Positions 1 through 64,000 of a stretch of 64,000 nucleotides of DNA are shown here, in pieces. Source of the stretch: Candidatus Bathyarchaeia archaeon (GTDB taxonomy: Archaea > Thermoproteota > CALKCG01 > B24); NCBI GenBank assembly GCA_038870975.1, contig JAVZJD010000002.1, forward strand, positions 463,626 through 527,625. The letters run 5' to 3'. The notes below the pieces were generated by a model. That model was not told the origin of the DNA. It worked only from the letters and a program-made list of their open reading frames with translations, and searched no databases. Numbering within the stretch: position 1 is the stretch's first letter; each line of letters begins with the position of its first letter. The translations under genes and the position numbers were made by a program.

Positions 1-420
1 TCATTTGACAAGGAAATATCTGATAGAATTGGGAAAATGATGTTTCTATTAAACGTTAGTCCTAAAGATACTTTGAGAGTTTTAGAGGACTATGGTAGTT
101 TGACAAGAGAACAACCTTTAATTTTAGGTATAGTTGATTATAAGGATTTCTTTAAACAAAATCAGGAATATGAGTCAGATGATGAAGAGATAGAACAATT
201 CTTTAATGAATATAGTTTTCCATTGACTATTATTGATGTGATAACGTTAATTAAAAATAATTGTCTTATTCTTAAACTTCATGACAGCAAATTATTCTGT
301 TTAAATTCTAAAAATGTTATAAGAAGATTTTCTGTTGGAGAATTAAGAGATGTGATAGCCTTTATCATACCCATGGAGTTCTATGATAATTCATACGGTT
401 TCATAGGTGCATTTTCATGA
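1..420 (+). CDS. 3' portion of an ORF cut by the window edge; unknown product, possibly a cas-operon protein
   Basis: Frame 1 is open from nt 1 to TGA at 418-420; ATGA start/stop overlap with the following HD-nuclease gene; no diagnostic motif seen. Confidence 0.3.
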   Translation, partial: SFDKEISDRIGKMMFLLNVSPKDTLRVLEDYGSLTREQPLILGIVDYKDFFKQNQEYESDDEEIEQFFNEYSFPLTIIDVITLIKNNCLILKLHDSKLFCLNSKNVIRRFSVGELRDVIAFIIPMEFYDNSYGFIGAFS

Positions 421-1133
421 AAATATATGCTTATAATGATGGAGATAGGGTTGAGACGTTAGAAAGACATATAACTGCTGGGTTACGGTATATGCAAGAA
501 ATATATTTGAAGAATATGTACCATAGACATATTTCCAAAAGGTTGAACGTAAGCGACGAAGATTCAATAAATTTATTAAAAGTTGCATACATGCTACATG
601 ACCTAGGTAAAGCATATGATCCATTTCAAACTAGAATAATAGAAGGGCATGGTGCTCCCGGGCATGAGGTTCTCTCATCATATGTAGCTGTAAAGCATTG
701 TAAAGTATTGGATGAAAATCTGACTCGCTCTGTTGCCTTATCCATACTTCTTCATCATCATGCAATGAGGACTCTAAGTGAAGCATTCATACAGTTCTGC
801 GAAGTAAAGCATTTTACGATTTCTATGGAAAAAGCGGAGTGGCTTAAGAGAAACGTATACGCTGATGTTTTAAATTTTCTACCTAATTCTTTAACATCGG
901 AACAGGTCGTGAATGTTCTTATGAGAGAATTGAATCGTCTTATTACGCCTAAATTATCAGAGGGGCTTGGGCAGATATATGCAACTGCATACCTTATACT
1001 ACACCCTTTAATGGTATGTGATAATCTCTCAGCATACACAGCGAAGTTTGGAGGGGATATTGTAAAAGTTGAAGACTTAGACCTCGGTAAGTTGAGGAAT
1101 TGGATCAGAGAGTTCTTATTAAGCGTTTTATAG
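417..1133 (+). CDS. cas3: HD-domain nuclease, Cas3 HD (Cas3'')-like
   Basis: 238 aa; LHDLGKAYDPFQ (HD-x-GK-x4-FQ signature of Cas3 HD), GHGAPGHE, LLHHHAM; immediately upstream of cas6. Confidence 0.6.
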   Translation: MKIYAYNDGDRVETLERHITAGLRYMQEIYLKNMYHRHISKRLNVSDEDSINLLKVAYMLHDLGKAYDPFQTRIIEGHGAPGHEVLSSYVAVKHCKVLDENLTRSVALSILLHHHAMRTLSEAFIQFCEVKHFTISMEKAEWLKRNVYADVLNFLPNSLTSEQVVNVLMRELNRLITPKLSEGLGQIYATAYLILHPLMVCDNLSAYTAKFGGDIVKVEDLDLGKLRNWIREFLLSVL

Positions 1134-1157
1134 TCTATATATTTGGTTGAATGCTTC

Positions 1158-2057
1158 ATGACTCAAATCGTAGTAAGGTTTTCTATAAATTTCACCTCAT
1201 TATCCAACATAATCATCCCTCCCTTCTCGTCTAAGGTTTCTAGAACTCTCTTCATAAGGATGTTCAATAGGGGTGTGGAAAAACCCGTGGAGTACTTTTC
1301 CAGTGAAAAGTTTGTCTTTAAGCCTTTGATTTTAACCCCGGTCTACTGGATGGATGGGAAGCGTTACCTGTTTAAAGTAGATGATTCTGAGGGTTTGTCT
1401 AAGCCTTTAATCCTCCGGGAGAATACTAAGTACTGCTTCTACGCCGTCTTGATCAGTAGAGGTGGCGGTGAATTGTCTTCGCTGATTCAAGACTTGGCTC
1501 CAAGCTTGAAGCTGGAGCTTTTCAACGGAGAGGTTCTAGTTGAGAATATAGGCGTAGAAGTCAAGTCTTTCGAGGGCTTCGGATTTAAAGACTCAGATGG
1601 ACTTATAAGAGTAGAGTTTAAAACGCCAGTCCTCATAAGCTTTCCAAAGTCATGGGTTAAACTCGAAAGGAAGACGCCTGCAAGGCATAGTCTATTCCCA
1701 ATACCGTCGTTTATGATACATGGTTTAGCTGAACACTGGAACAGCTACGCACCTGAGGAGTTGAAAATCCCAAACGTAGCTAAGCTGAGGATATACAGCA
1801 ACTACTCACTCGTTGAGCAAGACTACAGCGTTAAGCCTGTCACGGCGGTATACGATGAGAAGCGTAGACCTAGAGGATTCATAGGCTGGACCCTATACAA
1901 GCATAGGAGGCTGAATCGAAGCCTAGACGAAAGCCTACTAAAACTATTAGACTACGCAAACTACGTAGGCGTCGGAAGGTCTAGAAGCATAGGCTTCGGA
2001 GTCGTAGAAGTAAAACCATACAACTCGAAAACAAGCCAACCCGTAAAAAGACCGTGA
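1158..2057 (+). CDS. cas6: CRISPR RNA endoribonuclease Cas6
   Basis: C-terminal glycine-rich loop GVGRSRSIGFGVVEV and overall similarity to Pyrococcus-type Cas6; ORF track starts at TTG 1143, ATG at 1158 more likely. Confidence 0.75.
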   Translation: MTQIVVRFSINFTSLSNIIIPPFSSKVSRTLFIRMFNRGVEKPVEYFSSEKFVFKPLILTPVYWMDGKRYLFKVDDSEGLSKPLILRENTKYCFYAVLISRGGGELSSLIQDLAPSLKLELFNGEVLVENIGVEVKSFEGFGFKDSDGLIRVEFKTPVLISFPKSWVKLERKTPARHSLFPIPSFMIHGLAEHWNSYAPEELKIPNVAKLRIYSNYSLVEQDYSVKPVTAVYDEKRRPRGFIGWTLYKHRRLNRSLDESLLKLLDYANYVGVGRSRSIGFGVVEVKPYNSKTSQPVKRP

Positions 2058-2238
2058 AGAATTAAACATCCCAGAGTAAAACATCCCCCCTTTAAACACT
2101 CAAAGCCATACTACGTAAAATAGCTTAACCGTAAAACCCACGAAGAGAATAAAAACCCGATAAAAAGCAAAACAGACTGTAAGAAGAGTAGTGAATACCC
2201 AAAAACAACTAGATAGGAGGAGGGGTCTAAACATCCAT

Positions 2239-2276
2239 AAAAAACACCATAAAAAACATCCATAAAACACCATAAA
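2239..2276 (-). terminator. oligo-T tracts (T6, T6, T4, T4 on minus strand) downstream of the ARH gene
   Basis: A-runs on plus strand at 2239-2244, 2251-2256, 2263-2266, 2273-2276 inside degenerate ~12-bp A/C-rich tandem units; archaeal terminators are oligo-T on the coding strand. Confidence 0.35.
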
Positions 2277-2311
2277 ACCCCCTCTTAAACCACATCTTCA
2301 ACTACACCACC

Positions 2312-3682
2312 CTAGGTTTTCACAACCCTCCTAGCCAATTTAAACGTCCTCTCCGCCAGCTTTGAAACCCTACTATTATCGTACCCTACTACGTAGCTTT
2401 CCACAGTATCGTTTAAAGGCCTAACCCACTTCTCAGGCAAAGCCTCAGCACCTAGGATTACACCCAATATCGAGCCTACGGTTGCACCGTTGCAGTCCGT
2501 ATCCAACCCACCCATAACACTCAACGCTATACTCCTCCCATAGTCTCCACCACCATACAGTAAAGCCATTACAACTATAGCCGCATTGTTTATCGTATGT
2601 ACAGGATGGTAATGCCCATACTTCCCGTATATCCGGCTTAAAGTATCCCTCCAATCGCTAAATTCAACACTCCAATTGAGAACATCTCCAACGGCTTCAG
2701 CAAACCTAGAACGCCTAGGTATTACAGAAAGCCCAGCGTATACAACATCCCTAACGTCATCCGTCGTAAAAGCAGCACTCACCATAGCACTAACAAACAT
2801 CTCACCGTAAACACCGTTTTTAACATGCGAAAGACTAGCATCCCGATAGGCAAGCTCAGCCGCAAAACCAGGGTTTCCAGGAGCAACATAACCCCACATA
2901 TCAGCCCTAATCTGAGCACCTATCCACTCCCTATACGGATTCATATACGTAGCCGTCTCAGGAGGCGTTAAACCATTGACAAGATTCCTATACGCGGCAC
3001 GCTCAGCCGTGTAAACCTGCCAGTATGGGAGAAGCGTAAGCCAAGCTTCACCAACGTTCATAGTTGTAAACTCAAAACCGTAGCTCTCTAAAACGTGTAA
3101 ATTCAGAATAGTATAATCTATATCGTCATCTCTAGCCATACGGTTTATCTGCCCACGTAAAACGCCGACACCAGTCTTCTTAAACACAGCATCAATATGG
3201 GAAAGCCTATCCTTCAACCACCCAGGGGCATCACTAGGCACATCGTATATAGGTGGAAAGTAGTCGTCAAGAGGATAAGCATCAGCAGTACGAAGCCAAA
3301 CCTCAATCTGCTCACGGCTAAAGCCTTCAACAGGCTTACCCAGTAGACAGCCAGCACAACGTCCAAGCCAACCACCGTAAATCTTATCCAAAACCTCCCC
3401 ATCCGATAAAGACAATTCAACCCTCCCAGGCTCCCATGGACGTTCAGCGACAATACCATCAAAGTCCAAAGGCTCAACATAAGGAAAGTCAGACCTCAAA
3501 GGGCAAACCTCCAAACCCCTTAAAACCCGCTCCAAATCCGACGTAGAAGGCTCCTTAACCCTTGAAAGCCACTCTTCAACCTCCCTAGTATCATAACCCT
3601 CCTCCCTTCTCTGGACAACTTCATCCAACACAATACTCTTCAACTCTCTAATATGCAAATTAGACACCACAAGAATATTCAC
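2312..3682 (-). CDS. ADP-ribosylglycohydrolase family protein with ~100-aa N-terminal extension
   Basis: 456 aa; GGWLGRCAGCLLGKPVEG and GGLDTDCNGATVGSILG motifs typical of the ARH/DraG family. Confidence 0.7.
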   Translation of the reverse strand: MNILVVSNLHIRELKSIVLDEVVQRREEGYDTREVEEWLSRVKEPSTSDLERVLRGLEVCPLRSDFPYVEPLDFDGIVAERPWEPGRVELSLSDGEVLDKIYGGWLGRCAGCLLGKPVEGFSREQIEVWLRTADAYPLDDYFPPIYDVPSDAPGWLKDRLSHIDAVFKKTGVGVLRGQINRMARDDDIDYTILNLHVLESYGFEFTTMNVGEAWLTLLPYWQVYTAERAAYRNLVNGLTPPETATYMNPYREWIGAQIRADMWGYVAPGNPGFAAELAYRDASLSHVKNGVYGEMFVSAMVSAAFTTDDVRDVVYAGLSVIPRRSRFAEAVGDVLNWSVEFSDWRDTLSRIYGKYGHYHPVHTINNAAIVVMALLYGGGDYGRSIALSVMGGLDTDCNGATVGSILGVILGAEALPEKWVRPLNDTVESYVVGYDNSRVSKLAERTFKLARRVVKT

Positions 3683-3734
3683 AACCCTAATGAAAAACCT
3701 TCAGATAACAAAAATGGGAAAACGACTTTAAATG

Positions 3735-4031
3735 CTAGAGGAGACTCAACTTCCGCATATTCTCCATCAGCCTAGCGTCAGTTATACGGTAGTAAACCCA
3801 TTTACCGCTCTTCCTCTCCCTAATCAAACCAGCGTTTTTAAGTATCCCGAGGTGGTGGGATATAGTAGGCTGCGTTAAACCCAGAGCAGACATCAACTCG
3901 CATACGCACATTTCACCTCTAACATCTAGAAGCATTAAAATCTTCAGCCTAGTCTCATTGGCTAAAGCCTTGAAAAGCCTACTCTTCTCACCGATAAATC
4001 TATCATCTAGGCTTTGTTCAAACTGGTCCAA
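3735..4031 (-). CDS. ArsR/SmtB-family winged-helix transcriptional regulator
   Basis: 98 aa; HTH region ELMSALGLTQPTISHHLGILKNAGLI; 52 bp upstream of and co-oriented with the ARH gene. Confidence 0.7.
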   Translation of the reverse strand: MDQFEQSLDDRFIGEKSRLFKALANETRLKILMLLDVRGEMCVCELMSALGLTQPTISHHLGILKNAGLIRERKSGKWVYYRITDARLMENMRKLSLL

Positions 4032-4067
4032 CGGTCTACGCCTACTTCAATAGTGGAAAACTCGTTT

Positions 4068-4093
4068 ATATATTTATCATATATATTTATCAT
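4068..4093. promoter_or_regulatory. perfect tandem direct repeat ATATATTTATCAT x2 in a divergent intergenic region (candidate operator or TATA region)
   Basis: Copies at 4068-4080 and 4081-4093, followed by palindromic ATCGAT; lies between divergently transcribed arsR-like (start 4031) and mvhD-like (start 4149) genes. Confidence 0.4.
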
Positions 4094-4148
4094 ATCGATA
4101 AATTTAAATATTTCAATCTGAAACTAATGAGAAAAATGGTGTTAAACC

Positions 4149-4526
4149 ATGACTGGAAAGCCGCGGTTTATAATGTGCATATGCACTGGTGAATGCCCAG
4201 GTTTTGCTAAGCTCGACCTCTGGAAGCTGATAAACTTCATCCGAAACGAGCTCGACGTCGAATACGCCATAGTCCACCCGCAACTATGCGTTGACGACGG
4301 CGATAGATTCTGGAGAGACTACCTCCAGGAGGGTAGGAAAGACATCGTATATATAGTTGGTGGATGCGACCCTAGAATGCAGAGAAGGCTCTTCAGCGAA
4401 GCCTTTAAAACGAAAGGCCTAGACATAGAGAAACAGCTGGTCTCACTAGACTTAAGAAACATGGATACAGCTGAAGCCATGAAGAAAGTCGAAGAAACAG
4501 TCAACAAAATCCTTGGAAAACAGTAA
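4149..4526 (+). CDS. MvhD/FlpD-like iron-sulfur protein (hydrogenase/heterodisulfide-reductase-associated delta subunit family), putative
   Basis: 125 aa; Cys pattern CICTGEC ... VGGCDPRMQRR resembling the MvhD cluster-binding region; assignment by eye only. Confidence 0.4.
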   Translation: MTGKPRFIMCICTGECPGFAKLDLWKLINFIRNELDVEYAIVHPQLCVDDGDRFWRDYLQEGRKDIVYIVGGCDPRMQRRLFSEAFKTKGLDIEKQLVSLDLRNMDTAEAMKKVEETVNKILGKQ

Positions 4527-4563
4527 AACATCTTCCACAGAATAAAAACCAGTCTTCAAATTT

Positions 4564-4869
4564 TTGGAGCGTGAAAAAATGGTAGAAACCTACATGGGAA
4601 TCCCAAGAAGGGAAATTCCTTGGTTTCCAAGGATAGACTACAGTAAATGCACAGGATGCTTAACATGCGTTAAAATAGACCAAGCAGCGGGACACAACGT
4701 TTACGACGCCGAAGGAAACCCTCCACGGCCAATAGTTAAAAACCCCTATGAATGCGTCGTCGGATGTCAGACATGTGCGAAGATGTGTCCAAACAACGCC
4801 ATAACATTCCCATCGAAAGAGGAATTGAAAAACATCCTAAAAGAGCTGAGAACGAAATACTCAAAGTAG
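4564..4869 (+). CDS. 4Fe-4S ferredoxin-domain protein
   Basis: 101 aa; CTGCLTC and CVVGCQTCAKMCP cluster motifs; 37 bp downstream of the mvhD-like gene. Confidence 0.55.
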   Translation: MEREKMVETYMGIPRREIPWFPRIDYSKCTGCLTCVKIDQAAGHNVYDAEGNPPRPIVKNPYECVVGCQTCAKMCPNNAITFPSKEELKNILKELRTKYSK

Positions 4870-4940
4870 CATTCTAAGCTTCACCATATTTTATTCCTCC
4901 AATAAAAATATCAATGATAGAGAAGTTCGGAATAGACAGA

Positions 4941-5231
4941 TTAATCTCTCACCGGCGGAGGAATCGTGATTAAAGTCTGAGTTCTAAGAACACCCTTTAT
5001 ACTCTGAACCCTTTCAATTATAATCCCAAGGTCCTCCATCTTCTCAAACTCAACTTGAATGACATCATCAAACTGCCCAGTCACAGCATAAGCCTCTATA
5101 ACACCTTTAATCTTAAGCGCTTCTTCAGCAACCCTCCATATCATACGGGGCTCAGAATTCACAAGAATGTAAGCCTTCAAACACCCACCCCAAATATATA
5201 GCAACGTCAAACTATAAAAGATTAGCCTCAA
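4941..5231 (-). CDS. Lrp/AsnC-type ligand-binding (RAM) domain protein, stand-alone
   Basis: Core KAYILVN...GVIEAYAVTGQFDDVIQVEF...GVLRTQTLI matches the RAM-domain pattern; no N-terminal HTH; true start uncertain. Confidence 0.5.
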   Translation of the reverse strand: MRLIFYSLTLLYIWGGCLKAYILVNSEPRMIWRVAEEALKIKGVIEAYAVTGQFDDVIQVEFEKMEDLGIIIERVQSIKGVLRTQTLITIPPPVRD

Positions 5232-5498
5232 ACCTTCAATAAATCCTCAGGCGTTACCCTTTAAACCCAATCCACCGAGTCAAAGTGAACAACATAAGAT
5301 ACTATCGTCCTACTGGAAAGCTCTTTAAGAGCTTGAACCACAATCGCATCGTCGAAGTCTAAGCCGTAATCCCTCATAAATCAACTTTACGTTTTGAAAT
5401 TATCTTTAAATAACCTTCCTCTTTACGATGCATAGGTAAACGGTTACCGTAAGCCTTATAAACAACATAAGTGTAAATAGCGGAGAGGTGCCTACCTC

Positions 5499-7091
5499 AT
5501 GGACTCCAGATACTTAAACTCAAAACCCACCAATTGGACGTCTACAAGGGTTAAAGAGACAGCGGCGTCAAGCGGAATGTGTCCTATATGCATAGAAGAA
5601 TGCCCATTCATATGCGAAATAGCACTCTCTGCTTTCAGAGGTAGAGAAGCATTATATCCCGCACCTTTCCAATTCGGACGTAGTACGGCTGGAGCGGTTA
5701 AAGACTACGGTTTAGACTGGAGCCACTTCAACTTCCACTGTGAAGTTAGAGGTGTGAAAGGTATAGAGGCAGACCCAGATAAAGCACTATTCCCAAATGT
5801 AGACATTGAAACGAACATCGGAGGCATTAAACTTAGAATACCGATTATAAGCGGCGCTTTAGGCTCTACAGCCGTAGCCTCACGCTACTGGAGAAGCGTA
5901 GCAGTCGGATGTGCTCTAACTGGTACACTAATCACAGTCGGTGAAAACGTATGTGGCATGGATCCTGAAGCCGAAATATCACAAGGGAAACTTGTAGAAT
6001 CACCAGACTTAAGGTCTAGGGTTGAAGCCTACAGAGAATTCTGGGATGGAAAATACGGCGGAATAGCTGTTCAAACGAACGTAGAAGACCAAAGGCTTGG
6101 CGTAGATATCTACGCATTGACTAAACTCGAAGTAGATGTTATAGAGCGTAAGTGGGGTCAAGGCGCTAAAGCAATAGGCGGAGAAGTTAGAGTCTACGAC
6201 TTAGACAAAGCGATAATGCTCAAGAGGAGAGGATACTTAGTCATACCTGACCCTGAAGACCCAGAAGTTCAAGCGGCATTCAAAAGCAACTTTATAAAGA
6301 GTTTTGAAAGACACAGCCGCGTAGGAATTACATCTAAAGAAGAGTTTCTCGAAGATGTAGATAGGCTTAGAGAACAGGGTGCAAAACACATAAGCTTAAA
6401 AACAGGAGCCTACAGACCCTCCGCTACGGCTTACACGCTGAAGCTTGCATCTGAAGCAAAAATAGACTATATAACTTTCGACGGATGTGAAGGCGGAACT
6501 GGTATGAGCCCCGTTCCAATGATGGATGAAATGGGCGTCCCAACAGTATACTTGGAGGCGCAGGTCTTAAAGGCCTGTGAAATACTCAAGAAGAAAGGGA
6601 GGTATGTGCCAGACATAGTGATGGCTGGTGGATTCGTAAATGAAACCCAAGTTTTAAAATCCATAGCCTTAGGAAACTTTGGAGAAACTTCCTACGTCAA
6701 AGCCGTGGTTATCGGCAGAGCCATGCTGACGGCAGCTATGAAAGCTGAACATTTCGCCAGATTAGCCAAGGAGAAGAATCTACCAAGACAATTTACAACC
6801 ATATACGGTGAAGAACCTGAGAAATTCTACCCATTCCTTCCGGAGCTTAAAGAATCCCTCGGAAATAGAATAAGTCGAGTACCTTGGGGTGCACTAGGAG
6901 TATACGGATATATGGAGAGAATGCGAGTAGGACTCCAACAGCTTTTAGCTGGTATGCGTAAATTTAAATTAAGCCTAGTTTCAAGAGAAGACCTATTCGC
7001 TTTAACTGAAAGGGCGGCTAAAGCCACAGGCATACCATTAGCTGAAGAATCTGAATCCGGAGAAATGGAAGCCATACTTTTAGACGATTAA
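5499..7091 (+). CDS. FMN-binding glutamate-synthase-like (GltB domain 2 family) protein
   Basis: 530 aa; N-terminal Cys cluster CPICIEECPFIC followed by a barrel-like region with DGCEGGTGMSP; family assignment by eye. Confidence 0.5.
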   Translation: MDSRYLNSKPTNWTSTRVKETAASSGMCPICIEECPFICEIALSAFRGREALYPAPFQFGRSTAGAVKDYGLDWSHFNFHCEVRGVKGIEADPDKALFPNVDIETNIGGIKLRIPIISGALGSTAVASRYWRSVAVGCALTGTLITVGENVCGMDPEAEISQGKLVESPDLRSRVEAYREFWDGKYGGIAVQTNVEDQRLGVDIYALTKLEVDVIERKWGQGAKAIGGEVRVYDLDKAIMLKRRGYLVIPDPEDPEVQAAFKSNFIKSFERHSRVGITSKEEFLEDVDRLREQGAKHISLKTGAYRPSATAYTLKLASEAKIDYITFDGCEGGTGMSPVPMMDEMGVPTVYLEAQVLKACEILKKKGRYVPDIVMAGGFVNETQVLKSIALGNFGETSYVKAVVIGRAMLTAAMKAEHFARLAKEKNLPRQFTTIYGEEPEKFYPFLPELKESLGNRISRVPWGALGVYGYMERMRVGLQQLLAGMRKFKLSLVSREDLFALTERAAKATGIPLAEESESGEMEAILLDD

Positions 7092-7119
7092 ACAACACAT
7101 TTAAAAAGAAAAAGAGGAC

Positions 7120-7638
7120 CTACAACCCCAGCTTTTTCTTAGAACCATACTTTTCCCAGTGAACCTTCTCCTCTAAAGGTATTCTAGTCCTAGTAGGAGA
7201 CTCATCAGGATACCCCAATGATACAGTACACAGTACTCTCAAATCTTCAGGCACACCTAGAAGCTTTTTAATCGGCTCTTCAAACTCAGTATCTATAACA
7301 CCCATCCAACAAGTACCTAAACCCAGCGAATGAGCAGCCAACATTAGATTCTGCGTAGCCACAGCCGCATCGCCATGCCAATACCTAGACACGGGCTTAG
7401 CCAATACAACTATTACGACGGGGCTTTGAGCCATATGCCTCCCATACCTGTGGATTTCAGCCAACTTCTTCCTCACATCAGGGTCTTTCACCACTATGAA
7501 CTCCCAAGGCTGAGAATTCATAGCCGAGGGAGCCCATCTAGCGGCATCTAAACACTGGATCACCTTCTCATCTTCCACAGGTGTACTCTTGTAACGTCTT
7601 ATACTACGTCTGGTTTTAATAGCCTCCATTACATCCAT
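7120..7638 (-). CDS. nitroreductase-family protein
   Basis: 172 aa; IKTRRSIRRY and QPWEFIVVKD motifs typical of the NAD(P)H nitroreductase fold. Confidence 0.75.
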   Translation of the reverse strand: MDVMEAIKTRRSIRRYKSTPVEDEKVIQCLDAARWAPSAMNSQPWEFIVVKDPDVRKKLAEIHRYGRHMAQSPVVIVVLAKPVSRYWHGDAAVATQNLMLAAHSLGLGTCWMGVIDTEFEEPIKKLLGVPEDLRVLCTVSLGYPDESPTRTRIPLEEKVHWEKYGSKKKLGL

Positions 7639-7690
7639 ACATTAGACACCTCTAGATAATATGACGGCTTATGCTTAAAAATTTTAAACA

Positions 7691-8740
7691 TCATACGATG
7701 GGTTTAATGTAATCTCTACACTCGGCTTCGAAGCTCCCAATAACCAACCTATGATAAGCTTCACCACTCCTACGATCTATAACCATCTCAAGCTTACCAA
7801 GGGCCTCTACAGCATCTCCCACTTCAAAAATACCAGCGTAAAAACCCTCATAAGTCGTAAGCTCAACTAAATCTTCGACCTTAGGACCGCTTAGAAATTC
7901 AACATTCGACAGCTTGTAGACTGCAGGCATGAAGTAGGAGTCGCCAACGTCAACTACTGTAGCTTTAACCTTAACCAAATCACCAGTAGGCTTGTACGTG
8001 AAATCCCCATACTGCTCTGAAGAATCCTCCTCAATCTTTACGGGATGTACTGAGAACTCTGTACCTGCATAAATACCTCTACTCCACACCCTCCTGCATA
8101 TCTCCCAAGCATCCTTTAAACTCAACCCGTACTGTTTAGCTTTACTGAAAACCCACTTATCGAACTCCCCATTACTAAGCCATTGGACAACTCCGTTCTT
8201 CTTAAGTTCGATTAAAGTGCTTCTAATTTTAGAAGCACTTCCCCTACCGTAAACCGTTAAATCCACGTCTGAGAAAGAGGGGTTATGGATTTTGAGAAGT
8301 ATTGAACCAGTTACTCCAAAGTATTCAATAGGTATACCACTAGCTTCAGATAGTAGATCCACGAGTTCAACCGTCCTTCTCTCTAAAACGTCTAAATGTT
8401 CAATGGGTTCTCTGTAGAGTTCTCTCAACCGGAGCTCAGGCTTAAAATGCATTCTAATACTGTCAACGGGAACTGTTATCATCTCCAAGCTCATATGATC
8501 CAACCTACAGACGTAGCGTGGAAAACTGCCCTTCAGGAAGTTTAAAACCTCCTTCACGGACAAGGTTGTGTAAGACTTCAGTATTCGAGAGTATTTACGC
8601 TCCCTACCCCAAAGCCCGAAATCGCTGGGAACATATTTCAAGTAAGATATCACTCTATCCTTAGGGTGAACGTTTCCAATTACGCAGAAGAACATACCTT
8701 CATATGTTTCAAGGAAGTCTCTATCTCTAAACAGCCTCAT
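7691..8740 (-). CDS. uncharacterised nucleotidyltransferase-fold protein (Pol-beta superfamily motif), paralog 1
   Basis: 349 aa; GVTGSILLKIHNPSFSDVDLTVYG = hG[GS]-x11-DhDh NTase signature in the middle of the protein; clear paralogy with 8803-9834. Confidence 0.45.
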   Translation of the reverse strand: MRLFRDRDFLETYEGMFFCVIGNVHPKDRVISYLKYVPSDFGLWGRERKYSRILKSYTTLSVKEVLNFLKGSFPRYVCRLDHMSLEMITVPVDSIRMHFKPELRLRELYREPIEHLDVLERRTVELVDLLSEASGIPIEYFGVTGSILLKIHNPSFSDVDLTVYGRGSASKIRSTLIELKKNGVVQWLSNGEFDKWVFSKAKQYGLSLKDAWEICRRVWSRGIYAGTEFSVHPVKIEEDSSEQYGDFTYKPTGDLVKVKATVVDVGDSYFMPAVYKLSNVEFLSGPKVEDLVELTTYEGFYAGIFEVGDAVEALGKLEMVIDRRSGEAYHRLVIGSFEAECRDYIKPIV

Positions 8741-8802
8741 AACGTGGGATTTGATATCGGTAACTCTTTATATAAGCGTTACATTGGTTTAAGATTTAGA
8801 AT

Positions 8803-9834
8803 ATGAAGCTGAGAGAAGGAGACTTCCTTGAAACCTTGGAAGGCTTCATATTCGACGTTAAAGGCTTCTCCCACCCGCCGGACAGAATAATAGCCTATTT
8901 AAGATATGTTCCAGACGACTTTGGAAGTAGAGTTAGATTCGGAGTGAAATACCGTAAAATCTACAGACTTAAGGATAGAGAGGACTTTCTGAGGAAAAAT
9001 GCTCCAGTATACATATTTAGAAGCCCAGTCTTCAACATGGAGATGCAGGGAGTACCTTTAGAAAGAGTTAAACGCGTTTATAACCCCCAACTGAAGGTTA
9101 AACAGCTTATGGAGCTGGGCGTTAAAGACAATGTTGAAAGAGAAGCCTTAGAATTCGTAAAGCTTCTATCCGTTAAATCTGGAGTGCCCATAGAAAGCAT
9201 GGGGCTCTCCGGATCCATACTAGTCGATCTCCACAATGAAAAATCAGACATAGATTTAATAGTCTACGGAGAGGAAAACTCCCTAAAACTGTACAAAGCC
9301 ATCGGAGAGCTTATGAGCGAACACGATGAAGTTAAACCATACAACTTCGACGAGCTAGCTGAACTATACGAGTTTAGATCTCAAGATACGATTATACCGT
9401 TTAAAGCCTTCCTAAAAGCTGAAGGCGGTAAAAAGACACAGGGCAAGTTTATGGGTAGAAGCTTCTTCATAAGATTCCTACACGATTGGAGTGAAATCTC
9501 CGAGAAATACGGTGATAAAATCTACGAACCCATAGGATTCTGCACGATCAAAGCGGAAGTTTCAGACGATTCAGAGTCGATATTCACGCCATGTAGGTAC
9601 ATAGTTTCAAACGTTCAATTCCTATCCGGCGTAAGAATCAACCCAGCTCAAGTAAGAGAAGTCTACTCTTTCAGAGGCAGATTCTGCGAACAGGCGAAAA
9701 CAGGAGATACTATTAGAGCCTCAGGTAAACTTGAGAAGGTTACAGATTTAAACGGTGAATCCTGGTTTAGATTAGTAGTGGGGGGAGATAGAGGAGACTA
9801 CATAATTCCAGAGAACCTTCTAACAAATATCTAA
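8803..9834 (+). CDS. uncharacterised nucleotidyltransferase-fold protein (Pol-beta superfamily motif), paralog 2
   Basis: 343 aa; GLSGSILVDLHNEKSDIDLIVYG; N-terminal FLETxEG and C-terminal VSNVxFLSG blocks shared with 7691-8740. Confidence 0.45.
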   Translation: MKLREGDFLETLEGFIFDVKGFSHPPDRIIAYLRYVPDDFGSRVRFGVKYRKIYRLKDREDFLRKNAPVYIFRSPVFNMEMQGVPLERVKRVYNPQLKVKQLMELGVKDNVEREALEFVKLLSVKSGVPIESMGLSGSILVDLHNEKSDIDLIVYGEENSLKLYKAIGELMSEHDEVKPYNFDELAELYEFRSQDTIIPFKAFLKAEGGKKTQGKFMGRSFFIRFLHDWSEISEKYGDKIYEPIGFCTIKAEVSDDSESIFTPCRYIVSNVQFLSGVRINPAQVREVYSFRGRFCEQAKTGDTIRASGKLEKVTDLNGESWFRLVVGGDRGDYIIPENLLTNI

Positions 9835-9840
9835 GACTGT

Positions 9841-11400
9841 TTAAACACCTACTCGCCGAGCTTTCAAATAGTAGAGCTCTTCAAGCCTACCGACATCGCC
9901 CTTCATACAGAGTTCGATTGCCTCCGGTATGACGTCTAATAGGTCTGACGCAGTCATATGATACCCTATCTTCGAAGCAACTATATCACCAGCTAAACCG
10001 TTTATAAAAGCCGCAGCAGTAGCGGCTTTAAACGGCTCCACACCTTGACTTAGAAAAGTAGCAACTATACCCGTTAAAACGTCTCCAGTACCTCCTACGG
10101 TCATCCCAGGGTTCCCTGTGAAGTTCAACTTAACACGTGTACCGTCGCTTACGATATCTACCATACCTTTAAGCAGTATCGTTAAACCAATTCTAGCAGC
10201 GTTTTCCCTAACGTGAAGCTTCAGTTTTTCAAACTCCTTAGGAGGCTGACCGAATATTAAACTATACTCGCCTAAATGGGGAGTTAAAACCGTAGCATAA
10301 CCAGCCTTAAGCCTGTAAACGGCGTAAGCTTTCAAACCGTCGGCATCTATAACCGTTGGAATATTCTTAGACCAAGCGTAGTCAACTATGAGCTTAAATG
10401 CTTGAAAAGTCTCATCTCTCAAGCCTAAGCCAGGTCCAATAGCTAAACCTGTAGACTTATCGATTAAAGGCTTAAGCTTTTCAAAATGCTCAGGCTTTAA
10501 ATACTCCCCCTCAAGTTTAACCGTTATAAGGTTTGGTGAGAAGCCCGATATTGTATAGGCTGTTTTCTCAGGAGCCGCTATGAAAACCAAGTCTACTCCA
10601 GCTCTCAAAGCAGCCATAGCTGTTAAAGCAGGAGCACCAGTATACGTTTCACACCCACCTACGACCAGAAGTCTACCGAAGTCTCCCTTATGCGATTGAG
10701 GAGGCCTAGGCTTAACAGCTAGGAAAACGTCGCCCGGACCAGCATACATAGAAGCCTCAGGCGGAATACCTATATTTACGACCTTAAGCTCACCAACAAA
10801 ACCCGGGTTATTTAAAAGCCCCTTCTTAGGCTTATGGAAGGTCAAGGTTAAATCCGCTTTGACAGCTTCACCTAAAACCTCACCTGTATCTGCATCTAAG
10901 CCCGTTGGGATATCAACTGCTATTTTAAACCCTTTAGACTCATTGAACGTTCTAACAGCTTGTAGTATCGGCGGCTTGAGCACCCCTTTAACACCATAGC
11001 CTAAAATAGCGTCTATAAGCACGTCGGCATCCTCCGCCTTAAACATAGATGAGTCGTAGGCTTCGACAAACTCTACAGAATCCCTCATCCTAAGCAGAGC
11101 ATTCAAATTGACTTTAGACGATTCTCTAACGACATCTTTAACTCTACCAACTAGAACAACCTTTACTTTAAACCCGTGATATGCTAAGTGTCTAGCGGCT
11201 ACAAAACCATCACCACCATTACCACCAGTCCCAGCATACACAACCACCCTGCAATTCTCCACAGTAAACCTAGATGCTACTTCTCTCGCTACTGCCGCTC
11301 CAGCATTCTCCATAAGCTGAAGCTCGGAAACACCTAGATAAGCGGCGTTAAGCTCTTCAGCATACATTTCACCACTAGTTAAAACGTTCAAAAATATCAC
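9841..11400 (-). CDS. nnr: bifunctional NAD(P)H-hydrate repair enzyme Nnr (epimerase + ADP-dependent dehydratase)
   Basis: 519 aa; YjeF-N motif YAGTGGNGGDGFVAARHL and C-terminal carbohydrate-kinase-like domain (GNPGMTVGGTGDVLTG). Confidence 0.8.
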   Translation of the reverse strand: MIFLNVLTSGEMYAEELNAAYLGVSELQLMENAGAAVAREVASRFTVENCRVVVYAGTGGNGGDGFVAARHLAYHGFKVKVVLVGRVKDVVRESSKVNLNALLRMRDSVEFVEAYDSSMFKAEDADVLIDAILGYGVKGVLKPPILQAVRTFNESKGFKIAVDIPTGLDADTGEVLGEAVKADLTLTFHKPKKGLLNNPGFVGELKVVNIGIPPEASMYAGPGDVFLAVKPRPPQSHKGDFGRLLVVGGCETYTGAPALTAMAALRAGVDLVFIAAPEKTAYTISGFSPNLITVKLEGEYLKPEHFEKLKPLIDKSTGLAIGPGLGLRDETFQAFKLIVDYAWSKNIPTVIDADGLKAYAVYRLKAGYATVLTPHLGEYSLIFGQPPKEFEKLKLHVRENAARIGLTILLKGMVDIVSDGTRVKLNFTGNPGMTVGGTGDVLTGIVATFLSQGVEPFKAATAAAFINGLAGDIVASKIGYHMTASDLLDVIPEAIELCMKGDVGRLEELYYLKARRVGV

Positions 11401-11477
11401 ACCTATACCGAGTTTAAATACACGGTGCTTTTAAAGATTCATCGCTAGACTACAGCTTTTAAATATACGAACAAGGC

Positions 11478-11990
11478 TTGATACATTTGACCGATATGGT
11501 ACTTGCAGGCTTAATATCTGATACACATGACAATCTAACCGCTATAGATAAAGCCGTAGAACTATTCAACCGTAGAAGCGTTAAACTGGTTATCCACGCC
11601 GGAGATTGGTGTGCACCATTCGCAATGTTAAGGTTTAAAGAGCTTAAATGTAGCCTAGTAGGAGTCTACGGAAACGTCGATGGCGAACGTGAGAAGCTTA
11701 AAGAAAGAGCCGTAGAGCTTGGATTCAAATTGGATACGTTTGAAGAATTCAACCTAGATGGGTTAAACTGTGCAGTTCTACATGGCGTAGACGAACGTAT
11801 AGTTAAGGCTTTAGCTTTGAGCGGTCTCTACAGAGTTTTAGTCAGAGGACATACCCATAAAACCACGCTGGAGAGAATAGGAGAATGCATCGTTGTAAAC
11901 CCTGGTGAGGCATGTGGATATCTCACAGGAAGGAAAACAGCGGCTATTCTAGACTCTGAAACCTTGAATATAGAAATTGTCGATTTGTAG
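11478..11990 (+). CDS. metallophosphoesterase (YfcE/MJ0936-type phosphodiesterase)
   Basis: 170 aa; GLISDTHDN, VIHAGDW, GNVDGE, GHTH motifs of calcineurin-like phosphoesterases. Confidence 0.75.
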   Translation: MIHLTDMVLAGLISDTHDNLTAIDKAVELFNRRSVKLVIHAGDWCAPFAMLRFKELKCSLVGVYGNVDGEREKLKERAVELGFKLDTFEEFNLDGLNCAVLHGVDERIVKALALSGLYRVLVRGHTHKTTLERIGECIVVNPGEACGYLTGRKTAAILDSETLNIEIVDL

Positions 11991-12034
11991 GCTTAAAGCG
12001 CTATGAAAAACTTTATAATTTAAAGTCTTTCCTA

Positions 12035-13084
12035 ATGAAAGCTGGTGATACCTTGCCAGTACCTGTAGCGATAAACGGATTTGGGAGGATCGGTAGACTT
12101 CTGTTTAGAGCAGCTTTAGAGAGAGACATAGGTATAGACTTTGTAGCCGTAAACGACTTGACGGATGCAAAAACACTAGCACATCTACTCAAATACGACA
12201 GTACATTCGGCAAAGCCCCATTCGACGTTAAAGTTGAAGGAAATACCATAATCGCTAAAAACGTCAAAATAACCGTCTTATCCCAGCCAGACATAACTAA
12301 GCTTCCATGGAAAGACCTAGGGGTATACGCTGTAGTCGAATCGACTGGAAGATTTACGAGGAGGGATGACGCCGCAAAACACTTGGCAGCTGGAGCTAAG
12401 AAGGTTTTAGTATCTGCACCAATGAGACCAGCCGAATCGGCCGATATAACCGTCGTGATAGGTGTTAACGACCATCTGTATGACCATGAGAAGCACAACA
12501 TAATTTCTCTTGCATCTTGTACGACAAACGCGGTAGCTCCCTTGGCGAAAGTCTTAAACGAACAGTTCGGCATGGAGTGTGGTTTAATGAATACTGTACA
12601 CGCCGTTACAAACGACCAAAGACTACTAGATATGCAGCATACAGACCTTAGAAGAGCTAGGTCAGCTTCTTGGAACATAGTACCTACGACGACCGGAGCC
12701 GCTGAAGCGGCTACGCTGACCTTACCAGAGCTTAAGGGTAGAATGACTGGAATAGCTCTAAGAGTACCTGTGCCAACGGTTTCAATAATAGATTTAACGG
12801 CTATACTGAAGCGTGAAGTAACAGCTGCAGACGTAAATAAAGCGTTTAAAGAAGCCTCTGAAAAACCACCACTAAAAGGAATACTCGGCTACACTGATGA
12901 AGAACTTGTATCCACGGATTTCATCAAATGTCCATACTCTTCGGTCGTAGATGGACCTATGACCAAAGCCATAGGTAGACTCGTCAAGGTTCTATCGTGG
13001 TATGACAACGAGTGGGGCTACTCATGCCGTATGGCTGAAATGGTGAAGAGAATCTGCGATATCGCCGAACGTAAAGGCTATTAA
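12035..13084 (+). CDS. gap: glyceraldehyde-3-phosphate dehydrogenase, class I (bacterial/eukaryal type)
   Basis: 349 aa; INGFGRIGR NAD-binding motif and active-site ASCTTNAVAP. Confidence 0.85.
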   Translation: MKAGDTLPVPVAINGFGRIGRLLFRAALERDIGIDFVAVNDLTDAKTLAHLLKYDSTFGKAPFDVKVEGNTIIAKNVKITVLSQPDITKLPWKDLGVYAVVESTGRFTRRDDAAKHLAAGAKKVLVSAPMRPAESADITVVIGVNDHLYDHEKHNIISLASCTTNAVAPLAKVLNEQFGMECGLMNTVHAVTNDQRLLDMQHTDLRRARSASWNIVPTTTGAAEAATLTLPELKGRMTGIALRVPVPTVSIIDLTAILKREVTAADVNKAFKEASEKPPLKGILGYTDEELVSTDFIKCPYSSVVDGPMTKAIGRLVKVLSWYDNEWGYSCRMAEMVKRICDIAERKGY

Positions 13085-13099
13085 AAGGTGAGAAGCCTA

Positions 13100-14320
13100 A
13101 TGTTTGAATTTCCAACCCTCAGCGATTTTTATTTTTATGGAAAAACTGTGCTTGTCAGGCCGGACTTCAACGTACCTATAGATCCAAACTCTAAAAAAAT
13201 ACTTGACGATTCACGCATCAGAGACCATGTAGAGACTATTAGAGAACTATGTGTAAAAGGTGCCAGAGTAGTTATAATAGCGCATCAGGGAAGACCAGGC
13301 GACCCGGACTACTTAGAATCTTTAAAAGAACATGCCGAGGTTCTCAGTAGTATCCTAGATAGACCTGTGAAATATGTACACGACCTGTTTGGGGAGGAGG
13401 CAAAGAATGCTATACGAAGTCTTAAACCTGGAGAAGTTTTAATGCTTAAAAACGTAAGAAGCTTCCCTGAAGAGGCTAAAGATAAAACACCCGAGGAACA
13501 TTCAAAGTCTAAATTGGTTCAAGAGCTAGCACCGTTGATAGACGTGTTTGTTTTAGATGGTTTCTCTGTAGCGCATAGGGGGCATTGTTCAGTCGTAGGT
13601 TTTGCACCCGTTAAACCAGTTTGCGCAGGCAGGGTTATGGAGAGAGAGCTTAATGCACTCTCAAGGGTTTTTGAAAAACCCGAGAAACCGATGGTATGCA
13701 TACTAGGTGGAGCTAAAGCAGAGAAAACCGTAACGATAGTTGAGTACATGCTTAAAAACAACATAGCAGATTACGTCCTAACCGGAGGATTAGTAAGTCA
13801 ACTTTTCCTAACGGCTAAAGGCGTAAACCTCGGAGATGTAAACATCGAAGTCCTTAAACGTAAGAAGCTGTATGAACTCATACCTAAGGCAAGGGAACTG
13901 TTGGAAAAGTATGGAGGTAGGGTTAAACTTCCAGTAGACGTAGCTCTAGATGTAGATGGAAAGAGGGTTGAAATAGAAGTTTTTAAACTACCCTCTGAAA
14001 AACCTATATCGGATATAGGCGTTAAAACAACGGAGGAATACGGAAAACTCCTATCAAATGCCAACTCTATACTTGTAAGTGGACCATTAGGCGTTTACGA
14101 GAAGGAAGCATTCATAGAAGGAAGCAAGAGAGTTTTCGAAGCCGTCGCTTCAACTAGGGCTTATAAGGTTGCAGGTGGAGGAGATACCGCGGCTGTGCTA
14201 AGGAAGCTCAATCTATACGATAAGTTTGACTACGTAAGCTTAGCTGGCGGAGCATTCATAGAATACATAACCGGGGAGAAACTACCAGGTGTTGAAATAC
14301 TAAAACGTAGACAGGGTTGA
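13100..14320 (+). CDS. pgk: phosphoglycerate kinase
   Basis: N-terminal GKTVLVRPDFNVP; ORF track starts at GTG 13088, ATG 13100 preceded by AAGGTGAG is the likelier start. Confidence 0.85.
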   Translation: MFEFPTLSDFYFYGKTVLVRPDFNVPIDPNSKKILDDSRIRDHVETIRELCVKGARVVIIAHQGRPGDPDYLESLKEHAEVLSSILDRPVKYVHDLFGEEAKNAIRSLKPGEVLMLKNVRSFPEEAKDKTPEEHSKSKLVQELAPLIDVFVLDGFSVAHRGHCSVVGFAPVKPVCAGRVMERELNALSRVFEKPEKPMVCILGGAKAEKTVTIVEYMLKNNIADYVLTGGLVSQLFLTAKGVNLGDVNIEVLKRKKLYELIPKARELLEKYGGRVKLPVDVALDVDGKRVEIEVFKLPSEKPISDIGVKTTEEYGKLLSNANSILVSGPLGVYEKEAFIEGSKRVFEAVASTRAYKVAGGGDTAAVLRKLNLYDKFDYVSLAGGAFIEYITGEKLPGVEILKRRQG

Positions 14321-14373
14321 AAAGTTTTATATTTACGATTCACATCATCTATTTTTGACCTAGGAGGAAGGGA

Positions 14374-14682
14374 ATGCAGGAAATTTGTAAGGTGTGTGGT
14401 CTACCGAAGGACCTATGTGTCTGTGGAACTCTCAGCAAAGAGCAACAGAAGGTTCTAATAAAACTCGAAAAGCGCAGGTATGGAAAACTAACCACTGTAG
14501 TTGAAGGTATAAATGATAAAAACATAAACCTCAGGAGGATTGCTCAAGACCTTAAAACCATATGTGCATGCGGTGGAACAGCTAAAGAAAATAAGATAAT
14601 CCTCCAAGGAGACCATAGAGATAAAGTCAAAAACTACTTAACTAGAATGGGGTTCCCAGAATCAAACATAGAAGTCGAATAG
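14374..14682 (+). CDS. translation initiation factor SUI1 (aSUI1/eIF1 family)
   Basis: 102 aa; N-terminal Cys-rich segment then SUI1 core (KLTTVVEGI...IILQGDHRDKV). Confidence 0.75.
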   Translation: MQEICKVCGLPKDLCVCGTLSKEQQKVLIKLEKRRYGKLTTVVEGINDKNINLRRIAQDLKTICACGGTAKENKIILQGDHRDKVKNYLTRMGFPESNIEVE

Positions 14683-14692
14683 CAAAAGAAAA

Positions 14693-15664
14693 CTAAACAT
14701 TTAAAGCTAAAGCCCTCTTCAAACCATTATATCTATTGCGGATAGTAACCTCTGTAACGTTAGCTGCTTCAGCCACCTCCTTCTGAGTCTTCTTCTCCTT
14801 CTCCAAAGTACACGCCATATATAGAGCTGCAGCCGCTAAACCCATTGGGTCTTTACCTGAAGCTGCTTTCAACTCTTGAGCCTTCCTAAGAATATCTATG
14901 GCCAACTGTTGACACTTCTCACTTACATCTATCTTAGAGGCTATTTTTGACACGCATTTAATCGGGTCAGCTATAGGCATCACTATGTCAAGCTCTTTAA
15001 GCAGAAGCCTATAACATCGAGCTATGTCCTTCTTAGGAATTATACTGACTTCTGCGACCTCTTTAAGAGTCCTAGGCGTCTCCGTCTGCCGGCAAGCAGC
15101 ATACAATGCTGCAGCAGCTATAGCGGCTATACTCCTGCCTCGAACTAAACCTTTATCTAAAGCCTTCCTATAGATTAAGGCGGCCTTCTCTTTAACGAGT
15201 GGAGGGATGTGAAGTTTATCCGATAGTCTGTCGAGCTCAGCCATCGCTTGGCTAAGGTTACGTTCAATGGAGGAGTGAACTCTACTCCTTATCTGCCAAC
15301 GTCTAAGTCTAAGCATTCTAAGCCTCATATCCAGCGGCAGTTCATGTCCAAATGCATCTCTATTAATCCTAGTTATAACAGTAGATAGGCCCTTATCATG
15401 GACAGAGTAAGATATAGGTATACCTACTCTAGCTCTCTCCTCTCTCTCCTCTTGCGTAAAAGCCCTCCACTCTGGACCCTGATCCATAAGCTGACTGCTT
15501 ATCACAAGCCCACAAGCTCTACAGACTGTTTCACCCTTCTCATAGTCTATGACGACATCTGAACTCCCACATTCCGGGCAAACTTCAACTTTAGAAGACG
15601 ATTTTTTAGTCTTTTCACTAGATGAATCATCTAAGCTACTTCTTTTGATGTCGACAGCACTCAT
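14693..15664 (-). CDS. tfb: transcription initiation factor IIB (TFB)
   Basis: 323 aa; N-terminal zinc ribbon CPECGS...CRACG and two cyclin-like repeats. Confidence 0.9.
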   Translation of the reverse strand: MSAVDIKRSSLDDSSSEKTKKSSSKVEVCPECGSSDVVIDYEKGETVCRACGLVISSQLMDQGPEWRAFTQEEREERARVGIPISYSVHDKGLSTVITRINRDAFGHELPLDMRLRMLRLRRWQIRSRVHSSIERNLSQAMAELDRLSDKLHIPPLVKEKAALIYRKALDKGLVRGRSIAAIAAAALYAACRQTETPRTLKEVAEVSIIPKKDIARCYRLLLKELDIVMPIADPIKCVSKIASKIDVSEKCQQLAIDILRKAQELKAASGKDPMGLAAAALYMACTLEKEKKTQKEVAEAANVTEVTIRNRYNGLKRALALNV

Positions 15665-15844
15665 AGGACCTTCCTCATAGGGATGATAACTCCTCCAAGC
15701 CGTTTAACCTAGAAGGAGGAGCCACATTTCTCGCGTAGAAAAATTGATTTAAAAAAGTTATATATAAGCTTTATCATTTTGTGATGGTTTAAAATTAGAA
15801 AAACTTAAAACATAAGAAGCTACAAAAGTATAAAATGGAAGCAA

Positions 15845-15959
15845 GCGGGGGTTGCCGAGTCAGGACAAAGGCGCAGGACTTAAGATCTCAAAAGTAAAAG
15901 GGTCTAGATTGGAAATCCTGTGGCGTAGGCCTTCGTGGGTTCGAATCCCACCCCCCGCA
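15845..15959 (+). tRNA. tRNA-Leu (anticodon UAA) with ~30-nt intron in the anticodon loop
   Basis: Acceptor GCGGGGG/CCCCCGC plus discriminator A, T-arm GTGGGTTCGAATCCCAC, long variable arm, anticodon stem CAGGA/TCCTG separated by CTTAAG plus a ~30-nt insert. Confidence 0.7.
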
Positions 15960-16325
15960 CTAAAATTCAGTTACTAATTTTATTTTGCTCTTAAACTAGA
16001 AATCCTACCAGTTCAATTAGAGTAAATGCAACTTTGAAGTCGAATAGCATCGACTTCATAAATATGATCTATCCCTATTAGAGGTGAAGCTTTAGTACTT
16101 ATTGAAGTTAAAAAGAGAAGTTGCCTCAACGTTTTTAAACATACCAATCTTACAGTTTCACCTGCAAAGTCTTAAGAATCTATAAGGATTCCTATTAACT
16201 AGACATCTTCTCCACAAATTTCAAAATTACAAAAAATGTGTTGAATTTCTTAATTGGTATTTCAGCTAATATTTTACAACCTTTAACGCTTTAAGGTGGA
16301 TATCCACTCGTATCTCGTGCTAACC

Positions 16326-16748
16326 TTACATGGAAGTAATACCATGTTTGGCTCGTTCTATCATGATGCAAACGCCATATACTACGTCAATACCGTTCTC
16401 CTTGCAAAATTTGATGGCTTTTTCCGACTCCGAACCTGGTTGCATCCAAACTTTTGTGATTCCAAGTCTTTTGCAAGTTTCAACTATGTGCTCTGTCACT
16501 TTCGGAGGAACCACGACATCAACAACATCTGGTTTTACGGGCAAGCTTTCGAGGTCTGGATAACATTTATCACCTAGGATTTCCTGTGCATTTGGATTTA
16601 CCGCATAGACTTTGTATCCCGCATTTTTCAAGTCTTTATACACTTGGTAACCATATTTTTTGGGATCGCGACTTACACCAACAACGGCGAAGATATTTCT
16701 TTTGTCTAGAAAAGACCTTATTAATTCTTGTTCACTCACATCCCACAT
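16326..16748 (-). CDS. CoA-binding domain protein
   Basis: 140 aa; IFAVVGVSRDPKKYGYQVYKDL...VYAVNP pattern of YccU-like CoA-binding proteins. Confidence 0.7.
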   Translation of the reverse strand: MWDVSEQELIRSFLDKRNIFAVVGVSRDPKKYGYQVYKDLKNAGYKVYAVNPNAQEILGDKCYPDLESLPVKPDVVDVVVPPKVTEHIVETCKRLGITKVWMQPGSESEKAIKFCKENGIDVVYGVCIMIERAKHGITSM

Positions 16749-16855
16749 TTAAACTCTCACTCTCATTTAATTTTTACATACGAATTATTGATGCTCAGGA
16801 ATAATAAAACTGAAATACTGTTGAAGATTCTTAGAAAATATTGGGGAGAAAATTT

Positions 16856-19027
16856 ATGGAAAAATTAGAAGTTGAGAAAATTATTTCGCAAATGACTTTA
16901 GAGGAGAAGGCTAGGTCTGTTGTGGGTGTGGGATTACCCAGTTTATTCGGAAACCCACATTCACGGGTTCAGGGAGCCGCTGGTGAAACCCACCCAATAC
17001 CTAGGCTTGGAATTCCATCAGCCGTTTTATCGGATGGACCAGCTGGTCTTAGAATAAACCCTACGAGGGAGGGGGATGAGAAAACCTATCACGCTACGGC
17101 TTTTCCGATTGAAACCATGCTAGCTTCAACCTGGAATAGAGAGGTTTTAGAAGAGGTTGGAAGAGCTATTGGAGAAGAAGTTAGAGAGTATGGTGTAGAT
17201 ATCCTCCTCGCACCTGCTATGAATATCCACAGGAATCCACTCTGCGGTAGAAACTTTGAGTACTATTCAGAGGATCCTCTACTTACGGGTGAAATGGCGG
17301 CCTCCTTTGTAAGAGGTGTTCAATCCCAGGGGGTAGGCGCCTGTTTAAAGCACTTCGCCGCTAACAATCAAGAAACGAACCGTATGATAATCGACACTAT
17401 TGTTTCAGAGAGAGCTTTAAGAGAAATCTATCTTAAGGGTTTTGAAATAGCCGTTAAAAAGTCGAAGCCTTGGGCTATAATGAGTGCATATAATAGGCTA
17501 AATGGCAAATACTGCTCACAGAATCAATGGCTTTTAACAAAGGTTTTAAGAGAAGAATGGGGCTTCGAAGGATTCGTAATGACGGATTGGTATGCAGGTG
17601 ACGACCCGGTTGAGCAGATGAACGCTGGAAATGACCTCATAATGCCTGGTAAAGCCTATCAGATAAACCCGAAGAGGAAAGATGAAGTTGAAGAGATCGT
17701 AAATGCGGTTAAAGATGGGAGATTAAACGAAGAGGTATTAAATAGAAACGTTAAGAGTGTTCTGAGGGTTCTCTTAAACTCACCATCTTTTAAAGGGTAT
17801 GAATATACGAATAAACCAGACCTTGAAGGACATGCAAAGATCGCCTATAGAGCTGGTGTTGAGGGGGCGGTACTACTTAAAAATGATAATGCATTACCAA
17901 TTAGAGAAGGCGCTAGAATAGCCATATTCGGGGTTGGACAGATAGAGACAGTTAAGGGTGGAACAGGAAGCGGTGACACTCATCCAAGGTATGTCATATC
18001 CATACTTGAAGGCTTAAAGGAGAAGAATCTCAAAATCGATGAGGAATTGGCGAAAGTCTATGAAGACTATATTAGAGAAATGAGGGGGAAAGAAGAATAT
18101 AAGATTAGAAGAACGTTCTTTGGAACCCCCATAGTGCCTAAACTTCCAGAAGACTTCTTAAGCATAGAAAGCTTAGAAGAAGTTGCAAGTAGGAATGACG
18201 TGGGAGTAATTGTGATCAGTAGAATATCAGGTGAAGGCTACGATAGAAAACCTGACAAGGGAGACTTCTACCTTAGTGATGATGAATATAGACTAATAGA
18301 GAAGGTTTCTCAAGCATTCCGAGCAAGAGGTAAAAAAGTAATAGTTCTATTGAACATAGGTGGGCCAATAGAGGTTGTCAGTTGGAGAAGCCTAGTAGAT
18401 GGGATCCTAGTCGTATGGCAGGCTGGTCAGGAAGCTGGAAGAATAATAGCAGACCTACTTATTGGAAAGGTTAATCCCTCTGGGAAGCTTCCAACAACCT
18501 TCCCAAAAAACTACCTAGACATCCCATCGTGGAACTTCCCGGGAGAACCAAAGGACAACCCTCGTAAGGTTGTCTACGATGAAGGAATATACGTTGGCTA
18601 TAGATACTACGACACTTTCAACGTGGAGCCAGCTTATGAATTTGGCTTTGGACTTTCATATACGACATTTGACTATAGAGACCTTAAAATAATGAAGACG
18701 GAAAACTCTGTAAAAATCTCCTTTACGATTGTAAATAGCGGTAAATTCCCCGGGAAAGAAGTTGCACAAGTCTACGTAAGAGCACCTAAGGGAGCTATAG
18801 ATAAACCCCTCCAGGAGCTGAAGGGTTTCCATAAGACAAGACTTCTAAACCCAGGTGAGTCGGAAAACGTAGAGGTTGAAATTGATCTAAGAGAACTCTC
18901 AAGCTTTAACTGTGGAAGATGGCTATTGGAAAAAGGCGAATACGAAGTAAGAGCTGGAGCTTCCTCAAGAGACATCAGGTTGACTGGTATCTTCACTATA
19001 GATAAGGAGGAAAAATATTATCCGTAA
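16856..19027 (+). CDS. glycoside hydrolase family 3 beta-glucosidase
   Basis: GH3 domain motifs (KHFAANNQE, VMTDW, GEGYDR); GGGGAG precedes ATG 16856 (track start is TTG 16841). Confidence 0.85.
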   Translation: MEKLEVEKIISQMTLEEKARSVVGVGLPSLFGNPHSRVQGAAGETHPIPRLGIPSAVLSDGPAGLRINPTREGDEKTYHATAFPIETMLASTWNREVLEEVGRAIGEEVREYGVDILLAPAMNIHRNPLCGRNFEYYSEDPLLTGEMAASFVRGVQSQGVGACLKHFAANNQETNRMIIDTIVSERALREIYLKGFEIAVKKSKPWAIMSAYNRLNGKYCSQNQWLLTKVLREEWGFEGFVMTDWYAGDDPVEQMNAGNDLIMPGKAYQINPKRKDEVEEIVNAVKDGRLNEEVLNRNVKSVLRVLLNSPSFKGYEYTNKPDLEGHAKIAYRAGVEGAVLLKNDNALPIREGARIAIFGVGQIETVKGGTGSGDTHPRYVISILEGLKEKNLKIDEELAKVYEDYIREMRGKEEYKIRRTFFGTPIVPKLPEDFLSIESLEEVASRNDVGVIVISRISGEGYDRKPDKGDFYLSDDEYRLIEKVSQAFRARGKKVIVLLNIGGPIEVVSWRSLVDGILVVWQAGQEAGRIIADLLIGKVNPSGKLPTTFPKNYLDIPSWNFPGEPKDNPRKVVYDEGIYVGYRYYDTFNVEPAYEFGFGLSYTTFDYRDLKIMKTENSVKISFTIVNSGKFPGKEVAQVYVRAPKGAIDKPLQELKGFHKTRLLNPGESENVEVEIDLRELSSFNCGRWLLEKGEYEVRAGASSRDIRLTGIFTIDKEEKYYP

Positions 19028-19080
19028 AATCAAAATCTTCTATTTTTCCATCAATTGTTCTATTTTAACGTTAATCTAAA

Positions 19081-20952
19081 TCATTTTATTATACCAGTTT
19101 TCCTCAGTTTGACTTCAACGCTTTCTAATCCAAGTTTTCGCAGAGCCTCCGGTTTGGGAATGCCGTTTTCATCCCAACAAACTAGCCTATAATATTCTTG
19201 TCTATCCTTTTCAAACCTGTTTCTATCAACGGTTTTACCTTCGTAAGGACCCGAAGGTAGCGGTTCCCAGAATCTAGGTGGATTATCATCATCGACTTTT
19301 GGCTTCCAATAAATATCTGGTCCACCTAAGAGAAGCATAGCCCTCTGTATCTGCAGTATTCTAAGAGCCTTTTCCCCATACCATTCCTCCTTTGTAATGC
19401 TCCACCCCGTTACAGCCTTATGAAACCGTAATATTTCCACGTCCTCAATGCCGAACGTTGTAAAGATGCAACATATTGCAGAGTCAGATAATACTGCAGA
19501 GGCTTCTCCACTACCATATTCCTCAACGGAAGCTAGGGAGGTATGATCACCTGCTTGAACCGAGCAAGCATAGGATATGCTCTCTGCAAAGTCTCTACCA
19601 CTTCTGACACCATGTGCACCTATTGCTATACCTTTCTCATGGACAACGTACTGAAGCAGGTTTACACCTTTAATTTCACTAAGCTTCAAAGCGGCTCTGT
19701 ATACTCCCTCAGCTAAGGTATCACCTATTCCCTGTCTATATGCCACTTTTTCAGCTAAGGCGATAAAAGCATCGGTATTTCCCCATTTAAGTTCAAGCCC
19801 ATCCAACTCTTCTTCCGTTAATATCCCCCTCTGGTAAAGCTCCGCTGCAAATCCTAGAACCGCACCACCCTGTATTCCGCAGAGACCTAACTCGTTGTTA
19901 ATGTACGATATGTAGATGTTTTCCTCCGGTTTGAATATCCCCAGATTTGCGCCTAGATAAGCTTCAAATTCATAATCTGGATTATCACATACTGTTCCTT
20001 TAAACCTTCCAGCTCTAATCGTGGCGAGTTTTAAACATGAAACTGGACAGCCGAAGTCTCCCCAATACTTTTTAACCCAGTATTTATCGAATTCCTCTCC
20101 TTTGAAACTTTCCATGTTATGCCATTCTTCCTGCCAGTTTCTAATAGGTTCTGAACTGGTTTCAGCTCCAAAGTGGTATCCTCCTTTTCCCGTCCCCCAG
20201 CGTCTGAAATCTTCCATCTCAAAATTCCTTCTCGAGAACTCGTTAAACAGACGGAGCATTTCATCTCTATCATAAACTTCAGGTAATGGGCCAAACCCCT
20301 TTACCACTATTGCCTTTAAGTTTTTAGAACCCATCACTCCACCGTATCCACCATACCCAGCTCCATGTGCATATTTAGCCACTACGGCTGCAACCCTTGT
20401 TTTATTCTCACCTGCAGGTCCAATATATAGGATTGATGGGTCTTTTACTTCCCCATAATTCGACCTAAGCGTTTTAATTTCTTCAACCGATTTTTTAACT
20501 AGAAACTTTACGGTTTCCCTAGCTTTTCTACCCCATATAGGGGTAGCATCTTTAATATCGATTTGATTATCACATATGAAAATATAGCTTGGTCTTTCAG
20601 CTCTTCCAGTTATTATTAAACCATCATATCCAGCACACTTTAAATCCACACCGAACTCACCAGCAATGGTAGATCCTACCATTCCATTGCTTTGCGGAGA
20701 CTTCCCTGAAACGCAAACCTTTGTTCCAGGTATGAAGCCTGTCAATGGCCCTGTAAGCACCAGCAGGATATTTTCCTCCGCAAATGGATCGACAGATTCC
20801 CATTTTTCACCCAGCCTATCCCAAAGTATTTTTGCCGCTAGACCTCTCCCACCAATGTAATCACGTAAAACCTCATCTGGGAAACTGGTTTCTTTAATAT
20901 TTCCACTTGAGAGGTCTATCTCCAAAAATTTTCCAGCATATCCTCTTATCAA
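19081..20952 (-). CDS. aor: aldehyde:ferredoxin oxidoreductase family (tungsten/pterin-dependent)
   Basis: 623 aa; N-terminal AGKFLEIDLSSG...RDYIGGRGLAAKILWD typical of the AOR family. Confidence 0.85.
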   Translation of the reverse strand: MIRGYAGKFLEIDLSSGNIKETSFPDEVLRDYIGGRGLAAKILWDRLGEKWESVDPFAEENILLVLTGPLTGFIPGTKVCVSGKSPQSNGMVGSTIAGEFGVDLKCAGYDGLIITGRAERPSYIFICDNQIDIKDATPIWGRKARETVKFLVKKSVEEIKTLRSNYGEVKDPSILYIGPAGENKTRVAAVVAKYAHGAGYGGYGGVMGSKNLKAIVVKGFGPLPEVYDRDEMLRLFNEFSRRNFEMEDFRRWGTGKGGYHFGAETSSEPIRNWQEEWHNMESFKGEEFDKYWVKKYWGDFGCPVSCLKLATIRAGRFKGTVCDNPDYEFEAYLGANLGIFKPEENIYISYINNELGLCGIQGGAVLGFAAELYQRGILTEEELDGLELKWGNTDAFIALAEKVAYRQGIGDTLAEGVYRAALKLSEIKGVNLLQYVVHEKGIAIGAHGVRSGRDFAESISYACSVQAGDHTSLASVEEYGSGEASAVLSDSAICCIFTTFGIEDVEILRFHKAVTGWSITKEEWYGEKALRILQIQRAMLLLGGPDIYWKPKVDDDNPPRFWEPLPSGPYEGKTVDRNRFEKDRQEYYRLVCWDENGIPKPEALRKLGLESVEVKLRKTGIIK

Positions 20953-21494
20953 CCTAGAGCCTCCTTAGTTGTTTCCTCACCTAAAAGCTTCTTCGCTACT
21001 TCAATAGTCAATATTTGCGGAGAACACGCAAAACTTTTGTAGGAAACGTCTTCAGCTCTAGATACGATTTTTAACGCATTCCACTTACCTTCTTGACAAG
21101 CTTCAACGCATTTAGGATTTCCATCGCATAAATCGCATATGACAATGTGATTCTTCTCTGGATGCATATGTGGGACGCTCCCCGGACAGACGCTTATACA
21201 TAAACCACATGCAGAACACTTTGAGACATCAACGTTTACAGCTCCTGTTCTACTATTCACAGATAAAGCTTTAGATGGACAAGCACTAACGCATGGGTAG
21301 TCCTCACATTGAAAACAAAAATGCGGAATTTCAACACCTGGGATAAACATGAAAATCCTCACTCTTGAAGCTTCAGGCCAAATTCTCCCCTCATGATGCA
21401 ACGAACATACTATTTCACATCTTCTGCAACCACTACAATTCTCGTAACTCCGTTCAATCCAGATTTTTCCACCAGAATCCATTGACAACATCAC
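20949..21494 (-). CDS. polyferredoxin-like 4Fe-4S protein, co-transcribed with AOR
   Basis: 181 aa with several CxxCxxCxxxCP motifs; 4-nt overlap with the aor start. Confidence 0.7.
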   Translation of the reverse strand: MMLSMDSGGKIWIERSYENCSGCRRCEIVCSLHHEGRIWPEASRVRIFMFIPGVEIPHFCFQCEDYPCVSACPSKALSVNSRTGAVNVDVSKCSACGLCISVCPGSVPHMHPEKNHIVICDLCDGNPKCVEACQEGKWNALKIVSRAEDVSYKSFACSPQILTIEVAKKLLGEETTKEALG

Positions 21495-21565
21495 CTACAA
21501 TTTGACTTCAAACGCAGATAGCACTTCATTCAGAAAGCTTATATGCTTTAAACTCTTAAATCTAG

Positions 21566-22021
21566 TTGAGCCATCGCAAGTTTTTTAATTTAACGACTGC
21601 AGTAGTTTATACAGGTGATTATGTGCATAGTAAAGGTGATGAGAAGATAGAAAATAAGCGGAAGCATTTCCTATTTCCAGTATTCATGTTCATAGGTATG
21701 GGTGTAGGCTTCCTACTGATTGAAAGCATAGGCGGATTAGGATTCGTCTCAGCAATGTTTATCGGCATGGGCTTGGGTTTTCTTTTCGACAATCTTATAG
21801 TGATTGAAGAGAGGAAAATAAGCGTAGAAGTTCCTGTGAAGATAGGTGGCATAGCTACTTCTATAATAGGTGTCCTGTTCATAATCGGAGGAACTGTCGC
21901 TCTCATAGCACCCGAACTGCTTGAGAAACTTGCAACATACTTCATAGGATTAGGGTTCATAGTAGTTGGAATCTTCATACTAATCTATGGACTTGGTCTA
22001 GTTAAAAGCAAACCTAGCTAA
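21566..22021 (+). CDS. hypothetical membrane protein
   Basis: Glycine-rich hydrophobic segments (FIGMGVGFLLI, FIGMGLGFLF, IGLGFIVVGIFILIYGLGL); start codon uncertain. Confidence 0.35.
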   Translation: MSHRKFFNLTTAVVYTGDYVHSKGDEKIENKRKHFLFPVFMFIGMGVGFLLIESIGGLGFVSAMFIGMGLGFLFDNLIVIEERKISVEVPVKIGGIATSIIGVLFIIGGTVALIAPELLEKLATYFIGLGFIVVGIFILIYGLGLVKSKPS

Positions 22022-22495
22022 ACTATTAAAGCTACGATTAGTTAAGCTCTTTAATGGGATTTGGGTTCAAAGCGCTGATTCTAACATATAAATCATACGT
22101 AACCATTGTAACCCTTAATCCATTGTTTAATGGACCATTTAAGCTATTGGAGAAGCGCAGATAATTTAACTATTTTGAAGCTTTTTTGCTTATGGAGATT
22201 TCATAACCTATGCCTATTAGTTTAAGTGGAGCATTTACTGGAAGATTCCTAAATACCTAATTGCAGGTAAAAAGTAAGTTTGATCTAGTAGTAATTTCAA
22301 GGCTCAATCTTCCTCGAGAGGTCTTTCTCTAAATGTATAGAATTCCTCCAATGTTATTTCTATCGATGGAGACTCTTCTAAGACCCCCTCCAGACTTAGT
22401 ATCGGTTCAACCAGAAGCTTGCCATCCTCAATTCTATAGAAGAGCTCTGTCTACTATTTATATCTAGGTCGCAACTATTTTCATTCTGATGGTAG

Positions 22496-23620
22496 ATGAG
22501 CCATAGGGAGCGTTTCTTTAAAGCTTTAGAGTTAGAAGAGCCGGACTCAGTCCCTATAACTGATCTTGCTTTAGACCCCCCAATTGTAGACGCCGTTTTA
22601 AAACGTAAAATTTCCGGTACGGTTTTAACGATGGCTGGTGGAAGCGATAGCTGGGAGAATTCGCTAAACTATAGACTTGCACTTGTAGAAGCGTGTGAAA
22701 AACTAGATTTCGACGCTGTACCAGCTTTATCAGACTACTCTCTTACGACGAGAGATTACAGGCCTAAGTATTTGGACGGTAAGAAATACATTGACCACTG
22801 GGGTAGGATTATGCAGACGAGTATAGGGGCTAAAACAACGTATTTCATAGGAGGAGTCGTCAACACCCCCGAAGACTTGGAATTCTATGAACCCCCAGAC
22901 CCATTCCATCCCGATGTCGTTGAAATGGTTGATAGAATTATGAAGAGGGTTAAAAATAGGGACATAGCTGCAATAGCTCAATGCCACAGCGGATGGCATA
23001 TGGCTTTTCAAGTAAGAGGAGGAATAGATAAGATCTCGATCGACCTATACCGTAATCCTTACTTTGTGAGGAAGCTCATGGAAAAGATCGCAGGAGCCTG
23101 CCGTGGCTTCGCTAAATTGATGGCTGAGGCTGGAATAGATGCTCTTTTCGTAACAGACGACTATGCTGATAGTAGAGGTCCTCTAATAAATCCTAAATTG
23201 TTCAGAGAATATGAGCTACCCAATTTAAGAGAGGTTGTAAATATTGGGAAGCGTTATGGAATACCTGTGCTAAAGCACTCTGATGGGAACCTTTACCCGA
23301 TATTAGAAGATATCATCGATACAGGGATATGCGCTCTACATCCGATGGAGCCCGGCGTGATGGATTTGAAGTACATCAAGGAAAGATATGGCTCTAGAAT
23401 ATGTCTAATTGGAAACGTCGACTGTAAATACGTACTAACCTTTGGAAGTGAGGAAGACGTGAGAAGAGATGTTAGAAGGTGTATAGAGTCGGCGGCTCAA
23501 GGTGGAGGATTCATTCTAGCATCGAGCAATTCGCTACATGCCAATGTTAGAGTGGAAAACATCTACGTAATGATTGATGAAGCTAGAAGATATGGGAAAT
23601 ATCCTTTAAAATCAAAGTGA
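22496..23620 (+). CDS. uroporphyrinogen-decarboxylase (URO-D) family protein, MtaA/CmuA-like methyltransferase candidate
   Basis: 374 aa; N-terminal RERFFKALELEEPDSVPI and C-terminal ICLIGNVD...GGGFILASSNS pattern of the URO-D superfamily. Confidence 0.6.
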   Translation: MSHRERFFKALELEEPDSVPITDLALDPPIVDAVLKRKISGTVLTMAGGSDSWENSLNYRLALVEACEKLDFDAVPALSDYSLTTRDYRPKYLDGKKYIDHWGRIMQTSIGAKTTYFIGGVVNTPEDLEFYEPPDPFHPDVVEMVDRIMKRVKNRDIAAIAQCHSGWHMAFQVRGGIDKISIDLYRNPYFVRKLMEKIAGACRGFAKLMAEAGIDALFVTDDYADSRGPLINPKLFREYELPNLREVVNIGKRYGIPVLKHSDGNLYPILEDIIDTGICALHPMEPGVMDLKYIKERYGSRICLIGNVDCKYVLTFGSEEDVRRDVRRCIESAAQGGGFILASSNSLHANVRVENIYVMIDEARRYGKYPLKSK

Positions 23621-23684
23621 CTCCTTACACATCTTCTAGTTTGAAATGGAAAGCGATATTAAGATGAACTCGTAAAGTTCTAAA

Positions 23685-24164
23685 TTGGGCCAAATGGATT
23701 CACTACACTCTTATGTAATTTTTCTTCCAGCTGAAGAGAAAGATAGAATATTAAGCGCCATCTTCGGTTCAAAGGCTTCCCTCGATATTTTAAGATTCTC
23801 CCTTAAACATGGGATTTCGAATAAAATCTATCAGAAGGATCTTGTAAAGAGGCTTCAATATTCGAATAAAACGATTATTGAAAATTTAAAGGTTTTAACT
23901 AAGCTTGGAGTTTTAACAGAATCTATGGAGAAGAATGAGTCGGAAGGACGAACAGTATGGGTTAAAGTCTACAAACTATCGGATGTTGGGAAGTGGTTTG
24001 CACTCCTTCTGGCAGAGGAGGAGGATTTAACAGACTTGGAGAAGGCGGAAATACTTCAAAACATTTTTAGAAGCTACGTTAGATGGGTTAAAAGCCTTTC
24101 AGAGAAACTTCGAGTAAGTAAAGATGTGCTTAAACAGATTTTCAGCGAGGAAATGGAGGACTAG
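23685..24164 (+). CDS. predicted winged-helix DNA-binding protein
   Basis: 159 aa; helix-turn-helix-like segment YQKDLVKRLQYSNKTIIENLKVLTKLGVL; weak. Confidence 0.3.
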   Translation: MGQMDSLHSYVIFLPAEEKDRILSAIFGSKASLDILRFSLKHGISNKIYQKDLVKRLQYSNKTIIENLKVLTKLGVLTESMEKNESEGRTVWVKVYKLSDVGKWFALLLAEEEDLTDLEKAEILQNIFRSYVRWVKSLSEKLRVSKDVLKQIFSEEMED

Positions 24165-24207
24165 ATAAAGCTAACTATTCCTACGTTTAAACTTTTCAAC
24201 CCCTATC

Positions 24208-24615
24208 CTAGATGGCGAATGTAATGGTTTTTAACTGCTTTACCCCTTTTCTACCTGCAATTTCATCAATCAGCTTTTTAATACGTGAAGATTCACCTTT
24301 AACCGATATTATCAGCATACAGTTTCTCTCATCGACGTGGATATGTAAAGCCGATATTATAAGCTCCCTGTAGGAGTGTTGAATATCAGTCAAAGACTCC
24401 TCCAAAGCCCTAGTCTCATGATCGTAGAAGATATTCAAAGTTCCAAAGATGAGCTCGCCTTCCCTATGCTTCCAAGCGTGTTCATTCATAAACATACGCA
24501 TAGCCTCTTGAACCGCCCTAGACCTGTTGTAATTTAAATCTTTAATGAATCTATCAAAGGCGGTTAATAACTCACGTGAAACTGAGACACTGAATCTCAC
24601 AACACCTTCATTCAT
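24208..24615 (-). CDS. nikR: NikR-family nickel-responsive regulator (RHH + metal-binding domain)
   Basis: 135 aa; N-terminal ribbon-helix-helix VVRFSVSVSRELL...YNRSRAVQEAMR and C-terminal HIHVDERNCMLIISVKG (HxH-x5-C nickel-site pattern). Confidence 0.65.
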   Translation of the reverse strand: MNEGVVRFSVSVSRELLTAFDRFIKDLNYNRSRAVQEAMRMFMNEHAWKHREGELIFGTLNIFYDHETRALEESLTDIQHSYRELIISALHIHVDERNCMLIISVKGESSRIKKLIDEIAGRKGVKQLKTITFAI

Positions 24616-24755
24616 AAAGACTCCACATTAATGCTCAACGTTAATCCTCATAAAATTTATCACATGTCTTCTTCACCTAGAAGAACCCCAATGGAATAAC
24701 TTCACACTTCTCTGAGTATAGGTAGATACGAGACACTGCGAACTTCAACTTTTAT

Positions 24756-25181
24756 TTACATAGGAAAGAGTTTAGCTAAAGAGGACTCATTAGAATTAAA
24801 CCGCCAACCATTTAATTCTTCAAGAAGAGTTACTCTGGTTATATTTCCACAACTCCTTTTCATTTGACGGCCAGCTGTGACTAATTGCACGTTCAATTTC
24901 TTTGCGAGGTATACGTAAGTTGAATCGTACACAGTCAATTTTGCCGTAGCAACTATGCTTAAGATCTCAACTGAATCCTCCCATTCAATAGATTTAATAC
25001 TAAAGCCTATATATTTCAATGCTTCCAGCGCCTCCATACCATCGGAAAGCTTTAAAATACCTCTAGAAAACGCTCTCAGAATAACTTGTTCTTCCTAAGG
25101 GTCTCCTGGAATGATCCATTTAGCCACTACACTAGCATCTATAACTATTCTAAGCTTTTCTCTCTGTCCTCCCTTATCCAC
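24756..25181 (-). pseudogene. VapC-like PIN-domain gene interrupted by an in-frame TAG (25095-25097) and with Gly at the last catalytic Asp position
   Basis: Same frame reads ...KLRIVIDASVVAKWIIPGDP-TAG-EEQVILRAFSRG...MEALEAL...LTVYDSTYVYLAKKLNVQLVTAGRQ; only the post-TAG part appears in the ORF track. Confidence 0.5.
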
Positions 25182-25390
25182 TTTACAATCTCCTTCGTAG
25201 ATACTTCACCAGATCTCCTACGAATCTCATCCAATTTTTCAGCAACCTCCTTAGCAATCTCCTCTCTAATCTTCGCTTCAATGATCCGCCTAAGATATTC
25301 ACTCTAATTCACGTTAACTCTTTTTATTAATCTCCTTACCTCTTCAGGGACTTTGACAGATACATTAACAAGCCTACTCAAAAGGCTCAC
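25145..25390 (-). pseudogene. VapB-like antitoxin gene interrupted by an in-frame TAG (25304-25306)
   Basis: Frame reads (GTG)SLLSRLVNVSVKVPEEVRRLIKRVNVN-TAG-SEYLRRIIEAKIREEIAKEVAEKLDEIRRRSGEVSTKEIVKWIREDREKSLE; 3' end overlaps the vapC-like start. Confidence 0.4.
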
Positions 25391-25479
25391 CAAATGGTAA
25401 TCTCAATAGAGGTTACTATCTTAAAATTACTAAAGAGGGGGGAAAACGCAGAATTATATCAGTAGTTACAAATTTGACT

Positions 25480-26550
25480 TTAAAAAGCTTCCAGGCCAGA
25501 CCATGGAAATGGAATTGGAAAGACTTTCTTCAGTATCTTAGTCAGCTCTCCATTTTCAGGTATTTTAAGAGGTTCTTCAACAGAGCCGAAGACTAAGCGC
25601 ACTATCATTCTACTATCAAATTGAAAACGTTGACTTTGAAACTCTACCGTGAAAACGTTACTCTCCTGTCTGAAATTTAAAAGCTTCAGATTTCTAAATC
25701 CTAAATGTGCTTCAAAGTAAGGTTGCAGTCTCTCACAGAGCCTTTGAAAATCCACCATTTTAATCGTATGTCCAGGAAGGTCTTCAACCTCCGATTTAAG
25801 CCCCATCTTATCAAGCAGATATTTGAATTCTAAATCGAAGGGTGAAACCCATACTAGAAGCTTTTCAATCCCATATTTCTGGAAAATCCATGGTATTGCT
25901 TCAACTATAGCACTTCTAGACCCCGCGTATTCACATATAGCTACTGTTTTCCCTTTCGAATATTTTTGAGCAGACGGTTGAACAACTATATAGGCCAAAT
26001 TCTGAGATTTACAACGTAACATGTATGTGTTGGGTTTCACGTAGAACCAGCCTGGCCAAAGAGGCCACCAATGCCTCTTATCCATATCGTTTTCAAAGTG
26101 TTCAATTGTTCTAAAATATCGGACTGGCTCCATCTGGTAAATCTCAACCAAATCCGATAGGTCTCCATCACAATATTCTCTAGGCTCTACCATCCCTATC
26201 GGGAAATTTTCAACGTCCGCTTTAGATATTTTAAACAAGTAGTATGGTGCTGCGGCGACGCAGTTAAGCCGTCTGTAAAGTCCACGGTCTCCAGATACTA
26301 AGAGAATATCACCTCCATCTTCCCAAGTCAGTTTAATCGCAGATTCAAGAAGCCTAGTAGCATACCCCCTCCCCCTATATTCTTCCTTAGTCCACACACC
26401 TCCTATGCATCCAACTCTAAACTTGCAACCATAGACATATACGTCTCTCTTCCATAAGCCAACCCTAGAAACAGTTTGACCAGATTCTAAGTCTAAAGTA
26501 AGCCAAATGACCTCCCCATGTCTCCTAATTTTCTCCACGATATTTTCCAA
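25480..26550 (-). CDS. GNAT-family N-acetyltransferase (two-domain, Eis-like architecture)
   Basis: 356 aa; acetyl-CoA motif GVWTKEEYRGRGYATRLLESAI. Confidence 0.6.
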   Translation of the reverse strand: MENIVEKIRRHGEVIWLTLDLESGQTVSRVGLWKRDVYVYGCKFRVGCIGGVWTKEEYRGRGYATRLLESAIKLTWEDGGDILLVSGDRGLYRRLNCVAAAPYYLFKISKADVENFPIGMVEPREYCDGDLSDLVEIYQMEPVRYFRTIEHFENDMDKRHWWPLWPGWFYVKPNTYMLRCKSQNLAYIVVQPSAQKYSKGKTVAICEYAGSRSAIVEAIPWIFQKYGIEKLLVWVSPFDLEFKYLLDKMGLKSEVEDLPGHTIKMVDFQRLCERLQPYFEAHLGFRNLKLLNFRQESNVFTVEFQSQRFQFDSRMIVRLVFGSVEEPLKIPENGELTKILKKVFPIPFPWSGLEAF

Positions 26551-26710
26551 TATTTAAACCTCCAAGGAGATAACTACGTTGACCCTCTCAAAAATTTAAG
26601 TTTTCCCCGAAGGTTCAACGAGCTCCGACCGTTAGAAGCTTCTCATAGTAAAATCGATTTCCCATAAACTACCTAAAAGGTGAAGGTGATCAGTAATGGA
26701 GATATCTCCA

Positions 26711-27727
26711 TTAAACCATTATTGGATTCAACCAGGCTTTTCTGCCTTTTGAATCGGTTAACTCAACTCTGAAGTACTTCTTTAAACTGTATTTTTCAAG
26801 CTTTAAAGCGGTTAAACCGCCTTTAGTCTTCTCTAAGGCTAATTTAAAGTTGCCTACGTTTAAATACGCACTTTCAACACCGTTTTCAATGTTGAATTCG
26901 ACTTCGAAGCCTTCCATTGTTCTCTTACCCTCACTCGTGGAGAAAATCTTCCTGAAGTATTCATAAGTTTCTAGCGATATGGATAAGCCTACGCCGTTCT
27001 CAGAGACTACATCTATCCTATTTACGGGTGTGAACCTTGCTTCAATTACGCCAGGTTTGTAGGAGAACTCTTCAACTATAGGTCCCATTGAAGAGTAGAA
27101 TAACCCTCTCTCCAAACTGTGGAGTATACTCTCAGCAGAGGGGGAGTCGGTTTTAACGTGAATCCAACCACCGAGAGCATCTATGGGAGGTGTTAAATAC
27201 CGATGGGCATCATCAACGGCTAAACCGTATATAGGCTTACCAGTCACTAAGACGCCATCCCAATGAACCATTGAAAAACCCTTAGCGCATTCAACATCAC
27301 AGCCAGTATTATAGACTTCAATACCTAAGTAATTCTTCAGAGTTATTAGATCTTCCACTGTTAGGCTTGACCAGTAGGGGTGAGCTATGAAGGCTAAGCC
27401 GTCGCTTTCAAGCGTAAAATCCAGAAGCTCCCCTATAGAGTTTCTAAGCTTCTGAACATACTCTACGTCTTCAACGTTGAGAAGTACCACATGATAGTCG
27501 TAGTTTAAACGTGTACCTTTAACGCTCGTCTCAAAGCCAGGTATTGTCACAAGTTTATTCGTTGAAAACTTAGTCAACTTCTCATGGTCTGTTATAGATA
27601 GAAGACCATAGCCGTTTGCATAGTATAAATCCGCCACCTGCTCAGCCGTAAGCCTTCCATCAGAATTCGTTGAATGCGTATGCAAGTTACCTTTAACCCA
27701 CAATCCACTCCTGATGGAGAAGCCCAT
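26711..27727 (-). CDS. PHP-domain metal-dependent phosphoesterase-like protein
   Basis: 338 aa; N-terminal GNLHTHSTNSDG...ITDHE (PHP His/Asp motifs). Confidence 0.6.
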   Translation of the reverse strand: MGFSIRSGLWVKGNLHTHSTNSDGRLTAEQVADLYYANGYGLLSITDHEKLTKFSTNKLVTIPGFETSVKGTRLNYDYHVVLLNVEDVEYVQKLRNSIGELLDFTLESDGLAFIAHPYWSSLTVEDLITLKNYLGIEVYNTGCDVECAKGFSMVHWDGVLVTGKPIYGLAVDDAHRYLTPPIDALGGWIHVKTDSPSAESILHSLERGLFYSSMGPIVEEFSYKPGVIEARFTPVNRIDVVSENGVGLSISLETYEYFRKIFSTSEGKRTMEGFEVEFNIENGVESAYLNVGNFKLALEKTKGGLTALKLEKYSLKKYFRVELTDSKGRKAWLNPIMV

Positions 27728-27812
27728 GAGAACCTCTAACTACATTAGAAGGCGAATATTTAACGATATCTGTATTGAAGCTTTTGCAAAAACGGGGAAA
27801 AATGCAAAATGA

Positions 27813-29777
27813 CTAAAGGACCACTTTAAACTTTCGTCTAATAGTCTTTTCAAAACCATTCTTCACGATTTTAACAACTATTTCTCCATTGCGCGTAGGA
27901 TACGTATATGTTGAGAAATATCCGTCATGCACTTCAACGGGTTTACCGTTGACTTCAACGTAAGACCCGTTTTCACATACACCCTTAACTATCACCATGA
28001 TGGGGCCGCTTACGAGAGTCCTCCACTCAGGAGGCTCTGTTAAAACTAATGCTAGAGGTCTACTTTTAATTTCTACAATTTCATCAACTATTTGCCTTCT
28101 GACCTCCATTAGAGTATCAGGGTCTCTAACGTATCCAGTTATGCTTGGCACTGCTCTCATACATATTTCTAAAGCCCTCCTCTCAAAAGGCTCTTTTAGA
28201 GCTCTTTCCCCTAGTGTCTCCTTAACCTTTAAAATCTCCTCCTCTAGAAGCTTAAGATACTCATAGTCTTCAAGTCCATCCCTCATAGCTTCAAGTCTTA
28301 AACTAGAAAGAGGCCCATTTCTCCCAGGATAGGCTATGTGCGTATCCCCAGGTGGTAGATTTGGATTTAATTCGCCAAATGGATCTCTACCCCACCAGTT
28401 GAAACCCCAGTGCAAATACCCTTTAAGACCGTAGGCGTAATTCAGCCAGTGGAGTACCCTAGTTTTAAGTAGAGAAAAGTCGAGAAATCTATTTGGGTAT
28501 CTACCTGTAGGGTTGCAACAGGTGTAGAACCAGACTTCATATTCATCCATCGCTTTGATGTACTCATCCATCCAGTCGTTGAAGTGATGCAATGTTGGAA
28601 CCCAAACCTCTAGAGACCCGTTGAATCCCACGGTTTCAACGGCATCTATCCTCTTAATCCTGGGTGCATGTTTATGGATAAACTCAGAAGCCTTTATCCA
28701 GTTTTCAAGGCCATCTTCAGTAGGCTCATCGGCTATATGTATCATAGCCATGTCAAGCCAACCCTTCTCCTCTAAATGCCTCTCAAGAGCTGGAAGTAAC
28801 AACGGAAGGATCTTCTCCCCGCTCTCACGCTTTACAACGCCATTGGGATGGATTGTATCAAACTCTCTGAAGAGCAGTTCCTTTGCACCCCAAGTCTTAA
28901 AGTGGGCTACATGAGTTATTTCAATCCTATCCGTCTTATACTTAAGCAGAAGCTCAACATATCTATCGAAAATTGAGAAGTCGAACTTATAACTATCATT
29001 CTCCACGAGTATTTTAACCGTATCTATAGGTATCCAGAAGACGTTTTGTCTATGCTCAGCCATAAGTGCTATCCACTTCTCGAAAACACTCCAGAATCCC
29101 TCAGACCACAGTTCAACACCGTAAAATGACGCTATATTCTCTAGTGAAAACCAGTTTGTCACGTAGAGGCTTCTACGGTCTGGCAAAGTTATAGGGTAAA
29201 CGTGTAGAACAACTTCAAGAGAAGCCTCCCCTTCATCAGATGAAATCGTAATTCTACCTGTGTAATCTCCAGGCTCAACATCTCCAGGCACGTACACTAG
29301 AAAATAGCATGGCTGCGTTTCACCGCTTTTAACGTTTACAGTTTCTACGTCGAGTAATGGGTCTGGTGCGTAGAAGGGGGCTATCCTCTCAAGTTCTTCA
29401 GCTGGCGTATTGGGAGTATTCTTTGAAACAGAGATAGACCCTACAAAGTACAGTTGAATATTCTGCTTAGATAACCTGTAGCTTCCACAGGTTAAATCTG
29501 ACGCTTCAAGTCTAACATTGTGAACATCTCGATTTGCATAGATACCGAACATACATCCTTCGTATTCATTCCTAGCGCAACCAATCTCCATACGTTTACC
29601 CACAAACCATTCCTCAGGGACTGTATCCTTATATATCCTCTCGAGAGGCTTGGCAGACCAGACTGAGAAAGGCTTTTTCATAGATGTTTGAAGTTTAACT
29701 AGACCAACGTACCCAGCAATAGAGCCTATAATGACCACCAAGATTAAAATTAATGCATTCCTAGCTTTTAAAAACAT
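27813..29777 (-). CDS. membrane-anchored glycoside-hydrolase-like protein (DUF4091/GH123-like C-terminal region)
   Basis: 654 aa; N-terminal hydrophobic anchor LILILVVIIGSIAGYVGLV; Trp-rich C-terminal block LHWGFNWWGRDPFGE. Confidence 0.45.
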   Translation of the reverse strand: MFLKARNALILILVVIIGSIAGYVGLVKLQTSMKKPFSVWSAKPLERIYKDTVPEEWFVGKRMEIGCARNEYEGCMFGIYANRDVHNVRLEASDLTCGSYRLSKQNIQLYFVGSISVSKNTPNTPAEELERIAPFYAPDPLLDVETVNVKSGETQPCYFLVYVPGDVEPGDYTGRITISSDEGEASLEVVLHVYPITLPDRRSLYVTNWFSLENIASFYGVELWSEGFWSVFEKWIALMAEHRQNVFWIPIDTVKILVENDSYKFDFSIFDRYVELLLKYKTDRIEITHVAHFKTWGAKELLFREFDTIHPNGVVKRESGEKILPLLLPALERHLEEKGWLDMAMIHIADEPTEDGLENWIKASEFIHKHAPRIKRIDAVETVGFNGSLEVWVPTLHHFNDWMDEYIKAMDEYEVWFYTCCNPTGRYPNRFLDFSLLKTRVLHWLNYAYGLKGYLHWGFNWWGRDPFGELNPNLPPGDTHIAYPGRNGPLSSLRLEAMRDGLEDYEYLKLLEEEILKVKETLGERALKEPFERRALEICMRAVPSITGYVRDPDTLMEVRRQIVDEIVEIKSRPLALVLTEPPEWRTLVSGPIMVIVKGVCENGSYVEVNGKPVEVHDGYFSTYTYPTRNGEIVVKIVKNGFEKTIRRKFKVVL

Positions 29778-29815
29778 CCCTGTAAAGACTATTCGTTGAA
29801 GTCGGTTTTTAACGA

Positions 29816-30196
29816 TTACTGTTTCAAAGAAGACTGTTTTCGCGGCTTAACGTAGAGGATTAAAGATAGACAAACGACCATAATAGTGAACCATAAAGCT
29901 AAATCTAAGTAGAGAGCTGTAAGGTTGACTCTCCATACGTCGACTGGTCCGTGGATGGTATTTAGTACATGAGTCCCCCAAACTAGCGGATAGCCGTAGT
30001 CTATATGGACATAATCAGGCCAATTGTACTCAGCACTCGAAGTTAAGGCTGAAGTTACGAATATGCTCCATAAAATTGAAAATATTATTGCTAAAGTATT
30101 CCTTGACATATGCATAAACCAAGAGCGGGATAATATAAGGCTTATGACGAAAGTCATCTGTACACAACGATGAGCGGGTCTAAGATGTAGTAGCAA
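29816..30196 (-). CDS. hypothetical small membrane protein
   Basis: Hydrophobic segments; overlaps the upstream gene by 43 nt, so the start may be an internal Met. Confidence 0.3.
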   Translation of the reverse strand: MLLHLRPAHRCVQMTFVISLILSRSWFMHMSRNTLAIIFSILWSIFVTSALTSSAEYNWPDYVHIDYGYPLVWGTHVLNTIHGPVDVWRVNLTALYLDLALWFTIMVVCLSLILYVKPRKQSSLKQ

Positions 30197-31008
30197 GCCA
30201 TGAGCGAAAACACGTATATTACAGTGTACACTAGAATTCTCATCTTTCTATTTAAAGTTGTCTTTGAAAGCTTCAACTTCAAGCATGGTATTATAAATGG
30301 TACTCTACTCTTGTATTCTAAATATTCTCTGCCGAAAGTTTTTTCTAATTCGACTTCCTCATACTCAGCCAGAAGCAGGTACGAATAGCATAGTGTAAGC
30401 CACATGAAGTAATTTATGAGACGCCATCCTGAAACCGCAAAGCCAAGTGTCCATAGGAATATTCCCAAGTACTGCGGATGTCTTACAATGCCATATAGAC
30501 CTTTTGTCAGTAGCACTCCTTTTCTTCTAGTATGCGATAGTAACTGATATAGACTCAGACTGTAAATAAGCATGCCTATGGTGATAAATATATAGCCTAG
30601 CAACTCTACGGTTAAGCATATTTTTTCATCTTGAAGACGGATAATGCCGTTTATCGCCCTACTGACGAAGTCGAACTCCGTTAATATCAGCCAAGGAGTG
30701 TAGAAAACGCCTATAATCGAGAAGAATAGGATGAACATAGGCATTAAAGTGTTAAAGAGTACCGGAAGATAGAAGACCCATCCTATTAAAGTAACAGACT
30801 TTGAAACTTTAAACTCTAGGAAAAGTGTTAATAGTGCTGAAACAGTGGCTACAAGTCCCAGATACACTAAGAACCAAGCGTCTTCTCTGAAAAACACCAT
30901 GTATGTTTCTGACGGCGGTAGACTAAACCCGAATCTAGAAGTCCAAGTATACACCATAAAGGCTATCACGAAAAGTATGACTATTAACTCGTATCTTTTA
31001 GACGGCAA
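30154..31008 (-). CDS. membrane protein with C-terminal isoprenylcysteine carboxyl methyltransferase (ICMT)-like domain
   Basis: 284 aa, multi-pass; GLYGIVRHPQYLGIFLWTLG ... EYEEVELEKTFGREYLEYKSRVP. Confidence 0.6.
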   Translation of the reverse strand: MPSKRYELIVILFVIAFMVYTWTSRFGFSLPPSETYMVFFREDAWFLVYLGLVATVSALLTLFLEFKVSKSVTLIGWVFYLPVLFNTLMPMFILFFSIIGVFYTPWLILTEFDFVSRAINGIIRLQDEKICLTVELLGYIFITIGMLIYSLSLYQLLSHTRRKGVLLTKGLYGIVRHPQYLGIFLWTLGFAVSGWRLINYFMWLTLCYSYLLLAEYEEVELEKTFGREYLEYKSRVPFIIPCLKLKLSKTTLNRKMRILVYTVIYVFSLMACYYILDPLIVVYR

Positions 31009-31222
31009 TTACATCGGAGGAAGAAGAGCATGTAAAATATAAATACGTTTCTACCTTTTTTCATCCAACTCATTGTGAGAACCAAACGTCAATATATGAA
31101 TGATTAGGATTTAACTTTCAAAAACCTTCTATCCGTCAGAAGTCTGTTAAAAAAAGGAATGTTATAAATGGGGTTGAATTCAACGTTAAAACATCAATCG
31201 CTGACGATTATTTTCCATTGTT

Positions 31223-31852
31223 CTACTTATCACCTTTTGGCTTCAAATAGATCTTGCTACCTATGATAGAATTATTAGGTATTAGTACTCGTACACCATC
31301 AGCCTTTATAACGCTTGTAAACAATGTTGCAATATCATCAACAATACCATCTTCCCCAGCTAAGGTAACAGGATCACCGATTTTAAACGGTCTCGCTACC
31401 AATAGGAACAAACCCGCAATAGCTTGCCCCAACACCTGCTGGCATGCAAAACCTATAACCATACCTAGGAAACCTCCCAAAGCAACACCTGCAACACCTC
31501 CAGCTACACCGCCAGCTATAGCTGCGACAAGGGCGCCAATACCTATTATCCTAACAACGTTTCTAATCGCAGCAGCCGTAGCATGATCGTATTTTGCTTT
31601 CATAGACCAGTAGAAGAACATTGCCACACCGCTAACGATCAAGTATCCAAATGCTACGGCAAGCAATATTTGTACGTATGCGATATAATCTATGAGAGGA
31701 GGCAAAAGACTGGTGAAAATCCATTGAACAATTGCCGCAATAATGACATACAAAACTATGTAGAAGACTATTCTCACCATTGTAGCCGAAGTCTTCTTAG
31801 CGATTTCCTCTTTTCTTAATTCTTCTTGTTTCATTGATTGAACTATTGTCAT
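31223..31852 (-). CDS. small-conductance mechanosensitive channel (MscS) family protein
   Basis: 209 aa; TM helices then FKIGDPVTLAGEDGIVDDIATLFTSVIKADGVRVLIPNNSI beta-domain. Confidence 0.7.
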   Translation of the reverse strand: MTIVQSMKQEELRKEEIAKKTSATMVRIVFYIVLYVIIAAIVQWIFTSLLPPLIDYIAYVQILLAVAFGYLIVSGVAMFFYWSMKAKYDHATAAAIRNVVRIIGIGALVAAIAGGVAGGVAGVALGGFLGMVIGFACQQVLGQAIAGLFLLVARPFKIGDPVTLAGEDGIVDDIATLFTSVIKADGVRVLIPNNSIIGSKIYLKPKGDK

Positions 31853-31967
31853 ATTCTCACTGCTTTAATATTATTTCTACGATGAACTAAAAGTTTTTCT
31901 ATAAAACTAGTCCTCTTTTTCATTAATTTTGAAGTTAAAAACATTTTGATTTTCATTCTATATCAGA

Positions 31968-31977
31968 GATAAAATTT
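31968..31977 (+). promoter_or_regulatory. TATA-box-like element upstream of tRNA-Ala
   Basis: ATAAAATTTA about 30-39 bp upstream of the tRNA 5' end. Confidence 0.3.
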
Positions 31978-32006
31978 ATCAACCACTTCATTTGACTGAT
32001 TCATGT

Positions 32007-32081
32007 GGGCCGGTAGTTCAGCCTGGTATGAATACCTGGCTCGCACCCGGGTGGTCGCGGGTTCAAATCCCGCCCGGTCCA
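32007..32081 (+). tRNA. tRNA-Ala (anticodon CGC)
   Basis: Cloverleaf: acceptor GGGCCGG/CCGGTCC with G3:U70 Ala identity pair, anticodon loop CTCGCAC, T-arm GCGGGTTCAAATCCCGC, followed by T5. Confidence 0.85.
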
Positions 32082-32100
32082 CTTAATTTTTAAGCGGACC
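32076..32100. repeat. hairpin/inverted repeat overlapping the tRNA-Ala 3' end (GGTCCACTTAA-TTT-TTAAGCGGACC)
   Basis: Arms 32076-32086 and 32090-32100 are reverse complements (10/11). Confidence 0.6.
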
Positions 32101-32611
32101 CTTAAACAAAGGAATATCATTTATCCTTTAATTGATGAGCGTTGAGGGCCAAGTCCACTTATTTGCTTGAGGATGAGAGATGCCCAGTGCTAATTCGATA
32201 ATCTGGTGGCTAAGTCTTATTTGATGGCCACTGTTTCGCGAATTGAAAACAGCATGATGTGAGCTTACATTTAGAAATTTAAAGCGATTACAGAGATATT
32301 AAGAAACAGTAAATCACATTAAAAAAGGGATGATTGCTTTCCGTTATAAGTTAATGAGCCTTAAAGCCCATATCATGCTCATCGATCCAGAAATTGAAGA
32401 GTCGACTAGCCACTGGGTCATAGTATAGAATTACCCATCCAATACTGCGCATTGCTCACAACGTTACAAATTTCCGTATAGACTCTATCAGTACATTTCT
32501 CTACTTTCAGCAATGCTTTGAGTAGAACCTTCAAGTCGCTTGGATCTTTTGACAAGTAGTTACTTCAAAAGCGACGCCATCGTAAAGCTTTCTTAATTAT
32601 TTAATTGCATA

Positions 32612-32628
32612 CCGCCTGGTCCGCTTAA
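32612..32628. repeat. direct repeat of the tRNA-Ala 3' end (15/17 match to 32070-32086); arm 32618-32628 is a perfect inverted repeat of 32090-32100
   Basis: CCGCCTGGTCCGCTTAA versus CCGCCCGGTCCACTTAA. Confidence 0.6.
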
Positions 32629-32779
32629 GTTAAAAGTGGAGGATTTTAACTTCAATGTAAGGAGTAGAAAATAAAAATTTACATGGAAAATATTGGAGAA
32701 AATATTATAAAATTAGAATTTCAAAGTTTTTCTATTTTGAAACGACTTTCCCATTCGTGTTCTATATAAATATAATAGA

Positions 32780-33544
32780 ATGATTATAAGTACGATGGCA
32801 TACAAATCCGAGATATCAGTAATAGGGCAGATAGAGACCGGTATTGAAGGCTTAGACCTCCTCCTTAAAGGCGGATTCATAAAAGGGACTACAGCACTCC
32901 TCATAGGACCCGTGGGTACTTTAAAGCCACATATTGGTTTTCAATTTCTTCATACAGGGTTAAAATCCGGAGAAAGGTGCTTCTGTCTAAGTACTACTCA
33001 GGATCTAAAAATTAGAAGCATGCAGTTTAAGATAAACTACGGCTGGGATTTAGAAGGCTATGTGAAAAATGGGAAGCTGGACTTCCTGTACTTTTCGCCG
33101 ATTGCAGTTCAGAGTTCAACCTACAAGTTTGTAGTGAGCGAATCAGGCGGGAGTGATATAATCAGGGAGGTCCTCCATAGGATAACGGGAGACGTCACTA
33201 GAATATTGATTCACACTCTATCTCAACTGTTTAAAATAATAGGCGATGAAAAGTTAGTGCTAAGCCTAGTTTACAGGTTGAAAGAACTAGTTAGGAAGAA
33301 CAACGCAGTAGCAATTTTCACAATCGACAGTGGCATTCAAAACAGTAGTGTAGAAGAAGAAGTTAAGTCGATATGTGACTATGTTCTAGAAACTAGGGAA
33401 TATCAAAGTAGAGTAGAGATACGACTGTTAAAATCACTGACAAGACACGATTTAGAGTGGCGAAGAGTATACACCATGGAGGACGGAGTATACGTTCAGC
33501 AAAACTTGAAGACCCCAGTCCACTACATTAACAATTTAGACTGA
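32780..33544 (+). CDS. KaiC/RecA-superfamily ATPase-like protein with degenerate Walker A and B motifs
   Basis: 254 aa; GLDLLLKGGFIKGTTALLIGPVGTLKP (Walker A lacks canonical GK[ST]) and ILIHTLSQL at the Walker B position (no Asp/Glu). Confidence 0.5.
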   Translation: MIISTMAYKSEISVIGQIETGIEGLDLLLKGGFIKGTTALLIGPVGTLKPHIGFQFLHTGLKSGERCFCLSTTQDLKIRSMQFKINYGWDLEGYVKNGKLDFLYFSPIAVQSSTYKFVVSESGGSDIIREVLHRITGDVTRILIHTLSQLFKIIGDEKLVLSLVYRLKELVRKNNAVAIFTIDSGIQNSSVEEEVKSICDYVLETREYQSRVEIRLLKSLTRHDLEWRRVYTMEDGVYVQQNLKTPVHYINNLD

Positions 33545-33635
33545 TGTCTATCTCTATTTATTTTTGTCAAGGCTGAAAATGGCTGGATTAGACATGTTAA
33601 ACGATCTAACCTAATCGCTTTGCAAGGCAATTCTT

Positions 33636-33869
33636 TTATCCATTGTTTACAGCCAGCCATTGTATACGTGACCATTGTGAGAAGATATTTACTATAGTAC
33701 CAGCCCCTCGTAGAACATGCTTCCAAATTAAAACTGTAGGCAATTCAACGGGTTGTTCGTGGAGTTTAACTTTTCCAATTTCAAAAACACTATGTGCTTT
33801 TCCAAACTTAACAAGTAATTCCATAATCACCAAACTCTATTTAGGAAAATGCGAAAAACTTTTATCGGA
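33636..33869 (-). pseudogene. decayed duplicate of the promoter and first ~55 codons of the mtrH-like gene
   Basis: 33703-33869 aligns to 39324-39492 at about 80% identity; encodes ...FEIGKVKLHEQPVELPTVLI then frameshifts relative to MtrH. Confidence 0.55.
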
Positions 33870-34126
33870 AGATTTCCATTCCTCTTCATTTGAATTCTAG
33901 AAGACCACCTTGCTTCCTCCATCGGTATTAATACAGTCGAGTATAAGCTCTACAAAGCGTGCAATGCTTAGACTCCTGCTATCCGCCTCAGCCTTAAGCT
34001 TTTAAAATTTCACATTTTTCGATTTTCAACACGCTTTTTTTAAGCTTTTATCTTTTTCAGCTCCTTTACCGTTTGATTTATGCATTCTTCGAATCCCCTC
34101 CCAGCCAAGTGGAAGCCGCCTAAAAC

Positions 34127-34192
34127 CGCGTAAACTGCTTCTACGCGTGTAAGTTGCTACGCGTAAAGTATTGTGTTTACTACGCCACGTGG
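34127..34192. repeat. three degenerate tandem units with a CGCGT core
   Basis: CGCGTAAACTGCTTCTA / CGCGTGTAAGTTGCTA / CGCGTAAAGTATTGTGTTTACTA in otherwise AT-rich non-coding DNA. Confidence 0.4.
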
Positions 34193-34441
34193 ACTACTTC
34201 CTAACATTGAACAATATGCTGTGAGCCGCGCCTCTGTCAAAGACGCGAACAAGCATTGAGAAGCATGTTCAGCAATAGGGTAGTGGAAAGCCTTCTCTAC
34301 TCAATCTCTGAAGTCTTTAACCTTCTTACTTGAAGAAGTTGATAAGAGGTCTATGGAATTATCCATGAGACTGATTATCTCTACTCTTTCAGCCTCTCTA
34401 AGCTTTAAAAACTGATTATTTCCTTTCATAGAAGATATTCT

Positions 34442-35041
34442 TTACAGTGTTCCCCTATAATAGATTGTTGCTGGACAGCCGACGCACTTCCCGTCAACGT
34501 ATCTTGCACATGGCTTACAGTCGACCTTACACGGTGCGATACTCCCCCTTCTACTGGCGAGACATTCTCTCACCAGGAGGAATTGTGAAAAGTATATATT
34601 GCTCACTGGGTAAAATTCCGACCTTCTCACACCAGCACCACTTCTGATAGAGCATTTCTCAATAGAGATGCTTTCAAGAGTATTCTGATCCTCAGCGACA
34701 ACAATGGCTATCAAATTATATCCGCCTAAAGTCTTAAATATTTGGACAACTCTCGGACAATATCTAAATCTGTCGAGAAGATTTTGCATCGCCTCAGCAC
34801 TCTCCATCTCAAGTAGAACTATTGCTGTGAAAAGTCTGAAATAGAAGGGGTTTATTAGCGCCAATACTCTAATAGCATCTTGCTCAATAAGCTTCTGAAG
34901 CCTCTTCCTAACCCCCATACTAGTATATTCTGTGACCTCTGCAAGCTCTCCTAATGTTGCTCTCCCATTCAATTGAAGCTTTGAAATAATCTTCCTATCG
35001 ATATCATCCAAGGCTTCCACCTCAGTTTTATTTCTAAACAT
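34442..35041 (-). CDS. Lrp/AsnC-family transcriptional regulator with C-terminal Cys-cluster extension
   Basis: 199 aa; HTH IDRKIISKLQLNGRATLGELAEVTEYTSMGVRKRLQKL, RAM-like middle, C-terminal CKVDCKPCARYVDGKCVGCP. Confidence 0.6.
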   Translation of the reverse strand: MFRNKTEVEALDDIDRKIISKLQLNGRATLGELAEVTEYTSMGVRKRLQKLIEQDAIRVLALINPFYFRLFTAIVLLEMESAEAMQNLLDRFRYCPRVVQIFKTLGGYNLIAIVVAEDQNTLESISIEKCSIRSGAGVRRSEFYPVSNIYFSQFLLVRECLASRRGSIAPCKVDCKPCARYVDGKCVGCPATIYYRGTL

Positions 35042-35044
35042 AAA

Positions 35045-35056
35045 CTATTTAAATAG
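35045..35056. promoter_or_regulatory. perfect 12-bp palindrome CTATTTAAATAG in the divergent promoter between the Lrp-like regulator and the mrp-led operon
   Basis: Self-complementary; located in the 50-bp intergenic region 35042-35091. Confidence 0.4.
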
Positions 35057-35091
35057 CTTATATATTAAACTTTTCAACAGGCAGTTGTGAT

Positions 35092-35937
35092 ATGAACAAC
35101 GAAGTAGAGACAGCAGATAAAGAGAGGACACAGATTGAAGAGCAGGAGCAAATATTAAAGTTTAGAATGGGGAAGATAAAACATAAAATTGCCGTCATAA
35201 GCGGTAAGGGTGGTGTTGGTAAGAGCATGGTTACTGTAAACCTTGCAGTTGCATTTGCAATACGTGGACACATCGATAAAGTTGGAATTCTAGATGCTGA
35301 TATTCACGGTCCAAGCATACCGAAAATGCTGGGGTTAAGCGGTCAAAGACTTCAAGCCGGGCCACCAGGAGTTTTCCCAGCTACCAGCCCCCTGGGGATT
35401 AAGGTTGTTTCAATGGGTTTTCTCCTACCAGATGAAAATACTCCCATCATCTGGCGTGGGCCACTAAAGATGACGGCTATACGACAATTCCTATCAGATG
35501 TTGTTTGGGGTGAACTCGACTTACTGCTGATAGATTTACCACCTGGAACTGGCGATGAGTCTCTGAGCGTAGCACAACTACTGCCAGAGATGGATGGGGT
35601 TGTAATCGTCACAATTCCATCTGAGGTTTCTCAGATAGTTGTTAAAAAGGCAGTTAATTTCGCTAAAAAGCTTGGCCTGCCAGTTATAGGTGTAATTGAA
35701 AACATGAGCGGCTTTATATGTCCAAACTGCGGAGCGAAGATTGACATATTCCGGTCTGGCGGTGGAAAGAAAATAGCTGAGGAAATGGATGTGCCATTCC
35801 TTGGAAGCATACCGGTAGACCAAGAGATATGTGAATCCTCCGATAAAGGCATACCATTCATAGCTGAGCATAAGGATTCACCAGCATCAAAAGCCTTCAT
35901 GGAGATTGTCCAGAGAATCGAGCAAATACTAGAGTAG
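35092..35937 (+). CDS. Mrp/ApbC/NBP35-family iron-sulfur cluster carrier ATPase
   Basis: 281 aa; deviant Walker [15 protein letters not shown] and CPNCG cluster-ligand motif. Confidence 0.85.
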
Positions 35938-36060
35938 AGCGAGGTTTGCGAAATCCTAGGTGGAGGTGTAGTCTAAGATGGAGATGTTAGTTGAAAAATA
36001 TATGAAAATTGGAAACTTACGTGTAAAAATCAAGTTTATAGTTATAAGGGAGGTGTAAGA

Positions 36061-36435
36061 TTGGTGGAGAGAATAATCATACCTACTGAAGATGGAAGTG
36101 GGCTTAATGCCAGATTATCTGAACATTTCGGAAGAGCACCATACTTCATCGTAGTTGATCTAGATGAGGATAATAACATTTTGAACGTTCAAGCAGTGCT
36201 AAACACGGGTGAGCACTTCGGTGGAATAGGTCGACCAGCCGATAACATACTGCGGCTTAGACCTAACGCTGTAATCACCTATGGTATGGGTCCACGAGCA
36301 CTAAGTATATTCCAGAACGCTAGAGTTGCTGTGCTGAAGGCTAATGCGAATACTCTCAGGGATGTTATTGAAGCATATAAGCAGGGTGTTCTTAAGGAAC
36401 TCACGGAAGGCTGTCGCTACACCCGCCACAGATAA
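36061..36435 (+). CDS. NifX/NafY-like dinitrogenase FeMo-cofactor-binding-domain protein (Nitro_FeMo-Co family)
   Basis: 124 aa; HFGRAPYFIVVDL and ITYGMGPRA pattern. Confidence 0.7.
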   Translation: MVERIIIPTEDGSGLNARLSEHFGRAPYFIVVDLDEDNNILNVQAVLNTGEHFGGIGRPADNILRLRPNAVITYGMGPRALSIFQNARVAVLKANANTLRDVIEAYKQGVLKELTEGCRYTRHR

Positions 36436-36504
36436 ACAATTACAGGTTAACAGCGGTATAATGTAAACTCTTTAGTCAAGAAGAATGGACGTGAAGCCTC
36501 CTCT

Positions 36505-36798
36505 ATGATATCATTAATTGCTAGTGGTAAAGGCGGAACTGGGAAGACCTCACTCGTAGCTAACATAACCATTTCAGTAAGAGATGACATTCAGATACTG
36601 GATTGCGATGTCGAAGAGTCAAACATACATTTACTTCTACATCCTAAAATAGTCAGCGAGAAAACAGTTTACAATACAATCACCTTTGATCTAAATGTTA
36701 CTGAGGCGATAGTTAATGGAAAAACGATCATAGAATATTCTCCGGAAACTGATGCCTTAAAGGAAATAGAAAGAGTATGGGAAGGATTCTCAGCATAA
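36505..36798 (+). CDS. MinD/CooC-like P-loop ATPase reduced to a 97-aa stub
   Basis: ASGKGGTGKTS P-loop and DCDVEESN motif, but the central region present in full-length family members is missing. Confidence 0.5.
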   Translation: MISLIASGKGGTGKTSLVANITISVRDDIQILDCDVEESNIHLLLHPKIVSEKTVYNTITFDLNVTEAIVNGKTIIEYSPETDALKEIERVWEGFSA

Positions 36799-36840
36799 TT
36801 GGACTTCCTAGAAATAAAAGTTGCTGAGGGGAAACAGTAA

Positions 36841-37530
36841 ATGGTGTCACTAGTATTTGGTCCTGTCCCATCTAGACGTTTAGGGAGAAGTCTAGGGATA
36901 AATAACGTCCCATATAAGACGTGCACATACTCATGCGTCTACTGTCAACTGGGGAAGACAACAAACATGTTTGTTAAAAGACGATGCTTCTATAAACCAG
37001 AGGATATCTTAATAGCGGTTGAAAACAAAGTTAAGGAAATCCTTTCAAAGGGTGAGAGGATAGATTATTTAACTTTTGCCCCAGATGGCGAGCCAACTCT
37101 GGATATTAATATTGGAAGAGGAATATCGCTCGTAAAGCAGATAGACCTCCCAGTAGCAGTAATAACCAATGCTTCCCTACTCTGGAATCGTAGGGTGAGA
37201 GAGAGTCTGCTGGAAGCTGACTTTGTCTCATTAAAGGTTGATGCAGTCAGCCAAGACTTATGGCGGGTGTTGAATAGACCACATAAAAGCCTACAGTTGA
37301 ATGATGTTTTAGAAGGCGTAAGAAAGTTTACAGAAACATTTGAGGGGACAATCATAACCGAAACAATGCTTATCGACGGCATAAAATACGACGAGGAGTT
37401 TAAGCGAATAGCAGACTTTCTTGGAAAACTAGACAAATTAAATACTGCTTATATTGCAGTACCCACAAGACCACCTGCAGAAAAGTGGGTTAAGCCAGCT
37501 AGAAAAGAAGCCTTAAATGAGGCATTTTAA
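36841..37530 (+). CDS. radical SAM enzyme, small (229 aa), family unassigned
   Basis: CTYSCVYC (Cx3Cx2C) cluster motif; N-terminal GPVPSRRLGRSLGIN. Confidence 0.7.
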   Translation: MVSLVFGPVPSRRLGRSLGINNVPYKTCTYSCVYCQLGKTTNMFVKRRCFYKPEDILIAVENKVKEILSKGERIDYLTFAPDGEPTLDINIGRGISLVKQIDLPVAVITNASLLWNRRVRESLLEADFVSLKVDAVSQDLWRVLNRPHKSLQLNDVLEGVRKFTETFEGTIITETMLIDGIKYDEEFKRIADFLGKLDKLNTAYIAVPTRPPAEKWVKPARKEALNEAF

Positions 37531-37569
37531 GCCTTCTCCAAGATACTTGGAAGCTATAGGGTAAAATTC

Positions 37570-37788
37570 TTGGTAGAGTATGAAAAGAATGATTTCACTT
37601 TAACGGGAAAAATTGAAGATGACATACTCAGCATAGCTGCCGTACATCCAATACGTAAAGAAGTGATAGTAAGTCTTCTAAAAAGGGTTGGAGCAGACTG
37701 GCAAATCTTAGAAAAACTTCTTCAAGAAGGTAAACTGATAAAACTCAAATATGGTGGAAATGAATACTATAGGAGCAAACTTAGGTAA
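37570..37788 (+). CDS. hypothetical protein (72 aa), last gene of the cassette
   Basis: ORF only; no motif recognised. Confidence 0.25.
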   Translation: MVEYEKNDFTLTGKIEDDILSIAAVHPIRKEVIVSLLKRVGADWQILEKLLQEGKLIKLKYGGNEYYRSKLR

Positions 37789-37942
37789 GAAAACTTGAAA
37801 GACTTTACACTATATATCTGTTAATAGAGTAGAAGTGTCCACTCTTTTAATTTTCCTGTTTCTAATGTTGTTACACCGATAAGTACCTTATCTATGACGT
37901 CTGAGACAAGTACTGGCACTATTTCACTTCTCCCCTCCAGCT

Positions 37943-38171
37943 CTATTCATATTCTTGGTCTCTCAAGATTGATCTTCCAGCACCACTCTCCGCAATGGAT
38001 CTACTAGTCGCCTTAAGATCGAGAAACGTAGCTATCTTGCGTGGTATAATTGTAAGCGTAGCGCTAGTATCAACTAAGGCGTTAACCTCAACGAGTCTAA
38101 CGCAACTTTCATCAGCTATTTCAGCCGGGGCCCAACATGACCCAAAAATAATCCCTAAACTTAAACCTCAT
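37943..38171 (-). pseudogene. retropepsin-like aspartyl protease gene fragment, frameshifted
   Basis: Minus-strand frame encodes ...CVRLVEVNALVDTSATLTIIPRKIATFLDLK (DTG-like active-site block) without a start codon; an ATG at 38171 opens a 17-codon ORF in another frame. Confidence 0.35.
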
Positions 38172-38517
38172 GGTGTTTAAATTCTTCCTTAGGCAATTTT
38201 CAAGTTTCCAGGATTATTGTAAAGGTGTTCTCTGCTATTTTAGTCCCATTCCTCTTTGCCAATATAATGTATAAGGAATGTATATAGCTATGCTCCGTTT
38301 AGAGGATATTTTAAATGCTCAATCTATGGTTTCGCTGAACACTCTCATTTTCCTCCTTAACCCATTCTGGAACATTAACGCTCACCGCAGTCATTAACCA
38401 TCAACATGAGTTTCGATACAAATTCAATAAAACCCCTAGTGGTAAACCATCGTTTAAGACGCCTAAAAATATTGACTAGCTTCTCCCAGAAGCTAAGTAA
38501 AATTTCCCTATCCAAAT

Positions 38518-39435
38518 CTAAATCATCCTATACAACGGATGATTTTTAACTAGCGGCTTTATCCCTATGCTTCTTGCATGGTAAGCGACTATTGCATCGA
38601 TCATTGCACAGATGGGAAAGATATGCTTAGCTTTTGCAATAGAGCCGTAAATAATAAAGTTTGCTCCCATGGTTTGAGCGAGAGCTAAAGCCCCACCTCT
38701 ACACGCTATCTTCACGTTTTCTTCTAAACCTTTAGTTTTACTCCATTTCCCCACAGCGCCTATCGGCGCTGTTCCAGTCGGCATGCCAAATTCTTCCTTA
38801 GCTAGATAGATGCCTCGAGCCGCAAAGCCTATGCTTGGAACGTCTAAAACCAGCATGAAGATTAAGGGCTTCTCTATGCCAGCTTTTAAAGCTCTAGCAA
38901 CCAACCCCTCTTCTTCAGCAGATCCTTTAAGAATTTGGATCATACCAGCTGGATATGGATTTCTAGGATTAAAGGCCTGGATAATAGCGGCCTTTAGCTT
39001 TACCCCTCTAATGGCTTCGACCTCCTCTCTACTTAACGTATAGTTTATGGAGTTATAGACAGCTCTCTCCTGAAGCCCCACTTCTCTCACATAATTTGCC
39101 GCTCCAATTCTTATGGACGCGTTAGATCCATTTATTAGGAATGGGCTGTCAGTAACGTTTGATACGAATTCAATGTACTTTATGAGAGCTATAGAGTTTT
39201 CTCCAACCACGTCAAGCATACAAGGAACACCTGTTTTCTCAGACAGCTCTTCTTGAACAAGTATCAGTCTTTCAGCCTCTCTTCTATTGAAGAGCCCTGA
39301 AGACTTATCTTGAACTATCCTATGCCCCTCGTGGAATATACTTCCAATTAAAACTGTAGGCAATTCTCCAGGTTGCCCGCCGACTTTAACTTTTCCAATT
39401 TCAAAAATACTCTGCGTTTTTTCAAACTTAAACAA
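38518..39435 (-). CDS. mtrH: MtrH-family methyltransferase (tetrahydromethanopterin S-methyltransferase subunit H-like)
   Basis: 305 aa; N-terminus (TTG start) FKFEKTQSIFEIGKVKVGGQPGELPTVLIGSIF and overall colinearity with MtrH. Confidence 0.75.
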   Translation of the reverse strand: MFKFEKTQSIFEIGKVKVGGQPGELPTVLIGSIFHEGHRIVQDKSSGLFNRREAERLILVQEELSEKTGVPCMLDVVGENSIALIKYIEFVSNVTDSPFLINGSNASIRIGAANYVREVGLQERAVYNSINYTLSREEVEAIRGVKLKAAIIQAFNPRNPYPAGMIQILKGSAEEEGLVARALKAGIEKPLIFMLVLDVPSIGFAARGIYLAKEEFGMPTGTAPIGAVGKWSKTKGLEENVKIACRGGALALAQTMGANFIIYGSIAKAKHIFPICAMIDAIVAYHARSIGIKPLVKNHPLYRMI

Positions 39436-39513
39436 GCAATTCCACCATCAACTAGACTCTATTTAGGAGAGCTACTAAAAACTTTTATCGGAGGAGTATG
39501 AAGCTGATATCTA

Positions 39514-39999
39514 ATGAAGAAATTAAAGCATTCCTTTAAAGTCGGCATGAGTTTTGGTTTAACTTCAGGGATAATTACAACGCTCGGTTTAATAGTCGGC
39601 CTCCACTCTGGCACACATTCGAAGCTTGCAGTTATAGGAGGGATATTAACTATAGCAATAGCCGATGCGTTCTCCGACGCGCTTGGAATACACATGTCTG
39701 AAGAGTCAGAGGCGAGACACAGCTCGAAGGAAATTTGGGAGTCTACAGCTTCAACCTTCCTATTTAAATTCACATTTGCTTTAACATTTATAATTCCAGT
39801 AATAACACTTGATTTGACTACGGCTATAATTGCGAGTGTAATCTGGGGTATCATCCTCATTGGATTCTTCAGCTACATTATCGCTAGAGAACAAAAAGAG
39901 AATCCTTGGAACACTGTCATTGAACATTTGATCATAGTAGTTGTAGTCGTAATAATCGCACATTTAATAGGAGACTGCATCGCCTCCATATTCGGTTAA
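39514..39999 (+). CDS. VIT1/CCC1-family membrane transporter domain protein
   Basis: 161 aa; AIADAFSDALG motif and several hydrophobic helices. Confidence 0.65.
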   Translation: MKKLKHSFKVGMSFGLTSGIITTLGLIVGLHSGTHSKLAVIGGILTIAIADAFSDALGIHMSEESEARHSSKEIWESTASTFLFKFTFALTFIIPVITLDLTTAIIASVIWGIILIGFFSYIIAREQKENPWNTVIEHLIIVVVVVIIAHLIGDCIASIFG

Positions 40000-40019
40000 A
40001 AATCAAACGACTATTTCTC

Positions 40020-40379
40020 TTAGAAACCAGGGTCTCCTTCAACAACTTTAACGTTCACCTGCAAGGTATCCTCTGTTATAGTGTTCCCTCTAACCAGCTT
40101 TCTAACTCTAACCCCTTCCTTCCTTGGATTAAAGCCAGGACCCTCTGAGATTAAAATGTACTTTTTCACTCCTCCTCTAACATCAGGCCTCATGGGTATT
40201 CCATCTTTATCACTACCACCAGTTATGAGGAGTTTAACTTTACCTAAACCCATGACTGAACCGTCTATAACCTCACCTATTCTACGACCTAGAAGCGGAA
40301 CAGCCTGTACGCCTTCAACTTCAAAAGTTCTGGACTTACCTGTTTTAGGGTTGGCTACTACGAGTTTAAACTTAGCCAT
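40020..40379 (-). CDS. rps6e: 30S ribosomal protein S6e
   Basis: 119 aa; MAKFKLVVANPKTGKSRTFEVEG. Confidence 0.85.
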   Translation of the reverse strand: MAKFKLVVANPKTGKSRTFEVEGVQAVPLLGRRIGEVIDGSVMGLGKVKLLITGGSDKDGIPMRPDVRGGVKKYILISEGPGFNPRKEGVRVRKLVRGNTITEDTLQVNVKVVEGDPGF

Positions 40380-40465
40380 GGCGCTCCCCTTCTAATGATG
40401 TTTACGCTACTATAAAGGTTTCTCTTCCTAGGTCAAGAAAAGTGCCAGTTAAGCCTGCATGAAAT

Positions 40466-42259
40466 TTAGAAACCCCATAGAGCTTTCTTTCTCCTCTTTA
40501 CTTCCGCGAATTCCTCTAGAACAGCATGCTCTTCAGCGGATAGGATATCAGGATACGTCTGCTTGAACATCTTATAGTGCTGCTCAGGGACGTCTACGTA
40601 GAGAATATCACCCTCGTCGACATTCCTACCGATTATCGCATTATCTATAGATATTGCCACCTGCATGCCTCTAGTCGCCTCAGGAATAGTCTTACCCCTA
40701 TCTTGAACCTGAAGAATAGCTCCGACGCTTTCTCCATCATCTCTTATGAGCTCCTCCCTAGGTTTAACCCTTCCAGCCAGCACTTCTACACCGACTATGG
40801 CAGGCTTACTCCTCCTAAATACATAGCCTGGTAGTATTTTCAGCTTACCTGGAAAAATCAAAGTGCTAATTATCATCTTCGTCTTTTCCTCCTGTTTAAC
40901 CTTAAACCACGCAACATAATCTTCAACAACTCTGTATATTATATTACTTATGAAGACTGGAATCCCAGCCGATTCTTCCGTAGCCTCAGGTAGGATTTTA
41001 ACGTTAAATCCGAGGATTACACCATACTCCGGTTTTTCCCTAGCTGTAACCTTAGCTTCTGTGAAATCGCGCTTTGAAACATCACCTATATCAGCTAATC
41101 TAACCGGTATGCCCCTCTTGTTGAGCTCGGTTATCAACGCCTCAAGAGCACCCAACGTATCTGCTTTAACTACGACTCCAATTTTATCTGTTTTTATCCG
41201 AAGCCTACCAATTTCTTCAGACAGCTTTTTAACATATTCTTCAACCGAAGCACCCTCCGGAACAGCATAAAGCGGAGACCCTGGAATAGCATCTTCAAGG
41301 TTTGGAGCTGCTATCTTGACGCCGACTGCTGCTACAACTTTATCGACTTTCATAAAACCTCCTGTGGGAGCTCTAATCTCATCTAGAGGCTTGGGGAGGA
41401 GTAGCGACCTAACTTTAGTAACTATAGGCTTCTCTTTACCAGCTAAAACTATGATATCATCTACCTTTAGAATACCATCGTAGATTATTACGTTTACCGT
41501 CACCCCTAATCCGACTTCCTCTTTAACTTCCAGTACTGTTCCCCTAGCTGCTCCACTAGTAGTTTCAAGCCTCGCTTTAAGATACTGCTGAGTTAAACCT
41601 ATAAGGACTAGGAGAAGGTCCGGTATCCCCTCACCCGTTTTAGCACTCACTGGAACAAGGGCTACGGTCCTAGTGAAATCTTTAATCCGATCATATCTAT
41701 CTGCTTGGAAGCCCAATTTTGAAAGCTCTCCTATGATAAGATAGAGCCTGGCGTCTAGGTCTTTTCTAACGTAAGGGTCTTGAAGCCTAAAAGTCTCGTT
41801 GAACGGCTTGTCGTAGTTTGGCTTCCAACCAGGTATAAGGTCTATTTTATTAACGGCGACTAAGAACGGTACTTTCCTAGACCTTAAAAGCTCTATAGAT
41901 TCTATCGTCTGCTCCTCCACGCCTTTAATAACGTCTATCACTAAAATCGCTATATCTGCTACGGAGCCTCCACGCATCCTCAAATTCATAAATGCGCTGT
42001 GACCTGGGGTGTCTATTACTAAGAGGCCTGGAACTCTTATCTTCCACCCAGTTTTAGCAAGTAGAGATTCACAAGACTTTTCCAACGCATCCAGAGGGAA
42101 GAAACTTGCACCTATATGTTGAGTCATTTCCCCAGGCTCTTTTAAGGTGACAGCAGTCCCCCTAATCTTATCTAAAAGCGTAGTTTTTCCGTGGTCTACA
42201 TGTCCTAAGACAACAACTATGGGTTGTCTTATGGTTCTATCCTGCTTTTCAATATCCAT
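40466..42259 (-). CDS. infB: translation initiation factor aIF5B (IF-2 homolog)
   Basis: 597 aa; G-domain GHVDHGKTTLLD, DTPGH, NKID. Confidence 0.9.
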   Translation of the reverse strand: MDIEKQDRTIRQPIVVVLGHVDHGKTTLLDKIRGTAVTLKEPGEMTQHIGASFFPLDALEKSCESLLAKTGWKIRVPGLLVIDTPGHSAFMNLRMRGGSVADIAILVIDVIKGVEEQTIESIELLRSRKVPFLVAVNKIDLIPGWKPNYDKPFNETFRLQDPYVRKDLDARLYLIIGELSKLGFQADRYDRIKDFTRTVALVPVSAKTGEGIPDLLLVLIGLTQQYLKARLETTSGAARGTVLEVKEEVGLGVTVNVIIYDGILKVDDIIVLAGKEKPIVTKVRSLLLPKPLDEIRAPTGGFMKVDKVVAAVGVKIAAPNLEDAIPGSPLYAVPEGASVEEYVKKLSEEIGRLRIKTDKIGVVVKADTLGALEALITELNKRGIPVRLADIGDVSKRDFTEAKVTAREKPEYGVILGFNVKILPEATEESAGIPVFISNIIYRVVEDYVAWFKVKQEEKTKMIISTLIFPGKLKILPGYVFRRSKPAIVGVEVLAGRVKPREELIRDDGESVGAILQVQDRGKTIPEATRGMQVAISIDNAIIGRNVDEGDILYVDVPEQHYKMFKQTYPDILSAEEHAVLEEFAEVKRRKKALWGF

Positions 42260-42392
42260 ATTCCTTCACTACTATCTTTCAAACCACTTATAGAGTTTTC
42301 TTACCCCAAAGAGACCACTAGAAGGCAATCACTCTTCAGACAACCTTTTAAACGCCCACTACGAGTAATCTAGAAAGAGGATTGAAGAGACT

Positions 42393-44135
42393 ATGGAAGA
42401 GCCTATTAAGACACTCATATGGAAATATGCTTTACAGAACGCATACAGGTATGGAGGGAGGGCCCAGTCTAAAGCCGTTATAGGCAAAGTCTTAGCTGAA
42501 AAACCAGAGCTTAAAGCTCTGGCTAGAGAACTTACAAGCACTATCCAGCAGATCGTAGACGAAGTCAACCGCATGAGCTTAGAAGAACAAAGAAGAATTC
42601 TGGAAGAGAATTTTCCAGAATTATTGGCTGAAAGAGAAGTCGAGGCTACCGTAAAAACCCTACCGCCCCTCCCCAACGTAGATAAATATCCCATGGTTGT
42701 AACGAGGTATGCGCCAAATCCAGATTTCGTCCTACACTTCGGCCAGGCTAGGGCCATATACTTAAGCCACGACTATGCGAGAATCTACAAAGGAAAATTT
42801 ATACTTAGATTTGAAGATACAGACCCTAAGAATAAAAAGCCAGTTTTAGAGTATTACGATGCCATTAGAGAGGATATAAAATGGCTTGGATGTAAATGGG
42901 ATGAAGAATATATTCAAAGCCTACGCCTACCCATATACTACGAGTATGCTAGAAAACTCATAGAGGCCGAAGCTGCATACGTCTGCACGTGTAAACCAGA
43001 GGCTTTTAAAGAAATGGTTATAGTAGGCAAACCATGTCCATGCAGGGGATTGACCGTTGAAGAGAACCTTGAAAGATGGGATAAAATGCTAGGTGACTAC
43101 TATGGAGAGGGGGATGCGGTATTAAGGGTTAAAACAGACCTACAACATAAGAATGTTTCTGTAAGAGAATGGGTGGCGTTTAGAATAATAGACGCTTCTA
43201 AGAATCCACATCCAATAGTCGGGGATAAGTATAACCTCTGGCCAACTTATCACTTTGCAAACGGCTTAGACGACCATTTGATGGAGATTACACACATAAT
43301 TAGAGGAAAGGAATTCCTATCAACACTCGATAGACATTTATACCTATACAAGCACTTTGGATGGAAGTATCCAGAAGCCATACACTACGGTAGATGGCTT
43401 CTTCCAAAGGGAGGAGCTATGTCTAAGTCTAAAACCCTTAGAGCCATTAAAGCTGGCCTCTTTAAGGGGTTTGACGATCCTCGACTGCCCACTCTTGCAG
43501 CTCTACGCCGTAGAGGAATACAGCCTGAAGCCATCCACCAGATGATTTTAGAAGTTGGCGTTAAACAGTCTGAAGTATCTCTAAGCTGGGACAACCTCTA
43601 CGCCTACAATAAGCGGATTGTTGAGCCAAAGGCTAAGAGGCTGTTTTTCGTACATAACCCAGTTAGATTAAAAGTTTACGGATTAACGAGACAGTATGAG
43701 GCTAAGATACGGTTCCACCCATCTAAACCTGAAATGGGATTCCGTAGATTAAAAGTTGAAGTTAAGAACAACGGAGCAAGTTTATTCATATCTCCGGAGG
43801 ACGCAAAGCTCCTGAAGGATAGGGGGATGGTTAGACTCATGGAGCTTTTCAACGTTAAATTAGAAAAGTCTTCAGACAATATGCTAGAAGCCATTCTCCT
43901 GAGTGAAACCTATGAAGAAGCTAGGAGGTTAAACATACCGCTAATACATTGGCTTCCAGCAGATCAGTACATTAAAGCTAGAGTTGTAATGCCAGATGCG
44001 ACAGAACTGGAGGGGATTGTTGAAAACAACTGTTTAGCAGTTGAAGTCGGAGAAGTCGTGCAATTTGAAAGATTCGGATTCGTCAGATTAGACTCTAAAA
44101 ATGGAGAATGGGTCTTCTACTACACCCATAAGTGA
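42393..44135 (+). CDS. gltX: glutamyl-tRNA synthetase, archaeal type
   Basis: 580 aa; RYAPNPDFVLHFGQARA (HIGH-region variant), FEDTDP, MSKSK. Confidence 0.85.
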   Translation: MEEPIKTLIWKYALQNAYRYGGRAQSKAVIGKVLAEKPELKALARELTSTIQQIVDEVNRMSLEEQRRILEENFPELLAEREVEATVKTLPPLPNVDKYPMVVTRYAPNPDFVLHFGQARAIYLSHDYARIYKGKFILRFEDTDPKNKKPVLEYYDAIREDIKWLGCKWDEEYIQSLRLPIYYEYARKLIEAEAAYVCTCKPEAFKEMVIVGKPCPCRGLTVEENLERWDKMLGDYYGEGDAVLRVKTDLQHKNVSVREWVAFRIIDASKNPHPIVGDKYNLWPTYHFANGLDDHLMEITHIIRGKEFLSTLDRHLYLYKHFGWKYPEAIHYGRWLLPKGGAMSKSKTLRAIKAGLFKGFDDPRLPTLAALRRRGIQPEAIHQMILEVGVKQSEVSLSWDNLYAYNKRIVEPKAKRLFFVHNPVRLKVYGLTRQYEAKIRFHPSKPEMGFRRLKVEVKNNGASLFISPEDAKLLKDRGMVRLMELFNVKLEKSSDNMLEAILLSETYEEARRLNIPLIHWLPADQYIKARVVMPDATELEGIVENNCLAVEVGEVVQFERFGFVRLDSKNGEWVFYYTHK

Positions 44136-44216
44136 AAATTTTATTCATTATTGTACGTCAATTCCATCGGTGAGCATCTTAGAACCCTAAAGGGGAATGG
44201 ATGAATGCAATTTCTT

Positions 44217-45059
44217 CTACGCCTCTAGCTGTAGAAATGCTAAAAGCCCTAGAAGCATCCATATTACCACTATGTTTTTAACTTTTCTGGCTTTCTCCCT
44301 TGATGGATTTCTCAGAATGATTATGGAGGAGACCGCGAAGCCTACATCAGCTAATGCTACTGTAAACGAATATCCTAGAGGTGGATTACCAGTAAGAATA
44401 GGTATAGGTGTGATTAAAACAGCTAATAAGTATAAGCCTGTTGCTACATAGGAGGCTATTCTACTCCCATGCTTCACAGCTATCGTATTAATACCGTAAA
44501 TCCTATCCCCTTCTACGTCGACTATACCCTTCGTCACCTCTCTACCCGTATTTGATAGGAAGGCCGTTGAAGCCGCTAAAATATTCGATGTCTTCAATCT
44601 TCCCGTTAGAAGACCGCCGTATATGAAGGGGATTGCAACACATCCACTAACCATCATATTGCCTAAAAAACCCGTCTTTTTACCGTAGGATGTGTATATT
44701 ACTGATAAGAATATGGATAGCAAAGCCAATACGAGGCATTTGTTGGAAGTAAAAGCTGAAGCAGATAGACCTATAATTAATAGTAGAATTGCATATATTA
44801 ATGCTCGAGTGGGTCTTACAGCTCCACTCGGTATCGGCCTATTAGGCTCATTTATAGCATCTATATGACGGTCGAAGTAATCGTTTAAAGTCATTGAAGC
44901 ACCTGTTAGAGTAAAACCAGTTATAAAGCCGAGTACTGCACTTTGAACTACCCAAAGCTTAATATTTGACTCGGCCATGTAAAGACCGACTAAGACAGCA
45001 AAGCCCATCATAAACGAGTTTACAGGTCTAAGTAATCTAACGTACTGTTTAATGTGCAT
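44217..45059 (-). CDS. UbiA-family prenyltransferase (likely digeranylgeranylglyceryl phosphate synthase)
   Basis: 280 aa, polytopic; NDYFDRHIDAIN (NDxxDxxxD) motif. Confidence 0.7.
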   Translation of the reverse strand: MHIKQYVRLLRPVNSFMMGFAVLVGLYMAESNIKLWVVQSAVLGFITGFTLTGASMTLNDYFDRHIDAINEPNRPIPSGAVRPTRALIYAILLLIIGLSASAFTSNKCLVLALLSIFLSVIYTSYGKKTGFLGNMMVSGCVAIPFIYGGLLTGRLKTSNILAASTAFLSNTGREVTKGIVDVEGDRIYGINTIAVKHGSRIASYVATGLYLLAVLITPIPILTGNPPLGYSFTVALADVGFAVSSIIILRNPSREKARKVKNIVVIWMLLGLLAFLQLEA

Positions 45060-45118
45060 CAGAAGTTAAATTATACGACCATGTTTAAAGTGTTTTCGAT
45101 TCCGATACAACCTTAAGC

Positions 45119-45748
45119 CTATAAACCGCTTATACTAAAGTATATCCAAGATACGCCAAAAACTATTAGAATTATACTAAAAAGCAACAGTATGTAGCGG
45201 TAGACTTTAAGGCCAAGCACTTTCTTCCCGAACTTTGAAAGATGTGCTAACAATCCAAGCCATAGATAGTCCATCCAAACATGAGACACATACATTACGG
45301 TTAACCCCTGTACTAAACCTAGACTCATAGCCTCATATATGAGGACTGAACCGATACTAAACCACCAAAGGAGGAAGTACGGGTTTAAACCAGACAGCAT
45401 AACACCTGTTAGAATGGAGCCTCTTTCCAGGGAAACTTCGCTATTTGATGGAGACTGAGTTAATTTTAAACCTCCCTGAAGCTGAAGTACACCGAAAGCT
45501 ATTAAAGCTAAACCTCCCACTATCCCTAAAAACTGTTTTACCGTTTGACTGATTAAGCTTAGTAGGCCAAACCATATGAGTATGACCAGTGGGAGTTCTA
45601 CAATTGTATGCCCTAGTGCACAACCTAAACCAGCCTTAAGACCACCCTTACTACCACGGATGATCGTAGCTATTGTTAGAGGACCTGGACTTAATGCGCC
45701 CGAAGCTGTAATTATCGATACGTATATTATGAAGGAGAAAACATCCAA
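45119..45748 (-). CDS. LysE/RhtB-family amino-acid exporter
   Basis: 209 aa; GALSPGPLT motif and six hydrophobic segments. Confidence 0.7.
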   Translation of the reverse strand: MDVFSFIIYVSIITASGALSPGPLTIATIIRGSKGGLKAGLGCALGHTIVELPLVILIWFGLLSLISQTVKQFLGIVGGLALIAFGVLQLQGGLKLTQSPSNSEVSLERGSILTGVMLSGLNPYFLLWWFSIGSVLIYEAMSLGLVQGLTVMYVSHVWMDYLWLGLLAHLSKFGKKVLGLKVYRYILLLFSIILIVFGVSWIYFSISGL

Positions 45749-45752
45749 GCTT

Positions 45753-47267
45753 TTAACCTCTTGAACTCGCTGTACGCTTTCGAAGGAGAAGTTTATTTAT
45801 AGCATTAACCATAGCTTCTACACTAGCCATAACTATGTCTTCTCTAGTGGCTCTAGCAGATACGATGCTACCTTCATCATCTTCAACTTTAATAACAACT
45901 TCCGCCAAAGCATCTGAGCCGCCAGTTATAGCTTCAAGTCTATACTCTTTCAAATTGACTTTTACCACCGGGTTTAAAACTTCTTGAAGAGCTTTAATTG
46001 CAGCATCTACCGGGCCAACACCCGTTTTAGATGCTACGTAGACTTTACCATCTATAGAGACTTTAACAGAAGCCGTGGGAATCACCTTATTACCCGTCAT
46101 CACTGCCAATTCATCTAAGTTTAGAATTCTCTCTTCTCTAACCAATTCTCCGGCTACAACTCTAGCGATAGCCATTAAATCTTCCTCAGTAACTTGTTTA
46201 CCCTTGTCGCCTAGCTCTTTAACCCTAGCTAAGACTTCTTTAACTTGAGCCTCACTAAGTTCAAGACCCATTTGACTGAGTATAGCTTTTAAACCGTGAG
46301 TACCAGCATGCTTACCAGCTAGAATCCTCCTCTCACGCCCTACGAATTCTGGCGGTATAGGCTCATAAGTTAATGGCTGTTCTATAACACCGTGGGTATG
46401 TATACCAGATTCATGGGCGAAGGCATTCTCACCGACTACGGCCTTATTTGGTTGCACTAGAATACCTGTCAACCTAGAAACTAGTCTAGAAGTCTGATAT
46501 ATTAGACTAGGATTAACGTTTGTTTCAAAACCATATATCAATTTAAGTGCAACTACGACTTCTTCTAAAGCGGCATTGCCAGCCCTCTCACCTAAACCAT
46601 TAACCGTCACGTGGACTTGCTCAGCTCCAGCATCTAAAGCAGCTAAACTATTGGCAGTAGCCATTCCAAAGTCATCGTGGCAATGTACACTTAAAGGTCT
46701 ATAAACGACCTTCTTCAAATCACATATTAGGTCATACATACGTTTAGGTGTCATCACCCCCACAGTATCTGGAACGTTTATCCTATCAACACCAGCATCA
46801 CATAACGCTCTATAAAACTCCTTAAGAAATTCTACATCAGTTCTAGTGGCATCTTCAGCTGAGAATTCGACAGTTAAACCGTGAGCTTTAGCATAATCTA
46901 AAGCTTCTAAAGCCCTGTTTAAAACATCCTCCCTACTCATTTTAAGCTTATACTTTAAATGGATATCTGAAGTCGCTATAAAGAGATGTATACTGTTCAA
47001 ACCGCAATCTATCACAGCATCTATGTCGGATTTTAAAGCTCTAGACAAACCGCAAACTTCAACTCTTAAACCATCCTTGGCTATCAATTTAACAGCTTCA
47101 GCTTCGCCTTTAGATGTTATTGGAAAACCAGCCTCAATAACATCTACACCCAGTTTATCTAATTGACGGGCTATGGCGAGTTTATCCTCAGCCGTCAAAG
47201 CTACGCCAGGCGTCTGCTCGCCATCCCGTAGCGTAGTGTCGAATATCCTTACATACCGCGGGGGCAT
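45753..47267 (-). CDS. leuA: 2-isopropylmalate synthase / homocitrate synthase family
   Basis: 504 aa; IFDTTLRDGEQTPG; length consistent with a C-terminal regulatory domain. Confidence 0.8.
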   Translation of the reverse strand: MPPRYVRIFDTTLRDGEQTPGVALTAEDKLAIARQLDKLGVDVIEAGFPITSKGEAEAVKLIAKDGLRVEVCGLSRALKSDIDAVIDCGLNSIHLFIATSDIHLKYKLKMSREDVLNRALEALDYAKAHGLTVEFSAEDATRTDVEFLKEFYRALCDAGVDRINVPDTVGVMTPKRMYDLICDLKKVVYRPLSVHCHDDFGMATANSLAALDAGAEQVHVTVNGLGERAGNAALEEVVVALKLIYGFETNVNPSLIYQTSRLVSRLTGILVQPNKAVVGENAFAHESGIHTHGVIEQPLTYEPIPPEFVGRERRILAGKHAGTHGLKAILSQMGLELSEAQVKEVLARVKELGDKGKQVTEEDLMAIARVVAGELVREERILNLDELAVMTGNKVIPTASVKVSIDGKVYVASKTGVGPVDAAIKALQEVLNPVVKVNLKEYRLEAITGGSDALAEVVIKVEDDEGSIVSARATREDIVMASVEAMVNAINKLLLRKRTASSRG

Positions 47268-47300
47268 AATTGAATAAAATGATGCCTGATATTAAAAAGC

Positions 47301-48353
47301 TTACCCTCTTAAAGACCCGCCAGAAGCGACTACTCTAATTAAAGAAGCAACCTTTAAACCCATATCCTTAGTCGACAAAGAGCCACCTAGATCGGGAGTA
47401 ACGTATCCTCTCCTAAAAGCTTCTATGATGGATTTTTCTATGATTTTAGCTGCTTCCAAGCAGATTTCATCGTTATTTTTAAAACCCAACCATTCAAACA
47501 TCATCTTAGACGCCAATATGAGGCTAGTAGGGTTGGCTATATTTCGACCTGCAATATCCCATGCAGCTCCATGAACTGGTTCAAAGAGGCCATACTTATC
47601 CCCGATGTTGGCGGCAGGTGCCACACCTAATCCGCCTACAAGCTGAGCCGCTTCATCGCTTAATATATCCCCAAACATGTTTGTAGTGACGATCACATCA
47701 AAGTCTTCAGGCTTCTTTATTAGAAACATCGCTGCGGCATCGACATAGAGTTCTTCGTATGAAATACCGGGATAGTTTCTAGCGACTGCTCGACAAGTCT
47801 CTGCGAACAGACCACACGTAGCTTTTAAAACATTAGCCTTATGCACAGCCGTAACCTTACGTTTAACATTTCTTCTGACAGCTTCTTCAAATGCGTATTT
47901 AGCTATACGCTCAGACCCAGCTCTAGTTATCACTCGTAGGCTTACGGCCACATCGCCCAGCATATATTCAAAGCCTTTATAGAGACCCTCAGTATTCTCT
48001 CTAACTATTACAAAATCTATGTTAGGCTTTAAACACGGAACATTCGGATAGGATTTAAACGGTCTAACATTTGCATAGAGGTCTAGTAGCTGTCTAAGCT
48101 TCACTATGACCGCGGCTGCCGTTTCACCTACGGGACCCTTTAATGTGGCGTCAGACTTCGTAATCGATTTAACCGTTTCTTCAGGCAACGCAATACCATG
48201 CTTCTGTAAACACCCATCCCCAGCTTCAAGAAACCTATAGTTGACGTTTAGACCTAGAGTATTCTCAACAGCATTTAAAACCGTCATAGTGGCTTCAGTT
48301 AATTCTGGGCCTATACCGTCGCCGGGTATTAAGGCAATGTTGTAGGTTTTCAG
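47301..48353 (-). CDS. leuB: 3-isopropylmalate dehydrogenase family (start codon non-canonical or unresolved)
   Basis: Frame open upstream of the track ATG (48287) encodes KTYNIALIPGDGIGPELTEAT with no ATG/GTG/TTG; GGAGGAGG lies 5 nt upstream of CTG 48351-48353. Confidence 0.75.
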   Translation of the reverse strand: MKTYNIALIPGDGIGPELTEATMTVLNAVENTLGLNVNYRFLEAGDGCLQKHGIALPEETVKSITKSDATLKGPVGETAAAVIVKLRQLLDLYANVRPFKSYPNVPCLKPNIDFVIVRENTEGLYKGFEYMLGDVAVSLRVITRAGSERIAKYAFEEAVRRNVKRKVTAVHKANVLKATCGLFAETCRAVARNYPGISYEELYVDAAAMFLIKKPEDFDVIVTTNMFGDILSDEAAQLVGGLGVAPAANIGDKYGLFEPVHGAAWDIAGRNIANPTSLILASKMMFEWLGFKNNDEICLEAAKIIEKSIIEAFRRGYVTPDLGGSLSTKDMGLKVASLIRVVASGGSLRG

Positions 48354-48841
48354 GTTAACCTCCTCCGCAGATAAGCTACTAAACCACCATCCTTAAGTAT
48401 TTCCAGTATGAATTCTGGAAGAGCTTTAGTCCTATAGACTTCATTCTTAGACGTATTAATTATTACTCCCTCCGCCAAATTTACTGTAACTGAGTCGCCG
48501 TTATTCAGCCTCTCCGAAGCCTCTGGACATACAACTATAGGTAAACCGATGTTAATGGCGTTTCTGTAGAATATTCTGGCAAATGACTTTGCGATTATAC
48601 ATTTAACGCCAGCATGCTTTAAAGCAACCGGAGCCTCTTCTCTACTGGATCCGCATCCGAAGTTTTTACCAACTACTAGAATGCCAGTCTGCTTAATCTT
48701 ATTGGAGAACTCTGGGTCTATCCCTTCTAAAGCATGTCTTCCAAGTTCTTCATAGTCTGTTATACCAAGGTATTTACCTGGCACTATAACGTCTGTGTCT
48801 ATGTTGTCTCCATATTTTACAACTGAACCACTTACTATCAT
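48350..48841 (-). CDS. leuD: 3-isopropylmalate dehydratase small subunit
   Basis: 163 aa; DNIDTDVIVPGKYL, GKNFGCGSSREEAP. Confidence 0.8.
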   Translation of the reverse strand: MIVSGSVVKYGDNIDTDVIVPGKYLGITDYEELGRHALEGIDPEFSNKIKQTGILVVGKNFGCGSSREEAPVALKHAGVKCIIAKSFARIFYRNAINIGLPIVVCPEASERLNNGDSVTVNLAEGVIINTSKNEVYRTKALPEFILEILKDGGLVAYLRRRLT

Positions 48842-50115
48842 GCTACCACCTCCCTAGGATCTGTTATAACGCCTGTTAAAGCAGACGCCATAACTGTTGC
48901 CGGAGAAGCCAAGTAAACTCTAGCCTTAGGACTACCCATACGCCCGATGAAGTTTCTATTTATTGAAGCTATGCATACTTCACCTTCACTTATAACACCC
49001 ATATGCGCTCCTATGCAAGCACCACACGTTGGATTACAGACTAGAGCACCAGCTTGTAGAAATATATCGATTAAACCTTCTTTTAATGCATCTTGATACA
49101 CTTCTTGAGAAGCTGGAACGATTACTGCTCTAACGTCGGGTTTAACCTTCCTACCTTTAGCTATTCTAGCAGCTAGTCTTAAATCTTCAAGACGCCCATT
49201 AGTGCAAGAACCTATGTATGCTTGATCTATCTTAATACCTTCGGCTTCAGATACCGGCTTAACATTGTCTACGGAGTTTGGACATGCTACTTGAGGCTCC
49301 AACTTTGAAACGTCAAAAGTGTAAATTTCATCGAATGTAGCATTATGATCGCTACGAAAGCCCGGACTATATGGTATGTTTTTAGACTTGAAAAACTGCT
49401 CAGTAACGTGGTCTGGTTCAACTATTCCAGTTTTAGCACCCATTTCAACAGCCATATTGCACATAGTCATACGTCCACCTACACTCATATTCTCCACGGT
49501 AGACCCTTTGAAAATAACGGCCTTGTAGACGGCACCTGAAACACTTAAACATCCTATGACGTAAAGTATCACGTCTTTAGGGGTAACCATATCTCTCAAT
49601 TCACCGTCAATCTTCACACAGACTGTTTCTGGAACCCTGAGCCAAGTTTCACCAGTAGCTAGAACAGCTGCTACATCGGTGGCTCCCATACCTGTTGAAA
49701 AAGCCCCAACCGCACCATAAGTACACGTATGAGAGTCTGCACCTATTATGAGTTCACCTGGCTTAGCATGGCCCTTCTCGACCATAACTTGATGGCATAT
49801 CCCGCCTCTACCGATGTCGTAAAACCACTTAATCCTCTGCTCTTTAACGAATTCCCTAATGATCTTCTGGTTTAAAGCGGCTCTTTCAGTATTCGGAGGC
49901 ACTAAATGGTCGAATATTACAACCACTCTATCGGGATCCCAGACCTTGGAAACACCTATCTCTCTAAAGGCTTTAACGGTCAAAGGGCCAGTCAAATCAT
50001 GGAACATTACTCGGTCAACCTTAGCATTTACTATCTCACCAGGCTCTACTCTACTTTTACCTGAAACTCTACACAATATCTTCTCAACAATATTCATCGA
50101 GACCACTAATAACAC
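48838..50115 (-). CDS. leuC: 3-isopropylmalate dehydratase large subunit (aconitase family)
   Basis: 425 aa; aconitase-family Cys ligands (GSCTNGR, CNPTCGACIG); 4-nt overlap with leuD. Confidence 0.85.
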   Translation of the reverse strand: MLLVVSMNIVEKILCRVSGKSRVEPGEIVNAKVDRVMFHDLTGPLTVKAFREIGVSKVWDPDRVVVIFDHLVPPNTERAALNQKIIREFVKEQRIKWFYDIGRGGICHQVMVEKGHAKPGELIIGADSHTCTYGAVGAFSTGMGATDVAAVLATGETWLRVPETVCVKIDGELRDMVTPKDVILYVIGCLSVSGAVYKAVIFKGSTVENMSVGGRMTMCNMAVEMGAKTGIVEPDHVTEQFFKSKNIPYSPGFRSDHNATFDEIYTFDVSKLEPQVACPNSVDNVKPVSEAEGIKIDQAYIGSCTNGRLEDLRLAARIAKGRKVKPDVRAVIVPASQEVYQDALKEGLIDIFLQAGALVCNPTCGACIGAHMGVISEGEVCIASINRNFIGRMGSPKARVYLASPATVMASALTGVITDPREVVA

Positions 50116-50261
50116 TTATCTAGAGACTTAAGTGTTTGCCTTTTATTACTTTCGCTTCTCCAAACAGACTTCAATATATTTTCACTAAGCCTTATTTCAA
50201 GCACTTTCAATAGATTTCTATGGTCTTCTCCGCTAATGAAGAAGAAAAATGTGGGGGAAGT

Positions 50262-52313
50262 TTAGAACGGTATAAAGAACCTTACCGTTCCTATTAGGTA
50301 AGCTATTAAGTTTGCCAGTGCATATCCGGCTACTCCACCGCTTACAAATGGTATAGCATATTTTTCATATGCTTTGCTTCCACCCATTCTGAGAGTGAGC
50401 CATTTAGCTATCCAAGCAGCTAGGAAAGTGGTCCATTCCTTCATGTGGTTGGGGGCGATGCTTGTAGCTATTATGAAGCCTACTGGATGTATGGGCCACC
50501 ATAGGAATCTGGCTCTTAAGAGGAAAAGCACCATGGTTATTATAAAGCCTATGGCTCCAGCTGCTAATTGGAATCCGCTTGCAGGAGCACGATCATAGTC
50601 GCCGAAGTCGTTATCACACCAGTCTGTTACGGAGCATTCTCCCCATATCGGAACACGGCCAACGCCTAGAATATTGACTATCCAAACTCTTGTTACCATT
50701 GCAACGAATATGGATATTACGCTGACGATTGTAGTTAATATAAACACATCTTTAAGGTTGATTTTAGCTAAGCCTCCCATCTTAAGGTTTTGAATCGTAA
50801 GATAGGCTCCAGTCTGCAATCCCATGGTTACGTGGTTTACACCTGTGGCAAGGAATGTATGGGTCATAACCCAGTCTGTCGTATAGGTTTCAGGGCGATT
50901 CTGGAACCATATGATTCTTAGCGGCCAGCTAGGCCAGTAGCCCCTGTTATGAATGTATCCGCATCCGCTTAGTCCTAGGACATACGTTGCTGCAACCACG
51001 TTTATGAATGCTCCTATTATTAGGACTGATAGTGCTGTTCCTAAGCTTAAACCTGCCGAGAAGCAGAAAGCTAGAACTACTATGGCTGAGCCTACTATGA
51101 GTATATATACAGTTCTATAGTTGAATGGTTCTCCAGCCTCTTCAGGCGTTTTACCACGACCGCCGTGGACGGCGAGTCTTATTGTTTCAGCAAGGTAGCT
51201 TCTGGCGTGGAATATCATCATAACTGTTACAGCTGTTGTTCCACCTATCATGGTCATCCACATCCAGTAGTACGGTGGACCGTACAGAGGTGATATTTCG
51301 AAGCCACCCCATGCTCTAACTCTGCAGGCGCTACCCATATTAAATACACCTGTGTAGTAGCCCATAGTGTAGGCTACTTGAGCCAGTATCATTATGATTA
51401 TCTGGAAAACCCATACTGTGAAGAGAACTTCTAAGGGAGCAAGATAGTATATGAAGAACGGTAAAATGTTTTTAGAGTAGCCTGGAAACCATACTATAGC
51501 ACTTGCTATAGGATGATTTGGAAGTAGACATACACAGCCCTGTGGGCTAGTCTCTTCTACAGGCGTGCCTCTGAAGGCTAAGACGTCAGGCCACCAAGGA
51601 AACATATACGTCATCATAATTTGAAATTCGTAGACAAGCGCTATAATGAAGCCTGTAATAAATAGACTTCTAGTTCTTTCTAAGCTAGGCTCGCCAGAAG
51701 CTACATTTATAATCTCATGTGTTGCTATGACATATGGAAATGGAACCTTCTCTATGTCCAACCATCTACGTCTGAATAGAAGCATTACACTTGAGCCGAA
51801 AAGATAGAATACAATAAAGTACATAGACCAGAATACTATGCTTCCACTCCATGCGCTCCAATTCACAGTAGCACCACCGACGGTTATAAGTCTTACAACT
51901 TCAATGGGAGGCATCCACCACCAACTCTGAACTACAGGTAAAAACTCCGGCTGTGTCTGTAGTATAGTTCTACTAAAGCCAACAGGAAAAGATGCGAAAG
52001 TCTCATAATGCCCAATACCATACATACCGACTGCTGCACCTACGATGTACAATAAGACATACGATGAAGTCGATATCTTGAATTTTAGAAGTCTAAACGG
52101 ATACGCTAACAGTATTACTAAAAGACTCATTATTGGAATACCCATAGTCTTAGAAACGGTACCCCACGCATAACGACACATGAAAGCACCGCCCACTGAA
52201 CCATTTAAAGCGATCTCTACAGTACCTATGAAACTCAGTACTACGGATAGAATGGCCAAGGAAATTAGTAGAGGGGGTTTAATCTTAAACTCTTCAATAG
52301 ATTTTTCTGACAT
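50262..52313 (-). CDS. large polytopic membrane protein, function unknown
   Basis: 683 aa with more than 12 hydrophobic segments and Trp-rich loops; no catalytic motif recognised. Confidence 0.4.
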   Translation of the reverse strand: MSEKSIEEFKIKPPLLISLAILSVVLSFIGTVEIALNGSVGGAFMCRYAWGTVSKTMGIPIMSLLVILLAYPFRLLKFKISTSSYVLLYIVGAAVGMYGIGHYETFASFPVGFSRTILQTQPEFLPVVQSWWWMPPIEVVRLITVGGATVNWSAWSGSIVFWSMYFIVFYLFGSSVMLLFRRRWLDIEKVPFPYVIATHEIINVASGEPSLERTRSLFITGFIIALVYEFQIMMTYMFPWWPDVLAFRGTPVEETSPQGCVCLLPNHPIASAIVWFPGYSKNILPFFIYYLAPLEVLFTVWVFQIIIMILAQVAYTMGYYTGVFNMGSACRVRAWGGFEISPLYGPPYYWMWMTMIGGTTAVTVMMIFHARSYLAETIRLAVHGGRGKTPEEAGEPFNYRTVYILIVGSAIVVLAFCFSAGLSLGTALSVLIIGAFINVVAATYVLGLSGCGYIHNRGYWPSWPLRIIWFQNRPETYTTDWVMTHTFLATGVNHVTMGLQTGAYLTIQNLKMGGLAKINLKDVFILTTIVSVISIFVAMVTRVWIVNILGVGRVPIWGECSVTDWCDNDFGDYDRAPASGFQLAAGAIGFIITMVLFLLRARFLWWPIHPVGFIIATSIAPNHMKEWTTFLAAWIAKWLTLRMGGSKAYEKYAIPFVSGGVAGYALANLIAYLIGTVRFFIPF

Positions 52314-52801
52314 TATCTCCCATCGACTCTTTTATGTTAAAGGTGTATATAATACTTTGCAAGCTTCGCTGGCTTTCGATTTATTAATTTGCATCTTGCT
52401 AAGACATTTATGCTCCAAATGTAGAGTGGATAACAGTAGTGGTCTTGAAAAACGCTGATGAAGGGTAGAAGATATACCTAAACTTCTTGACATAAATGGT
52501 TTGAAGGAGGATGCCATTAAAAGCCTAGTTAAAGGCATTATCTACTGGATAGGTTCGACAAGAAAAACCACATAGACGCTAGGAAGAGATACAGGCAGTC
52601 TTAGAAGGAGGAGCATCGAATAGCCACGATCTATGCATCAAAATGGTTACTCTTTTTTGATGTGCTGGGAAGAGTGTGAGATAAGTCTTAGAACGTATTC
52701 ACCTCAACTGATATAGTTAACTTTGAGTTTTTGAACTCTAAATCCATCGCAGAGTAAATACATAGTAGTTCCATATGGCCAGCCGCTCTCTAAACTTTAG
52801 T

Positions 52802-54145
52802 TTAATTTCCGAATTCACGTAATATGTTAGCGGCGTATGCGACGCCTTTGACTAAATGGTCAATTGTATTAAACTCGTTAGGAGCATGGGCTTTAGAGAA
52901 AGGTGGAGCGCACCCAGTCCAAATAGAATTTAAATGTAGAAGTCTGGTAAAAACGTAATCTGGTCCTGAGCCAGCAGCACTTGGATATAATATTGGTCTA
53001 GCTTTGTACACTTCCTCAGCTGCATACGAGGAAGTTTTAACTATCCGTGCTGAAGGGGGTGTTTTAGACGGCAAGAGAGAACCTAATTTAACGATTTCCA
53101 CGTCTCTGTAGCCCTTAGAGTCTAAATGTCTTCTAAGAAGGGTTAAGAGTTTATCTGGATTTTGATTCATTACTAATCTGAAATCCAACTTTACAACGGC
53201 TTCGCATGGAAGGACGGTTTTAGGACCCTCTTCAATATAACCACACCTTAAACCAGCAATGTTAGCAGTGGGTTCACATATTAACTTTCTAAGCGCATCA
53301 ACTCCTTTAACCCCATCTAGGAATTCTTCAACCCCAAATTCTCTCATAATATCCTCATCTTCATGAGGGAGTTCCGAGATTAACCTAGCTTCTTCTGAAG
53401 TAATTGGTTGAATATCATCATACCAGCCTTTAATATTTATCCGTCCATCTGGAGACCTTATAGAGTTTAAAGCCCATACAAGCCTCCAAGCTGGATTAGC
53501 AATCAGCGGTGCATAAGAAGAGTGGGCATCTACCTTAGCAGTTTTACACCTCAGCTCGACATATAACATACCCTTAACTCCTAAGTAAATCGATGGTCTA
53601 TTCGAAGGATGGAGCCCACCATCCCAACATACAACGGCATCAGACTTAAGAAGGTCTTTATGGGTTTCTACGAAATCTGGAAGGTTTGGACTTCCAATCT
53701 CCTCTTCGCCTTCGAAGAGAAACTTGACGTTTACAGGCGTAGACTTTCCACTTTTGATATAATATTCAACTGCTTTAAGAAAAGCCATTATATTGCCCTT
53801 TGAATCTGAAGCCCCCCTCGCTATGATCTTACCGTCCACCACTTCCGCTTCAAAAGGCGGGTAGACCCATTCGCTTAGGGGGTCTGGAGGCTGAACATCG
53901 TAGTGGCTATAGATTAAAAGAGTCTTACTAGACTCTTGAGATTTAACTTCACCATAGACTACTGGATTACCCTTACTTTGAACAACATCAGCATACATGC
54001 CTAGATCTTCCATTAAATCTCTCAGAAGAAGAGCACATTCATTGATGCCTATGTTTTTCGCCGAAATACTTGGTTGTCTGAGGAGACACCGGTACTTATC
54101 TATAAGATCGTCAAGCGTAAGCTTCACATAACTTAATATATCCAT
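52802..54145 (-). CDS. M20-family metallopeptidase (ArgE/DapE/CPG2-like)
   Basis: 447 aa; YSHYDVQP, GASDSKG, FEGEEEIGS metal-site motifs. Confidence 0.7.
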   Translation of the reverse strand: MDILSYVKLTLDDLIDKYRCLLRQPSISAKNIGINECALLLRDLMEDLGMYADVVQSKGNPVVYGEVKSQESSKTLLIYSHYDVQPPDPLSEWVYPPFEAEVVDGKIIARGASDSKGNIMAFLKAVEYYIKSGKSTPVNVKFLFEGEEEIGSPNLPDFVETHKDLLKSDAVVCWDGGLHPSNRPSIYLGVKGMLYVELRCKTAKVDAHSSYAPLIANPAWRLVWALNSIRSPDGRINIKGWYDDIQPITSEEARLISELPHEDEDIMREFGVEEFLDGVKGVDALRKLICEPTANIAGLRCGYIEEGPKTVLPCEAVVKLDFRLVMNQNPDKLLTLLRRHLDSKGYRDVEIVKLGSLLPSKTPPSARIVKTSSYAAEEVYKARPILYPSAAGSGPDYVFTRLLHLNSIWTGCAPPFSKAHAPNEFNTIDHLVKGVAYAANILREFGN

Positions 54146-54217
54146 ACAGAAAGATAATTGGCTAGAAGAAGTAGATTAACGTTTAGATAACGCTCCCAAG
54201 ATGCAATGGAAGGAGTG

Positions 54218-55273
54218 TTATTCTTTCAGAGGAAGCTCCACAACGCTTCCAGTAGCAGAAGACCTATAGATCGCCCTTATGAGTTCTAGACTCCTACGCC
54301 CTTCATAACCGTCCACTCGAGGCTTTCTATCTTCTAAAATCGCATCGACGAAATCCTTTAAGAGACGTTTATGGTTTTCTATGGGAACTGCTTCAGGTCT
54401 CTCCCATGATTTAAGTCCCTCTATCCTTTTAACCGGAGGCTTTAAAGTTGGAATTTCCTCAGCAATCTTCATAAACTTGACTTCATCCCCTTCAACTATA
54501 ACTGTTCCCTTCAAACCATGAATCTCCAATCTCGTGGGTAGACCCGGGTACGTGGCGGTGCTAGCCTGTATGACTCCTAATGCACCGTTTCTGAATCTGA
54601 CTATGGCTGCCGCTAGGTCTTCAACCTCAATATTATGACCTACTGTAGCTACTTTAGCCCAGACAGACTCAGGTTCGCCCATAATCCATAGAAGTAAGTC
54701 TATCGTGTGAATTGCCTGGTTTATTAGAGCCCCACCTCCCTCCGTAGCTAGTCTACCCCTCCACGAGCTACTTGTATAGTATTCCTCGGTTCTGTACCAT
54801 TCAACTACGGCTTCACCCATTACCAGTCTTCCAAGAGCACCCTTATCTACAAGAGATTTCACAAAATTGAAGGAGTCGTCGAATCTAGATTGTAAGATTA
54901 CACCAAGCTTAACACCTCTAGTCTCAGCTCTCCTTATAAGCTCATCAGCTTCTGTTAGATTGATTGCCATAGGTTTATCCACGAGTACATTAATACCGTT
55001 CTCTATCGCCTCTAAAGCTACCTGAAAATGCACATAGTGAGGAGCTGAGACAGCTAATATGTCAGGCTTCTCTAAATTGAACATATCGTAGACGTTTGAA
55101 TATGCAACTTTAAACCCGTATTTTCTAGCAAATTCTTCAGTTTTAGCCTTATTTCTAGCTACAACACCGGTAAGTTCTAGAAGGCCTTCTTTGGCAAGCT
55201 TAGCTGCAGCTCCAGATATAAAGCTACTACCCACACCCGTACCTACAACGCCAAACTTTAAACGGGTTGACAC
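54218..55273 (-). CDS. Gfo/Idh/MocA-family NAD(P)-dependent oxidoreductase
   Basis: 351 aa; N-terminal Rossmann FGVVGTGVGSS and EKPMA motif. Confidence 0.75.
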   Translation of the reverse strand: MSTRLKFGVVGTGVGSSFISGAAAKLAKEGLLELTGVVARNKAKTEEFARKYGFKVAYSNVYDMFNLEKPDILAVSAPHYVHFQVALEAIENGINVLVDKPMAINLTEADELIRRAETRGVKLGVILQSRFDDSFNFVKSLVDKGALGRLVMGEAVVEWYRTEEYYTSSSWRGRLATEGGGALINQAIHTIDLLLWIMGEPESVWAKVATVGHNIEVEDLAAAIVRFRNGALGVIQASTATYPGLPTRLEIHGLKGTVIVEGDEVKFMKIAEEIPTLKPPVKRIEGLKSWERPEAVPIENHKRLLKDFVDAILEDRKPRVDGYEGRRSLELIRAIYRSSATGSVVELPLKE

Positions 55274-55427
55274 TTTAACACCGTCTAGAAATTTAGAATA
55301 TAAGTAGATGTAAACTTTTTCACCTCTTATCCATGCAAATAGCCTCAGCCCAATCGTAAAACACAGCTTAAAAACATTAGGTTGGTTAGTAATTCTTAAA
55401 AAGAAACCTTAGAGAAAATATTTAAAC

Positions 55428-56504
55428 GTGGTTATTTTGACACCCCGTGAGAGAATTATTGCTACTTTACAACATAGAGAGGATAGATTGGATAGAATAC
55501 CCATACACGATAGTCCGTGGGCTGCCACAGTCAATAGGTGGATAAGAGAAGGCTTACCTGACGGTCAATCTCCTGACGATTATTTCGGCTACGAGATTGC
55601 CCAGTTTAGCGCAGATACATCTCCTATGTTCCCCGTTGAAGTAATACATGAAGACGCGGAGTACATAATTGAGAGGACTTCATATGGAGGAATACGTAGA
55701 AACCATAAGGATTACTCTACAACTCCAGAGATAATAGATTGGCCATGTAAAACCAAAGAAGATTGGGAGAAGATTAAGGTTAGACTTCAGCCTAGTGAGA
55801 GGAGGGTTGATTGGGTCTCATCATTGAACGCATACCATAGGGAGAGGAGCCGTGGAAAGTTTATAATGTATGGTGCAGCCGTAGGCTACGATAAGATTCA
55901 AAACTATGTAAAGTCTACAGAGCTCCTTAAAGCCGTTATAAGAGACCCTGAATGGGTTAAAGACATGTACTGGACAGACGCTAAACTCGCCATGGATATG
56001 TGTGACATCATGATCAAAGGGGGTTTTAAATTCGACGGAGCATTCTTATACTGTGACTTAGGTTATAGAAAAGGGCTATTCTTCTCACCGAGACACTATG
56101 AGGAACAATTGCATCCAGTGTTCAAGGAATTGTGCAGGTTTTTCAAGTCTAGAGGAATGTACGTGTTTCTCCACTGTTGCGGCAATGTGAAAGACTTAAT
56201 ACCATACTTCATAGAGGAGGGGATAGACGTCCTACAGCCTCTAGAAGTTAAAGCAGGTATGGATCTCATAGAACTTAAGGAAAAATATGGAGATAAGATG
56301 ACTTTCATGGGCGGTATAGACGTTAGACTCATGGCTTTAGACGACCCTAAACCCATAGAGGAGGAGATTAAGAGGAAGATTACCTTTGCGAAGCAGGGTG
56401 GAGGTTACATATATCACTCAGACCACTCTATTCCAAAGAATGTAAGTTTTCAAAACTATAAACGCGTAATAGAACTCGTCCACAAATACGGTAGATACCG
56501 TTAG
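55428..56504 (+). CDS. uroporphyrinogen-decarboxylase (URO-D) family protein, MtaA-like methyltransferase candidate
   Basis: 358 aa; C-terminal FLHCCGNVKDL...MGGIDV...GGGYIYHSDHSIP pattern. Confidence 0.6.
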   Translation: MVILTPRERIIATLQHREDRLDRIPIHDSPWAATVNRWIREGLPDGQSPDDYFGYEIAQFSADTSPMFPVEVIHEDAEYIIERTSYGGIRRNHKDYSTTPEIIDWPCKTKEDWEKIKVRLQPSERRVDWVSSLNAYHRERSRGKFIMYGAAVGYDKIQNYVKSTELLKAVIRDPEWVKDMYWTDAKLAMDMCDIMIKGGFKFDGAFLYCDLGYRKGLFFSPRHYEEQLHPVFKELCRFFKSRGMYVFLHCCGNVKDLIPYFIEEGIDVLQPLEVKAGMDLIELKEKYGDKMTFMGGIDVRLMALDDPKPIEEEIKRKITFAKQGGGYIYHSDHSIPKNVSFQNYKRVIELVHKYGRYR

Positions 56505-56643
56505 AAACAATGCGAAGCCGTAGGAATTTCAAATAAACTGTCCGTTCGATTTTCGGCTTTAATACTATTCTAACGTAGCCTACTGTTAAAACTGAATTGG
56601 AGTGAAAGTTTAATTTTCAGATCTAGTAAAATTTAATCTACGT

Positions 56644-57321
56644 ATGATTCTGACGCGTAGGAAACTCGCATCTATGATAGACTATGCTCTAGTAAAACCC
56701 ACGCATAGTCTTACAGATATAGAGGAGGCGGCTAAAGTCGCAAAAGCGAACAGTATAGGTGTCCTCTGCGTCCTACCAGTTATGGTGGAACATGCAGTTA
56801 AACTACTTAAAGGATCCGAGACAAAGGTATGTTCAACCGTGGGTTTTCCATTTGGCTCATCAACCACTAAGTTGAAGGTTTTAGAGGCTGAAGAGGCCAT
56901 AAATGATGGAGCTTGTGAAATAGACATTGTTATGAATATCCCATTTTTCAAATCTAAGCTTTATGAGAAGGTTAAATCCGATATAGAAGCCGTGTTGAAA
57001 ATTTCAAAACCCAGAGGTGTAAAGGTCAAGGTGATAATTGAAACGGGATATCTAACAGCTGAAGAGATAGCATTAGCATGTAGGATGGTTGATGAGACAG
57101 GGGCTGACTACATTAAAACATGTACTGGCTTCGGTCCCCGTGGCACTACGATTGAGGATATTGAAATCATAAAGAGAAACGTTAAGATGGCTAAGATAAA
57201 AGCTGCTGGTGGAATTTCATCTTTTGAAAAAGCCCTTCAATTTATTAAAATGGGTGTTGAACGTATAGGTACATCCAACGCTTTGGAAATCTTGAAAGGT
57301 TGGAGCCCAGTGGAAATTTAA
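56644..57321 (+). CDS. deoC: deoxyribose-phosphate aldolase
   Basis: 225 aa; IDYALVKP, VCSTVGFPFG, Schiff-base Lys region IKTCTGFG. Confidence 0.7.
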   Translation: MILTRRKLASMIDYALVKPTHSLTDIEEAAKVAKANSIGVLCVLPVMVEHAVKLLKGSETKVCSTVGFPFGSSTTKLKVLEAEEAINDGACEIDIVMNIPFFKSKLYEKVKSDIEAVLKISKPRGVKVKVIIETGYLTAEEIALACRMVDETGADYIKTCTGFGPRGTTIEDIEIIKRNVKMAKIKAAGGISSFEKALQFIKMGVERIGTSNALEILKGWSPVEI

Positions 57322-57418
57322 TTTTAAAGTAAGAATAATTTGGCATTTTTATATGTACTTGATCGAGTTAAAAGAGAGCCTATAAGCTTTTATCTTGTAA
57401 AGAGTTTAACATGATCTA

Positions 57419-59314
57419 TTGAAACCCAAATTTGTTGTGGTAGATAGTTCCCAAAGTCCGTATTCATTACTTAGACCCATACCCATAGATTCCGTCAAAC
57501 TTAAGGATGGTTTCTGGGCTCCTAGAATAAAAACGCTCATAGAGGTGACGCTTCCGACACAATATGAAATGCTTGAGGAAACGGGGAGGATAGATAACTT
57601 CCGTAGAGCAACTAGGAAGATAAAAGCTGAGTTTAAAGGGTTATTCTTCAACGATTCAGACGTCTATAAGTGGATTGAAGCAACATCCTACGCTTTAGCT
57701 TACGATTATGACAGACGCTTAGAAAAAATTATGGATAATGTGATTGTCGATATAGCTGATGCCCAAGATGCGAATGGATACTTAAATACATATTTTACAT
57801 TTGAAAGAAAAGCTCAACGATGGACTAATCTACGTGATATGCATGAATTGTATTGCGCAGGTCATCTTATCCAAGCGGCCGTTGCTCATTATAGGGCAAC
57901 TGGCAAGAGGACGCTTTTAGATGTAAGTATTAAACTGGCAAATCACATACTCAGCATATTTGGATCAGGTAAAAGACAAGGAGTACCAGGACATCCTGAA
58001 GTTGAAATGGCACTTGTAGAACTTTATAGAACCACACGTATGAGCGACTTTCTAAGCTTAGCGAAGTTTTTCATAGATAACCGTGGTAGAGGTTTAATCG
58101 GTGGAAGCTCATATCACATAGATCACAAACCATTTAGAGAGTTAGACGAAATAGTTGGCCATGCTGTGAGAAGCGTCTACTTAAACTGTGGTGCTACAGA
58201 CGTCTACATGGAGACTGGAGATGAAAGCCTTCTAAAAGCCTTAGAGCGTTTATGGCAAAATATGGTTAATTGTAAAATGTATGTTACTGGAGGATTAGGC
58301 TCTAGGTATGAGGGTGAGGCTTTTGGAGAAAACTATGAACTACCGAATAGACGCGCTTACGCTGAAACATGTGCCGCCGTAGCGAATGTTATGTGGAATT
58401 GGCGTATGCTTTTAGCAACTGGTAAAGCAGAGTACGCTGATATTATAGAGCTGGCTCTATACAATGGAGCTCTTGCAGGAATTGGTTTAGACGGTGAGAC
58501 GTACTTCTACGTCAACCCACTGGCAGATAGAGGAGCCCATAGAAGAAGCAGATGGTTCGATTGCGCATGTTGTCCACCGAATATAGCGAGGCTTATAGCG
58601 TCTGTTTCAGGCTACTTTTACAGCACTTCACAAGATGGAATATGGATACATATTTATGCAACTAATGAGACGACCATAGAATTTAACGGTGGACTTGTTA
58701 AGTTAACCCAGAATACTGATTATCCTTGGGATGGTCACGTTGAAATAACCGTATACCCTGAAAAGCTGTCAGAGTTTTCAATATTCTTACGTATCCCAGG
58801 GTGGAGTTTACGGACGACTGTAGCCTTAAATGGTGAGCCCTTGGATTGCAATATAAAACCTCCGCAGTATTTAGAGGTTAAAAGAACCTGGGAGAAGGGA
58901 GATGTAATATCGATGGATTTGGATTTGCGAGTGAACGTCTTATTATCCCATCCGCACGTTCTGGAGAACTTTTGCAGAATTGCATTAAAACGGGGGCCTT
59001 TCGTCTACTGCGTAGAACAGGCGGATAACCCAGGTTTCGACATATGGAATTTAATAGTTTCTCTAAACCCATCGTTTAACATTATGCGAAGACCAGATTT
59101 ACTCGGCGGAATTCGTACAATCGAATGTGATGGTTTCGTTGTTAATAAAAATCCTAAGTCTCTCTACTCCAGTCTTGAAGAAACCACGATAGAGATTAAG
59201 CCAGTTAAATTTACAGCCATACCTTATTATGCCTGGGCTAATAGAGAACCGGGACCTATGGTCGTGTGGATTCCGATGTTTAACATGGATTTAATTAAGC
59301 GATATTCATCATAA
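57419..59314 (+). CDS. glycoside hydrolase family 127 (beta-L-arabinofuranosidase-like, DUF1680)
   Basis: 631 aa; CACCPPNIARL Cys-rich catalytic-site motif. Confidence 0.8.
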   Translation: MKPKFVVVDSSQSPYSLLRPIPIDSVKLKDGFWAPRIKTLIEVTLPTQYEMLEETGRIDNFRRATRKIKAEFKGLFFNDSDVYKWIEATSYALAYDYDRRLEKIMDNVIVDIADAQDANGYLNTYFTFERKAQRWTNLRDMHELYCAGHLIQAAVAHYRATGKRTLLDVSIKLANHILSIFGSGKRQGVPGHPEVEMALVELYRTTRMSDFLSLAKFFIDNRGRGLIGGSSYHIDHKPFRELDEIVGHAVRSVYLNCGATDVYMETGDESLLKALERLWQNMVNCKMYVTGGLGSRYEGEAFGENYELPNRRAYAETCAAVANVMWNWRMLLATGKAEYADIIELALYNGALAGIGLDGETYFYVNPLADRGAHRRSRWFDCACCPPNIARLIASVSGYFYSTSQDGIWIHIYATNETTIEFNGGLVKLTQNTDYPWDGHVEITVYPEKLSEFSIFLRIPGWSLRTTVALNGEPLDCNIKPPQYLEVKRTWEKGDVISMDLDLRVNVLLSHPHVLENFCRIALKRGPFVYCVEQADNPGFDIWNLIVSLNPSFNIMRRPDLLGGIRTIECDGFVVNKNPKSLYSSLEETTIEIKPVKFTAIPYYAWANREPGPMVVWIPMFNMDLIKRYSS

Positions 59315-59554
59315 CTAGCTGTAGTTTGACCTTCCGTGTATTCCAATTAAATTTTATATAAGCATTCATCATTGTCTTTTTGTTTCGGCTAGATTAACTT
59401 CTAAACTTTCTAAGGTCAAAGGACATCGTAGTGGTGCGTTGCGAAGGGTTTAAAGAACACGTAGGTAGAATTTTATTGGTTAGATTAAGCTCTCCCCGAA
59501 AAGCTAAGTGAAAAGGATATTAAAGAAGATAACATACCAGACGGGAAATGAAAA

Positions 59555-59911
59555 GTGAACTGTAGAGACAGATGGTGGTTTCGCCATAATCCGTACAAAC
59601 GGAAAGATGGTTTTAAGGTAATAGAGAAGAAGAAAAATCCTTCAAAACCAACTCAAGCTATAAATGCATATGCTAATTGTAAACAAGAAGTTAAAGACGC
59701 AGGCTACATCATAATATCCTGGTGGAATTATGAGTACCTGAATTATTGGTATGTAGGATCAACTCAGAGTAAAAAAGAGCCTAAAGAATGGGTTTACGAT
59801 CCTAGATTCCTTACGAATAGCTTAGACGAAATAACTCGAGCAGCACCACAATTGTATTTGCTCTTACCTTTTACGTCTACTAAATGTTTCATAATGAATT
59901 TACGCTTTTAA
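59555..59911 (+). CDS. hypothetical Trp/Tyr-rich protein, doubtful
   Basis: 118-aa ORF in a 670-bp intergenic region; no motif. Confidence 0.2.
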   Translation: MNCRDRWWFRHNPYKRKDGFKVIEKKKNPSKPTQAINAYANCKQEVKDAGYIIISWWNYEYLNYWYVGSTQSKKEPKEWVYDPRFLTNSLDEITRAAPQLYLLLPFTSTKCFIMNLRF

Positions 59912-59985
59912 GTAGAAGTTGGACTATGGATATAGGGGAGAGTAAACTCATAATAGATACTTTAGAGTTTATAGAAGACAGACTA

Positions 59986-61437
59986 TTATATTGGCTTTCT
60001 AATCTTCCATTTTGTCTCCCCAGAAACGTCCTCAAGTTCTACGCCTAGCTCTCTAAGTCTACTTCTTACCATATCCGATATATCATATCGTTTTTCTCTT
60101 CTAAAGATCTCTCGAACTTCTACTATGAGTTGAATAAGCTGATCGACGAGTCCTTTTGAAGGCAAAGGTTCATATACTTCGAGGATTCCGAAAACTTTTC
60201 TGACCATGTTTAGAAGCTCTAAGACTTGCTCTTTGACTTCTCTATTCAACTTAGAAGCTGTTCCTAATATGCTGTTGAAAGCTCTCATGTAGTTGAATAA
60301 AACCGCCAAAGCACCTGGGGTATCTAAGTCGTCATCCATACGCTCTTCAAAATCTATTCTAGCCTTTTTAGTAATATCAAGGATTTTCTTTTCATCTTCG
60401 CTTAGAGTAGATTCAACTTTTTCAATAGATTCAACTTTTTCAATAAAGTCTGAGAGACGGCGTAGGTTTTCTTCAGCCATTTTAATGGAGTTTTCATTGA
60501 AGTCAACATCGCTTCTATAGTGTGCCGATATGTAAAACATACGTAGGACATCTCTCCCCCACTTATCTAAAGCCTCGTTAAGTCTTATGATGTTGCCCTT
60601 GCTCTTACTCATCTTCTCTCCGTTTATCGTTAAAAGCCCACAGTGAACCCAGTACTTCACAAACGGCTTCTTACCAGTATATGCTTCGCTCTGAGCTAGA
60701 GAATTCTCATGGTGGGGGAAGATTAATTCTCTAGCACCACCATGGATATCTATCTGTTCTCCGAGGTACTTTATACTCATAACTGAACACTCTATGTGCC
60801 ATCCTGGGAAGCCATAGCCCCAAGGAGATCTCCACCTCAACGGATAATCTTCTGAAGCTGTCTTCCACAAAGCGAAGTCAGCGGGGTTACGCTTCCTTGG
60901 GTCTGGTTCAACTCTGTGCATTATAAGTTCCTCTCTCCGTACACCTGACAATTTACCGTAATCTTCAAACTTTGAGACGTCGAAGTAAACATCTCCATCT
61001 ACTACGTAACCGTAGCCCTTCTCTATTAGCCTCTCGATTACTTCAATCATTTCCATGATATGACCACTAGCCCTAGGTTGAATACTCGGCCGTTTATTTC
61101 CAAGTCTATCCATAGCCTCAAAGTACTCGAGTAGATATTTATCGGCTATCTCCATTGGATGGAGCTTTTCACGTTTCGCCCCTAGAATCATACGATCTTC
61201 TCCAACAGCCTCCAGAATATGCCCCACATCTGTGATGTTTCGGATGTATTTAACTCGGAACCCCTTATATTCAAGCCACCTGATAAGTATATCGTAGACG
61301 ACACTTGCCCTACCGTGTCCCAAGTGAGGACTGTCATAAACTGTTGGACCGCAGACGTAAATTTTAACGATACCTGGGTCTATGGTTTGAAAGACCTCTT
61401 TCCGCCTAGTCAGAGTATTGTAGATTCTTATCGGCAT
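59986..61437 (-). CDS. cysS: cysteinyl-tRNA synthetase
   Basis: 483 aa; CGPTVYDSPHLGHGR (HIGH) and KMSKSKGN. Confidence 0.9.
   Translation of the reverse strand: MPIRIYNTLTRRKEVFQTIDPGIVKIYVCGPTVYDSPHLGHGRASVVYDILIRWLEYKGFRVKYIRNITDVGHILEAVGEDRMILGAKREKLHPMEIADKYLLEYFEAMDRLGNKRPSIQPRASGHIMEMIEVIERLIEKGYGYVVDGDVYFDVSKFEDYGKLSGVRREELIMHRVEPDPRKRNPADFALWKTASEDYPLRWRSPWGYGFPGWHIECSVMSIKYLGEQIDIHGGARELIFPHHENSLAQSEAYTGKKPFVKYWVHCGLLTINGEKMSKSKGNIIRLNEALDKWGRDVLRMFYISAHYRSDVDFNENSIKMAEENLRRLSDFIEKVESIEKVESTLSEDEKKILDITKKARIDFEERMDDDLDTPGALAVLFNYMRAFNSILGTASKLNREVKEQVLELLNMVRKVFGILEVYEPLPSKGLVDQLIQLIVEVREIFRREKRYDISDMVRSRLRELGVELEDVSGETKWKIRKPI
60408..60443. repeat. perfect 18-bp tandem duplication inside cysS (in frame; IEKVES x2)
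   Basis: TAGATTCAACTTTTTCAA at 60408-60425 and again at 60426-60443. Confidence 0.8.
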
Positions 61438-61517
61438 GCTACATTAGCATAACAGTAGAGTTACTTAAATTATTTCTTCTAGGGAAAAGCTTTATATTGT
61501 AAGTCGATTTTAAAAGG

Positions 61518-61976
61518 TTGGAGGTAAAATTGAAGAGAAGAGCCCATGCACATGGTAAATCCCACTCAACTAGACCTATAGCGAAGAGACCACCACCTTG
61601 GTGTAATTATAAGCCTGAGGAAGTAGAGGCATTGGTTGTTAAACTTGGTAAAGACATGATACAACCGAGTATGATAGGAACCATATTGAGAGACCAATAT
61701 GGAATACCTCTTGTTAAACAAATAACAGGGAAAACAGTTATGGAAATACTTGAAGAGCATGGCTTAGCCCCCAACATCCCTGAAGATTTAACAAACCTCT
61801 TAAGAAAAGCAACCAGGTTGAGAAGACATTGTGAAAGCCATCGAAAAGATAAATCGAATAAAAGGGCTCTTCAAATAATAGAGGCGAAGATATATAGGCT
61901 CTCAAAATACTATAAATCTATTGGAAGACTGCCTCAGGACTGGACTTATAAGGCCGTTGTATTATCCGCGGAGTAG
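61518..61976 (+). CDS. rps15: 30S ribosomal protein S15 (uS15, S15P/S13e)
   Basis: 152 aa; basic N-terminus and conserved [14 protein letters not shown] block. Confidence 0.85.
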
Positions 61977-61987
61977 GCTTGAAAAAG

Positions 61988-62497
61988 CTAATGAGTTATT
62001 CCTACTCTAGTGTAGATTTCTCTTGGAGCCTTAACTTCGACAACCATATTCACTATATCGGCTCTATTTATAAGCTCGGGTGGACAGTACCTGCCAGTTA
62101 ATACAACGTCTGTTTCATCTGGAACCTCGTTTAAAAGCTCGAGAATACTCTTGGTATCTAAAAGTCCTATGAAGGCGGCAAGACAAATCTCATCTAAAAC
62201 TAGTAGATGGGGTTTACTCTTTAAGACCTCTCTAGCCTTCTCAAGACCTTTTCTCGCTAGGATTTTATCTTCTTCAGATGGGTTTCGTAAGTCCACCCAT
62301 TCTCTCCTTCCAAACTGGTATATTTCATAGTAGGGTTTAAGCAACTCCATAACCTTATATTCACCTATATCTTTACGACCCTTCATAAACTGAATTATCA
62401 CAGCTCTTAAGCCATGGCCTATGCATCTTAAAGCCAAGCCTAAAGCGTTAGTCGTCTTTCCAGCGCCAGTCCCATAGTAGAGGAAAATCTTACCCAT
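61988..62497 (-). CDS. cobA: ATP:cob(I)alamin (corrinoid) adenosyltransferase, CobA/CobO family
   Basis: 169 aa; P-loop YYGTGAGKTTNALG. Confidence 0.75.
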   Translation of the reverse strand: MGKIFLYYGTGAGKTTNALGLALRCIGHGLRAVIIQFMKGRKDIGEYKVMELLKPYYEIYQFGRREWVDLRNPSEEDKILARKGLEKAREVLKSKPHLLVLDEICLAAFIGLLDTKSILELLNEVPDETDVVLTGRYCPPELINRADIVNMVVEVKAPREIYTRVGITH

Positions 62498-62500
62498 AGA

Positions 62501-64000
62501 CTACTCTACCTCACAAACTGGACAACTACTGATGGGTTTAACTCCAACTTCTAAAACCTGTTCTTTTCTACTACCATATCTGTAGACTGTAATACCTTTA
62601 CATCCTAGTCTATGCGCCAATAAGAATGCCTTTTTAACAGCCTCAGGTGAAGCATCCTGTTTTAAATTTATGGTTTTTGAAACGGCATTATCTGTAAACT
62701 CTTGAAATGCCGCTTGAACTTTAACATGCCAATCTACGTCTACTTCCAATGCCGTTACAAAGACCTTCTTAATGTCCTCAGGAACCCCTTGAACGTTTGC
62801 AAGAGAGCCAGACTTAGATATTTCAGTTATCAATTCATCAGAATAAAGCCCCCTCTCTCTAAGAACTTCTTCAAGAATATGGTTTACTTCAAAAAGCTTC
62901 ACACTCCCAAGTACAGTCCTAGAATAGGCTAGGGCAAAGTTAGGTTCTATACCACTTGAAGTCCCTGCTATTAAACTTATGGTTCCCGTTGGAGCTATAG
63001 TTGTCGTAGCGGCGTTTCTAATGCCGTGGTTTTTAATCAAATCTCTAACCTCATCCCAGTTCAAATGGCGGTATTTCGCTTCCCCTCCAGCTTCAAACGG
63101 CATTATAGGGACTTCAGAATCGTAGATTGACCCTTTAAACGCAGGAAACGGCCCCCTACTTTCCGCAAGTTCTATTGAAGCAAGCTTACTATGGTAGTTT
63201 ATATACTCCATAATCCTCCTGGCGAGGACCACTGCTTCCTCAGAATCATACGGTATTCCAAGTCTGAAGAGCATATTAGCCCAACCCATGATTCCCAGCC
63301 CTATTTTACGAGTTCTAAGGGTTGCTTTCTCGATTTCATCTGTTGGAAAGTTATTCGCATCTATCACATTATCCAAGAAGTGAACAGCAACCTTAACTAC
63401 TTCTCTAAGCTTCTTCCAATCAACATCCCATCTACCGTTTTCATTCTTCACCATCAACTCCAGGTTGATAGATCCTAGATTGCATGATTCATATGGAAGT
63501 AAAGGCTGCTCACCGCATGGGTTTGTAGCTTCAATTGTCCCTAATTGCGGAGTTGGATTATGCTTATTGATCGTGTCTATGAATATTAACCCTGGATCCC
63601 CAGTCCTCCAGGCATTGTAAACTATTAAGTCAAACAGATATCTAGCGTTGACTTTCCGAACAGATTTACCAGTTCTTGGGTTTATAAGCTCAAAATCTTC
63701 ACCTTTTTCAACAGCCTCCATAAAATCATCTGTCACAGCAACAGAGATATTGAAGTTCCTCAAAATACCTTCTTCACTCTTTGCGTATATGAAATCAATT
63801 ATATCTGGATGGTCTATCCTCAAGATTCCCATATTGGCTCCCCGACGCTTTCCACCCTGCTTAATAACTTCAGTAGCCACATCGTAAATACGCATAAAGC
63901 TCACAGGACCCGATGCAATACCACTTGTAGATTTGACGACATCACCCTTAGGCCTAAGCTTTGAAAAGTTAAATCCTGTGCCTCCACCGCTCTTATGAAT
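62501..64000 (-). CDS. nrdJ: ribonucleotide reductase, probably class II (adenosylcobalamin-dependent), 5'-truncated by the window edge
   Basis: Frame stays open to nt 64000 (GGGTGFNFSKLRPKGD block upstream of the track Met); C-terminal Cys pair SCPVCEVE; adjacent to cobA; class call is tentative. Confidence 0.6.
   Translation of the reverse strand: MHKSGGGTGFNFSKLRPKGDVVKSTSGIASGPVSFMRIYDVATEVIKQGGKRRGANMGILRIDHPDIIDFIYAKSEEGILRNFNISVAVTDDFMEAVEKGEDFELINPRTGKSVRKVNARYLFDLIVYNAWRTGDPGLIFIDTINKHNPTPQLGTIEATNPCGEQPLLPYESCNLGSINLELMVKNENGRWDVDWKKLREVVKVAVHFLDNVIDANNFPTDEIEKATLRTRKIGLGIMGWANMLFRLGIPYDSEEAVVLARRIMEYINYHSKLASIELAESRGPFPAFKGSIYDSEVPIMPFEAGGEAKYRHLNWDEVRDLIKNHGIRNAATTTIAPTGTISLIAGTSSGIEPNFALAYSRTVLGSVKLFEVNHILEEVLRERGLYSDELITEISKSGSLANVQGVPEDIKKVFVTALEVDVDWHVKVQAAFQEFTDNAVSKTINLKQDASPEAVKKAFLLAHRLGCKGITVYRYGSRKEQVLEVGVKPISSCPVCEVE

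Follow-up and report, generated by a model that had tools for sequence, protein, structure and literature searches.

Does a short gene cluster in a Bathyarchaeia genome encode a working, minimal assembly line for a metallocofactor? The cluster lies in a stretch of 64,000 nucleotides, here called the window, from a metagenome-assembled genome (MAG). The preliminary description listed an Lrp/AsnC regulator and, divergent from it, five co-directional genes, and read these as a split, minimal NifB/NifH-like maturation module. All six open reading frames were found at the coordinates given there, and the domain calls held in Pfam and profile searches (Lrp/AsnC, Mrp/NBP35, Nitro_FeMo-Co, a CbiA/MinD N-terminus and Radical_SAM, PF04055). 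The Cys-rich tail of the regulator, a palindrome and a duplication of mtrH DNA also stood up; however, three of the 'five genes' are debris. Similarly, the interpretation as a conserved, regulator-linked cassette for metallocluster handling survived, whereas the working 'minimal' module did not: both the 97-aa ATPase and the radical SAM/72-aa pair come from pseudogenes, the genes for NifX-1, IscU and DUF1847 are gone, and the metallo-beta-lactamase-fold (MBL) gene is a fragment. We consider the locus to be what is left, after partial erosion, of an operon conserved among anaerobes, in which the Lrp regulator, Mrp and one NifX-like protein alone are intact (probability about 0.8). The coding density of 0.55-0.62 at 32-40 kb versus 0.84 overall marks local decay.

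Table 1. Features of the eroded cluster and its flanks (coordinates of the window).
Feature	Coordinates	Strand	State	Evidence or remark
Metallo-beta-lactamase-fold (MBL) gene	34043..34420	-	pseudogene remnant	tblastn with 317-aa L004/L005 protein
Lrp/AsnC regulator with 5-Cys C-terminal tail	34442..35041	-	intact	HTH_AsnC-type and AsnC_trans_reg (Pfam)
Inverted repeat AAAsTAT-N4-ATAsyTT with TATA-like core	35042..35059	.		putative operator and bidirectional promoter element
Mrp/NBP35 (ApbC-type) Fe-S carrier ATPase	35092..35937	+	intact	PF10609, 1e-99, 333 bits
NifX/Orp8-like Nitro_FeMo-Co protein 'NifX-2', single-domain	36061..36435	+	intact	PF02579, 7e-16, 58.7 bits
Chimera of two tandem MinD-ferredoxin ATPase genes (Orp3/Orp4-like), 97 aa	36505..36798	+	in-frame deletion	tblastn
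Radical SAM gene, uncharacterised widespread family	36841..37788	+	nonsense-interrupted	PF04055; takes in the 72-aa ORF
Retropepsin-like aspartic protease gene	37824..38146	-	pseudogene	tblastn with intact L087 and L090 proteins
MtrH-family methyltransferase	38518..39435	-	intact	PF02007, 2e-83

The 97-aa frame had been taken for a SIMIBI ATPase of reduced size. With tblastn it resolved into two parts: 36505-36684 matched residues 1-60 of gene A in the related locus L005 (70% identity), and 36667-36780 matched residues 200-237 of gene B (61%). The same structure was confirmed against L009. About 1.4 kb between the two parts was deleted. The P-loop and the extreme C-terminus were kept; the ferredoxin insert with its motifs and Walker B were lost. 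Intact MinD-ferredoxin genes of relatives encode 277-310 aa. The frame is a deletion chimera of A and B and its product that of a pseudogene. Nor were the ancestral ATPases NifH-like; they were MinD-ferredoxin (Orp3/Orp4-like) proteins.

The 72-aa ORF (37570-37788) is not a gene of its own. It is in frame with 36841-37530 and a single TAA (37528-37530) lies between them. When this frame was read through, homologs of 314-341 aa aligned over 99-100%. The stop is a single CAA to TAA change at a Gln which is kept in about 50 homologs; CAA was present in all five relatives checked on DNA. The dN/dS ratio of the gene was 0.23-0.25 (0.23 in the C-terminal part). A value of about 0.24, far below 1, means that the gene either was inactivated very recently or retains some function. 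The N-terminus GPVPSRRLGRSLGI, described as unusual, is a near-invariant signature of a very large family, and profile searches assigned the window protein to no characterised radical SAM family. C28, C32 and C35 of the CxxxCxxC motif were the sole invariant Cys among 53 homologs; therefore, the protein lacks ligands for NifB-type auxiliary clusters. It did not match a NifB model either. TYW1/Taw1 was considered on account of a JGI label, 'wyosine synthetase', and rejected: additional invariant Cys and a TYW1 family match were absent, and the TYW1 structure ranked only 37th among generic fold matches of the model. In this model a barrel (about residues 50-245) is followed by a C-terminal helical/hairpin domain, and the stop falls between them.

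What the operon looked like before erosion can be seen in relatives. In intact clusters (L006, L007, L009, L011, L012, L092 and L093) the order is MBL<-Lrp(Cys) / Mrp-NifX-NifX-IscU(NifU_N)-(DUF1847)-MinDFer-MinDFer-rSAM, i.e. the MBL gene follows the regulator. It is intact in L005, L006, L007, L090, L092 and L093; the window remnant matches residues 3-111 (38% identity) and 229-279 (69%) only and no ORF is left. Among species loci with at least 5 kb of upstream flank, MinD-ferredoxin genes were close to the radical SAM gene in 14 of the 19 from archaea and in 12 of the 32 from bacteria; synteny with MinD-ferredoxin, NifX and Mrp genes was observed in about 30 of 80 species loci overall. The recurrence of these neighbourhoods demonstrated that the synteny is real. 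The preliminary description would have been refuted by a radical SAM protein of a characterised, unrelated family together with a lack of conserved synteny; neither was observed. Frequent neighbours of the clusters were the iron-homeostasis genes FeoAB, DtxR and VIT1. Lesions differ among the four closest lineages, and only Lrp and Mrp are always kept. In L087/L088 a duplication at about residue 174 shifts the frame of the radical SAM gene, whose Gln230 is intact, NifX-1 rather than NifX-2 is kept, and MinD-ferredoxin is reduced to a 56-aa tail. In L089 the radical SAM remnant is scattered over three frames; in L090/L091 it is an inverted 72-aa fragment only.

Might the radical SAM protein still function, either as 229 aa plus a 72-aa winged-helix-like piece restarted at TTG 37570, or by read-through of the TAA? 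The frame past the stop is open and conserved and has the low dN/dS ratio given above, the break lies between the two domains of the model, and the TTG is located 13 codons past the stop. Yet the partner MinD-ferredoxin genes are destroyed, and the gene is broken inside the barrel in L087/L088 and mostly lost in L089 and L090. These lesions indicate that the clade is shedding the gene. Further, TAA recoding is not known in archaea. We regard persisting function as unlikely. Considerably less probable still is that the lesions are artefacts of assembly or sequencing and that the cluster is intact in the organism itself. It is true that the DNA comes from a MAG and that single-base errors occur; however, the 229-aa product was identical on six contigs of differing length (NCBI and Logan), and the gene order at the locus in GCA_038884135.1 is as in the window. 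Base-calling errors do not account for deletions of 1.4 kb and 0.4 kb or for an MBL gene left in fragments, and the trend recurs in related genomes, where the lesions differ.

The reading as five functional ORFs which form a Nif-like module for some client drew on the Fe-S carrier, the NifX domain, the SIMIBI P-loop and the radical SAM domain, all of which recall Nif cofactor assembly. NifB was indeed among the top fold matches of the radical SAM model (E 4.5e-6, TM 0.49), but DesII, Mmp10, LipA and viperin were of equal rank, i.e. the matches were to generic radical SAM barrels. Against this reading also stand the chimeric stub without Walker B and ferredoxin domain, the nonsense codon at a conserved Gln, the different disabling lesions in sister lineages, and the three invariant Cys which leave no ligands for a K-cluster. 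No nitrogenase-type family was found at cut-off: NifH and NifB models stayed below their cut-offs with the cluster proteins scanned, and the families identified as recurrent neighbours in 80 loci included nothing nitrogenase-like. This reading is largely refuted. The intact cluster does share with the Nif assembly line (NifU, NifB, NifX/NafY, NifH) a NifU_N scaffold, a radical SAM protein, NifX-domain carriers and Fe-S SIMIBI ATPases. It differs because radical SAM proteins of the window family have neither auxiliary-cluster ligands nor a fused NifX domain, the ATPases are MinD-ferredoxin and not NifH proteins, and nitrogenase-like genes were not seen. The two are analogous in logic; they are not members of one family. 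The nearest candidate client had been seen in mtrH. Copies of its 5' end and upstream DNA do lie on both sides of the cassette (33703-33872 versus 39324-39495, 83-95% identity), and the gene is adjacent here, in L004/L005 and in L087/L088. However, adjacency is confined to close relatives. Across 80 species-level loci, no MtrH was encoded at a distance of 8 kb or less from the radical SAM gene, the intact clusters L092 and L093 are without it, and in L087/L088 it is separated from the cassette by a toxin-antitoxin pair and a protease gene. With a dN/dS of 0.14 mtrH is under purifying selection while the cassette decays. It is a neighbour and not a conserved cassette partner, and a role as client is hardly credible. 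In relatives, cdhA is a better candidate: together with a NiFe-hydrogenase large subunit it is inside the operon in L007 and L012, and an identical operator is upstream of cdhA in L014.

The retropepsin-like protease pseudogene has a shifted frame, an internal stop and a deletion of 9 residues; it is neighbouring debris outside the cassette.

In the eroded operon the regulator is well preserved. Both domains scored above cut-offs (PF13404, N-terminal AsnC-type HTH, 36 bits; PF01037, RAM/AsnC_trans_reg, 28 bits), dN/dS was 0.12 versus L088, and more than 1500 homologs were found, with 67-88% identity among the matches listed. Translation probably starts with TTG at 35011, to judge from the sequences, because in L089, L092 and L093 a stop follows the upstream ATG; the resulting 189 aa are as annotated in most homologs. 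With this start the gap to the operon is about 80 bp and not 50 bp. The tail CKVDCKPCARYVDGKCVGCP has the spacing C-x3-C-x2-C-x7-C-x2-C. C95, C130, C171, C175, C178, C186 and C189 were invariant in 50 sequences; the last five are the Cys of the tail. A TRASH/YHS-type or other metal-binding Pfam domain was absent from the regulator at E <= 0.01, and in the AF2 model the tail had pLDDT < 50. We infer that the tail would bind a metal or a cluster. CopR-type archaeal metalloregulators consist of an Lrp-like HTH and a C-terminal Cys-rich TRASH domain. The window regulator resembles them in its archaeal Lrp-type DNA-binding module and in a C-terminal Cys-rich, putative metal-sensing extension, encoded beside target genes; it differs by the missing TRASH hit and by a Cys spacing unlike that of TRASH.

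A divergent Mrp gene was beside the Lrp-Cys regulator in 13 of 13 loci. The inverted repeat is about midway between both start codons, and the 12-bp palindrome CTATTTAAATAG at 35045-35056 is perfect. Taken by itself the 12-mer has no significance: at least one match (one mismatch at most) arose in 42 of 100 shuffles. Of 13 related loci, 12 had the extended element AAAsTAT-N4/5-ATAsyTT conserved next to the regulator gene; a relaxed motif was counted 13 times over the 1.12 Mb of loci examined, and 11 of these copies adjoin the regulator gene, with further copies in L092 and L093.

The Mrp gene is intact in every related locus and had a dN/dS of 0.15. The deviant Walker A GKGGVGKS and a CPNC motif (CxxC) are readily read in its sequence. 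It matched the MrpORP model NF041136 with 352 bits at profile positions 2-249 of 365, i.e. below the curated cut-off of 450 bits. Positions 266-363 were matched by NifX-2, a separate gene here, which was 74% identical to 5840-6211 of L005 and ends in EGCRYTRHR, a C-terminus without a Gly/Arg-rich tail. L005, L009 and L087 have the IssA-like NifX-1 gene; in the window it is deleted.

The intact Bathyarchaeia operon resembles the ORP (orange protein)/MrpORP cluster of Desulfovibrio, of which it probably is the archaeal counterpart, with IssA-like members; the equation is based on domain architecture and on an MrpORP model match below the curated cut-off. In Desulfovibrio vulgaris Orp3, Orp4, Orp5, Orp8 and Orp9 are encoded by DVU2103-2109, together with MrpORP; a protein complex and Fe-S transfer from Mrp to MinD-ferredoxin were shown for Desulfovibrio only (PMC6345978). 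MrpORP was the best match of the window Mrp/NBP35 ATPase. Both systems have single-domain Nitro_FeMo-Co proteins (Orp8) and a pair of paralogous MinD-type ATPases with two 4Fe-4S ferredoxin motifs each (Orp3/Orp4), the pair being present on the archaeal side in intact clusters. Both are confined to anaerobes and organised as divergent, regulated operons. In contrast, the Orp3/Orp4 equivalents are destroyed in the window, the Di-Nase (Nitro_FeMo-Co) domain, fused to the Mrp C-terminus in MrpORP proper, is a separate gene, and sigma-54 promoters with an activator are replaced by Lrp/AsnC with a Cys tail. Additional members on the archaeal side are IscU, DUF1847, an MBL-fold protein and a radical SAM enzyme; the term radical SAM does not occur in the MrpORP paper (PMC6345978). 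IssA is the thioferrate Fe-S storage protein of Pyrococcus furiosus with a NifX domain and a cationic C-terminal tail (PMC5524996). The Nitro_FeMo-Co domain (IPR003731) is shared, and NifX-1 of relatives has a Gly/Arg-rich cationic tail (L009 4190-4597). The window has lost this protein and the retained NifX-2 is without such a tail; a storage role here is putative.

How might the remaining genes work? The Lrp-type regulator would bind the inverted repeat, which overlaps the shared TATA element, and control its own gene and the Mrp operon. If the five-Cys tail bound a metal or an Fe-S cluster, transcription would track Fe-S or redox status. A Mrp dimer may carry a bridging [4Fe-4S] cluster on CxxC and hand it to apo-proteins, as MrpORP does in vitro (PMC6345978). 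For the NifX-like protein the cargo may be an Fe-S or a heterometal species. The distal part of the operon, MinD-ferredoxin ATPases and radical SAM enzyme, would no longer function in this genome.

The window cluster is an archaeal iron-sulfur handling operon in decay, a real, partly dead form of a known cluster type. For annotation this means that three 'genes' called in the window are pseudogene fragments. We tentatively propose, as a possibility with the odds still against it, that the intact cluster is a dedicated line for assembly or insertion of a complex metallocluster in anaerobes, with the radical SAM enzyme as obligate partner of the Orp3/Orp4-type ATPases and with Ni-Fe-S enzymes as clients in Bathyarchaeia. 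If so, the stepwise decay in this clade would be a natural knockout series, the radical SAM enzyme would be dispensable after loss of the ATPases, and Lrp and Mrp would have an independent role. For the function of ORP-type clusters a highly conserved, uncharacterised radical SAM family is a lead, since it recurs as a partner of the MinD-ferredoxin pair, in most cases next to it, across phyla of both archaea and bacteria. The Lrp-type five-Cys regulator with a palindromic operator over the whole Bathyarchaeia cluster is a candidate archaeal Fe-S or metal sensor. Finally, the independent, graded loss of the distal genes, with Lrp and Mrp always kept, distinguishes a core from a dispensable module.

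The six ORFs named in the preliminary description were all recovered, and their coordinates are collected in the table below. That description took them for a putative metallocofactor-assembly cassette. The term fits the ancestral cluster of related genomes. In the window, however, the cassette is a relic in which three of the ORFs are pseudogene products. Coding density is 0.55-0.62 across 32-40 kb versus 0.84 for the whole window. An Rfam scan of the whole window returned two tRNAs only, and the gaps of the cassette were empty. The first of these tRNA genes (115 nt against a 71-position model) probably contains an intron. The gap at 24616-25479 is another low-coding part of the window and holds a PIN-domain gene remnant.

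Features of the cassette and other elements of the window
Feature	Position	Strand	Observation
tRNA gene	15845-15959	+	
PIN-domain gene remnant	24825-25145	-	internal stop
tRNA gene	32007-32081	+	
mtrH 5' end, two copies	33703-33872; 39324-39495		83-95% identity in blocks
MBL-fold gene (metallo-beta-lactamase), 3' of the regulator	within 34043-34420		two fragments only
Lrp/AsnC regulator	34442-35041	-	HTH_AsnC and AsnC_trans_reg, exceeding Pfam cut-offs
Palindrome CTATTTAAATAG	35045-35056		in the shared promoter
Mrp/NBP35 Fe-S carrier ATPase	35092-35937	+	PF10609 1e-99; NF041136 MrpORP 352 bits, profile 2-249 of 365
Nitro_FeMo-Co (NifX-like) protein	36061-36435	+	PF02579 7e-16
97-aa ORF	36505-36798	+	CbiA/MinD N-terminus, under most profile cut-offs
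Radical SAM protein	36841-37530	+	PF04055 7e-14; no specific NCBIfam family
72-aa ORF	37570-37788	+	no family match
Retropepsin-like aspartic protease gene	37824-38146	-	broken
RHH antitoxin scrap	38322-38394	-	
VIT1-family iron transporter	39514-39999	+	161 aa, same length in L088

The radical SAM gene was examined by translating 36841-37788 in one frame. A single TAA (37528-37530) was encountered, and the 72-aa ORF continued in the same frame. Thousands of homologs of 314-341 aa each aligned over 99-100% of the read-through. Ten of ten aligned homologs have Gln in place of the stop, a residue nearly invariant among 53, and all five relatives compared as DNA carry CAA. Thus, the stop is a single C>T change. 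The supposedly separate 72-aa gene is then the in-frame C-terminal part of the radical SAM gene, and both pieces constitute one interrupted gene. The annotation of a Candidatus Bathyarchaeia MAG includes an identical 229-aa product, which recurs on six contigs of differing lengths from NCBI and Logan; the one shown among them, GCA_038884135.1, has the gene order of the window. Because of this recurrence the lesions are not assembly noise.

The 97-aa ORF had been considered a SIMIBI ATPase reduced in size. Its first part is 70% identical to residues 1-60 of a relative's first tandem MinD-ferredoxin ATPase gene, and its second part, in frame, 61% identical to residues 200-237 of the second. The same chimeric make-up emerged with the intact locus L009 as a reference. 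About 1.4 kb were lost, and with them Walker B and the two ferredoxin inserts. By this composition the ORF is a deletion scar. A conserved mini-protein was rejected as an explanation since the sister lineage L087/L088 retains a different, 56-aa piece. The protease and RHH remnants separate the radical SAM gene from mtrH; at this position L087/L088 have an intact protease and an RHH-PIN toxin-antitoxin pair.

Decay was graded in the clade.

State of the cluster in related loci
Locus	Regulator identity to window	State
L004/L005	79%	all operon genes but IscU and DUF1847; MinD-ferredoxin A frameshifted once
L087/L088	88%	first NifX-like gene kept, not the second; MinD-ferredoxin B a 56-aa tail only; a short duplication near residue 174 throws radical SAM out of frame; Gln230 preserved
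L089	80-83%	Lrp and Mrp; radical SAM remnant across three frames
L090/L091	82-83%	Lrp, Mrp, truncated NifX, inverted 72-aa radical SAM fragment

On sequence comparison, each of these lineages acquired its lesions independently, and no part except Lrp and Mrp is kept in all. The frameshift in L004/L005 (6267-7108; 185 aa plus 108 aa) is present in two independent assemblies (ENA, JGI), and this locus seems to represent the same decay at a less advanced stage. L087/L088 share ~90% DNA identity and the aIF5B-S6e-VIT1-MtrH context with the window. Between the window and L088, dN/dS was 0.12 for Lrp, 0.15 for Mrp, 0.14 for MtrH and 0.23-0.25 for radical SAM. The latter value indicates relaxed rather than neutral evolution and would fit a recent inactivation. 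In the same comparison (34442-42259) dS of Lrp, Mrp, radical SAM and MtrH was 0.27-0.44, far below the 0.81-0.96 of the adjacent VIT1, S6e and aIF5B. Inter-lineage recombination or a codon-usage effect could account for the low values.

The full arrangement is present in seven related loci (L006, L007, L009, L011, L012, L092, L093). Its order is MBL, Lrp with a Cys-rich tail and, divergently, Mrp, two NifX-like genes, NifU_N/IscU, in some cases DUF1847, two MinD-ferredoxin genes and radical SAM. Frequent neighbors are DUF134, DUF5320, VIT1, FeoAB or DtxR and a third NifX-like gene. The parts list agrees with that of the Desulfovibrio orange protein (ORP) complex cluster, which has a Nitro_FeMo-Co protein (Orp8), MrpORP (Orp9) and two proteins with a pair of 4Fe-4S ferredoxin motifs each, Orp3 and Orp4 (PMC6345978). 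The first NifX-like gene has a Gly/Arg tail reminiscent of IssA, the Fe-S storage protein of Pyrococcus furiosus (PMC5524996). The ancestral cluster belongs to the known ORP/MrpORP kind as a variant that adds the radical SAM enzyme, IscU, DUF1847 and the Cys-tailed regulator. Literature searches on DUF1847, DUF134, DUF5320 and COG1149 yielded nothing on this cluster, and those on Nitro_FeMo-Co, radical SAM and MinD together only irrelevant papers. The neighborhood is iron-related. VIT1 adjoins the cassette in the window; in L092 a 289-aa VIT1 (3154-4023) comes immediately after radical SAM, and in L004/L005, L011, L017 and L043 the cluster is flanked by FeoAB and DtxR genes.

Is the radical SAM gene a regular member of this cluster? 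With one genome per species, at least 594 relatives (45-64% identity) from many archaeal and bacterial phyla were found, and 80 loci were kept. Hosts of the cluster include Methanothrix (L050, L078). MinD-ferredoxin genes were within 8 kb at ~30 of the 80, usually two, directly upstream and co-directional; NifX-like genes were present in 27 and Mrp in 24. When the count was limited to loci whose upstream flank reached 5 kb or more, one or more MinD-ferredoxin genes were present at 14 of 19 in archaea and 12 of 32 in bacteria. Such genes are few per genome, and a few percent at most would be expected by chance. According to the preliminary description, a cassette would be refuted by a characterized radical SAM family of unrelated role together with a lack of conserved synteny; synteny was found, and this refutation therefore does not apply. 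The closest homolog (71% identity; L001/L002, 7186-8948) stands alone by an Mbh/complex-I-like membrane hydrogenase cluster. Hence, the association with ORP-like genes is frequent, not obligatory.

The enzyme itself was matched to no characterized family. A PDB sequence search with the read-through protein gave no match at E ≤ 1, and NCBIfam had no equivalog, the top match being the viperin model at ~40 bits versus a 180-bit cut-off. In the AF2 model (pLDDT 67.7, N-terminal 50 residues unmodelled) a partial barrel precedes C-terminal helices and a β-hairpin, a part which may be read as winged-helix-like. In Foldseek against the PDB, DesII, NifB, Mmp10, LipA and viperin scored about equally (TM 0.44-0.49), i.e. 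as generic radical SAM barrels. Only the three cysteines of CxxxCxxC are invariant across 53 homologs. Because of these three cysteines, the generic fold matches and the missing equivalog, NifB and TYW1 were rejected. Nor was the JGI label 'wyosine synthetase', presumably an inherited COG-level name, supported by the sequence and fold tests; a literature search on COG0731 and radical SAM found no papers. A NifB/NifH-like module, as proposed before, does not agree with the three invariant cysteines and with ancestral ATPases of the MinD-ferredoxin type.

Does the neighborhood suggest a client? MtrH had been put forward. It adjoins the radical SAM gene in the close relatives L004/L005 and in L087/L088; since this adjacency is confined to close relatives, mtrH did not hold up as a client. 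The reported duplication of its 5' end is real, comprising the first ~110 bp and ~60 bp upstream. The copies are 5.6 kb apart; the second adjoins the MBL remnant, is absent from L087 and is probably a relic of an old paralog or of a segmental duplication. A mobile element bounded by these repeats had no support: window composition is uniform, the copies are ~85% identical and no integrase was among the proteins scanned. Other candidates come from relatives. In L007 (2584-4932) and L012 (351-4166) cdhA (CODH/ACS alpha, TIGR00314, 1178 bits) is inside the operon, after Mrp; L012 additionally has a NiFe-hydrogenase large-subunit gene there, recognized by RxEGHG and DPCxxCxxH motifs. In a further locus, L014, an identical 18-mer operator, AAAGTATTAATATAGTTT, lies ~40 bp upstream of cdhA (15219-16942). 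CdhA and NiFe-hydrogenase are a possible lead to client and regulon from these three loci, none in the window.

The regulator family was searched at E ≤ 1e-10 (>1500 members). Among the 120 listed, identities were 67-88% and all source-named ones were from Bathyarchaeia or Bathyarchaeota. Five tail cysteines, C-x3-C-x2-C-x7-C-x2-C, together with C95 and C130 are invariant across 50 sequences, and a divergent Mrp gene was present at 13 of 13 loci with a Cys-tailed regulator. The AF2 model has pLDDT < 50 for the tail, so its putative binding of a metal or cluster is one that we infer. The palindrome reported for the shared promoter is present. The Lrp-Mrp intergenic DNA is still alignable where the proteins of the genomes are only 60-80% identical. 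Within 1.12 Mb of fetched loci, 13 copies of the element AAAsTAT-N4/5-ATAsyTT were counted, 11 of which adjoin the regulator gene; L092 and L093 have it as well. A block, ATGTTTAGAAAwAAAC, overlaps codons 1-10 of the regulator as annotated with 199 aa (window 35012-35041) and is conserved even in L089, L092 and L093, where the upstream ATG runs into TAA after four codons. Because of these stops the regulator most likely starts at TTG 35011, giving 189 aa. With this start the block would be regulatory DNA, probably non-coding 5'UTR or promoter. The center of the repeat is ~40 nt from either start codon and a TATA-like core is inside; we infer a putative bidirectional promoter and operator.

The interest of the locus is mainly in the conserved link of the radical SAM gene with a MinD-ferredoxin pair, in a regulator with a Cys tail and its putative operator, and in a natural decay series.
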